Positions 1 through 64,000 of a stretch of 64,000 nt of DNA are shown one piece after another. The first letter of the stretch is position 1. Each line of letters opens with the position of its first letter. The notes under the pieces were generated by a model. That model was not told where the DNA came from. It ran no database searches and worked only from the letters and a program-made list of their open reading frames with translations. The stretch is from Eledone cirrhosa (taxonomy: Eukaryota): positions 278,008,001 to 278,072,000 of the forward strand of contig OZ024740.1 in NCBI GenBank assembly GCA_964016885.1, written 5' to 3'. Both the position numbers and the translations under genes were made by a program.

Positions 1-745
1 AAATCTAGTATAGTTTATTTTATTAAAGTAAGTTTGGCAAAATTATATTTATTAATAGTTGTAAATCAAAACTTAAACATCCAAATAATTCCAAATTTAT
101 GAAAATTTACGAGACTTTACAAAGGAATAACTACTTAATTATATTATAAAAACAGTGAGGAAGTATAAAGGAAGTTAGAAGTGATTTTTTTAAGAACTCA
201 AATGACTCCAAGGATACATAAAAAAATATTAAATTAAATATTAAATTAAATTTTTAATATTAAGGTAAATTTTAATCTTTAATTTTGATTTTTAATTTTT
301 TCAGCTTATTATAAATATTATAATCACAACGTAATGAACCATACATTCTAAATATTCTTCTTCAACGTTAATCTTATTTCTTCTTTCACTTCTTCTTTCA
401 CTTAGATATATTTACGCTCTATATTCTTCCATTAATATTTATTTCTTCCTTCACTCTTGACTATCTTCACTATCACTATGTATAATCGTTTTTTCTTTCC
501 TCTTCTCTCTTTCTCCTTCCTTTTCTTTTTCTTTTTCTTTTCTCTCTCCCTTACATATCATCTTCTTCAAACAGTTTAATTTAAATAAACCGTTATCTTT
601 TCAACTTTTCTGACACTCATTTGCATACTCACTCATAACTTTGTATTACCCACAATAAAATATTATCTCCACTATCCAGGAAGCTCCAACCGTTAAGGTT
701 GTCTTTTTTCCGGGTATGTCAATATTTATTTATAAAACAAATCTG

Positions 746-811
746 TATTTTATCTGATGAAAGCGCACCATAATTTGCCTTGGTTGCCCTTGAAATATAT
801 ATAATAAAATA
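746..811 (+). ncRNA. Type I hammerhead ribozyme (family A)
   Basis: tattttat-CTGATGA-aagcgcacca..tggttgccctt-GAAA-tatata-TA-ataaaata. Confidence 0.8.
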
Positions 812-937
812 ATATGGTTTTATAAATATAGTTTCCATTTTTTCATATATTGTGTATTTACTCCACTAATTGAGTGCTTTATATCAGTTATAAAAATGTT
901 TAAGCTTGTTGAATCCCAACAAATTAAATATAACCTC

Positions 938-998
<61 letters not shown>

Positions 999-1261
999 GG
1001 AAAAAATGAAACGATATTTCATTTCCCACTCTTAGTACGGCTGTTACTTAAATATAAGTATGTACACGTACATACATATATGTATACCGACGTACAGTAG
1101 TATGTATATATATATATACATACATACACACATATATATATGCACGTATGGATTCACCGAACAGTTATTATAATGCTCGGTGTGTTTGTAAACAAACATC
1201 CCGTATTAAGCCGTAGTGTCTAGCAACCACCGTTGCTCGTTTGTTCAACACTGACAAAGGA

Positions 1262-1304
1262 ACGCTGTACTAGTTTCAAGCTTGTTAGCTATCGTCAGCA
1301 GCGT
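1262..1304 (-). ncRNA. Minimal type I hammerhead ribozyme (family B)
   Basis: Reverse complement reads acgctg-CTGACGA-tagctaacaagctt-GAAAC-ta-GTA-cagcgt. Confidence 0.85.
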
Positions 1305-1671
1305 ATACCTTCCTGCCAGATTGTTGAACGTATATACTTACCTTATGCATATTAACGGCTGAGTAGTCCAATTTGCATATCGAGTGGGTTAATCGGCCGG
1401 GTGCACCGAAAACGATAAACGGAAAAAATGAAACGATATTTCATTTCCCACTCTTAGTACGGCTGTTACTTAAATATAAGTATGTACACGTACATACATA
1501 TATGTATACCGACGTACAGTAGTATGTATATATATATATATATACATACATGCACACATATATATGCACGTATGGATATATATGCACGTATGGATATATG
1601 CACACATATATATATGCACGTTAATATGCATAAGGTAAGTATATACGTTCAACAATCTGGCAGGAAGGTAT

Positions 1672-1714
1672 ACGCTGCTGACGATAGCTAACAAGCTTGA
1701 AACTAATACAGCGT
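1672..1714 (+). ncRNA. Hammerhead family B, inverted copy
   Basis: acgctg-CTGACGA-tagctaacaagctt-GAAAC-ta-ATA-cagcgt, with one stem III mismatch. Confidence 0.7.
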
Positions 1715-1916
1715 TCCTTTGTCAGTGTTGAACAAACGAGCAACGGTGGTTTATAGACACTACGGCTTAATACGGGATGTTTGTTTACAAACACACCGAG
1801 CATTATAATAAATGTTCGGTGAATCCATACGTGCATATATATATGTGTGCATGTATGTATATATATACATACTACTGTACGTCGTCGGTATACATATATG
1901 TATGTACGTGTACATA

Positions 1917-1984
<68 letters not shown>

Positions 1985-2959
1985 AAAAAAGGAAAAATAT
2001 ATTTTTCTTCCTAATAATCGTCTCTTTCTCCCTGTTTTCATATATATATATCTATATATATATATATATATTTATTAAAATAACAGATTGAAGTTTAAGC
2101 AAAGAATCGCTGCTTTCACCCTTAACGGGATCTTCTGAAACTAACAAAGTCAATCTGTAAACGCAGAACTGGATATTTCAAAAAACGTTGCAACCGGAGG
2201 AAGACAGGAAGACGATACTTTGGTTCGTAGTAACGTTCGCTGGCAAAGAACGGGAAAAAACGAATAATACGTCATTAATAGGAGCGGTGAAAAACAATTA
2301 CGCGCAAAGACAAAACCACGTTTATGGTATAAAAGAGGTCGTAGATTAATGTTCTCTTAGGTGGTGCATAGAGTAATAAGTGATATTAATATGTTATTTT
2401 AATAAATATTTGCTCTACGGTTCTTATATATTTGATATATATTTTCCTTATCGAGCCCTCTTTGGATTTTAGTCTTCAATTTTATTATTATTACTATATA
2501 TATATATATATATATATATACGCATAAATACACACACACACATAAATACATATATACACACACATACATAAACAAATACACACACACATAGATACACATA
2601 CACATACATAGAAATATATACACACAAGTGTATATACAATATGAACATATACACAGATAAGTATATACATACAAATATATATACACACACATATATATAC
2701 ATATATATATGCTCTCTTTGGTAATAAATAATCCCAATCTTGACCACATCTACACAATGCCTAAGGCTGTCACCTTGAGAGTAAACAGTATAATAAAACC
2801 CTTACCACAACATTTGATTAAACTATCTGTATTCTTCAACCCACTCTCTCCCACTTCTCCAACCCTACATGTCTCTCTCTCCTTCTTTCTCTCATCCTTT
2901 CTACTCCATCTTCTCCAATAACTTCCTTTAAGAAATACAAGAGTATTTACATTTTAACC

Positions 2960-3088
2960 ATTCTTCTCTGAGGAAACGGTAGTTGCAGCATTTGAAAATT
3001 GAGTTTCTGCAATCAAATAATCACCAATTTGCACATAGCATGACTAGGCTGTATAACTACTGTTGAAACATTTGTAAGCACTCGGAAT
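2960..3088 (+). ncRNA. Hammerhead-like motif with a long stem II
   Basis: CTGAGGA-aacggtagtt...aactactgtt-GAAAC-attt-GTA; stem I is weak. Confidence 0.55.
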
Positions 3089-3288
3089 AAATTACCTTTT
3101 TATGATGTCTACCTGTTATTATTCATTCTTTATATACACTCCGGAATACAGAAGGATCAGAAACTGAGTTTTTCCAACTATTCTTCCATAACTCGTTGAG
3201 TAACCCCTCACCGTACGTCGACTCTATCTAGTGTAGTAATTAACCATTACTGCATTCAGGATAATCCTAAGCATTTCTTGCATAACCT

Positions 3289-3316
<28 letters not shown>

Positions 3317-3319
<3 letters not shown>

Positions 3320-3681
3320 GTAATACTAAATCCGTTGTGTATGAGGCCAAATCGACACCGTTGATTAGCAAGCAGCTAGCCAAGAGCGAACGATATGTTG
3401 GCATGACTCAGGATAGGTTCAAAACCAAGTTTTATGCACATGTCGCTTCTTTTAAACACTCTGATAAAAGAACAGCAACGGCTCTCGCAAATAAAGTGTG
3501 GGAATTCAAAGACAAAAACATCCCGTACACTATCGATTGGTCTATTTTGGACCATTCTAGAGAATACCAAAGGGGCTCAAAGAATTGCTCTTTGTGCACC
3601 AGGGAAAAATTTAGAATTCTCCAAAATTTGAAAGCCACTTCCACTTGCCTTAACTCCAAGACCGAGATCTTCAGCTGTTGT
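3317..3681 (+). pseudogene. PLE GIY-YIG endonuclease fragment
   Basis: VYEAK...YVGMT..FK..H...TALANKVWEFKD...CSLCTREK...LNSKTEIFSCC; homologous to 18560-18944. Confidence 0.85.
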
Positions 3682-4254
3682 ATATTTTACATAATAATTG
3701 TTATAGTTGAATTAATAAAAATTAAATATTACATACAAATAGTCTAACATAATAATAATAAAATAATCTAAAATAAAACGAACAATAATATGGACAAATA
3801 TACAAGTAAATATGATACAACCAATATTATAAGCATGTTATAACGAACTGAAAAAAAATAGTTAATATAAATTTAAAAAATCATATATAAATTAACAATA
3901 TAATTTACCAAAACGAGAAAAATATTTTGATGATAAAAAACGACGAAATACAGGGGGAAGTTTCGAAAGCGAAACGATAAATAAACGTGCAAACAAAGTG
4001 GCGGATGCTTTTGAGCAACAATTACTCCCATTGGTTGATTAGCCAATAAGACGATACATTACAAAAGATGTTTTGGCAGGGATCACCACGGCCAGCGAAA
4101 CCCCTTGAATTTTTTATTCACAAGCTACGCATATATGTCAGACATGCAGACTTAAAACATTCTGTTGTTAGTCACTGCATGTCTAACAGATATATACATA
4201 ACTGCATGTATGTGTATATACATACACGTATATGTATGCATATATACATGCACA

Positions 4255-4286
<32 letters not shown>

Positions 4287-5533
4287 CACGTGTGTTTGTA
4301 TGTTTGTGTATGGTGTGTTCGTCTGTATATATATATGCATGCGAATTTTACAAATTATGTGTATATGTATATATGCATGAATTATAAATATATGCATGTG
4401 GGTTTTACAACATTCAAAGCCAATAAAATGCTAGAATGATCACTGCAAGTCAGAAGTTACACCGACATGTTCCCAAAGCTATGGTCAATGTTAATTTGCA
4501 CAATTCAAAATATTGGCTTCCACACAAAATCCTTCATTACCAAAAATATTCCAAAATTTCCTAGAAGACAGCGTAACAGCACAATGTTTGTATCTGCCAT
4601 AATTGTCATACCATGCCTGATTTTCTAGAAAAGACAGCTAGATTTCCCTCAAACTCCACTCTGTCATTTTTATATAATGACAGGACACATTAAATCAATG
4701 TTTCCCAAAGTACGTTTCGCGAAAATATTCTGGAGTTCTACAAGATAAATTGTCGTTTAATAAAATGTAATAATAAAAACTATATGTTTATTATTTTAAT
4801 CGATAAATTCCTTCTCTAAAGTAATTCGAATTTCATTTAACGTCTTATAAAAATCAGGGTGATGGTGTATGTTCATAAAATATAGCTATGCACTTTTCGC
4901 TTAAGAGTAACAACATAAGCTGGGTTGCTACTGCAGTTTATAATGCGGTATTCCGTATGCTAAACACAGCGGGTTGAAGCAATTTCCTCAAACTAACGAA
5001 TTTGTATAGGTTTATATATTTAAATATACTTGATGTGAAGGAGTTTGAAAGTGCTTGACTATACATTCCCTATATAACATATAGACACTTTGCAGTGCAG
5101 ATACAAATACTTGGGATATGAGTTCAGGTATATGTATAGCGGTAATGATGTTTTAGAGTCACTTCATAAACAGGTTTCTTGTTTGCTGTGTTAAACTGTT
5201 AAACTTCAGTTGTAAACAAAAGACGCTCCTCAACTTCAAACAGAATTCACTCGTTCTTAAAATTGATTATGGCTGAAGAACTTGTACTGAAAAACATTTA
5301 CACCTCGGTGTTTCAACGGCAAGATATTAGAGAAATGTACTTGCTCATAACAATGTATGGGTTTTTTAATTTTTAATTTATTATGTGATATTGCAATGTG
5401 TGCATTCCTGATTCTTCTATATAAAGATCTTTCAAATGATTTTATAGAAATGCACAAATTAAGAAACAAACCTGATGACTTTACTATGAGTCTATAGGAC
5501 TCACTCAGTAAGTATAGCTACGTATCAAAGTAT

Positions 5534-5932
5534 TGTATTCGTGAGTGAATAATAACAATAATTATTAATATTCGGTTCGTTTGCAAGCTAAAATGCTTCA
5601 TAACACAATGTGTGTTTGCTAGATGAATGATATCATCCTTTTGTTCCAGTGGCAGCAGAGAGAAAAACAGTCGACAATTGTTTCGCAACCCGCTGGACTT
5701 GTTGAGAATACATAGTATTCTCAAAGGTATACATCTGCTATTTAGCCTAATTTGCATACCGAGCGATTTTACGGCCGGTTTTGCCGAAAATAAAACTGCT
5801 TTCTCTCTGCTACCGCTGGAACAAAACTATGACGTCAGTCATCTAAAAAACACATATGGCATTATGAGGTTGTTTGCTTGCAAACGAACCAAAAATCAAT
5901 AATAATATTATTATTATTCAGTCACGAATACA
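5534..5932. mobile_element. MITE-like element with ~135-bp imperfect terminal inverted repeats
   Basis: tgtattcgtga.tgaataataa...gcagagagaaa is mirrored by tttctctctgc...ttattattca.tcacgaataca. Confidence 0.75.
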
Positions 5933-6571
5933 TTTAGGTTTCCACCATGTTAGACCGAAAACATATATTGTTTTGTATCTAAGTATTGTTTCTTAGTTAA
6001 ATAATTGTACATATGCTATAGATAACATGCCTATAATATAGTAGAACACCTTTGAACTTGTTTTCTCATAACCTTTTAATAATGTATGTCTCGATTAAAT
6101 TTTGGAGATATACATTTTCAAAGGCATAGAATTAGATTATACTGTTAAAAATAATATTTCATGCAATGTATAGTTGTTGAAATAACATTATGTTCATGTT
6201 GTTATGTCTATATGTCATGTAAGGTGAGTCGACATATTCAAAATATCTAAATTAGCCGTTGAAAACTATTTTCAAAATCTGTATAAAGAGATGGGTCGGG
6301 GAATGTTTCAATCCACGAAGCCCCGGCATAGCTGCTTTATTTTTCAACATTTCTACCTCTAAACGATACTAATCGAATAAATCGCCGTACAATGACAAGT
6401 CATCGTGTAATCGTGGTTTTGTACATAGAGATTTCTTCAATTGTATATCGATTACATTGTACTTAGATGTTTTAATTCTTCTATTGAATGTGATGATCTT
6501 AATTGTATGGTTGCTACAATTTGTAAAACATTGTTCTAAGCCCGAATAACATTGGTGCGTTAGAGTCACCA

Positions 6572-6609
<38 letters not shown>

Positions 6610-6612
<3 letters not shown>

Positions 6613-6992
6613 CAGAGAAGTTGTGGTAAGATACCAGGTGGACCATAACGCACCAGAGTACTCGATACTTAGGGCAGTAGAGTGGGTAATAGGAAAAGAG
6701 TCAGCACTCCGACGGCTGAGCTCCGTCAGTCCGGATCTGGCTGTCGAAACGGACGGAGCTCAACCGTCGGGGTCCTGACTCCTTTCCTATATATATATAT
6801 AATAAAGAAGGTGTGGTAAGGAACCAGATGGACCATAACGCACCAGAGTACTCAATACTTAAGGTAGTAGAGTGGGTAATAAGAAAATATTTATCCCCGA
6901 CGGCAGAGCTCAAGCCGTTTCGACGGCTATTTCTGGACTCCAGAAATAGCCGTCGAAACGGCTAGAGCTCTGCCGTCGGAGTTAAACATTTT
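6610..6992. repeat. Two fold-back insertions of one dispersed family (also 10300-10455 and 29546-29685)
   Basis: ggaccataacgcaccagagtactc.atactta.gg.agtagagtgggtaata is repeated. Hairpins lie at ~6707-6772 and ~6897-6979. Confidence 0.85.
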
Positions 6993-7014
6993 CATATATA
7001 TATATATATATATA

Positions 7015-7357
7015 TATATTAAGACAGGGGGGAAGAAAAAATAGCTTCACTTGTGCTTTCAACAAATTTATTTTCTTCACAAAATCCCAAAAGAATTTTT
7101 CTTAAAAAAAATTTTTTTTGACAAGCGCACCTCAGCGTGAAAGGTCTTTCTAAAAACGAAACAATACCTCCTACGTTAACCAAGAACTCCTAAGACCTAA
7201 CCAACAACCAACAACTTAATTTATAAAATAATTTTTTTTAAGAAAAATTCTTTTTGGATTTTGTGAAGAAAATAAATTTGTTGAAAGCACAAGTGAAGCC
7301 ATTTTTTCTTCCCCCCTGTCTTAATATACCTAACTGTACCAAGGATTACACACATTT

Positions 7358-7362
<5 letters not shown>
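7015..7362. repeat. Asymmetric fold-back between (TA)n tracts
   Basis: 7015-7117 is inverted at 7228-7328, followed by a ~34-nt unpaired extension. Confidence 0.85.
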
Positions 7363-7407
<45 letters not shown>

Positions 7408-7460
7408 GAATATGTGTAGATGTGTATAAATATATATATATACATACATACACTCGTGAG

Positions 7461-7785
7461 TGGAGGTACGTGACTCTGTGTTTAGAGTGTTCAACTCATG
7501 TTATAATCGTGAGGCCATGATTTCGATTCCCGGGGGTGCCTTGTACCATTGAGCAAGATATTTAATATCATATTGCTCCTGCCCAATCACCTGGCAATAA
7601 AATATTTTACTTGTAATTAAATGTGCCAGCCTTGCCAACAACATATATCACACGTAATCTCTCTGAGAACTATGTTAAGGGAACACGTGTCTGTTGAATG
7701 CTCGATCACTCGCGCCTCCATATCACCTGCATGTTCGTCCGTTGATTGTATCAACAGAAACCTACATCGTCAGAGATGAGGAAGA
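7461..7785 (+). mobile_element. Decayed tRNA-derived SINE
   Basis: A B-box-like ttcgattccc and a ttgagcaaga core motif are present. Related remnants lie at 13400-13540 and 14340-14520 on the minus strand. Confidence 0.55.
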
Positions 7786-10067
7786 TCTAACCCATATATA
7801 CACTCACACATATGTACGTATTCGTGTGCGTATATATGTAGATATATTGGTGTGTACGTGTGTATGTCTGTATGTAAGTACGTCTGTATATAACACTAAG
7901 CCACAGAAAGTGCCCTCTAGATAACGTTTTCTCGCGACCTCTTACGTCAAACTTGTAACGTTTATCAAGATTACCAAGATTAACCTACATAGATTGTTCC
8001 GAATTGTTCCGAATTGATATCTTACATTTTCGCCCATAATTCTGACATTATCGATTTAAACTTGACAGCAATATTTCTTATTCTGCCTAAGACAGAAACG
8101 TTACAGGTTTTTAACTTTCCATTGAAATGTAGAGCTGTCGTCAAACATTTCGTCTTTCAAATCATCATTTCTTCTTTATATTTTATCATCCGGTAATAGT
8201 TTAGCAGAAAATATCTTAAAATGGCTATGTCAATTCAAATATTTATGTATCTTTACTGCAGAATAGAACATTTGCAATATTAGAGTAAAACCTATTTAAT
8301 CTTTTGCAGTCATATTACTGTTTTACACTTTTCAGAATGTCTTGTTAATGTGGTTTCGTGTGGTTTATTTATTTTATATTTATTATTAACGGACAGATTG
8401 TAGTAGAATTTCGCAATAAATTAAGGAAAAGTATTTAATATTTATTGTGCTACAGTCATTATGTTGTTTTATAATGTTCAAGAAGGTCTTATTAATGTAA
8501 GGCGAGGAGCTTGAAGAAGCATTAAAATATCAGATTAAATATTGCACATTTGTTCCATCTTAATGTTCTCTGAATTCAAAATCACGCTCGGGTCAACTCT
8601 GCCTTTCATCTATTCGATGGCTATGTATAGAGTACCAGTTCAATACTGAGGATGGTTCTTCCTATATCTCTCTCTCTATGTCTCTCTCTCTCTCTCGTTC
8701 TCTGAAGGAATCCTTATCTGAAAGAGGTAAGGCTCTGTCAAATTTATTTTAAATGCCTAATATACAACTTATGTCATGAAGGCACTCCTAATACTATATC
8801 AGGAGTTATGGACACTGTCTATACCTTTTCGATGATAATGTAGTTTCATATTGTACAGGATGTTAAGTGTTAACTCTCAGCAGTATTAATGATGGCATTA
8901 TCTAATTCGTCCACTCCTTTTTAAGACAGTACGGGCTGTGACCTAAAAGAATTTGCCTACTATTTCTAGCAGTTCTAGTGATCACATTGGATCGTGCTGG
9001 TTGAGTTTGTGGTCGTGTTGATGCTGTTACTGCTTGTCCTCCTTTAACTCGGTGGGGGGGGGGGATACTATTTTTGATAGGTCCTTTATCAGTAGAAACA
9101 ATAAATATTTGCAAAAGCTGTTAATTGAATTTACATCCTTTTAACATTGAATTCGTCTAATCGAGGAATATATTCATTGAGCTGTACAATTAAATCGGAG
9201 TTGACTAAAATGTAAAACCGGTGTCGCTACGAAATAGGTAGAGGGAAAGAACGGCTATCAAATATAAGGAGATATAAAGAAAGTGTGTGAACATTTACCC
9301 TACATTAAAATTTCATAGCCTGCAAAACAGCATGCTTCATAATGCAAAGGAACGAAGTAAGCATGTTTATATATGTACAACCAAAAATCCTGTCCAGCCG
9401 GAGTACTATAAATGGCTCCAGAGTCTTGTACTGCGCTATTAAGTTCGGAAATATTTTTTGTAACTACCCGAACGATAAACTTCAGAAGGCAGATATTTAT
9501 CCGTCTCCGTTCCCTAAGTGTACTCTACAACTATTTTGAACTCAGTCAGAATTAGAACTACGGTCGGTCTGAAATAGATAAATTGAAATAAATAAATTGA
9601 AGAATAAATCCATATACAAGTGACATTCTAAAACAAAAAGTGAATGAAAAAGTAAAAAGATAAAATAAAATAAAATATCATCGATACGTTTGGATCTTCA
9701 GAAACATAAAATCTCTAAATCTACATCAAATGTATGTTTTCATATTATCTACTAATATAATAGCCTTGTGCATTTGTTCTCTGAATTCAAAACACATTAG
9801 AGATGACTGAGGAAGCAAAGGGGGATTATGTTGACTGAAGAAGGAAGGGTTGATTACGTCGACTAACGAAGGTGTGTCTAATACACACACATCTAAGTGA
9901 TGACTGTGGAAGGTGGGGTGAAAAAGTATAGAGTCCAGCGTTCTAAGATTCGTCACAGCTGTGTGTTTGTATCACTTGTGTGAGTGAGCGCGAAGGAACC
10001 AACCAACTAATCGGTCAACCAACTAACAAACATCTCTTTTTTATATTATGTCTATATATTACAATTA

Positions 10068-10100
10068 GCCGTCATTTTTGACGGCACGGGGTCAGCTAGT
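10068..10100 (+). mobile_element. Helitron-like 3' terminus
   Basis: A gccgtca-ttt-tgacggc hairpin lies ~10 nt before CTAG|T. Confidence 0.5.
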
Positions 10101-10123
10101 CGTAAATATTATTCTTATATGTA

Positions 10124-10160
<37 letters not shown>

Positions 10161-10254
10161 TGTTGTAGTTAGTATTTTTTCACCCTAGCTAACCTAGTCC
10201 TTCCGATTCGATCACATGTATGTTTATATTACTGTTCATCTCTCTTGTTTATTC

Positions 10255-10303
<49 letters not shown>

Positions 10304-10717
10304 AACGAGTAGGACCCCGACGGCTGAGCTCAAGCCGTTTCGACGGCTAGCCGTCGGGGTTCTACTCGTTCCTATTACCCACTCTACTACCCTAAGTTTT
10401 GAGTACTTTGGTGCGTTATGGTCCACCTGGTTCTCCTTACCACATTTCCTTCGTTATATATATATATATATATATATATGAATATATATGTATATATATA
10501 TATATATATATTCTTATATGTATATATGTGTGTGTGTTGTGTGTGTGCGCGTTGTGTGTGTGTGTGCGCGTGTGAGTGTGTGTGTGTAAATAGGGAGACT
10601 CAAAGCAGGCTTTGTTTACAAACGGCTAGCGAATTTGAAAATTAGGTAGTAACATGTGTTTACACCGTATTTGACTAGGGTTATATAGCTTCAAATTGAA
10701 CGGTAGGAAATGTGGAT

Positions 10718-10788
10718 GTCGTGTTGGTGTAATGGTAACACATTGGGCTGGCAAACCATAGATGTGTGTTCGTTTCCCATGTACGTCA
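10718..10788 (+). pseudogene. tRNA-like sequence (pseudo-tRNA or SINE head)
   Basis: A perfect D-arm GTGT-AATGGTA-ACAC and a GTTCG T-loop, but poor acceptor and anticodon stems. A T-run follows at 10799-10805. Confidence 0.5.
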
Positions 10789-12023
10789 ATACTCATCCTT
10801 TTTTTATTTCCATTCAGAGATTTTCTTCCTTAAATCCCAACTAACAGACTAATTCTATGTAGTCAAATACGGCGTAACAACATGTTACTACTTTATATAT
10901 ATATATATATATATATACCTTCAAATTTGTAGTGGCTTTAAAGGAAAATACACAGACACAGGTGTATATATATATATATATATATATATACCAAGTTAAC
11001 CGGTATATATATATATATTATAAATTTGAAGCTGGTCTTTCATCCTCGAAGGCTTCAGTGCATCATTGCTAAACCTCTTTGAACATAACAATCAAATGTA
11101 TTTACACGAAAGCATAATACCAAATCTGAACTATTTCTGTAAATATTATTCAAATGTTTCCAATATTTTCATATATAGATAGTCTTGGGATTTTATTTTC
11201 ACCGGTAAATTACTTATGGGTGCTCATTTCTATTCATTTTTAAATGACAGATATTTTGGGGTCTCGAATAATCGTCCCCTCCTCTCTTATTAATTTTTCA
11301 GATTTTTTCCACCACCATTTCCCTTTTCTTATTCCATACACCCCACACACCCACTTATTGAATTTTGGTAATCTAACTTCGGCGAAACTTTATTCTAAAT
11401 TAATTTTATTTATACATTAAAAAACATTATACATGACATAACAATATATAACTTGAAATCCCATACGTTATAAATAGAATGGTTTTTAAAAAAAATCAAT
11501 GGTGACAACATAGAAAAATTACCAATTTCTCACCACTCCCCTTCCACTTATTCAACCCCCCACCCCCACCCCCCAAAAATGATTTACGAACCGAGAGTAA
11601 GTGATGAAACAGCAGAATCGCCAATTGCGTAAAATAATATGCCATACATCTTATATGTTTAGGCTGCCTACGCTGATGTCAATCCTACTGAGGTCAAGTT
11701 CACATTTTCTTCTTTCGGGACCACTTTCATCCATTTATAACTACTCAGGCTGCAATCAATCACAGATACTTCTCAACTTGAATATACCGGTTAACTTGGT
11801 ATATATATATATACTGTATATATATATATATATATATATCTGTCGTATTTTCACGTCTATGTACCCAATATGCGTATTTATACACACATTTACACAGTCT
11901 CGGTAAAACTCTATACAATGTATTTACAGATATAAATTAAATATATATATAAATGTGTGTGTGTGCTTTCTTTTCAGATTGTCCAACTGACGAAAAATAA
12001 GTTTGTGTACAACTCCAGGTAGA

Positions 12024-12140
12024 AGGAGCAACGTGAAATAAAGTGTCTTGCCCAAGTACATAACTCATCGCCTGGTCCGAGAATCGAACTCACAACCTCA
12101 CGATTGTGAATCCAATTCTCTAACTACTCAGCCACACGCA
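12024..12140 (-). mobile_element. tRNA-derived SINE head
   Basis: The reverse complement has an A box (tggctgagtagttag) and a B box (gttcgattc), followed by gcaagacactttatttcacgttgctcc. Confidence 0.75.
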
Positions 12141-15100
12141 TTCACACTGTTATCAACTTAAGTGCAATGTTAAATCGATCCTCTTCGCTATATTCACTAC
12201 CACCAAACATCTGTCAATTTATTCATATATTTATCAAGACCCATAGTACTACTACAAAACGGCTGATGAATATGTAAGACATCAATGCCTGTCAATCACT
12301 TATTTAATCTTAAGAAACCGCAAACTGGATAGGAGAATGCTCTATATGCCGTGGCGTTTGACAGATTACCAATTTTCCCCTCATTATAACATTTTATTAG
12401 ATGAAAGTTAGAAAGATCTATTCACTTTATTATCGATTAAGCGCATTATGTTGTAATCTGATAAGTGTAGTTGTAATGTTTGGTGATGCCTGTTATGTTT
12501 TCTTTTTGTATTTTCTATTGACGACTTTGTAGCGAAATAGTGATCGTCACTCTAATTATATTTTCATTTAGTGTTTAAAAAGAAAACGTTATTTTTTTTT
12601 TTCCAATCTTCAATTACTTATCTCACCTGCAATTCTCTGCTTAACTTTCAAAAGTTAAATACTATGTTTCAGCCTGACAATGTTTCTTTTATCTTTTAGA
12701 AGTAAGCTTTATTAATGACACATGAACGATGTTACAAAATGGAGGTACTTACTTCCTGTCCAAATCAACCAGAAGCTGAAATATTCTGTTCAGGTCTGGA
12801 AGGAAAATAACTCCCATATACGCTCACAAGTTTTCGAGCTAGTATATTAGTATATTTTAATCAAATTTACAATGTCTGACCATAAAAGAAATAATCCTTA
12901 TTTTACATGTGGATACATATTTGAAACAAGGATTGAATATATTATTTCCAACTTCAAATACTCTGCTATTGCAAGGGTTTCTTATACATTAATATTTCAA
13001 GATAATATTTTAAAAAAGTTATTTATATATTCAGAGTTCATTCAGCCACTAAACTTTATCATATTAATGATGAGCATAAGGAGAATGGAAGGTGGAGCGA
13101 CCGAAATGCAAAATGTTTCATTTATTGTTTTATAGCATTTTGTTTATAGAGTTTCAATTCCACTTGAGTTTATATATTAAGTGAGTATTATCACCTATTC
13201 AAACAACTATATCCATCCTCTCTGGATTTAAGCTCTTTAAATAATGAAGGAAATATATTTTTCTAGAGACCAGAAGTGAGGAAAAACCCTTGAATTTCAT
13301 AGGTTCTACTATCCTGAAAAAGAACGATAAAACCTGTCTTCGGTTCCGAAGTTCAACAGATGTTGCTTATCTCTGTTTCATTGGTAACTGAGAGTACAAA
13401 ACTCCCCCATCATGAAGAGAACGCCAGTCCAGCTACTGCTGATAATCTGAATAGATTGGAGCAACTAGAAATGAGTTTTGTTTTTGCTTAAGAACATAGC
13501 ATATTATCCGACCAAAGAGTCGAACCCATGACATGATGTTCGAAGAAGATACTTGGAGATTGTTATTCATTATATATGCAAGGATATTTATATGTTTTGA
13601 TAGTAATAACTATAATTCATTAATTCATGTGTGTGTTTCATATATCTGTGTGGTTGGACGTGTGTCATTTATCGAATCCCATTCTAAAGTGTTGTGTTCA
13701 ATTTAAAAAAAAACGGTCTAACGTTTCATTAAAGGAGCGGGTTGGTAGCATCGTTGAAACATCCTGCACTTGATGTACAAATATTGCATTTCGGAGTCAA
13801 TCACTAGAATATCAAATTTCTTCTTTATTTCCATACTGTACAGTGCTGCACATAAAATCTTCGGCAGACGTCTTCAGTAATTTTTTTTATGTGAAGATGT
13901 TACATACGTCTCGCTCAATACGTTTGCGTTTCTGGAGACAGAGACACTTTGAGCGGTCTGCAATGACCCTTGCACCGCAATGTAACCAATTCTGAGAGGG
14001 GGGGGGGGGGGTTTATAAAAATAGACACTCCTACTTGACTAGTATTTTATTTATCGACCCCATGACGGTGAAAGGCAATGTTAACCTTAGCAAGATGTGA
14101 ACTCTGAGCACTGACAGCCGAATCAAATACCGAACGCCATTTTATCTGAAGTGTTTAAGACTCACCCAATTCATTGACAATGTACTAGTATTGCGATAGG
14201 TTGTTTCTCTTTTTCCCTCCTCTCTTTCTTTCTCTTTATATCTCTCTCTATTTTGCTTTCTGTCTCTTTTGTTCTCCCTCTCTCTCTCTCGCTCGCTCTC
14301 TCGCTCTGTCTCTCTGTCTGTCTCTTCCTCCTTCTCACTCTGGATTGTAATTGTACCTGTATTCCAAAGTCCATCGTTTCTGTTGATTATGGCTGAGAAT
14401 TTTGTTAAGAGTACATGGTCTATGGAATACTTAACGGCTATTACATGTTACCTTCACGACTAGAGAATTCAGTTGATCGGAAAACTGAACGTCTGTCATC
14501 GAAACTGACGGAGGATCCACAAAACTTTCCAAAATAAATCCTACAACATATTGTCAGCTTCCGAAGAAAGAAATAATAATTGCAAACATTTGTAAGTGAA
14601 ATTATGTTTTACAATATACAAATGCAAGGCCGGGGGTTGGTGTCAAAGACTTCAATTAGCCATGTATTTCTCCGGATATTAATAAAACATGAACCAGTAG
14701 AATATTTCTTGACATTAGTACAAAGGCAGGAAACATATTTGTAGAATTGATAAGCTTGGTCACAGTACATGTCTGACGCTTACTCTATTGCCCACAGAAG
14801 TCATTCGATTCCATTAACAGAGTGTGTGTGCACATAGCAAACAGAGCAGACTTAATGTTATTGTATGAGTTGCTAGCAATAGGAGCCAAACCTCCCGTAA
14901 ATCACACTCTGCTGTGTTAAGAAAGGAAGAACTTGATTAGATAATATATTAGATATTATATACTATTTTTATCGTTTGAATAAATAACAGAATGTTTACA
15001 GCTGGAATGTTTCTTACCTGTTTCAGTTTAGCCGACATAGGTCTAGATAGGAACAGGAACAACGCGGCAATCAATAGGTGGGCTTTCTTCTACTAGAAGT

Positions 15101-15490
15101 AGCGATCAAATCTCCCTCAAATAGCATGCTACGATATTGAAAAAACAATACATTGAAATATATTGGTCAGACAAAATAGGCAAGCTAGAATATCTTTGGT
15201 CATATATTTTCTCCACCAGGCCTAACATGCGCCTAAACAATAAAAACAGCAATAATTAGGATAGCTGACCGCACATCAGTTCCTATGATACAAACATATT
15301 AAGAATTCCTGGTAAATATTACTAATCATGTAAACATGAAACTATTAAAATCATCAAAGAATATTTGTATACATCCATGCATGATTGTGGGGATAAATCA
15401 GGGAAGTGACCTCTGCACTAGATTAGGACTGACCAAAACCTTGTGAACATAATAATTTAGACTAAAATTGTACGGCTGTCCATCGTGCAA

Positions 15491-15554
<64 letters not shown>

Positions 15555-15614
15555 ATATATGTTTGAGATCGTGTGTATTTAGTCTGCTATTTTGGAATAT
15601 AATTATAAATGCAT

Positions 15615-15653
<39 letters not shown>

Positions 15654-15654
15654 G

Positions 15655-15997
15655 GGCGGGTAAAATTCCCGAGATCTATGGACGACTTCGCTCCAGCGGT
15701 CTCTGTCCCTCATTATAGCTGCCATGTCCTGCGTCTTCAACAGACCAGTGTCTGTCCTTAGCGCATCAACATGTTAACCTCGGTCTTCCTCTTCCAGTGT
15801 GTCCATGCAGAGTCTCCCACAGGAGCACTGAGTGCAGTATCAACTCTGGATGTCGGTGAGCATGTCCAGCTAACCTCAGTCTCCTCTCTGTCACTTTCGA
15901 GCTGACCTTTAGGGGGCTCCCGTACAGCTCTGAGTTCTTCATCCTCAGTGTATACTGGATAATGTTCAGAGCCATCCTCAGCATTCTCGTGTAGCGT
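15655..15997 (-). mobile_element. RTE-like LINE 3' fragment
   Basis: [26 protein letters not shown]...GRP is typical of an RTE-like RT C-terminus. It is flanked by microsatellites. Confidence 0.75.
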
Positions 15998-16001
15998 ATA
16001 T

Positions 16002-16102
<101 letters not shown>

Positions 16103-16709
16103 CGGGATAACAAGTTATGTTTGTAGGTAATCCACTTAGAGGTAGTCCAGTTAGAGTACTCCTTGTTGTGGATGTTTTTAACGTATGGCTAAGTTTGATT
16201 CAACAAGACGCTTCCATAGTGATGCAGCGAGTTCGCGGTAATTTCTAGGTAGGTTATACTTGGAGTAATAATAATTCAAGAAATAAGAGTAACATGGTTG
16301 GCTGTACAATAAGGGCTTTATTCACGGTGCTGACAATTGTTTCGTTGATCTGGTCGGTCTAGAGCTCGCTAATCGCTTGATGTTGCGTCAATCGATCTCC
16401 AATACTTTGTTTACAACCAGTTAATACACCAGAGTGCGTGGATATGAGCATTATACAGATGTATTAATAGGAGAGTAGTGTTAGACCAGAACAATAACAT
16501 CAGTAACAAACTAACTAGATAGTGAATAATTAAAACAATAACATCAATACAAGTAAGAAATAGTGATAAAACAAGCATGGTAAACAAACAGATATGATAC
16601 AGATGTATTAAGTGACATGCGAAATCTACCATAGGGTACATTAGAGGTAGTAGTCAAGGGATGAATTTACCTAGATGAAGGTATAAATAATAATAAAATG
16701 TACTTACCA

Positions 16710-18944
16710 CTACGCAAAGGACCCGCTAATAACATGGAGGAATTCACTAAAGAGAATTACGGATTCAAATCCTGTAAAAACCCACCAAATAACCCCATAC
16801 TCGAGCTTGATCTTATTAACATAAGTAGAACTAAATTCAAAAAGAGGACACATCACAACAAATTACAAAACGACATCAATACACTACTAAAAAAACTAAG
16901 AAGCACCAACGGTATCATAGTAAAAGCAGACAAAACATCAAACGTATATACCATGGACATTAATACATACAACAATTTCATACGACGTGAACTGCACAAA
17001 AATACAAAAAAACAACTGAATCTACACTCACTAGCATTAATAAGGAGGGACTAAGCATAGTAAAAAAAATTAAAAAATATCCGATAGAATCGAGCCTCTA
17101 ACCCTATGTAGGTTTTGAAACAAACCCTGTAATTAGATTAATATGCCCATCCAAGTCAGATATTGGTAAAATTATCAAATATATTTTAGATAGAGTAATC
17201 GCACAAATTAAGGGAAAACTAGTAATCAACTTATAGGGAAACACTAACGAAGCAATAGAATGGTTCAGTAAAATAAAAAACAGAGAAACATACAACTTCA
17301 TACAATTCGACATTAATGATTACTACGCCTCCATTTCCCCAGTCACCCTAGATAAAGCGCTAACCTTCGCCCAAAATAACTCGGACCTTACCTCAGATGA
17401 AATTAAAATAATACTAGCTGCTAGAAGGACTATCATAAAATGTGAAAATAGCTACTGGGAAAGAAAAAATAGGAAGAATAGCTTTGATATCACAATGGGA
17501 TCGAACGACTCAGCGAAAATAACGGACGTTGTTGGGATATTTATAGCACATAACGTACATAAAGAATTCAATAACCTCCAAGGAGGAATTTATAGAGATG
17601 ATACGCTTCTTATAGCTAAAAACTTAAATAACCAGAACATGGAAATATGACGAAAAAACATTAGAACATTCTTCAAAAAACTAGGCCTAGATATCACTTT
17701 CGAACTTAATTTTAAAAAGGCAATTTTTTTAGATGTAACTCTAAACCTAAACACAGGATTAATAGAACCCTTCCATAAAAATAATGAAAATCTAGCCTAC
17801 ATTAGTTGCAACTCAATCCACCCCGATCCATAATTAACTCCATAGCACGTAGTATATCCCTCAGAATATCCCGCCTATCCTCAAACCTGGAAATTTTTAA
17901 TGAACATGCTAATTATTATAACGCAGCATTACATAAAGCTGGACACAAAGAAAAGTTGCAGTTTATAACAGATACGGACAACATCAACAAACCCGATAAC
18001 ACCAACACTACCCGCTCATACAAAAATAAAAGACACAGGACTAGACATAGAACTAGACAACTAGCACCGAGAGTAGGAGGACAGAGCACTAACAATAGAA
18101 ACCCCCAAAACTATAGAAGGACTAGAGAAAGAAAATACATATGGTTCAATCCGCTCTTCAATTACTTTATAAGTCTAAACTGCCTTCTACGTTTTTGAAA
18201 CTAATAGATAAGCACTTCTCTACATCGCATAGATACCATAAAATCCTCAATAGAGAAACTATAAAACTTTCATACTCAACTGCAGCCAACATAGAATCGC
18301 ACATACGTAAGATCAACCACAAAAATATCTCTAGGGAAATTACGCCACCAATACACAACATAGCACCAAATACAAAACACAAACACATAACAGTATCACA
18401 ACCACAAACGCATCTGAACATACCACAGCAAAAATTCAATAGGCATGAATCGCAACCCACACATAACAATTTACAAAACCGCAATGTGAAAGCTGCACGG
18501 AATAATACCTGAAACTGCAATTGCCACCTACCAGATAAGTGCCCACTAGGGAATAGGTGCCTAGATTCTAGCTTAGTGTACATGTGTACTGTAAACTCGG
18601 GCAACTCCACATGGCACTACATAGGATCCACTGCGGGTGATTTAAAAAAAGGTGATATGTCCACAGACATACAGTGAAGAACCACGCACTGAACCGTGAA
18701 TTCTACAACCCTCGCCAATAAAATCTGGCAACTTAAGGACAAAAACCTTGATTACAATATTAGCTGGTCAAAATTAGCGGTCGCAAAGGCCTATAGCAGC
18801 GGTACGTCCCATTGCGGGCTCTGCAACCTTGAATTGCTACATATCTTAAGGTACGATATAATGCTACTTAACACCAAAATAGAAAGGTCAATTTTCTGCA
18901 GACATAGGATTGCTACTAAATTTACGAGATTTAAACCACCGTGA
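16710..18944 (+). pseudogene. PLE RT / GIY-YIG polyprotein, fragmented
   Basis: Motifs ENYGFKS, VKADKT, FIQFDI, FDITMGS, GGIYRDD, FLDVTLNL, YIWFNP, IKLSYS, CNCHLPDKCPLGNRC, YIGST, LANKIWQLKD, CGLCNLE and CRHR. Confidence 0.9.
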
Positions 18945-19961
18945 TTCGAACCAGCATCCCCAAAATTAATGGAAAACCACCTAGACTTTAACGTATAAAA
19001 TCCGCGTTCTCACCCAGCCTATTTCAGAACCATAAATTTCTATAAACACCTTCCAGCCTCCCTACATCTATACCACCAAGATAAGACAGGAATGTCTACA
19101 AATATTTACCAATTATCTTGTCAGCCCGTAAATCAATCTCGCCTTTGCTGTTGCTTATTTTTTCGGACCACACAATTATATCTACATATCTCATATTAGG
19201 ACCCATGATCTCTAACAGACGAACTTAATTCTAAGTACATTGTCTTATTACTCTTACACTCCTTTGAAACTCTTATTATTATTATTATCATCATCTCAAT
19301 GCACCCTATCCTAAATTTATTCATCATGTTCTCTATCTATTTACCATGCATGTTTTATTGTTGATGTTATTGTCTTAATTATACACTATTTTGTTATTGA
19401 TATTGCGAAAACTAAACCCCCATGATTCGAACTAGCAATCCCAAAATTTAGAATAACATACTGAATCCACAATTTCACTTAATACCGGCTACCAATAAAT
19501 TATAAATCTCTATACACTCCCTCCATCAATCTCATTAAGTTGATACAACAGGAGAAAATACCTAACACAAGCGCTTATCTGTCAAACCATGAATCAATCT
19601 CCGTTTTATTCTTGGTAGGATGTCAGACCCACAGCTCACTTGTATCTAAATCTCTCATAATTGCACTCAAAGTATAGATTCCAAAATCTGACTCTAAGGA
19701 CATTTAATTATAATTTATACCTTCATCTAAGTAGATTTTTCCCTTGACTACTACCTCTAATGTACCCTATGGTAGATTTCGCATGTCACTTAATACATGT
19801 GTATCATATCTGTTTGTTTACCATGCTTGTTTTATCACTATTTCTTACTTGTATTGATGTTATTGTTTTAATTATTCACTATCTAGTTAGTTTATTACTG
19901 ATGTTATTGTTCTGGTCTAACACTACTCTCCTATAAAAGCCATGTGTATCATACTCATATC

Positions 19962-20079
19962 CACGCACTCTGATGTATTGACTGGTTGTAAACAAAGTAT
20001 TGGAGATCGATTGACGCAACACCAAGCGATTAGCGAGCTCTAGACCGACCAGATCAACGAAACAATTGTCAGCACAGTG
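19962..20079 (+). ncRNA. Degenerate long-stem-II hammerhead in the PLE pseudo-LTR
   Basis: CTGATGTA-ttgactggt...accagatcaa-CGAAAC-aatt-GTC. A mirrored copy lies at ~16323-16440 on the minus strand. Confidence 0.5.
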
Positions 20080-20125
20080 AATAAATCCCTTATTGTACAG
20101 CCAACCATGTTACTCTTATTTCTTG

Positions 20126-20164
<39 letters not shown>

Positions 20165-20202
20165 ATTAAATAAATGGAAAACTATATTTATAAAACCATA
20201 TT

Positions 20203-20268
20203 TATTTCATTATATATATTTCGGGGATATCATATTAACAATATGCTATGCCTTCATCAGACAAAATA
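20203..20268 (-). ncRNA. Hammerhead family A (left arm of palindrome)
   Basis: Exact reverse complement of 20436-20501. Confidence 0.75.
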
Positions 20269-20435
20269 CAATATAAACAGTTTTATAGATAAATAGATTC
20301 GACATACCGTAATAACACCGACCTCATTTGAAGAGGTTTATGCTGGCAGTTAAACTGCCAGCGTAAACCTCTTCAAATGAAGTCGGTGTTATTACGGTAT
20401 GTCGAATCTATTTATCTATAAAACTGTTTATATTG

Positions 20436-20501
20436 TATTTTGTCTGATGAAGGCATAGCATATTGTTAATATGATATCCCCGAAATATATATAATGAAAT
20501 A
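20436..20501 (+). ncRNA. Hammerhead family A
   Basis: tattttgt-CTGATGA-aggcatagcatatt..aatatgatatccc-CGAAA-tatata-TA-atgaaata. Confidence 0.75.
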
Positions 20502-20629
20502 AATATGGTTTTATAAATATAGTTTTCCATTTATTTAATATTGTAAATATACTCCAAATATTTGTCGAGTTCTTTTATATCAGTTATAAATATTTACTAG
20601 TTGTAACCCAACAATTTTAAATATAACTT

Positions 20630-20667
<38 letters not shown>

Positions 20668-20793
20668 TATATATATACATACACACACACATATATATAC
20701 ATACACACATTCATACACACAAACACATATATATAAATATATATACATATATACATATATATATGGAAAAAATGAAATTTCATTTCTCACTCT

Positions 20794-20820
<27 letters not shown>

Positions 20821-20825
<5 letters not shown>

Positions 20826-21523
20826 TTGTTGCTCTGAAATAGCTATATATATATGAATGTATATATAGTGTATTTTGCAATACACTGTATGCTTAATAAA
20901 AAGCATTTTGAAGACCTTATGCTATTGTTTTAGAGTAGTGACAGACTCACTTACTTTAATTTCAGCAAACAGGGGGAGATAAAGCTGACAAGGCCTTGTT
21001 TCTGCATTTATTGATGCTTATCAAAGCCAACTACTCCTCCCGTCTGCTGAAAACCTGGATGTTTTGGTTCTTATAGAATTCTAGTAAATAATCAGGAACT
21101 GATTATACAGAGCGGTTGCCGGTCAAGCAGAAATTAAAAATTAGAATTGTTGCTCTGAAATAGCTATATATATATATGAATGTATATATATAGTGTATTT
21201 TGCAATACACTGTATGCTTAATAAAAAGCATTTTGAAGCTATATATACATTCATATATATATAGCTATTTCAGAGCAACAATTCTAATTTTTAATTTGAG
21301 CAACAATTCTAATTTTTAATCTGTATAATCAGTTCCTGATTATTTACTAGAATTCTATAAGAACCCAAACATCCATGTTTTTCAGCAAACGGGAGGGGTA
21401 GTTGGCTTTGATAAGCATCAATAAATGCAGAAACAAGGCCTTGTCAGCTTTATCTCCCCCTGTTTGCTGAAATTAAAGTAAGTCAGTCTGTCACTACTCT
21501 AAAACAATAGCATAAGGTCTTCA
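20821..21523. repeat. Complex direct plus inverted repeat cassette
   Basis: 20821-20912 is repeated at 21142-21238, and 20909-21110 is inverted at 21320-21523. Confidence 0.85.
21404..21449 (+). ncRNA. Hammerhead-like motif with a variant core
   Basis: ggct-TTGATAA-gcat caataa atgc-AGAAAC-aaggcctt-GTC-agct. A mirror copy lies at ~20983-21028 on the minus strand. Confidence 0.5.
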
Positions 21524-21530
21524 GAAATAA

Positions 21531-21667
21531 TATTATTTCTGAAGACAGCATATATATGTGTATGTATGTATATTCCCTCTGATAGTTTGTAAAAATTTTA
21601 CATAGATCTATATGATATACATACCAACACACACATATATATCCTAGAAACGATCGTAAAATGATGA
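21531..21667 (+). ncRNA. Hammerhead-like motif with a microsatellite-containing stem II
   Basis: tattattt-CTGAAGA-cagcatatatatgtg...cacatatatatccta-GAAAC-gatc-GTA-aaatgatg. Confidence 0.55.
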
Positions 21668-21718
21668 TTTTTTTAATATAAGGAACTGTTTCTTTGTTTT
21701 TATTCATTATTTTTATTA

Positions 21719-22143
<425 letters not shown>

Positions 22144-22829
22144 TACATATACAAACATACACACACACAGATGTATATGAATGTTAAGGCTGCGAAATTA
22201 TAAGTAAAAAAGTAAATAAATATAACAAATACGCATGCACATACATGGCATAGACACAAGCGTATTAACACACTAGTCTGCGGACATGTACATACGCAAA
22301 AACAAGGGGAAAATAAAATAAAATAAAATAAAAATATAGATAAGCGGTCGGACAAAATGATACAAAAACGACACACGCATAATGATAGACTTAAATACAA
22401 TAACATACGCAAAACTGCATATAGATACATGCGTGTATGTGTCCAGTGAAAGTATAAACACATGGAAGCATGCAAAAATACACATACAAGTGTACAATCA
22501 AATACAAACACACACACACACAGATAAATACATATATACACACACATATATACACATATATATATATACAAATATATATATATATATGTATAAAATATAT
22601 ATATATATATATGATACATATATATATATATATATATTTCTCCACGTATTTTCTTTTTCTTTTTTTCTCTCTCCGCCTTTTTTCTTTCTCTCCGTCTTTT
22701 TCTAATTGTCCTTAACACTAAGACTTATTAAAATAATATAAACAATTCACTATCCAGATGGCTTCCAAAAATAATGGTTGAATTTTAAACGGGTACGTCA
22801 AAGCTTATTTGTAAAACTGTTATATATTG

Positions 22830-22894
22830 TATTTTGTCTGATGAAGGCATACCATAATTTAATTTGGTATCCCTGAAATATGTATAATGAAATA
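22830..22894 (+). ncRNA. Hammerhead family A
   Basis: tattttgt-CTGATGA-aggcatacca..tggtatccct-GAAA-tatgta-TA-atgaaata. Confidence 0.75.
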
Positions 22895-23022
22895 AATATG
22901 GTTTTATAAATATAGTTTCCATTTATTAATATCGTATATCTACTCCAAATACTTGTCGAGTGCTTTATATCAGTTATAAAGATATTTACTTGTTGTATCC
23001 CAACAATTTTAAATAGAACTTT

Positions 23023-23058
<36 letters not shown>

Positions 23059-24299
23059 TATATATATTAAAATATATGTGTTGGGTAATTTCGAAGAAAA
23101 AGGAAAGGAAAAACGAGTGCTCTATGTATATAAGTCTGTGATATAGCCCCAGGGTGGTTAAAATAAGAAAGAATGTTCAGGAAAAGATTAAGTCAATAAG
23201 TGAATAATATAAGTGTAAAATAAAATAAAGTAAAATAAAAAAATGTTGAATATGTAAAAACTTTCAGTGTATTTAAAATAAGAGACAGTGTTCGGGGTTA
23301 AAATAATAGAGAGTGTTCAAGGTAAATGTAAATGAAGAAATGGATAAAATAGGTGTAATATAAAATAAAAGTGTTGAAAGTATGAGGTGAAGGGCCATGG
23401 GGATAAAAATAAGTGTGTTCAGGAAAAGATGAAGTCGATAAGTGTAATATGAGTGTAAAATAAAATAAAATAAAATAAAATAAAATGAAATAAAATAAAT
23501 AAGAGTTGAATATGTAAAAAATGGTGTTTAAAATAAGAGAGACTGATCGCGGTAAAATAAGAGAGATTGTTCAAGGTAAAAGTAAGGGAAATGAAGAAAT
23601 GAATAAAATAGGTGTAATATAAAATAAGGGCATAATGCAATTTTAAACACTATGGAACTTTATCACACATTCAACACTTATATTATGCCCTTATTTTATA
23701 CTACACCTATTTTATTCATTTCTTCATTTCCCTTCGGGTGGTTTTCTGCTAGTATGTGTAATGTGTATATTGATATTATACGCAAGTAAATATACATGTA
23801 GATAAGATACATCAAATAAAATCGTAATTGACAATATATAATACATAGATATTGAACGAAGACTGCGTTACACTGTCTTATTTAATCAGTAATGTAATCC
23901 ATGATACATTAAAAAAGACGATATTATATATAAACTGCATTAGGGCCAAATTAGTGACGGAAAATTAGTATGTTTATTTAAGCGATGGCCAACCGGAAAT
24001 GTTAACATTTCAGAAATGTTAAAGAAGTAATTCTTTAAATAAACAAAATATATTTAATCAACAGCCACGAAATTTAGTAGATAAATTATGTAATATTCAT
24101 TCATTATTTATTCAAAGTAATCCAACTTATTTCACAAACGGGATAAAAAAAAATATTTTCTGGACGCTGCCCCGCACTCCTCCCTTTATTATGGTTAAGA
24201 TATATATTAATCAATGAAAAAGAAAATGCTTGGTGTTCACCGATCTGTCCAGCTCGTTTGTCTACCAGCATAGCATAACAAAATTATACATTTTCTATA

Positions 24300-24377
24300 T
24301 ATTTTATCTGAGGAGGACATGTTTGGCTTTATGTTATACATAAAACTTTACGTCTTCGAAATATATACAATGAAATA
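24300..24377 (+). ncRNA. Hammerhead-like motif, cleavage triplet mutated
   Basis: tattttat-CTGAGGA-ggac...gtctt-CGAAA-tatata-CA-atgaaata. Confidence 0.55.
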
Positions 24378-24427
24378 AATAGAGTTGATATAAAGTATAT
24401 ATCTTTCGGCTATTACTATTATTATTT

Positions 24428-24428
24428 T

Positions 24429-24508
<80 letters not shown>

Positions 24509-24515
24509 TGGGTGT

Positions 24516-24568
<53 letters not shown>

Positions 24569-24578
24569 CGTGTGTGCG

Positions 24579-24610
<32 letters not shown>

Positions 24611-24692
24611 CGTGTGTGCGTGTGTGCGTGTGTGTGTGTGTGTGTGTGCGTGTGTGCGTGTGTGCGTGTGTGTGTGCGTGGGGGGGGGGGGG
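24428..24692. repeat. (TA)/(TG)n compound microsatellite plus a G-run
   Basis: Seen directly. Dozens of other (TA)n, (TG)n and (GA)n tracts occur across the window. Confidence 0.97.
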
Positions 24693-25402
24693 TTTATGTG
24701 TATAAATAGGAGTGTAGCATGTGCGTGTGTGTATGTGTTTGTGTTTATGTTCACATCTCTGTTTATTGTGCACATGTTATCTCTACAGTGGAAACTGCCT
24801 ATGATAGATTGGCGCCTACAGTCATTAAACGAGCCACAGTAAATGAATATATTCCTCATCGGATTCAACGAACAATCAAACTAAAGCAATGTGTCTTTGT
24901 GTGTGTTTGGGTGTGAGGCGGAATTTCAGTGTTACTGTTTATTTGTTTATGTTTGCAATTTTTCAAATGGTGTTCTGTAACTTAGTATCTCGATAAAAAG
25001 TGAACGATAGGGTTAACACCAGGCTGAAATGAGTGCTATGATCGATAAGACTGACTGAAACATTGGCGTGGATGAATTAACATGGTCGCTGTCTAATAAC
25101 TGACGCCAGCGCAAGAATGAAAGAAGAGAAGAAATATATGACTCAAGAATGTGTATGCTGATTCACTGAAATTCTTTTATATCAAGTCAATATTTTTTCT
25201 AGAATTCACCATGTTGTTTAGCGTCGAATAATATTATCTATATCAGGTGGCAAAAAGAAATTGACAGTTTCTTGTATTACACTTTTTCCGGGTCAGACCA
25301 CCTTTTCCCGTCTCCAAGTGTATTTTACCTAATTTTCGGAATAATCATTTAGTGTTTGATTCTTATTAGTTTTGTCATTTACGTAGAGACACACGCATCT
25401 AA

Positions 25403-25474
<72 letters not shown>

Positions 25475-25519
25475 GAGAGGGTAGAGAGATAAATATTGAC
25501 GCAATCACACATATACAAA

Positions 25520-26690
<1,171 letters not shown>

Positions 26691-26791
26691 AGTAACAGCC
26701 GTACTAAGAGTGGGAAATGAAATTTCGTTTCATTTTTTCCGTTTATATATATATATATACATATATATATACATACACACATATATATATA

Positions 26792-26867
<76 letters not shown>

Positions 26868-27063
26868 AAAAACCACAGACCCTCCATCTCAACTCTACTT
26901 TTGAAAAGCAGAAGAACTGCGAAACCGGTAAAGGAACCAAATAAATATATTTTTTTTTTAAATATAAGACTCCTGTTGCATTTTCGATTTCATCTTTCTT
27001 TCTTTATACTTTCACTCGTGTAGGACACCTCGGTTATTTTTCATTGTGTAAAAAAACCCTCAC

Positions 27064-27140
<77 letters not shown>

Positions 27141-27149
<9 letters not shown>

Positions 27150-29311
27150 AGATCAAAAGATGGTTAAAAGAGTACCAAGTATTTTATGATGCGCATTTCA
27201 AAAACAAATATCATCATGTGATGATATCTGCGTTTTCATTAGATAAAATAGGGATACATGATATGAAGCTTAAAAAACATTTGTGAATAGTGAAGTTTTA
27301 AATCAACATAGGAAAAATAATTTAAGATTGATGTATGAGATTGTGAAAAAGTGAGGGGGGTGGGGTGGAAAAGGTAAGGAAGAGGAGGAGATGAGAGTAA
27401 AAAAAGGAGTATAAGAAGGAAGGATGAGAGACGAGGAGAGATGGGTGATAGAGAGAGATATAGCCTTTACAACTGAGAAAAAGTATATATATATTGTCTC
27501 ACAGAGAGAAGTTAAAAAGCCGTTGGAAGATAATAGATAATTTAAAAGAATTTGAAATTAAAAGTTAATGAGGTTTATGCATGAAGAGAAAAGGGGATTA
27601 AGAATAATATTAAATTAAGGTTTGTATATTAAAGGGTTTAATAATATGTGTGAGGAAAAGAAATTATTAATATGTATTATTAAAATAAAAATATTAATAT
27701 TACTAAGGATATAATGTGAAAAGAAGTAGAAGAGTGAATGAGTTATGAATTTAGAGGAATTAGTTAGTGTTTAAGTTTGTTTTTATGTAATGTAATATGT
27801 GTGCGTAATATATGTACGTAAATAGTTTGTTTATAAATGAGCGCAGAAAGCAAAGAAGAAAAGAATGTTTAAGGAAGAATATATCTAACATCAAAAAATA
27901 TATATGTTTACGAAATCTTTTCTAATGGTAATAATATAATATATTAAAAGAAATTAGTTAGGGTTAAGTTTGTTTTTATGTATTGTAACATGTAAAAGTC
28001 AAACGAGCATGAAAGGAAGAGATAAGGAATTTAAGGAAGAAAAATCTAACGTCAAAAAATGTTTTTGTTTACGAAGGACTATTAAAGGTAATACTATAAT
28101 GTATTAAAGAAAATAATAATAATTTTTATGGCCAATGATATGAAGAAAGATGGAAGAATGGATAATGTTGTGGTGAGTAATAATAAGAATTGAGAAGTAG
28201 TTAGGAAGAAAAAGTACAGATTAGAGGTTAGAAATTGAAAAGAAAAGAGGAAGAAAGGAAAGTGATAAAGAGGAATGATATAGAATGAGTAACTTGTATT
28301 ATATAATATATAATAAATAATATTGAAATAAGGTAGAAAGATGGGTATATTTTTGAAAGATATATAAGCCTTTGAGAAAAAAGATTTTAAACTAGTAAGG
28401 TATTAGATATTAGCTGTATACTTTATGGAATGTTCTGTGGAATTTATGCAAGCAGAGAGAAAATAAATCGGTGCGTCTATTTATTATAGAATTGAAATTA
28501 GATATAATGGTAAATTTCTCAGATAGGCAAAGATTACATGTTCTGGATAGGGAGGCATTCAAGTAGGGAGAGGCAGAACAAACTTTTCTCCAAGAGTTAA
28601 TATATAGTTAATATTTTTGTTTTTCAAGGACCATATCAGTTCTGAGAGTGCCGTGTTAGTTCTTTTAAGTTGGTATTTAAAAGACGAATTGTGATTATAA
28701 ATTCTAGCTTTGAAGGAGGTGGAAGTGGAACCGAAATAGGTAAAGGAATTGGTATCAGTTATAACCTTACATTCATAGACTAAGTTTTTATCAAGACAAT
28801 GGTTATTGAGAGGACATTTAGTTCTAACAGGGCAATTACAATTGCGATTAGAGAAATTAACAGAGTTATTAACAAGTGACCTAGTGTTATTTATAGGAGG
28901 AATTGGATTGGAGAAGTTATTTACGATAGGAATAATAGTTTCCTGATTTAGATTGGTATTATGAACATTCAACGAAGTTACGTTTGACGTCGTATTTGAG
29001 TTTGCAGAATCTAGCCTAGAGTTAACAATGACGTCGGGAGTACTACTGCTATTATTATGACGCTCAGTGTTGGAAGGATGTGATTTAATATTTAATATTT
29101 TATTGCTGTGTTTAGAGATAATGTTAGAGATGTTGGAGGACGTGGAATAGGAAAATGTTATTGTATGTTTGTTAAAGATTTTACTATAGATATGTGATGG
29201 AGGGAAGCATTTATCTAAGGGCCTAAAGAATAGTTTAGGAATATTATTATTAATAGAAATAGAGAAAGGAGCATTATACCAGATTATATTTTTGTATCTA
29301 GGTCTAATATT

Positions 29312-29315
<4 letters not shown>
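27141..29315 (-). mobile_element. Naiad-like PLE 3' part (ORF remnant, 3' UTR, HHR-bearing end)
   Basis: IIWYNAPFS, CNCPVRTKCPLNNHC and YFGST, then CNLCLSEK after a frameshift. An HHR motif lies at 27180-27250 and both ends abut (TA)n. Confidence 0.85.
27180..27250 (-). ncRNA. Hammerhead family C, core mutated (CTAATGA)
   Basis: Reverse complement reads tattttat-CTAATGA-aaac..gatatcatc a catgatgatat..gtttt-TGAAA-tgcgca-TC-ataaaata. Confidence 0.6.
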
Positions 29316-29370
<55 letters not shown>

Positions 29371-29377
29371 CTATTCT

Positions 29378-29496
29378 AACGCGGGTAAAATTCCCGAGAT
29401 CCATGGACGAGTTCTCTCCAGCGGTTTCTGTCCCTCATTATCACCGCCATGTCCTGCTGCTCCAACAGACCAGTGTCTGTCCTTAGGGCATCAACA

Positions 29497-29497
<1 letters not shown>
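29378..29497 (-). mobile_element. Short 3' end of the same RTE-like family as 15655
   Basis: gcgggtaaaattcccgagatc...cagaccagtgtctgtccttag matches 15655-15770. Confidence 0.7.
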
Positions 29498-29547
<50 letters not shown>

Positions 29548-30191
29548 CGAAGGAAATGTGGTACGGAACCGGATGGGCCATAACGCACTAAAGTACTCAA
29601 TACTTAGGGTAGTAGAGTGGGTAATAGGAACGAGTAGGATCCCGACGGCTTAGCTCAAGCCATTTCGACGGCTAATTCTGGACTAAATGAAAATTTTTAT
29701 CCTGGTAAATGAATAGCCGAGCTTCTCAGGGGGTAATATTCCATATATGGTAAAAGAGATAGTCACAAGGATTGGTCAAAAGTTTGTTGTTGAGACATAA
29801 TTCTATCATGGCATTTTGTGGAAAGAAGGGTAGCTTAACTTGCCAGTAGAAGAAAGAGGGAGAGGGAGTGGAGGAAACCCAGTCGTGCGTTGAAAGTGAT
29901 GACTACAGCAGAATCCTAAGGAGAAGAGGTCAAGAGGGGGAGGGGGGAGGAAGTCGAAACAATAAGTAGATCTATATGGAGTAAATCTATATAGAAAAAT
30001 AAGAATGTTAAAAATATAAAAATAACACAATTTCTGGTTACTATTCCCCTACCACAATCATCAAATCTCTCACTAGACTATAGAAAAGTTTAATAGGTGG
30101 GGCGGGATACTAAATACGAGATTGTAGTGAAAGAATTTTATGAGTTAGTAGTACTCGGCCTAATCTATCTTACAATGACAGGTCAACAAGC

Positions 30192-30325
30192 AGGCGTGTG
30201 GCTGAGTGGTTAGAGAATTGAATTCGCAATAGTGAGGTAGGTTGTAAGTTCTCTTTCCGTACCGGGCGATGCGTTATGTCCTTAAGCAAGACACATTATT
30301 TCACGTTGCTCCTTCTACCTGGAGT
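30192..30325 (+). mobile_element. tRNA-derived SINE head, same family as 12024
   Basis: gcgtgtggctgagtggttagagaattg...gcaagacacattatttcacgttgctcc. Confidence 0.7.
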
Positions 30326-30453
<128 letters not shown>

Positions 30454-30484
30454 TAAATGGAAATTATATTTATAAAACCATATT

Positions 30485-30550
30485 TATTTTATTATATATA
30501 TTTCAAGGGCAACCAAGGCAAATTATGGTGCGCTTTCATCAGATAAAATA
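30485..30550 (-). ncRNA. Hammerhead family A
   Basis: Reverse complement of 746-811. Confidence 0.8.
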
Positions 30551-31207
30551 CAGATTTGTTTTATAAATAAATATTGACATACCGGGAAAAAAGACAACCT
30601 TAACTCTTGGAGCTTCCTGGATAGTGGAGATAATATTTTATTGAGGGTTATACAAAGTTATGAGTGAGTATGCAAATGAGTGTCCGAAAATTTGATAAGA
30701 TAACGGTTTATTTAAATTAAACTGTTGGAAGAAGATGATATGTAAGGGAGAGAGAAAAAAGAAAAAGGAAGGAGAAAGAGAGAATAGGAAAGAAAGAACG
30801 ATTAGTGATAGTGGAGATAGACGGAGTGAATGAAGAAATAAGTTTTAATGGAAAAATATACATAGCGTAAATATATCTAAGTGAAAAAAGTGAAAGAAGA
30901 AATAAGATTAACGTGGAAGAATAATATTTAGAATGTAGGGTTCATTACGTTGTGATTATAATATTTATAATGATAGGTTGAAAAATTAGATTAAAATTAA
31001 AAATTAAAAATCAAAATTAAAGATTAAAATTTGCCTTAATATTAAAGATCTAATTTAATATTAATATTAAAAATTAAAAAAATCAAAAAAATTAAAAATT
31101 AAAATTAAAACAGAAGTATTTATATTATATTAAGATGTATTTGTAATAATATATTGGTTTAGATGTGTATCTTATGGATTATAAATTATTTAAATAAATA
31201 TATAGTA

Positions 31208-31370
31208 TTATACGAACATGCCAGACAACAACACTACGGTAACATAGACAACATAGAAATTAGAATAATATCTAAACATAGAAATGACCCAGCAGATAGG
31301 CAAATCAGTGAGGCCAGTGAAATAGAACTTAGAAGGCCAAGCCTAAACAGAAAAAATGAATGGAATAACA
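31208..31370 (+). pseudogene. C-terminal GIY-YIG fragment of a different PLE type
   Basis: YEHARQQH...RQISEASEIELRRPSLNRKNEW resembles the PLE GIY-YIG E...I...P.LN terminus. Confidence 0.6.
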
Positions 31371-32694
31371 ACAACACCCAAACAAACAACACTGACCTAA
31401 GAGAAGTATAAATAAATACATAAATAAATAGATAAATAAATAAATACATACACAGCATAATAACAACAAACATATATAAACACACACTAGTAAAGATAGA
31501 ATACATTAACCAATACACAGTCACCCAAACACGAACACACATCAAACAAAACACTATACACACACGCAAACGCATGCGCAAAGAAGACAACAACAAAATA
31601 AACAAATAAATAAATATATAAACAGACTAAATAAAGATGGCGTAGACATACAATGCAACGGGAGGAAACAATAGCACCACTGACGTTGTTGCAGATGTGC
31701 AACGAAAGAACTTTGATAGACTATATATATGTGTTTATGTCTATATTGTATCTGTATTTTTGACCGTTGGTCAATCAATGGCAACATTGAGGACCGAATA
31801 AATTAAATTAACCGATATAAAAGACACAGAAGTGAAAAGCGAAAACCAACCAAGCAGTGAGTGTGTTGTGTTATTAATTCTGGCAATATTACACAAATAT
31901 GACCCTCCCCAAGTATAACAATATAGTATTTTACATTAGAGAAAATCTAGTATAGTTTATTTTATTAAAGCAAGTTTGGCAAAATTATATTTATTAATAG
32001 TTGTAAGTCAAAACTTAAACATCCAAATAATTCCAAATTTATGAAAATTTACGAGAGTTTACAAAGGAATAACTACTTAATTATATTATAAAAACAGTAA
32101 GAAAGTATAAAAGAAGTTAGAAGTGATTTTTTAAGAACTCAAATGACTCCAAGGATACATAAAAAACCCTTCAGAGAAAAATTTCTTTTTTTAATTTTTT
32201 TTAACTTCTTTTATGAGATGTCATAGATGTTATAAAGTTAAAAAATGTTATCTTAAGAATATAATTAAAACATAAATCATATGTTATTTTATAAGAAGTC
32301 ATAAATTTATCTTAATAATATAATTAAAACATAAACCATAGGTTATATTAAAAGAACTCATACTTGTTATAAAGTTTTTAAAAATGTATCTTAAGAATAT
32401 AGTTAAAACATAAACCATAGGTTATTCCACATATATAAAATATAGGTCATTCCACATATATATAAAAAACCTATATGTAAAACCATATTCTCTTTCTCTT
32501 ACATATCATCTTCTTACAACAGTTTAATTAAAATAAACCGTTATCTTTTCCACTTTTCGGACACTCATTTGCATACTCACTCATAACTTTGTATTACCCT
32601 CAATAAAATATAATCTCCACTATCCAGGAAGCTCCAACCGTTAAGGTTGTCTTTTTTTACGGGTATGTCAATATTTATTTATAAAACAAATCTG

Positions 32695-32759
32695 TATTTT
32701 ATCTGATGAAAGCGCGCCATAATTTGCCTTGGTGGCCCTTGAAATATACATAATAAAAT
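32695..32759 (+). ncRNA. Hammerhead family A
   Basis: Copy of 746-811 with few substitutions. Confidence 0.7.
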
Positions 32760-32873
32760 TAATATGGTTTTATAAATATAGTTTCCATTTATTAATATAT
32801 TGTGTATTTACTCCACTAACATGTTATAAAGATTTTTAAGCTTGTTGAATCCCAACAAATTAAATATAACCTC

Positions 32874-32940
<67 letters not shown>

Positions 32941-33203
32941 GGAAAAAATGAAACGATATTTCATTTCCCACTCTTAGTACGGCTTTTACTTAAATATAAG
33001 TATGTACACGTACATACATATATGTATACCGACGTACAGTAGTATGTATATATATATATACATACATGCACACATATATATATGCACGTATGGATTCACC
33101 GAACATTTATTATAATGCTCGGTGTGTTTGTAAACAAACATCCCGTATTAAGCCGTAGTGTCTAGCAACCACCGTTGCTCGTTTGTTCAACACTGACAAA
33201 GGA

Positions 33204-33246
33204 ACGCTGTACTAGTTTCAAGCTTGTTAGCTATCGTCAGCAGCGT
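33204..33246 (-). ncRNA. Hammerhead family B
   Basis: Identical to 1262-1304. Confidence 0.85.
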
Positions 33247-33533
33247 ATACCTTCCTGCCAGATTGTTGAACGTATATACTTACCTTTTGCATATTAACGG
33301 CTGAGTAGTCCAATTTGCATATCGAGTGGGTTAATCGGCCGGGTGCACCGAAAACGATAGACGGAAAAAATGAAACGATATTTCATTTCCCACTCTTAGT
33401 ACGGCTGTTACTCAAATATAAGTATGTACACGTACATACATATATGTATACCGACGTACAGTAGTATGTATATATATATATATGTGTGTGTATGTATGTA
33501 TGTATGTATGTATGTATGTATGTATGTATGTAT

Positions 33534-34137
33534 GGTCACCACTTGGTGCTACTGGTAACATGTATCCCAGTACAACCTGTCTCATGGTCGGGTCGTTGGC
33601 GACTAAACTGGCAACCCCACCAAGGTTTCTTGGTGAGGAGGGTGACTTTGGACATCCTGCAGGACTAAAAACAAAACCTGTCAAAGGGCAAAGTAGCTCT
33701 TAAGAGTCAATGGCCATCCAAAATCACTGGGAGAGATGACCCCTTAGCCTTTGTCAAGGCAGAATTCTAGGAGAAGGAAAACTCTGATATAACACCTGCA
33801 ACCCTGATGGTATCCAATGATGTTGACTTGTTCTTCTTTTTGGTAAATATCATCTTGGTTAAGAGAGTGGGACTGGCTTTGTGCAGTGGCTTTGCTCACT
33901 ATAAAAGCTTCACGGCACAGGCATTGCTTTGTATCTGGAGATCTCTCTGCACTTGTCGTCACATGGTACCAAAGGTAAAGCACTATGTGTCAATAATTGT
34001 CACAAGTGTAGTGTGTGTACCAGAGTTTTCAAGTTGCTGGCTGGACTAAAATGTCACACTCGTTCAGCGCATCGGTAGGGGTTCTCCTACATGGATATAA
34101 AGTAGTGGCCGTACTCGAAAACGAGTTGCCAGCCACC
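33534..34137 (+). mobile_element. ~600-bp bipartite non-autonomous RTE-like element (X0), inserted in (TATG)n
   Basis: An RTE-type 5' UTR motif ctaggagaaggaaaactctga (33767-33787, recognised from memory) is followed by a terminal C2H2 finger remnant CSVC...KCHTRSAHR* (34007-34078), a ctcgaaaacgag hairpin and an (ATGT)n tail. Confidence 0.75.
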
Positions 34138-34189
34138 ATGTATGTATGTATGTATGTATGTATGTATGTATGTATGTATATATGAATAC

Positions 34190-34224
<35 letters not shown>

Positions 34225-34297
34225 TTATTCCGGGTTGAATCGGAGGTAACCACAATAAGTAAGGTACTCAATACAGATCTAGTCCTGTAGAAGCTCT

Positions 34298-34411
<114 letters not shown>

Positions 34412-35479
34412 TATGGATGGATATGCGTGTGTAAACCTTGAGGCTACTATTTTTCTTTCACTCTCTCAATTTATCTTTGAATTTCCTACACGCTCTGTTG
34501 TGTTTTAAGACGATTCTAAAGTCAATCAAGAAATATCTCCACAGACCCACATATACACACATATACACTGGGAATTTCTGTGAGAATATATATATAGATA
34601 TATGCGAACAGCATAAGAATGTTGGAATATATGAAAGAATTATCCATATATAAATATAACTTCTGATTTTACTCTTGAATTGTTTCCTATTTTATGAAGA
34701 TTATAAGACAAAACGAGAAGAAAACCAAAAATATCTGCACAATAGAACCTCAATTCCTACCGGCATTGCAACTTTCTGAAATACTTAAAAGGCAAAGCAG
34801 ACAACAAATCTTCTTTTAGAGCCAGGGAATTGACAGTAAATTATAAACGGATGAAAGAGCATTTCTTTAAATGAAAATGAATATGACAAAAAGTGTTTAA
34901 ATTTATTGACTTTCTAGGTTGAAGTGCTCCTACAAATGCCTATTGATTTGTGGAAAATTTGTTAAAATTAATAAGACGATCTGATCAAGCCGTTCCAATT
35001 ACTAAAGTTACTAAGGCGAACGAATCATGCTTCTGTGCATTGAACTCCACTAATATGAATATCTGAAATTATAATATGATTGCACCATAAATCACCCACA
35101 GCGAGAGTTATGTAGGAATAGTACACATAAACATGCTTTCATGCGTGACTCTATTGTTAATAACGTCACTGATAATTAATGCGAGTCTACCAAGTTTTAA
35201 CAATAAAGAAATTAGCATCTCAGCTTGAGCTTGGGCTCACCTCAGTAGCAGATGGATACAATTCCTGACACAATATGATCTGATGTTCTCATACGTCTAA
35301 GGTAGCTGAGACATGTATGGTCCCGTAACTCATGAGTGACTCGTAGGGGCGCTGCATTGACATACGGCGTTTCTAGAGCATTTTAAAACCTGACGGCGCC
35401 TATCCATTTCCAGATTTTTCCAGAAAAGGACCGGAAGTGAGAGAATGAAAGTGAGAAAGATACATATAGTAACAAGCGA

Positions 35480-35615
35480 CCCCGGTACTTGACTGGAACA
35501 TTTTATGGACACCAAATGGATGCAAGACAACGTTGACCTCGGTAGGATTTGAACTGAGAGAGCAAAGAACTGAAACGGACACCGCAAAGTATTCTATCCA
35601 ACGTTCTAATGACCC
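35480..35615 (-). mobile_element. SINE remnant related to 61995 (also 14030-14170, 8565-8650, 9775-9880)
   Basis: Shared motif ttgacctcgg..ggatttgaact.aga. Confidence 0.55.
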
Positions 35616-35704
35616 TGTGACGTGATCACAGTTTAAAATACCTATAGCAAGACATCAATACATAAATACATACATACATGTATACATGCATAAATAGATA
35701 TATC

Positions 35705-35990
35705 GAAGACCCACTTCGGTCACGAATGACCATGGGATTTGCACCTAGAAAGTTTCCCTCCGAGGCACAAGTCCGGGAAAGGTTGTTTGAGGAAGATCAG
35801 CAGTCGCCCATGCATAACAGTCTCCCCTCTTCACGCCACCGATGATGTCCAAAGGAAAGGGTATGGCTAATACAGATTGGCAGTGACGTCGTAACTCATT
35901 TCTACAGCTGAGTAAACTGGAGCAACGTGAAATAAAGTGTCTTGCTCAAGGACACAACACATCACTAGGTCCGAGAATCGAACACGCAAC
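35705..35990 (-). mobile_element. SINE of the same family, truncated at the adjacent LINE fragment
   Basis: ggagcaacgtgaaataaagtgtcttgctcaagga...ggtccgagaatcgaac matches 12025-12090. Confidence 0.7.
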
Positions 35991-35994
35991 ATTT

Positions 35995-37488
35995 CAAATA
36001 ATGAACGCGTAACCAGGGAATACTACACCCGACTAAGACAGATTTTGTCATCGGAACTCTCTGAGCAAAACAAAACAGTGGCTCACAATGTGTGGAATAC
36101 TCAATTGGACGATAGACGAAATCCGAGCAGTCGATGTTGGAACTCGAAAAATAGTAAACAACACCGGCAACTTCCAGATCAACAGTGACATAGACCGCCT
36201 TTACTTGAAACGTAAGCAGGGAGGCAGAGGCCTAACATCAGTCCAGACAGCATTTGAATGTCACATCATATCCCTCCGACAACATCTACGAACCTCGAAG
36301 CGTAGGAGTCCGTCTCTCGAGCAAGTCTATCTGTATGAAACAGATAAGATCATAAGAGTTGGGAAGGAACTCCTCGAGAGATATTCTCTGTGTAATAATC
36401 AAAAGCTCACACCCAGGGAAGTCGCTCAGCAGTATCGCAGTGTATCCATGGATAAAAAACTGCATGCTTATCAGCAAATACATGGATATGTTACCAGGAA
36501 GCTCCAGAGTGAGAGTAATATAGATAAGGAAAGTAGTCTATCTTGGACCAACAACCGCTATATTGGCTCCCACTTTGAAGGATACGCTTTTGCAATCTAA
36601 GAACAGGAGATTAACACGAAATACCTGACTCACAAAAGAGATAGGGATGCAGACATAACGCCTAGATAAGATAACAAGCGCAGACTCAGCAGAACTAACA
36701 TCGAAGATATTATCCATGTCATCAGCAGCTGTTCAAAGATGTCATCGCGGTAGTATCTATCTATGAGGCATGATGTAGTGGCCAAAACACTGTACAATGC
36801 AGTTCGTAAAAAAGATAGCCCCGATAATAAACACATTAAAAGCTACAACAATGTGGAAGATATCCATGTACATAATATGAAAGAGTACTGGTGGAATGTT
36901 CCAGTAAAAATCCCAATAAAATTCAGGCATAACAGACCAGATATTATGGAGAAGAAAGCATGCACAGTAGTGGAAATTAGCTGCCCAGCAGATGCCAATA
37001 TAATATCAAAGATTAGTGAAAAGGAGAATATTTATGCAGAACTGATGAGAAATCTGCAGATACTCCACCCTGATTACACCTTCAGTTCAGATTTATGCCT
37101 GTGATTATTGGGGCACTGTGACACTGTGGTATATTAGTAAATACAAATCTTGAGAAGCTAAGCTTCACAGTAACAGAAAGAACACAACTAAGTGGGAAAT
37201 TACAAGTACAATTCATTAATGGAACAGTAAAAATAGGTAAAACATTCCAAACATTTTACATCTAATAACTGCATATACACATGTAGAGATACAAAGCATA
37301 TACACATGCACACATACAACTCAAAACATCCACATCCACACATACAATAACATCCATATCTACACATGCATACATACAAAATCTACCTAGTTGATGTGTA
37401 AATTCCAATGAGAGAGTCTTGTGTCTATGTTAGAAACCGACTCTCTCTCTATTGGGAAAGAATTTGGGAAATTATAAAACCAGAAGAA
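35995..37488 (+). mobile_element. Older, divergent R4/Dong-like LINE 3' fragment
   Basis: Motifs ILSSELS, DIDRLYLKRKQGGRGL, HFEGYAFAI, MRHD and RHNRPDI..VVEISCP are present, with many stops. It ends at (CATA)n 37489-37550. Confidence 0.85.
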
Positions 37489-37522
37489 CATACATACATA
37501 CATACATACATACATACATACA

Positions 37523-37553
<31 letters not shown>

Positions 37554-38016
37554 TTATGTATATTAAATATCTGTTCAAAGCGAAATACATTCTATACAAA
37601 TATATATACATGATATTATCGAATATGGCTATTGCACGATATAACATTATTAATAATTAGGAATTAATGCTATCGTGCAATGCCTGTACGTGAAGATTTT
37701 TTTAAAGTAATGAAAGACTGTGCACTGTGCCAATCTCACTCTCTGAGCGGCAGTAGCTATAACCCGAAAAGAAGAAAAGATCAACATCATCGGTAAATAC
37801 TGCGCCGGGGTTTTATGTCGGAGTTATCCGAGTTCCTGAGAATGCCCTGACAGAGGCTAGGGGTCCTTCACTCCCAGTGGGTATCCAGCCCGATTATTTC
37901 TCTGTCCCATCGCATATATATATACATATGTATGCATGTATATACATATATACAAATATACATATATATAAATGTATATACATATTTACAAATGTATATA
38001 CCTATTTACATATTAT

Positions 38017-38207
38017 TGGATGGCCGTTGACTCTTATGAGATCTACCGCCCTTTGTGAGGTTTTGTTTTTTGTCCTGCAGAGTGTCCAAAATAACCATCA
38101 TCACCAAGTGAACTTGGTGGGGTTGCCGGTTTGGTCGCCGACGACCCGACCATGTGACAGGTTGTAAACGGTTACATGTTACCGGTAGCACTCAAGAGTG
38201 ACCCGAC
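38017..38207 (-). mobile_element. Diverged 5' fragment of an X-related element
   Basis: Aligns to the first ~190 nt of X0 with many substitutions and lies next to (TACA)n. Confidence 0.75.
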
Positions 38208-38271
38208 ATATATATATATACATACATACATACATACATACATACATACATACATACATACATACATACAT

Positions 38272-41200
38272 ACCCAGAATTAGACTTTTCTCCAAAGCAT
38301 TTAAATGAACAGGCAAAACGTATCATTAGATGTAAATTGATACATCTAACGGAATTGAGTGATACTACAAATACAGCCCTTGTAGACAACCACCCCACCT
38401 CCACTGACAGACAAAGAGAATGGCCAGCTAAATCTAACAGTGAACAGCTCACCAACAATTTTGCTGAAATCCATCCCACTTCCACTGAAGAACAGCGAGA
38501 AAGGTCAGCTGACTCTAGTAGTAATTGTCACCACATCAACAGCGAGGCTGAAATTCATGACTCTACTGAACAAACAGAACACCGAAAACTTGTGGGCACC
38601 CTACAAGTGATATGGAACGATATGTTTCAAGAGATACACAGCCTTAATGTGAGTGACAGACCATACAACACTAGAGTCAGTAAAGAACCCACTAAATTGG
38701 AATTGGAAGCGGTGAACGAAATAGCTGGCAATTATCTGAAGGCTATACGATCTAAAGGTGTAGAAACGACATTTGAAACGCTTAATGTTTTGTTATATGT
38801 TTCAGCTGTCACATTGCTATCATATAACACACATCTAAAACCACGCAATCAAGATACAAACAGAAAGCCTGAACCAGCGTTGATGCGAAATTTAAAAACC
38901 AAAATGTTGTCCTTGAGACGAAGTATCTCACACATCGCAGTCGTTATGAAATGCAACATAGAGAGCAACTTCACACGACACCAAGAAGACCTAAAGAAAA
39001 ACTTAGAGAGACGATTTGGAGATACAAAATTTAAAACTTTGAACTCCAAATTACACCAGTTGAAACAACAACTCACAGCTACAACATAAAGACTAAAATA
39101 TAAGTCAACAGCACATAAACGACATGTGCTAAATAGATTGTTTGCCAGAGATCCTAAATCAGTTTATCGCAGCTTCGGTGGCAAAAGCTCAATCCCGGTA
39201 AACGACACCCCTTCGAAAGAACAGGTTGAGAGCTACTGGAGATCTGTATGGGAAACGGATGACGGATTCAACAGACAAGCTAATTGGCTAAAAGAACTGG
39301 AACAGGACTACTGCCAACATGTCCAGACAAAACAATATGACATAGATGGGTCAATACTGGAAACAGCTCTACAGAAAATGTCGAATAGGAAATCACCAGG
39401 CCCAGACATCATTACAGGATACTGGTTGAAGAATTTCACTTTCTATCGGCAAGATCTCATACGGCTGTTTACAGAAACCATTAAGGGCACACAAGAACTG
39501 CCCAGATGGTTATCAACTGCCACTACTCTCCTCATTCCCCAAAATATCCAAACCACCCTTGCTAAAAATTACCGCCCAATTGCCTGCCAAAACATCATGT
39601 ATAAATTATATACTGGGTGCCTTAACCTGTCCTTACAGGATCACTGTGCTACCAACAACATCATAACACCTGAACGAGCTGGTGGAAAGAGGGAGGTGTG
39701 GGGTTGCATAGATCACCTACTAACTAACAAAATGATTCAGGAAAAAACAACAAATAATCGCAGAAACATGACTGTCGTGTGGCTGGACTATCAAAAAGCA
39801 TTTGATAGTGTACCTCATGGGTGGATTATTAAGGCTTTACAGTTAGCTAAAGTCCCACAACCATTGGTAGCTGTTGTTGAACGCCTGACCAAGAACTGGT
39901 GAGAAGGAGCAGGTTAAGACTGATAAGATACATTACCAGAAGAGCATCTTTCAGGGTGATAGCTTGTCAGTGCTACTCTTCGTTCTCTCACTGAATCCAC
40001 TATCTTATCTACTCAGGAAACAAGGTGGACAAAGAAGTGGGCCCAGAAGTATCTCCCATCTTTTCTTTGTTGATGACCTGAAGTTGTATGGGCCAAATAT
40101 CAATGACATCAAGAAACAATTGGACCTCATTACACACTTTTCAACCGACATCAAAATGAAATTTGGTGAGTCCAAGTGTGCATATTTGGCAGTAAAACGT
40201 GGAAGAGCTGTGCCCTCCTCTAGAAATCTAGAGATGAACGGCCTGACAATACAACCTCTGCAGTCAGGTGACAACTACAGATATCTTGGACAGGATGAGA
40301 ATGTCAGATATGATGGACCCATAAATAAGGAGAGAACCAGAACTGAATACCTCAGAAGAGTAAAGAAAATATGGTCATCAGAACTGTCAGCATACAACAA
40401 ATTAATTGCCCACAATACTTATGCTGTGCCAATTCTAACGCCAACACTTGGCCTGCTGAACTGGTCATTGCAAGAACTAAGTGAGATGGATGTTAGAATT
40501 CGAAAACTTCTCAGTGTTACTGGCAACTTTAACATCAATGGTGATGTGGATAGGCTATACTTCTCACGCAAGGAAGGTGGCCGGGGTCTAAAATCAATAT
40601 TAACAACATATGAGACCCGGATAGTAACACTGAAGCAACACCTTCAACAGAGGAAAAAGGTTGGCAACCATCTTGCCCAGGTTTATGAACATGAAAAAAG
40701 ATATATCATTAGAATAGCGACAGATCTGGAGGATAGATATGGAATAAAGCCTGATATAAATCTCTCACCCAGAGAAATCGGAAGATCCTAGTCAATGTTC
40801 AAACAAGATTTAAAATATTGACCAATTTACAGAAAAAGTAGTGCATGGATACTCGAGGCGTAAAACACAGATCATAGAGGGGATAAACCACTCAAAAAGC
40901 CTGGCATGGAGTTCCGACAAGTTTATGACATCACACCTTGAGGGATATCTCTATGCAATACAGGAACAAGAACTCCCTACCAAATATCTGCTGCACAAAA
41001 GAGGAGGGCCAGCAGCTGACAATAAATGTAGGCTATGTAAAACAAAAATCGAGGATGTAAGCCACATTGTTGCCAGCTGCGAAAGAATGTCATCTCGCTA
41101 CAACCTCCCCATGAGACACGATGGGATAGCTAGAACCATCTGGAACGCACTTCGGGAAACAAAATTAACAACAAACGAGGAAGAATATATTGAGACAGAT

Positions 41201-41678
41201 GGCACTAAGGAATACTGGTGGAACCTGAAAATAAAAACTGCCACCAAATTAAAGCACAACCGGCCTGATATTGTAGTTTGGGACCATACATTGTAAACGT
41301 GTTCTGTTGTGGAGATCAGCTGCCCACTTGATGTAAAGGTTGTCAGAAAAATACAGAAGGAGGACATCTACGGACCATTGATGAAGATTTTACAAATCCA
41401 GTATCCAAGATACACCTTTAGCTTCATACCCATCATTATTGGTGCTACGGGTTATATACCAACCCGCTTAGACCAAAGTATGACTGAACTTGGATTTGCG
41501 GACAAAAAGCGCAGCTCCCTAATTCATAGTCTGCAAATAGCTGCGATAGCTGGTACCTTCAAAATTTGCAAAACATTCTTGCGATTCAAGGTATGACAAT
41601 TTCTTTTCTTTTACAACCTTGCCACCAGGAAGGTGGCCGGTCAAAAAAAATATACTCGAAATTAAGAGAAAGAGAAAA
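38272..41678 (+). mobile_element. R4/Dong-like LINE copy A, 5'-truncated and decayed
   Basis: ORFs 38337-41596 are near-identical to copy E. It begins right after (TACA)n at 38220-38271. It has stops at 39087, 40789 and 41294 and a ~23-bp deletion at 39900. Confidence 0.92.
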
Positions 41679-41978
41679 CATAGAAGTCAACAACCTTATG
41701 GGTGTGTAGCTAATATGCACTTTATAAATCCCATGTGCAAGGGGAACAATAAAAATATGCTATATTTGTCTGATGGACAACACGTAATTATTCACCGTTG
41801 TTCCTTCCTATTGTTGTTGTTTTGTTTGTATTTGTGTTTTTTTGGGGGGGAGGGGGGGGGGGGGGGGTAGAAACCAGTTTCGCCTTTATGAGAGGAATAC
41901 AAATAATTATGAAGGATAACACATACGAAAATACATATACATACATAAGAACATACATACGTACATACATACATACAT

Positions 41979-42583
41979 GGTGGCTGCCAACTCGTTTTCG
42001 AGTACGGCCACTACTTTATATCCATGTCCATGTAGGAGAACCGCTACCGATGCGCTGAACGAGTGTGACTTTTTAGTCCAGCCAGCGACTTGAAAACTCT
42101 GGTACAAACATTACACTTGTGACAATTACTGACACATAGTGCTGGGCCCATGGTACCATGTGACGACAAGTGCAGAGAGATCTCCAGATATAAAGCAATG
42201 ACTGTGCCGTGAAGCTTTTATAGTGAGCAAAGGCACTGCACAAATCCAGTCCCACTCTCTTAACCAAGATGATATTTAACAAAAGGTCAACATCATTGGA
42301 TACCGTCAGGGTTGCAGGTGTTATATCAGAGTTTTCCTTCTCCTAGAATTCTGCCTTGACAAAGTCTAAGGGGTCATCTCTCCCGGTGATTTTGGATGGC
42401 CATTGACTCTTAAGAGGTCCTTTGCCCTTTGACAGGTTTTGTTTTTAGTCCTGCAGGATGTCCAAAGTCACCCTCCTCACCAAGAAACCTTAGTGGGGTT
42501 GCCAGTTTAGTCGCCAACGACCCGACCATGAGACGGGTTGTACTGGGATACAGGTTACCAGTAGCACCAACTGGTGACCTGAC
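41979..42583 (-). mobile_element. RTE-derived element X1
   Basis: Reverse complement of 33534-34137, flanked by (TACA)n. Confidence 0.8.
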
Positions 42584-42628
42584 ATACATACATACATACA
42601 TTTATAGTACATACTTGCATACATATAT

Positions 42629-43232
42629 GGTGGCTGCCAACTCGTTTTCGAGTACGGCCACTACTTTATATCCATGTAGGAGAACCCCTACCGATGCGCT
42701 GAACGAGTGTGACTTTTTAGTCCAGCCAGCGACTTGAAAACTCTGGTACAAACACTACACTTGTGACAATTACTGACACATAGTGCTGGGCCCATGGTAC
42801 CATGTGACGACAAGTGCAGAGAGATCTCCAGATATAAAGCAATGCCTGTGCCGTGAAGCTTTTATAGTGAGCAAAGGCACTGCACAAAGCCAGTCCCACT
42901 CCTTTAACCAAGATGATATTTACCAAAAAGAAGAACAAGTCAACATCATTGGATACCATCAGGGTTGCAGGTGTTATATCAGAGTTTTCCTTCTCCTAGA
43001 ATTCTGCCTTGACAAAGGCTAAGGGGTCATCTCTCCCGGTGATTTTGGATGGCCATTGACTCTTAAGAGCTCCTTTGCCCTTTGACAGGTTTTGTTTTTA
43101 GTCCTGCAGGATGTCCAAAGTCACCCTCCTCACCAAGAAACCTTGGTGGGGTTGCCAGTTTAGTCGCCAACGACCCGACCATGGGACAGGTTGTACTGGG
43201 ATACATGTTACCAGTAGCACCAACTGGTGACC
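42629..43232 (-). mobile_element. RTE-derived element X2
   Basis: Reverse complement of X0, in tandem with X1. Confidence 0.8.
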
Positions 43233-43445
43233 ATACATATATACACACGTAGATACATAAATATACACAAATACACATACGTACATAAATTTATATATAT
43301 ACATCCATCCATCCATACGTACATACATACAGACACACATACATGCATACATACATACATACATACATACATACACACATACATACATACATACATACAT
43401 ACATACATACATACATACATACATACATACATACATACATACATT

Positions 43446-45432
43446 TACTAACTAACAAAATGATTCAGGAAAAAACAACAAAGAATCGCAGAAACATGAC
43501 TGTCGTGTGGCTGGACTATCAAAAAGCATTTGATAGTGTACCTCATGGGTGGATTATTAAGGCTTTACAGTTAGCTAAAGTCCCACAATCATTGGTAGCT
43601 GCCGTTGAACGCCTGACCAAGAACTGGTACACCAATTTGATCCTTAGAGGTGAGAAGGAGCAGGTTAAGACTGATAAGATACATTACCAGAAGAGCATCT
43701 TTCAGGGTGATAGCTTGTCAGTGCTACTCTTCGTTCTCTCACTGAATCCACTATCTTACCTACTCAGGAAACAAGGTGGACAAAGAAGTGGGCCCAGAAG
43801 TATCTCCCATCTTTTCTTTGTTGATGACCTGAAGTTGTATGGGCCAAATATCAATGACATCAAGAAACAATTGGACCTCATTACACAATTTCCGGCCGAC
43901 ATCAAAATGAAATTTGATGAGTCCAAGTGTGCATATTTGGCAGTAAAACGTGGAAGAGCTGTGCCCTCCTCTAGAAATCTAGAGATGAACGGCCTGACAC
44001 TACAACCTCTGCAGTCAGGTGACAACTACAGATATCTTGGACAGGATGAGAATGTCAGATATGATGGACCCATAAATAAGGAGAGAACCAGAACTGAATA
44101 CCTCAGAAGAGTAAAGAAAATATGGTCATCAGAACTGTCAGCATACAACAAATACATTGCCCACAATACTTATGCTGTGCCAATTCTAACGCCAACATTT
44201 GGCCTACTGAACTGGTCATTGCAAGAACTAAGTGATATGGATGTTAGAACTCGAAAACTTCTCAGTGTTACTGGCAACTTTAACATCAATGGTGATGTGG
44301 ATAGGCTATACTTCTCACGCAAGGAAGGTGGCCGGGGTCTAAAATCAATATTAACAACATATGAGACCCGGATAGTAACACTGATGCAACACCTTCAACA
44401 GAGGAAAAAGGTTGGCAACCATCTTGCCCAGGTTTATGAGCATGAAAAAAGAAATATCATTAGAATAGCGACTGATCTGGAGGAGAGATATGGAATAAAG
44501 CCTGATATAAATCTCTCACCCAGAGAAATCGGAGGATCCTATTCAATGTCCAAACAAGATAAGAAAATTGACCAATTTACAGAAAAAGTTGTGCATGGAT
44601 ACTTGAGGCGTAAAACACAGACCATAGAGGGGATAAACCACTCAAAAAAGCCTGGCATGGAGTTCCGACAAGTTTATGACATCACACCTTGAGGGATATC
44701 TCTATGCAATACAGGAACAAGAACTCCCTACCAAATATCTGCTGCACAAAAGAGGAGGGCCAGCAGCTGACAATAAATGTAGGCTATGTAAAACAAAGAT
44801 CGAGGATGTAAGCCACATTGTTGCCAGCTGCGAAAGAATGTCATCTCGCTACTACCTCCCCATGAGACACGATGGGATAGCTAGAACCATCTGGAACGCA
44901 CTTCGGAAAACAAAATTAACAACAAACGATGAAGAATATATTGAGACAGATGGCACTAAGGAATACTGGTGGAACCTGAAAATAAAAACTGCCACCAAAT
45001 TAAAGCACAACCGGCCTGATATTGTAGTTTGGGACCACACATTGAAAACATGTTCTGTTGTGGAGATCAGCTGCCCACTTGATGTAAACGTTGTCAGAAA
45101 AATACGGGAGAAGGAGGACATCTACGGACCATTGATGAGGAGTTTACAAATCCAGTATCCAAGATACACCTTTAGCTTCATACCCATCATTATTGGGGCT
45201 ACGGGTTATATACCAACCCGCTTGGACGAAAGTATGACTGAACTTGGATTTGCGGACAAAAAGCGCAGCTCCCTAATTCATAGTCTACAGATGGCTGCGA
45301 TAGCTGGCACCTTCAAAATTTGCAAAACATTGTTGCGATTCAAGGGATGACAATTTCTTTTCTTTTACAACCTTGCCACCAGGAAGGTGGCCGGTCAAAA
45401 AAAATATACTCGAAATTAAGAGAAAGAGAAAA
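43446..45432 (+). mobile_element. R4/Dong-like LINE copy B (3' half)
   Basis: RT and RLE ORFs at 43343-44692 and 44676-45350. It starts at tactaactaacaaaatg after (TACA)n. Confidence 0.92.
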
Positions 45433-45774
45433 CATAGAAGTCAGCAACCTTATGGGTGTGTAGCTAATATGCAATTTATAAATCCCATGTGCAAGGGGAA
45501 CAATAAAAATATGCTATATTTTTCTGATGGACAACACGTAATTATTCACCGTTGTTCTTTCCTATTGTTGTTGTTTTGTTTGTATTTGTGTTTTTTTGGG
45601 GGAGGCGGGGGGGGGGGGGGGGGGGGGTGTTTAGAAACCAGTTTCGCCTTTATGAGATGAATTCAAATAATTATCAAGGATAACGCATACAAAAATACAT
45701 ATACATACATACATACGTACATACATACGTACATACATACATACATACATACATACATACATACATACATACAT

Positions 45775-46372
45775 GGTGGCTGCCAACTCGTTTTCGAGTA
45801 CGGCCACTACTTTATATCCATGTAGGAGAACCGCTACTGATGCGCTGAACGAGTGTGACTTTTTAGTCCAGCCAGCGACTTGAAAACTCTGGTACAAACA
45901 CTACACTTGTGACAATTACTGACTCATAGTGCTGGGCCCATGGTACCATGTGATGACAAGTGCAGAGAGATCTCCAGATACAAAGCAATGCCTGTGCCGT
46001 GAAGCTTTTATAGTGAGCAAAGGCACTGCACAAATCCAGTCCCACTCTCTTAACCAAGATGATATTTAACAAAAAGTCAACATCATTGCATACCATCAGG
46101 GTTGCAGGTGTTATATCAGAGTTTTCCTTCTCCTAGAATTCTGCCTTGACAAAGGCTAAGGGGTCATCTCTCCCGGTGATTTTGGATGGCCATTGACTCT
46201 TAAGAGGTCCTTTGCCCTTTGACAGGTTTTGTTTTAGTCCTGCAGGATGTCCAAAGTCACCCTCCTCACCAAGAAACCTTAGTGGGATTGCCAGTTTAGT
46301 CGCCAATGACCCGACCATGAGACGGGTTGTACTGGGATACAGGTTACCAGTAGCACCAACTGGTGACCTGAC
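45775..46372 (-). mobile_element. RTE-derived element X3
   Basis: Reverse complement of X0. It shares a short deletion with X1 and X4. Confidence 0.8.
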
Positions 46373-46588
46373 ATACATACATACATACATTTATAGTACA
46401 TACTTGCATACATATATACACACGTAGATACATAAATATACACAAATACACATACGTACATAAATTTATATATATACATCCATCCATCCATACGTACATA
46501 CATACAGACACACATACATGCATACATACATACATACATACATACATACATACATACATACATACATACATACATACATACATACATT

Positions 46589-48575
46589 TACTAACTAACA
46601 AAATGATTCAGGAAAAAACAACAAAGAATCGCAGAAACATGACTGTCGTGTGGCTGGACTATCAAAAAGCATTTGATAGTGTACCTCATGGGTGGATTAT
46701 TAAGGCTTTACAGTTAGCTAAAGTCCCACAACCATTGGTAGCTGCCGTTGAACGCCTGACCAAGAACTGGTACACCAATTTGATCCTTAGAGGTGAGAAG
46801 GAGCAGGTTAAGACTGATAAGATACATTACCAGAAGGGCATCTTTCAGGGTGATAGCTTGTCAGTGCTACTCTTCGTTCTCTCACTGAATCCACTATCTT
46901 ACCTACTCAGGAAACAAGGTGGACAAAGAAGTGGGCCCAGAAGTATCTCCCATCTTTTCTTTGTTGATGACCTGAAGTTGTATGGGCCAAATATCAATGA
47001 CATCAAGAAACAGTTGGACCTCATTACACAATTTCCGGCCGGCATCAAAATGAAATTTGATGAGTCCAAGTGTGCATATTTGGCAGTAAAACGTGGAAGA
47101 GCTGTGCCCTCCTCTAGAAATCTAGAGATGAACGGCCTGACACTACAACCTCTGCAGTCAGGTGACAACTACAGATATCTTGGACAGGATGAGAATGTCA
47201 GATATGATGGACCCATAAATAAGGAGAGAACCAGAACTGAATACCTCAGAAGAGTAAAGAAAATATGGTCATCAGAACTGTCAGCATACAACAAATACAT
47301 TGCCCACAATACTTATGCTGTGCCAATTCTAACGCCAACATTTGGCCTACTGAACTGGTCATTGCAAGAACTAAGTGATATGGATGTTAGAACTCGAAAA
47401 CTTCTCAGTGTTACTGGCAACTTTAACATCAATGGTGATGTGGATAGGCTATACTTCTCACGCAAGGAAGGTGGCCGGGGTCTAAAATCAATATTAACAA
47501 CATATGAGACCCGGATAGTAACACTGATGCAACACCTTCAACAGAGGAAAAAGGTTGGCAACCATCTTGCCCAGGTTTATGAGCATGAAAAAAGAAATAT
47601 CATTAGAATAGCGACTGATCTGGAGGAGAGATATGGAATAAAGCCTGATATAAATCTCTCACCCAGAGAAATCGGAGGATCCTATTCAATGTCCAAACAA
47701 GATAAGAAAATTGACCAATTTACAGAAAAAGTTGTGCATGGATACTTGAGGCGTAAAACACAGACCATAGAGGGGATAAACCACTCAAAAAAGCCTGGCA
47801 TGGAGTTCCGACAAGTTTATGACATCACACCTTGAGGGATATCTCTATGCAATACAGGAACAAGAACTCCCTACCAAATATCTGCTGCACAAAAGAGGAG
47901 GGCCAGCAGCTGACAATAAATGTAGGCTATGTAAAACAAAGATCGAGGATGTAAGCCACATTGTTGCTAGCTGCGAAAGAATGTCATCTCGCTACTACCT
48001 CCCCATGAGACACGATGGGATAGCTAGAACCATCTGGAACGCACTTCGGAAAACAAAATTAACAACAAACGATGAAGAATATATTGAGACAGATGGCACT
48101 AAGGAATACTGGTGGAACCTGAAAATAAAAACTGCCACCAAATTAAAGCACAACCGGCCTGATATTGTAGTTTGGGACCACACATTGAAAACATGTTCTG
48201 TTGTGGAGATCAGCTGCCCACTTGATGTAAACGTTGTCAGAAAAATACAGGAGAAGGAGGACATCTACGGAACATTGATGAGGAGTTTACAAATCCAGTA
48301 TCCAAGATACACCTTTAGCTTCATACCCATCATCATTGGTGCTACGGGTTATATACCAACCCGCTTGGACGAAAGTATGACTGAACTTGGATTTGCGGAC
48401 AAAAAGCGCAGCTCCCTAATTCATAGTTTACAGATGGCTGCGATAGCTGGCACCTTCAAAATTTGCAAAACATTGTTGCGATTCAAGGGATGACAATTTC
48501 TTTTCTTTTACAACCTTGCCACCAGGAAGGTGGCCGGTCAAAAAAAATATACTCGAAATTAAGAGAAAGAGAAAA
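46589..48575 (+). mobile_element. R4/Dong-like LINE copy C (3' half)
   Basis: ORFs 46603-47835 and 47819-48493. It has the same 5' junction, the same +1 A frameshift and the same 3' flank as copy B, offset by 3143 bp. Confidence 0.92.
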
Positions 48576-48920
48576 CATAGAAGTCAGCAACCTTATGGGT
48601 GTGTAGCTAATATGCAATTTATAAATCCCATGTGCAAGGGGAACAATAAAAATATGCTATATTTTTCTGATGGACAACACGTAATTATTCACCGTTGTTC
48701 TTTCCTATTGTTGTTGTTTTGTTTGTATTTGTGTTTTTTGGGGGGAGGCGGGGGGGGGGGGGGTTTAGAAACCAGTTTCGCCTTTATGAGATGAATTCAA
48801 ATAATTATCAAGGATAACGCATACAAAAATACATATACATACATACATACGTACATACATACGTACATACATACATACATACATACATACATACATACAT
48901 ACATACATACATACATACAT

Positions 48921-49518
48921 GGTGGCTGCCAACTCGTTTTCGAGTACGGCCACTACTTTATATCCATGTAGGAGAACCGTTACTGATGCGCTGAACGAGT
49001 GTGACTTTTTAGTCCAGCCAGCGACTTGAAAACTCTGGTACAAACACTACACTTGTGACAATTACTGACACATAGTGCTGGGCCCATGGTACCATGTGAT
49101 GACAAGTGCAGAGAGATCTCCAGATATAAAGCAATGCCTGTGCCGTGAAGCTTTTATAGTGAGCAAAGGCACTGCACAAATCCAGTCCCACTCTCTTAAC
49201 CAAGATGATATTTAACAAAAAGTCAACATCATTGCATACCATCAGGGTTGCAGGTGTTATATCAGAGTTTTCCTTCTCCTAGAATTCTGCCTTGACAAAG
49301 GCTAAGGGGTCATCTCTCCCGGTGATTTTGGATGGCCATTGACTCTTAAGAGGTCCTTTGCCCTTTGACAGGTTTTGTTTTAGTCCTGCAGGATGTCCAA
49401 AGTCACCCTCCTCACCAAGAAACCTTAGTGGGGTTGCCAGTTTAGTCGCCAATGACCCGACCATGAGACGGGTTGTACTGGGATACAGGTTACCAGTAGC
49501 ACCAACTGGTGACCTGAC
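48921..49518 (-). mobile_element. RTE-derived element X4
   Basis: Near-identical to X3. Confidence 0.8.
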
Positions 49519-49669
49519 ATACATACATACATACATTTATAGTACATACTTGCATACATATATACACACGTAGATACATAAATATACACAAATACACATA
49601 CGTACATAAATTTATATATATACATCCATCCATACGTACATACATACAGACACACATACATGCATACAT

Positions 49670-50079
49670 GGTGGCTGCCAACTCGTTTTCGAGTACGGCC
49701 ACTACTTTATATCCATGTAGGAGAACCCCTACCGATGCGCTGAACGAATGTGACTTTAGTCCAGCCAGCGACTTGAAAACTCTGGTACAAAGACTACACT
49801 TGTGACCATTATTGACACATAGTGCAGGGCCCATGGTACCATGTGATGACAAGTGCAGAGAGATCTCCAGATATAAAGCAATGCCTGTGCTGTGAAGCTT
49901 TTATAGTGAGCAAAGGCACTGCACAAAGCCAGTCCCACTCTCTTAACCAAGATGATATTTACCAAAAAGAAGAACAGGTCAACATCATTGGATACCATCA
50001 GGGTTGCAGGTGTTATATCAGAGTTTTCCTTCTCCTAGAATTCTGCCTTGACAAAGGCTAAGGGGTCATCTCTCCCGGT
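49670..50079 (-). mobile_element. RTE-derived element X5, 5'-truncated
   Basis: Contains the 3' ~410 bp of X and ends at a long microsatellite. Confidence 0.8.
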
Positions 50080-50222
50080 ATATACATGTATATATACATA
50101 CATGCATATATACATATATACATACATACATGTATATATACATACATATACATACATACATACATACATACATACATACATACATACATACATACATACA
50201 TACACATACATACATATATATA

Positions 50223-50254
<32 letters not shown>

Positions 50255-51012
50255 CATATACATACATACATACATACATATACATACATACATATACATA
50301 CATATATACATATACATACATACATATACATACATATACATATACATACATACACACATACATACATATACATATACATACATATATATATACATACATA
50401 TACATATACATACATATATATATACATACATATATATATACATACATACATATACATACATATATATACATACATACATACATACATATACATACATACA
50501 TATACACATATACATACACATACATATATATACACATATACATATACATACATACACATACATACATACACATACATACATATATATATACATACATATA
50601 TACACATACATACATATACATATACATACATATATACATATACATACACACATATATACATACATACATACACACATACATACATATACATACATATACA
50701 CACATACATACATATACACACATACATACATATACATACATATACATACATACATACATATACATACACACATATACATACATATACATACATACATACA
50801 TATATACATACATACACACACATACATACATACATATATATACATATACATACATACATATACATACATACACATACACATATATACATACATACATACA
50901 TACACATACATACATACATACATATACATACATACATACATATACACACATACATATACATAGATACATATATATACATATACATACATACATATATATA
51001 CATACATACATA
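50080..51012. repeat. ~930-bp degenerate (TACA)/(TA)/(CA) compound microsatellite
   Basis: Seen directly; it consists almost only of T, A and C. Confidence 0.97.
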
Positions 51013-51013
51013 T

Positions 51014-51621
51014 GGTGGCTGCCAACTCGTTTTCGAGTACGGCCACTACTTTATATCCATGTAGGAGAACCCCTACCGATGCGCTGAACGAGTGTGACTT
51101 TTTAGTCCAGCCAGCGACTTGAAAACTCTGGTACAAACACTACACTTGTGACAATTACTGACACATAGTGCTGGGCCCATGGTACCATGTGACGACAAGT
51201 GCAGAGAGATCTCCAGATATAAAGCAATGCCTGTGCCGTGAAGCTTTTATAGTGAGCAAAGGCACTGCACAAAGCCAGTCCCACTCTCTTAACCAAGATG
51301 ATATTTACCAAAAAGAAGAACAAGTCAACATCATTGGATACCATCAGGGTTGCAGGTGTTATATCAGAGTTTTCCTTCTCCTAGAATTCTGCCTTGACAA
51401 AGGCTAAGGGGTCATCTCTCCCGGTGATTTTGGATGGCCATTGACTCTTAAGAGCTCCTTTGCCCTTTGACAGGTTTTGTTTTTAGTCCTGCAGGATGTC
51501 CAAAGTCACCCTCCTCACCAAGAAGCCTTGGTGGGGTTGCCAGTTTAGTCGCCAACGACCCGACCATGGGACAGGTTGTACTGGGATACATGTTACCAGT
51601 AGCACCAACTGGTGACCTGAC
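51014..51621 (-). mobile_element. RTE-derived element X6
   Basis: Reverse complement of X0, X2-like subtype. Confidence 0.8.
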
Positions 51622-51708
51622 ATGCATACATACATACATACATACATACATACATACATACATACATACATACATACATACATACATACATACATACATA
51701 CATACATT

Positions 51709-53684
51709 TACTAACTAACAAAATGATTCAGGAAAAAACAACAAAGAATCGCAGAAACATGACTGTCGTGTGGCTGGACTATCAAAAAGCATTTGATAGT
51801 GTACCTCATGGGTGGATTATTAAGGCTTTACAGTTAGCTAAAGTCCCACAACCATTGGTAGCTGCCGTTGAACGCCTGACCAAGAACTGGTACACCAATT
51901 TGATCCTTAGAGGTGAGAAGGAGCAGGTTAAGACTGATAAGATACATTACCAGAAGGGCATCTTTCAGGGTGATAGCTTGTCAGTGCTACTCTTCGTTCT
52001 CTCACTGAATCCACTATCTTACCTACTCAGGAAACAAGGTGGACAAAGAAGTGGGCCCAGAAGTATCTCCCATCTTTTCTTTGTTGATGACCTGAAGTTG
52101 TATGGGCCAAATATCAATGACATCAAGAAACAATTGGACCTCATTACACAATTTCCGGCCGACATCAAAATGAAATTTGATGAGTCCAAGTGTGCATATT
52201 TGGCAGTAAAACGTGGAAGAGCTGTGCCCTCCTCTAGAAATCTAGAGATGAACGGCCTGATACTACAACCTCTGCAGTCAGGTGACAACTACAGATATCT
52301 TGGACAGGATGAGAATGTCAGATATGATGGACCCATAAATAAGGAGAGAACCAGAACTGAATACCTCAGAAGAGTAAAGAAAATATGGTCATCAGAACTG
52401 TCAGCATACAACAAATACATTGCCCACAATACTTATGCTGTGCCAATTCTAACGCCAACATTTGGCCTACTGAACTGGTCATTGCAAGAACTAAGTGATA
52501 TGGATGTTAGAACTCGAAAACTTCTCAGTGTTACTGGCAACTTTAACATCAATGGTGATGTGGATAGGCTATACTTCTCACGCAAGGAAGGTGGCCGGGG
52601 TCTAAAATCAATATTAACAACATATGAGACCCGGATAGTAACACTGATGCAACACCTTCAACAGAGGAAAAAGGTTGGCAACCATCTTGCCCAGGTTTAT
52701 GAGCATGAAAAAAGAAATATCATTAGAATAGCGACTGATCTGGAGGAGAGATATGGAATAAAGCCTGATATAAATCTCTCACCCAGAGAAATCGGAAGAT
52801 CCTATTCAATGTCCAAACAAGATAAGAAAATTGACCAATTTACAGAAAAGTTGTGCATGGATACTTGAGGCGTAAAACACAGAGCATAGAGGGGATAAAC
52901 CACTCAAAAAAGCCTGGCATGGAGTTCCGACAAGTTTATGACATCACACCTTGAGGGATATCTCTATGCAATACAGGAACAAGAACTCCCTACCAAATAT
53001 CTGCTGCACAAAAGAGGAGGGCCAGCAGCTGACAATAAATGTAGGCTATGTAAAACAAAGATCGAGGATGTAAGCCACATTGTTGCCAGCTGCGAAAGAA
53101 TGTCATCTCGCTACTACCTCCCCATGAGACACGATGGGATAGCTAGAACCATCTGGAACGCACTTCGGAAAACAAAATTAACAACAAACGAGGAAGAATA
53201 TATTGAGACAGATGGCACTAAGGAACCTGAAAATAAAAACTGCCACCATATTAAAGCACAACCGGCCTGATATTGTTGTTTGGGACCACACATTGAAAAC
53301 GTGTTCTGTTGTGGAGATCAGCTGCCCACTTGATGTAAATGTTGTCAGAAAAATACAGGAGAAGGAGGACATCTACGGACGATTGATGAGGAGTTTACAA
53401 ATCCAGTATCCAAGATACACCTTTAGCTTCATACCCATCATTATTGGAGCTATGGGTTATATACCAACCCGCTTCGACCAAAGTATGACTGATCTTGGAT
53501 TTGCGGACAAAAGGCGCAGCTCCCTAATTCATAGTCTACAAATGGCTGCGATAGCTGGCACCTTCAAAATTTGCAAAACATTCTTGCGATTCAAGGGATG
53601 ACAATTTCTTTTATCTTACAACCTTGCCACCAGGAAGGTGGCCGGTCAAAAAAAATATACTCGAAATTAAGAGAAAGAGATAAA
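51709..53684 (+). mobile_element. R4/Dong-like LINE copy D (3' half)
   Basis: ORFs 51723-52868, 52938-53270 and 53203-53601. It has the same 5' junction as B and C, a private ~11-bp deletion near 53225, and its 3' end runs into (CATA)n. Confidence 0.92.
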
Positions 53685-53704
53685 CATACATACATACATA
53701 CATA

Positions 53705-56700
53705 ACATGGCGATCGTTGTGGTCAGTGTCCGATAATCGGACGTGTGTAATTACGCCTTACATGAAGGCAACATACCATATATTGGAAAAAGTTGAGCTA
53801 CATTACGCGGTAAGATTACATACAATAATTCTACATAAGTGTTTGAACTGTAAGTGTGTTGTAAAACACCTATTTATATGAACGATACATACACTTATGA
53901 TATATGAACGATACATACACTTTAACATATAAATGCAACGTTGTTATATTACATTTATAAAGAAATATACAAGTAACGTTTTCGATTCAGAAACAAAAAC
54001 ATAAGTGTTTGAACTGTGAATATGTTGTGAATAAGTTGTAGAACACCTATTTATATGAATGATACATAAACTTTAACATATAAATACAGCGTTGTTATAT
54101 TATATTACAATCATAAAGAAATATACTAAGTAACGGTTCTTTTTCTCCTCGATTCAAACGATTCAAGAACAACGTTTAAAACACAGTTGTAGAATTAAAA
54201 ACTAACTGAAAAGAAATATTACCCAAGCTGTGAATAACTTTAAATTTGATTCTGACAGAACTTTGTCGTAACTTTTAAAGAAGATCATCGACTATTTTGA
54301 AAAATAAATACGAAATATTAGTGAATAGACGAATTTATCATGGCAAAAAGTACAAGTCACCTTCGACCAAATCGCAATTACAACCGTTGTACACCGTGGA
54401 GCTACGAGCTTAACAAAGTATTATATGAAGCATACAAACAATCTGAACCCCAAAAGTTCGGTTTTATGCAAAGGCTAAAAACTTTATGGAACTCCAAACA
54501 CCCAGAATTAGACTTTTCTTCAAAGCATTTAAATGAACAGGCAAAACGTATCATTAGATGTAATTTGATACATCTAATGGAATTGAGTGATACTACAAAT
54601 ACAGCCCTTGTAGACAACCACCCCACCTCCACTGACAGACAAAGAGAATGGCCAGCTAATTCTAACAGTGAACAGCTCACCAACAATTTTGCTGAAATCC
54701 ATCCCACTTCCACTGAAGAACAGCGAGAAAGGTCAGCTGATTCTAGTAGTAATTGTCACCACATCAACAACGAGGCTGAAATTCATGACTCTACTGAACA
54801 AACAGAGCACCGAAAACTTGTGGGCTCCCTACAAGTGATATGGAACGATATGTTTCAAGAGATACACAGCCTTAATGTGAGTGACATACAACACTAGAGT
54901 CAGTAAAGAACCAACTAAATTGGAATTTGAAGCGGTGAACGAAATAGCTGGCAATTATCTGAAGGCTATACGATCTAAATGTGTAGAAACGACATTTGAA
55001 ACGCTTAATGTTTTGTTATATGTTTCAGCTGTCACATTGCTATCATATAACACACATCTAAAACCACGCAATCGAGATACAAACAGAAAGCCTGAACCAG
55101 CGTGGATGCGAAATTTAAAAACCAAAATTTTGTCCTTGAGACGAAGTATCTCACACATCGCAGTCGTTATGAAATGCAACATAGAGAGCAACTTCACACG
55201 ACACCAGGAATACCTAAAGAAAAAGTTAGAGAGACGATTTGGAGATACAAAATTTAAAACTTTGAACTCCAAATTACACCAGTTGAAACAACAACTCACA
55301 GCTACAACAGAAAGACTAAAATATAAGTCAACAGCACATAAACGACAAGTGCTAAATAGATTGTTTGCCAGAGATCCTAAATCAGTTTATCGCAGCTTCG
55401 GTGGCAAAAGCTCAATCTCTGTAAATGACACCCCTTCAAAAGAACAGGTTGAGAGCTACTGGAGATCTGTATGGGAAATGGATGACGGATTCAACAGACA
55501 AGCCAATTGGCTAAAAGAACTGGAACAGGACTACTGCCAACATGTCCAGACAAAACAATATGACATAGATGGGTCAATACTGGAAACAGCTCTACAGAAA
55601 ATGTCGAATAGGAAATCGCCAGGCCCAGACCTCATTACGGATACTGGTTGAAGAATTTCACTTTCTATCGGAGAGATCTCATACGGCTGTTTACGGAAAC
55701 CATTAAGGGCACACAAGAATTGCCCAGATGGTTATCAACTGCCTCTACTCTCCTCATTCCCAAAAATAGCCAAACCACCCTTGCTAAAATTTACCGCCCA
55801 ATTGCCTGCCAAAACATCATGTATAAATTATATACTGGGTGCCTTAACCTGTTCTTACAGAATCACTGTGCTACCGACAACATCATAACACCTGAGCAAG
55901 CTGATGGAAAGAGGGAGGTGTGGGGTTGCATAGATCACCTACTAACTAACAAAATGATTCAGGAAAAAAACAACAAAGAATCGCAGAAACATGACTGTTG
56001 TGTGGCTGGACTATCAAAAAGCATTTGAAAGTGTACCTCATGGGTGGATTGTTAAGGCTTTACAGTTAGCTAAAGTCCCACAACCATTGGTAGCTGCTGT
56101 TGAACGCCTGACCAAGAACTGGTACACCAGTTTGATCCTTAGAGGTGAGAAGGAGCAGGTTAAGACTGATAAGATACATTACCAGAAGGGCATCTTTCAG
56201 GGTGATAGCTTGTCAGTGCTACTCTTCGTTCTCTCACTGAATCCACTATCTTACCTACTCAGGAAACAAGGTGGACAAAGAAGTGGGCCCAGAAGTATCT
56301 CCCATCTTTTCTTTGTTGATGACCTGAAGTTGTATGGGCCAAATATCAATGACATCAAGAAACAATTGGACCTCATTACACAATTTTCAACCGACATCAA
56401 AATGAAATTTGGTGAGTCCAAGTGTGCATATTTGGCAGTAAAACGTGGAAGAGCTGTGCCCTCCTCTAGAAATCTAGAGATGAACGGCCTGACAATACAA
56501 CCTCTGCAGTCAGGGGACAACTACAGATATCTTGGACAGGATGAGAATGTCAGATATGATGGACCCATAAATAAGGAGAGAACCAGAACTGAATACCTCA
56601 GAAGAGTAAAGAAAATATTGTCATCAGAACTGTCAGCATACAACAAATACATTGCCCACAATACTTATGCTGTGCCAATTCTAACGCCAACATTTGGCCT

Positions 56701-57924
56701 ACTGAACTGGTCATTGCAAGAACTAAGTGAGATGGATGTTAGAACTCGAAAACTTCTCAGTGTTACTGGCAACTTTAACATCAATGGTGATGTGGATAGG
56801 CTATACTTCTCACGCAAGGAAGGTGGCCGGGGTCTAAAATCAATATTAACAACATATGAGACCCGGATAGTGACACTGAAGCAACACCTTCAACAGAGGA
56901 AAAAGGTTGGCAACCATCTTGCCCAGGTTTATGCCCATGAAAAAAGAAATATCATTAGAATAGCGACTGATTTGGAGGAGAGATATGGAATAAAGCCTGA
57001 TATAAATCTCTCACCCAGAGAAATCGCAAGATCCTATTCAATGTTCAAACAAGATAAAAAATTGACCAATTTACAGAAAAAGTTGTGCATGGATACTTGA
57101 GGCGTAAAACACAGACCATAGAGGGGATAAACCACTCAAAAAGCCTGGCATGGAGTTCCGACAAGTTTATGACATCACACCTTGAGGGATATCTCTATGC
57201 AATACAGGAACAAGAACTCCCTACCAAATATCTGCTGCACAAAAGGGGAGGGCCAGCAGCTGACAATAAATGTAGGCTATGTAAAACAAAGATCGAGGAT
57301 GTAAGCCACATTGTTGCCAGCTGCGAAAGAATGTCATCTCGCTACTACCTCCCCATGAGACACGATGGGATAGCTAGAACCATCTGGAACGCACTTCGGA
57401 AAACAAAATTAACAACAAACGAGGAAGAATATATTGAGACAGATGGCACTAAGGAATACTGGTGGAACCTGAAAATAAAAACTGCCACCAAATTAAAGCA
57501 CAACCGGCCTGATATTGTAGTTTGGGACCACACATTGAAAACGTGTTCTGTTGTGGAGATCAGCTGCCCACTTGATGTAAACGTTGTCAGAAAAATACAT
57601 GAGAAGGAGGACATCTACGGACCATTGATAAGGAGTTTACAAATCCAGTATCCAAGATACACCTTTAGCTTCATACCCATAATTATTGGTGCTACGGGTT
57701 ATATACCAACCCGCTTGGACCAAAGTATGACTGAACTTGGATTTGCGGACAAAAAGCACAGCTCCCTAATTCATAGTCTACAAATGGCTGCGATAGCTGG
57801 TACCTTCAAAATTTGCAAAACATTCTTGCGATTCAAGGGATGACAATTTCTTTTCTTTTACAACCTTGCCACCAGGAAGGTGGCCGGTCCAAAAAATATA
57901 CTCGAAATTAAGAGAAAGAGAAAA
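53705..57924 (+). mobile_element. Apparently full-length R4/Dong-like RLE non-LTR retrotransposon (copy E), flanked by (CATA)n
   Basis: It has a ~635-bp 5' UTR, a single ORF broken into frames 54340-57843 and a short 3' UTR ending ...gagaaagagaaaa. (CATA)n lies at 53685-53704 and 57925-57950. Confidence 0.92.
54340..57843 (+). pseudogene. RT-RLE polyprotein (~1170 aa) with about 4 frameshifts
   Basis: An N-terminal Myb-like segment (PWSYELN...GFMQRLKTLW...LNEQAKRI) is followed by KSPGPD, YRPIAC, WLDYQKAF, GIFQGDSLS and SHLFFVDDLKLY (RT). The C-terminus has CRLC..H...C (CCHC), RHD and HNRPDIVVWD..VVEISCP..EK (PD-(D/E)xK nuclease). Indels relative to sibling copies lie near 54885, 55637, 55970 and 57060. 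Confidence 0.93.
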
Positions 57925-58404
57925 CATACATACATACATACATACATACAGGCATTCATACATATATAGCGGTTTTATATTAAAATTACTATATTTTGCC
58001 GAACGAAGTAAAATATTATAATTCTTTTAAAAAATCAATGCAAAATGTATTTTCAGTTTTCCCTTGTTATATACAAGTTGAAAATGACGCTAATATATTC
58101 CTTTACTTTCATTCTAAGACATAAAAAGGAAGAACATTATTTTCCTTTAGAATATCAAATTACAAAGATAATAGCGTTGGGAGAATCTTAACATTTATGA
58201 AATGACTTAAGCAAAAACCCTTCAAGTATCAATATACTTGTTCTATCCTCTATAATAAAATGATAGAAATGGAAACTCTTATATAATCTAATGTATTATT
58301 CCTTCTTAGTTGTTCACATATGTATTCACTGATTCTAACAAAGATATTTTGTTCTCTTCTACATTAATGATCCAGACGAATGAATATTTCCTGGGTATTC
58401 ATAC

Positions 58405-58529
<125 letters not shown>

Positions 58530-58636
58530 CACACAGAGATTGGACCGTCAATCGATCTGTTTAATCAGCTCTTAAATATTACTGGAATTCTATAAGAATT
58601 AAGCTTCTTTAATTTTCGGCAAAAGCAGGGAAGTGT

Positions 58637-59890
58637 GTGGTCTTGATAAACGCTAACAAGAGAGATTTATTTATAATTAATTCGCTACATAGAAAAATAC
58701 CTGGTGTAACCGGAGGATTATATCGTGATGACATGCTTTTACTTATTGAAAATAATAACTCTGAACTAAATAGGAAAAGAAAACAAATTATACAATTTTT
58801 TAATCACCTTAATCTAAAAATAGAAATAGAGAATAACCATAGAATAGTCAATTTCCTAGATGTAACACTAAATCTCAACACATGTCTTCACTATCCTTTT
58901 CACAAACTAAATGAAAACTTGAATTATGTCAGTTTTAACTCTAATCACCCCAGATCTGTTAAAAATACTATAGTGAACTCTGTTCAAGAACGTATCTCAA
59001 GAATTTCATCTAATAAAAATATTTTCGACGAAAAAGCGCAGTATTACAATGAAGCGTTAGCTAGAGCAGGATATAGTGATAAAATTATGTACATCGATAA
59101 TAATAGGCAAACTAACCAATATAACAACAATTTTAATTACGGTAACAACTTTAACAACTATAATAGAAAACATTACAATAATTCCAAAAGCCAGAAAAGA
59201 AATAGAACTAGAAATATAATATGGTTTGCACCCCCTTTCTCACTAAATATTAAAACCCACATTGCTAAACTATTTTTTAATGCTCTTGACAAACGTTTCC
59301 CTAGAACACATAAATATCACTCAATTTTTAATAGACATACTATAAAATTAACTTACTCGTCCACCAAAAACTTAGCACAAAATATTAACTGAATAAATAA
59401 TAGGAATCTAAAACCTAGCCAAAATACCGATAATAGCCTAAACAATATTCAACTAAACAACTGTAACTGTAGAAATAAATCTAAATGTCCGTTAAATAAC
59501 AATTGCTTAGTTAAAAATATAATATACAATTGTAATGTTAAAACTGACTTAAATTCTTTTAACTATGTTGGTTCCACCTCGACAGAATTTAAACTTCGCT
59601 ATAATAATCATAAGAATTCTTTCACAGATCCAGGCAAAAAATCTTCAACTTCACTATCAGGCTTACTCTGGCAACTTAAACATGATAACGTTGGATATTC
59701 GTTGTTTTGGAATATAGTCTCAAGAGGGATTCCTTTTAATTCCTCATCTGAGACATGTGACCTCTGCGTGGAGGAGATATTCTTTATATTAAAATCTAAA
59801 AATTCCCTTAATCTAAGGAGCAATGTATTCAGTTGCTGCAGACATAGATTGAACTCAACGTTTAAATATAAATATAAATTTAAAATGTAG
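58637..59890 (+). pseudogene. 5'-truncated Naiad-like PLE ORF (RT C-terminal half plus GIY-YIG) with one in-frame TGA
   Basis: GGLYRDD, VNFLDVTLNL, SNHP and IIWFAPPFS precede a TGA at 59390-59392. The same frame then continues through CNCRNKSKCPLNNNC, YVGST, CDLC and CCRHR to TAG at 59890. Confidence 0.9.
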
Positions 59891-61241
59891 TATATTTAGT
59901 TAAGATATTTATTTAATTAATTATGAAACATGACGATAAATCTTTCGATTCCTTCAACTTTTTCTTTTTTAAACCTTCTTCATAAATATATACTAATGAT
60001 GTAATTAAACTACCCTTAAATGTTGATGCTCCCAATCTATTGAATAAATTTTACGCTAGATAAACTTCTATACTAAATATAAGAGCATCTGTAGAACAAC
60101 AGGGTCTCCTAAATCTTTTAAATGATTTCTGCTAAATAAGTCTTGTTGAATAATTTTGGTTTTTTGTTTGCTTTTGATTCTGATTGCTTCTAATGAACTT
60201 GGCAATGTATTGTCAGATAAATTGGAAGGGTTGATTTCTGTGGTTGATATGGGGGGCATACTGTGTTTTTTAAAGCCCTAGACACTCTAGGGAGTGATGA
60301 AAGTATTCTTAGCGTTTTGATATATTGATATCTGTTGTCTATTCTATACATGAACGATAATCATGTATGGTAGGGCAGGAATATTAATATTAATATATAT
60401 TTTATATTTTTATGTATGTGTATGTATGTATATATATATATATAGTAAAATCTTTTATAACGCAAGGGAAAATTTATTCATGTGAAATGAGAAATTACAG
60501 AGCTGATCACGTATGCTCACGTGTATATCTATAGTGTCAACTAGAACTTGAGATGACCTTCTCTTTTTCTCTTTCTTTCTTTTTCCGGAAAGTACATATA
60601 TACTTATGTATTTTGAAGTTTTATCTCAGGTTTTTGATATATCGACCTAAGAATTTTTAAACTAAACATATGGTCATTATTTTTCACACATTATATATCT
60701 ATGTCTCATTCATGAATATTGATATCTACAGTATAATACCCAATTCTTATAAATTGATAATTCAAATTGATAGAACATAACGTAAAGTTGTAAATCTGTC
60801 ATCTTTCTATCTAGATATAGCTTTCTTCTCCTCCCTCTATACATGATGTAATCTATGTATCGCTGTTTTCTCTTTAGTTAATTTTTATTTTTCTCCGTCT
60901 CCTTAACACTATAACTAAATAAATAAATAAATAAATAATTACAGTACTCCCTCCCCCCCCCCTAAATCTCTCATTTTGCATGTTGAATTATTATTATTTA
61001 TCTGTTACCTCAGCTGCCTCTCATTTTTCACCTCCTCACTATTTTTCTCTCTCCCATATCTCTCTCTATCTCTCTCTGTTTTTCTTTACATACATTTACT
61101 CCTTCTCTCCGTCTTTCTTTTCTAACTGTACTTAACACTAAATATTTACAAACATCTCACTACCAAAGCAACTTTTTTAAATGGAAGTTGTTCAAAATTC
61201 TATGGTACGTCAAATTTATTTATAAAACTGCTTATATATTG

Positions 61242-61307
61242 TATTTTATCTGAAGAAGGCATGCCATATTTTTAATATGGTATCCCTGAAATATGTATAA
61301 TGAAATA
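61242..61307 (+). ncRNA. Hammerhead family A
   Basis: tattttat-CTGAAGA-aggcatgccatatt..aatatggtatccct-GAAA-tatgta-TA-atgaaata. Confidence 0.75.
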
Positions 61308-61434
61308 AATATGGTTTTATAAATATAGTTTCCATTTGTTTAATATCGTATATCTACTCCAAAACTTGTTGAGTGCTTTATATCAGTTATAAAATATTTA
61401 CTCGTTGTAACCCAACAATTTTAAATAAAACTTT

Positions 61435-61499
<65 letters not shown>

Positions 61500-61505
<6 letters not shown>

Positions 61506-61818
61506 AGGAGGTGAGTTTTATTGTAGTACAATAAAGCAATGCAGATATCGGATAAGAAGCACTCTACAGTTTGTAGGACTGGAGTATACATAATATATAA
61601 GAACAAAAGATGGTTAAAAGAGTTCCATGTATTTTATTATGCGCATTTCAAAAACAAATATCATCATGCAATAACATTTGTGTTTTCATCAGATAAAATA
61701 GGAAGACATGATATGAAGGTTAAAAAACACTTGTGAATAGTGCAGTTATTGCATGATGATATTTGTTTTTGAAATGCGCATAATAAAATACATGGAACTC
61801 TTTTAACCATCTTTTGAT

Positions 61819-61822
<4 letters not shown>
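61500..61822. repeat. Family C PLE end with an inverted partial copy
   Basis: 61597-61675 is inverted at 61746-61824. It is homologous to 27145-27290. Confidence 0.8.
61630..61700 (-). ncRNA. Hammerhead family C, intact core
   Basis: Reverse complement reads tattttat-CTGATGA-aaacacaaatgttattgcatgatgatatttgtttt-TGAAA-tgcgca-TA-ataaaata. Confidence 0.8.
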
Positions 61823-61872
<50 letters not shown>

Positions 61873-61936
61873 TATATATAAATACTAAAATGAAAATACA
61901 AATATTAATAAAATAGATGTTCTTTTGATCAATTAA

Positions 61937-61990
61937 ATTTTATTATACATATTTCGGAGGTACAACACTACGTCCTCTTCAGACAAAATA
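61937..61990 (-). ncRNA. Hammerhead, additional family
   Basis: Reverse complement reads tattttgt-CTGAAGA-ggacgtagtgttgtacctcc-GAAA-tatgta-TA-ataaaat. Confidence 0.7.
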
Positions 61991-61994
61991 TAAT

Positions 61995-62179
61995 TGTTTC
62001 TACGTTAGGCACAAGGCCAGCAATTACCAGTGCATTACTGGTACTTTATTTTATCGACCGCGTAAGGATGAAAGGCAAAGTTAACCTTGGCGGGATTTGA
62101 ACTCAGAAAGGCAAGGGCCGTAACTCTATACGTCAAAGCATGGCGTCCGACCCTCTACCAATACTGCCAATCCACCGCA
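61995..62179 (-). mobile_element. SINE fragment (octopus-type) with a 16-bp target site duplication
   Basis: tcagacaaaatataat occurs at 61979-61994 and 62180-62195. The body motif is ggatgaaaggcaaagtt.acct.ggcgg.atttgaactcagaa. Confidence 0.75.
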
Positions 62180-63601
62180 TCAGACAAAATATAATGATAC
62201 ATGACATACCCTGAGGTGTTAAATGGTTAAGATTTAATCAAGGTAGTGATTAACCTAAGAGAAAACTCAACATTTATACCCTAATAATGAGAAAATGCGA
62301 AAACATAATAAATTCATTAGAGAATGTGTGAGTAAGAAAAACGTTGGATAATGTGACAGCTATAGAGATTTTAAAATGTAGGATACTACAAGTTATGGTT
62401 ATCTAGGAAAACATGTCATGAATTATAACAGTCCATGAGGGCCACTGAAAGAGGATTTAAAGAGAGGGAAAGATAAAGGGGAGTAATATATGCTGGAAGA
62501 GATTTTTTCCAAAAGCTAAACGGTTAAGTTTCAAAATATTTAATTTATGTTATATGAGGGTGCAGAATCAAGATTTTAGGTTTTTTTTTAAGTTGCTGGT
62601 TATTTATATTTATTAATTTTATAAATTCTATAAGTGTGTTAACATTTCTAACCTTCTGAATTTTATGAGGATAAAATTTAAAGCGAAAGGAAAATTTACA
62701 CTGTTGAATATTTTCCTAAATGTAAACTTTAACGAAGATTATCTATAAAAATATCGACATTTTCGGTATGTAAAGCTTATGAAGTACATATTGTTAGAAA
62801 TATTTAAATAACGATTATGTATATAGATATATATTAATGAGTCAGTATATTTTAGGTAAATGATAACGAATATAAAATAATAGATTGAAGCATGCTAAAG
62901 TTAAATAGATACCTATATATAAAACGGTGTAAATGCATGAATTATTCACAGTTCAAAATAAATAATAATCTAAAAATTTAGAAGTTAACTAAAAATTATG
63001 TATAGAGAGATACAGGGAGGTATATATATAGATATATATTAATTATTAGTGATACAGTATATTTTAGGTAAATGATAACGATTATAATCTTATATAATAG
63101 ATTTCAACGTGTTACAGTTAAATACATACATATATATAAGAAAAATAATAATAAATGCATGGATAATTCAGAGTTCAAAATAAGGTCCGTAATAATTTAT
63201 AGTTTGGATATTTGCTCTATATATGAATCATGGATATAAAAATACGGTAAGTATATTTAAAAACTTACAAAAGATAATTACATACATATTATAAATAAAA
63301 AATAAAAAATGTAAACACATGAAAGATTCACAGTTACAAATAAGTTCCTTAAAAATATACGGGTTGGATATTTAAACTAAAATTTAAAACTTAGATAGGA
63401 AAATAAATATAGAGAAATAATGGTATGGATCAAAGTTAATAATATTATGTTATGTATATCAACGTGTGAGCGTGTTATTGAACAATTGTCATTCATTCTA
63501 TAGATAGTTATAAGATAATGCAATATTACTGAAGAGTGCTTCCAATCTACTGTAAATCTCATTCTTTGATACTTTGATACTCATTGAATCTTGTTTAACT
63601 C

Positions 63602-63650
<49 letters not shown>

Positions 63651-64000
63651 TAAAGAATATAAAACAGATGTTATTTTCTCTTCTGTTCTAGTCACCACAC
63701 CAAAATGGCATAAACGGATCGAGTGAATAGAGACGAATGACGATTAATATTTGATTCTGTCTACTGGAAGGAGAGTATTTTCTTAAACATATAAGAAAAT
63801 GTGGTCCCCCAACTCAAGCCAATTGAGGCGTTCCTGTGTGGTCATTCCATGCTAAAACCTGCAAGAAATTCATCACAATATCACACAATGCCTTCTTACA
63901 TGAACCCCGTGACACCCTCGAGGTGGGGGGCGAATAGCAAAATTATATTACAGGCAGGTATTTAATGTCTTGGGTGGTTAAAAAATATTCCTACCATCAT

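What the first reader, a model, noticed from the sequence alone, without database searches (positions are those of the whole stretch)
35995..57950. R4/Dong-like RLE LINE family apparently targeting (TACA)n microsatellites
Seen: all five young copies start right after (TACA)n. D, E and the much older relative (35995-37488) end in (CATA)n, while A, B and C end with a single CATA. All are in the same orientation relative to the repeat strand. Established: RLE LINEs are often site-specific (R4 in 28S rDNA, Dong in TAA repeats). ACAY targeting is known to me only from the APE-encoding R1-clade Waldo elements. Inference: this is a tetranucleotide-specific RLE lineage whose specificity is retained across two divergent subfamilies. 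Copy E allows reconstruction of a full ~1170-aa protein.
Basis: partly seen in the sequence, partly recalled or inferred. Interest (0 to 1): 0.8.

Follow-up and report, generated by a model that had tools for sequence, protein, structure and literature searches.

The report
Retrotransposon that targets TACA microsatellites
A recently spreading LINE retrotransposon in a likely octopus genome sits almost always inside (TACA)n microsatellites and always in one orientation, likely because its own protein recognises and cuts that repeat, a target not found reported for this group of elements.

Summary
The main claim holds, but the window alone was weak evidence. Copies B, C and D share one 5' junction and A, B and C share one 3' flank, so five copies give three independent junctions per end. 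Genome-wide, 73 of 76 copies of the young family have at least two TACA units within 25 nt upstream (50 of 52 truncated copies), against 1.4% of background windows; none lies in the opposite orientation. The two flanks of a copy share repeat variants, so the tract predates insertion. The older family (about 51% protein identity) behaves alike (28 of 34). Intact copies encode one 1169-aa protein: Myb-like N-terminus, RT, CCHC knuckle, restriction-like endonuclease. Both families fall in a well-supported clade whose other scorable members are flanked by (CTTA)n, next to a large (TAA)n-flanked Dong-like group. The two TACA families are not sisters. Likely mechanism: R2-type target-primed reverse transcription, with the upstream tract read by the Myb-like domain. 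Octopus Dong-R4 families are already catalogued; the papers I could search do not report their target. Repbase was not searchable and no orthologous empty site was obtained. Verdict: new target variant of a known kind.

The parts
53703..57924 (+). Copy E, full-length family-1 LINE (5' UTR, frameshifted ORF 54340-57843, ~80-nt 3' UTR)
   Evidence: same 5' end as 24 full-length genomic copies
38272..41678 (+). Copy A, 5'-truncated family-1 LINE, followed by a single CATA
43446..45432 (+). Copy B, 5'-truncated; shares its 5' junction with C and D and its 3' flank with A and C
46589..48575 (+). Copy C, tandem duplicate of B (99.5% identical)
51709..53684 (+). Copy D, same truncation point as B and C; its (CATA)n 3' tract is the upstream tract of E
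35996..37488 (+). 3' part of a family-2 LINE (90% to a full-length genomic copy), followed by (CATA)16; 5' end not at TACA
37489..37552 (+). (CATA)16 tract after the family-2 copy
38219..38271 (+). (TACA)13 tract upstream of A
43380..43444 (+). (TACA)16 tract upstream of B
46523..46587 (+). (TACA)16 tract upstream of C
51627..51707 (+). (TACA)20 tract upstream of D
53685..53702 (+). Short (CATA)n tract between D and E
57925..57950 (+). (CATA)6 tract after E
54373..54585 (+). Approximate region of E encoding the N-terminal three-helix Myb/SANT-like domain (residues ~12-82)
   Evidence: coordinates; fold from an intact genomic copy
57058..57843 (+). C-terminal frame of E: CCHC knuckle and restriction-like endonuclease motifs
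41679..41977 (+). 3' spacer shared by the A, B and C units (also 45433-45773 and 48576-48919)
42628..43232 (-). One of several ~605-bp non-coding retroelements sharing the tracts in opposite polarity (also 41978-42584, 45774-46373, 48920-49519, 49669-50079 truncated, 51013-51622; 33534-34138 on the other strand)

Best explanation
This is a single-ORF LINE retrotransposon with a restriction-like endonuclease whose copies lie inside (TACA)n tracts in one orientation, and it likely gets there by binding the upstream tract with a predicted Myb-like domain, nicking the TGTA strand and priming reverse transcription there. Shown: architecture, junctions, orientation, 5' truncation, intact copies, a second family with the same target, longer and purer tracts upstream than downstream. 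Inferred, by analogy with R2Bm: the endonuclease nicks the bottom strand at TATG|TATG (or up to 4 nt away if the RNA ends in CAUA); the structured 3' UTR is the RNA recognition signal; the 5' end joins the upstream tract through 1-3 nt of microhomology with no long target duplication. Each insertion leaves a tract on both sides, so copies of this and other TACA-using elements pile up in arrays, which then duplicate in tandem as in this window.
For: Family 1: 37 of 38 and 36 of 38 copies have 2 or more TACA units within 25 nt upstream; truncated copies 22 of 22 (22 different break points) and 28 of 30; 3' side 37 of 38 and 34 of 38; opposite orientation 0 of 76; background 1.4%, and TA repeats are five times more abundant than TACA by bases (7910 vs 1588 in 200 kb). 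Flank variants are shared between the two sides of a copy: pooled p 1e-4 to 5e-5, shared variant 6-mers 2.36 vs 0.99, p 2e-4. Family 2: 28 of 34 scorable 5' ends and 31 of 36 3' ends; both family-2-type copies met by chance in the random 200 kb have TACA upstream. Upstream perfect run median 42.5 nt vs 15.5 downstream, p 3e-6, matching upstream recognition in R2Bm (PMC10499050, passages). Microhomology 1-3 nt in 17 of 17 phased truncated junctions, 5 of 22 not phased. Protein: best sequence and fold matches are R2 proteins; CX2CX8HX4C, RH1009, PD1060, E1075, K1091xxxY (motif definitions PMC5678591); N-terminal domain matches mostly Myb/SANT DNA-binding domains (best Z 5.8, rmsd 2.5, 64 aligned; Rap1-Myb cluster 0.85). 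38 of 150 scored matches lie in open frames of 1172 aa or more (my count); six of seven intact copies compared are 99.4-99.8% identical to each other, the seventh 98.6-98.8%. 3' UTR folds better than shuffles, z -3.5 and -3.2. 3' CATA tracts also follow the element in runs coded as three different organisms.
Against: No orthologous empty site was obtained. The flank-sharing test was significant in the first sample (p 5e-5) but not in the second alone (p 0.12 and 0.07). Long pure TACA runs are rare away from these elements (3 of 4 runs of 24 nt or more in 200 kb abut one), which also fits repeats being added or expanded at insertion. The Myb-like match is below the Z 8 level that stands out from common folds, and Foldseek found nothing at E 0.001 or better. 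Samples are the best-scoring, hence youngest, copies. In the first sample the query itself ended in CA, which favours a CATA start (38 of 38; 31 of 38 in the second sample). Microhomology was read from BLAST boundaries. Six of 34 family-2 5' ends failed the test, four with no repeat. No biochemistry and no expression data.
Confidence: 0.82

Rival explanations
1. The element needs only a short CATA-like site and itself writes most of the upstream (TACA)n during 5'-end joining (slippage or template jumping), so it creates the tracts more than it finds them.
For: Upstream runs are much longer than the usual genomic tract (45 of 76 at 24 nt or more; only 4 such runs in 200 kb, 3 of them beside an element). 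Some 3' flanks hold only 1-2 units (window A; L287, L303, L306). Short duplicated pieces of the element sit upstream of two full-length copies (L046, L052).
Against: Copies in compound tracts (L032, L033, L055, L059, L292, L315) have the same interrupted pattern on both sides and no long pure run. Young copies sit in the upstream tracts of older family-2 copies (L038, L041, L046, L064, L065). A mixed version, real targeting plus some expansion, is not excluded.
Confidence: 0.12
2. Site choice comes from RNA-DNA pairing: a (CAUA)n tail anneals to TGTA at nicks made with loose specificity, as proposed for repeat-tailed LINEs.
For: Strict orientation and a CATA start at 69 of 76 3' junctions.
Against: The 3' flank often departs from pure CATA after one unit (7 of 38 at position 5), so any tail is about one unit long, and the stronger signal is upstream, where a tail cannot pair.
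Confidence: 0.04
3. Insertion is unspecific and copies survive preferentially in repeat-rich, low-constraint DNA.
For: The genome is rich in microsatellites.
Against: Nearly identical, very young copies already show the pattern; it is exact to the junction, strand-specific (0 of 76 reversed) and prefers TACA over the commoner TA.
Confidence: 0.02

Closest known systems
Dong elements (R4 clade; Bombyx Dong, DongAg, DongBg), (TAA)n-specific
   Same: Microsatellite-specific insertion (PMC3812793, passage). Distant database relatives end in AAT-type repeats (22 of 48 scorable 3' ends, plus 3 ATT) and share the N-terminal domain. Single ORF with C-terminal RLE (R4/Dong architecture recalled; RLE motifs from PMC5678591).
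   Different: Target is (TACA)n. The element lies in a separate clade (SH-aLRT 99) whose other scorable members are flanked by (CTTA)n. No named Dong or R4 sequence was available for the tree.
Octopus 'Dong-R4' LINE families
   Same: O. vulgaris has 5 recently active Dong-R4 families with 1129 near-full-length insertions, about 4.2 kb each (PMC13282606, parts 1-2 of 3 read); a full-ORF Dong consensus is noted in O. bimaculoides (PMC9115989, passages). Nearest named protein here is from Argonauta hians, 66%. These families are probably the same or close.
   Different: Neither paper, nor the passages seen of PMC8967140, PMC12988792 or PMC10294476, mentions a target site. Their sequences (Zenodo, Repbase) were not seen, so identity is untested.
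Waldo elements (WaldoAg1/2, WaldoFs1), ACAY-specific
   Same: Same repeat: (TACA)n is (ACAT)n (PMC3812793).
   Different: Waldo elements use an APE endonuclease (same passage; R1 clade and two ORFs recalled). This element has one ORF and an RLE, so the shared target is convergent.
R2 (R2Bm, R2Tg)
   Same: Best sequence and structure matches; RT-linker-CCHC-RLE order; Myb domain reading DNA upstream of the nick (PMC10499050).
   Different: About 17-20% identity; no N-terminal zinc finger seen; dispersed microsatellite target instead of 28S rDNA.
Togen and some HERO families
   Same: RLE elements specific for microsatellites, (TG)n for Togen (PMC4640811, passages).
   Different: Different repeat for Togen; the HERO target is in a Repbase report that I could not read.

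Membership tests
RLE-type non-LTR retrotransposon | Single long ORF with non-LTR-type RT | tested here: met
   1169-aa ORF in intact copies; RVT_1; R2 best hits
RLE-type non-LTR retrotransposon | CCHC knuckle followed by PD-(D/E)..K restriction-like endonuclease | tested here: met
   C980-C983-H992-C997, RH1009, PD1060, E1075, K1091xxxY, conserved in homologues
RLE-type non-LTR retrotransposon | Fixed 3' end, variable 5' truncation, no terminal repeats | tested here: met
   52 of 76 copies truncated; contig depth rises about 50-fold 5' to 3' in run X1
R4 clade (R4/Dong/Rex6) | RT groups with named R4, Dong and Rex6 sequences | tested here: inconclusive
   No named reference was retrieved; the tree shows only a sister position to AAT-flanked relatives, rooted on three long-branch outgroups
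Dong (TAA-specific lineage) | Insertion into (TAA)n | tested here: not met
   Junctions are (TACA)n
R4 and R2 | Insertion into 28S rDNA | tested here: not met
   Junctions of 76 dispersed copies are microsatellite; no rRNA match in window 33000-58500
R2 | N-terminal zinc finger(s) | tested here: not met
   No Cys/His finger pattern in the N-terminal alignment
R2 | N-terminal Myb domain | tested here: inconclusive
   Three-helix domain, Myb/SANT-dominated hits at Z 5.8 or lower, atlas lead 0.85, no Foldseek hit at E 0.001
Waldo | ACAY microsatellite target | tested here: met
   (ACAT)n at both junctions
Waldo | APE endonuclease | tested here: not met
   N-terminus is helical with no APE fold; the endonuclease is a C-terminal RLE
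Site-specific LINE (functional) | Sequence-specific nicking by the encoded protein | not testable with these tools
   Needs an in vitro assay

The most novel reading that the evidence does not exclude
These elements mark an unrecognised, widespread tetranucleotide-targeting branch of the Dong/R4 group: (TACA)n in two separate octopod lineages and (CTTA)n in other marine hosts, with target switches written in a small Myb-like domain that carries a clade-specific N-terminal arm (NR[D/N]Y). The branch is still active and is a main builder of the long (TACA)n tracts in this genome.
Probability: 0.4. Interest if true: 0.75.

Novelty: new variant of a known kind. Interest (0 to 1): 0.6.

Why it matters
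It assigns a target site to one of the most active LINE groups of octopod genomes and shows an RLE element converging on the repeat that APE-type Waldo uses. Related proteins with three different short targets (TAA, CTTA, TACA), a compact candidate DNA-binding domain and many intact copies make a natural series for testing how RLE retrotransposons change specificity, a live question for R2-based gene insertion. It also bears on why long TACA tracts exist, warns that insertion-calling tools will miss such copies because their flanks are repeats, and shows at least three element families sharing one microsatellite niche.

Tried and rejected
Counting the five window copies as five events: rejected. 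Fixed-length target duplication: among 57 copies with an interruption in the first 24 nt of the 3' flank, 9 gave a match spanning it, most explained by boundary shifts or periodic tracts; none consistent. Empty-site test with reads: not achieved; both raw-read runs laid 0 reads, contig runs cannot bridge the tracts, and runs X10 and X14 gave one contig each without the junction. Rfam gave only sub-threshold repeat artefacts, no ribozyme or tRNA head. Ends of the 605-bp element fold no better than shuffles. Pfam has no hit for the N-terminal part beyond noise. Foldseek on the N-terminal domain gave nothing at E 0.001. No named R4, Dong or Rex6 protein appeared among the 120 listed of 278 hits. 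Nine literature searches returned results (plus 89 for the short element) with no report of a TACA target for an RLE element; Fell et al. 2025 and Xiong and Eickbush 1993 were not held, Kojima and Fujiwara 2004 was seen only as cited, and no supplements, Repbase or Dfam were seen. Earlier scan notes: none. Stretches fetched were not used.

Full report
Window anatomy. Self-comparison places five family-1 copies at 38272-41678 (A), 43446-45432 (B), 46589-48575 (C), 51709-53684 (D) and 53703-57924 (E), all on the TACA strand. B, C and D begin at the same base and share derived substitutions almost to the 3' end; A, B and C share a 3' spacer; B and C lie in 98.7% identical tandem units. The window therefore holds three independent junctions per end. 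The older relative at 35996-37488 ends in (CATA)16 but has no TACA at its 5' end.

Host and family size. The genome is 3.0 Gb. The nearest named protein is from Argonauta hians (66%), so the host is probably an octopod; this is inference. The 3'-end searches gave 926 and 1735 first-look candidates for families 1 and 2, with 40 scored each.

Junction test, family 1. Sample 1 was the 39 non-window matches, minus L060, a duplicate of L059. Of 38, 37 have two or more TACA units within 25 nt upstream, including 22 of 22 truncated copies with 22 different break points; 37 have them downstream; none has the repeat reversed. Sample 2 was 38 further loci from the top, excluding one tandem array (L323-324): 36 of 38 upstream (28 of 30 truncated), 34 of 38 downstream, none reversed. 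Background from 20 fixed 10-kb stretches is 1.4%, and TA repeats outnumber TACA five to one by bases. The 3' flank starts with CATA in 69 of 76, with the caveat that the first query ended in CA.

Was the tract there first? Variant units are shared between the two flanks of a copy more than between copies: p 5e-5 in sample 1, p 0.12 and 0.07 in sample 2, p 1e-4 or lower pooled, with shared variant 6-mers 2.36 vs 0.99. Young copies also sit in the upstream tracts of older family-2 copies. The upstream perfect run is longer (median 42.5 vs 15.5 nt, p 3e-6), which explains single-CATA ends such as A's as insertions at a tract's end. Against a pure targeting reading, 3 of the 4 perfect runs of 24 nt or more in the random 200 kb abut one of these elements, so expansion at or after insertion remains open. 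No fixed target duplication was seen. All 17 phased truncated junctions show 1-3 nt of microhomology; 5 of 22 could not be phased. No empty orthologous site was obtained.

Family 2. From 41 matches I dropped the window copy, one partial hit and three tandem duplicates. Of 36, 34 have a scorable 5' end and 28 pass; 31 of 36 pass at the 3' end. Copies are 93-97% identical to each other, against 99.4-99.8% among six of seven intact family-1 copies compared. The families share about 51% identity from the RT onward.

Protein. Six sampled copies carry an intact 1169-aa ORF, and 38 of 150 matches lie in open frames of 1172 aa or more. Sequence and predicted fold (pLDDT 86.6) match R2 proteins best. 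The knuckle and endonuclease motifs described for RLE LINEs are present. Residues 22-74 form three helices; folded alone, they match mostly Myb/SANT DNA-binding domains, including Zeste and TRF1, at Z 5.8 or lower, a lead and not proof. Close relatives carry an NR[D/N]Y arm before the first helix that the TAA-flanked group lacks. Both families' 3' UTRs fold stably.

Relatives. Among 80 metagenome loci, 48 have a scorable 3' end: 22 AAT, 3 ATT, 2 CTTA, 2 other and 19 with no repeat. L170 has (CTTA)n upstream, L172 on both sides, L176 downstream, and L171 ends in two CATA units. In the RT tree both octopod families and these loci form one clade (SH-aLRT 99) beside the AAT-flanked group (support 87); 23 of its 28 rows have no repeat label, and the outgroups are long branches. 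Holding family 1, the Argonauta protein and family 2 together is rejected (p-AU 0.0016). The metagenome contigs are single assemblies, so each label rests on one or two junctions. CATA tracts follow the 3' end in runs coded as organisms A, D and E.

Mechanism. In R2Bm the Myb and zinc-finger domains read DNA 22-34 bp upstream of the nick while downstream sequence is dispensable (PMC10499050, passages). The upstream bias and the Myb-like domain fit the same plan here: upstream tract bound, TGTA strand nicked, 3' UTR-guided priming, 5' joining by microhomology. These steps are inferred.

Prior knowledge. Dong elements target TAA, Waldo elements ACAY (PMC3812793, passages); Togen targets TG (PMC4640811, passages). 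Octopus Dong-R4 families are catalogued and active (PMC13282606, parts 1-2 of 3; PMC9115989 and PMC8967140, passages) with no target mentioned in what I read. Searches found no RLE element on TACA. Repbase, Dfam, Fell et al. 2025, Kojima and Fujiwara 2004 and all supplements were not seen and could hold such an annotation.

Verdict. Real, genome-wide, orientation-specific association of two RLE LINE families with (TACA)n; most likely enzymatic targeting; a new target variant of the Dong/R4 kind, with formal clade membership untested against named references. Interest 0.6.

Noticed in passing
window 42628-43232 and six further copies; L070-L099: A ~605-bp non-coding element shares the tracts in the opposite polarity: of 34 pieces that keep only one end, 27 keep the end next to which its 3' tail would lie, so its sense strand carries TGTA. 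It is less strict (16 of 28 and 18 of 27 flanks pass; many pure TA). Filled and empty duplicate sites in the window show 9-10 bp target duplications. Probably moved by a different, APE/RTE-type LINE (resemblance recalled, partner not found).
   Followed up: partly
window 37611-38208: A diverged (about 81% over 193 nt) relative of the 605-bp element directly upstream of copy A; similar copies flank other insertions.
   Followed up: no
L170, L172, L176, L171: Related RLE elements from marine metagenomes flanked by (CTTA)n; L171 ends in two CATA units. L243 ends in (ACA)n.
   Followed up: partly
L323-L324 (G000:C3 199889500-199903500): Tandem array of ~4-kb units, each a family-1 copy truncated at the same base, in which upstream repeat sequence extends the open frame to 1177-1211 aa.
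   Followed up: partly
window 58613-59890, 28559-29434 (minus), 3286-3747: Fragmented ORFs without Pfam hits that look like Penelope-type RT and GIY-YIG pieces (recalled, untested).
   Followed up: no
window ~990-1830 and ~32930-33490: A ~420-bp unit with ~85-bp direct repeats ending in TA/TACA mixes, 99% identical between the two places, with an inverted partial copy at 1619-1827.
   Followed up: no
window 50080-51012: A ~930-bp compound TA/TACA/CACA tract between two copies of the 605-bp element.
   Followed up: no
L046, L052: Short duplicated pieces of the element upstream of full-length 5' ends, suggesting template jumps during 5' joining.
   Followed up: no
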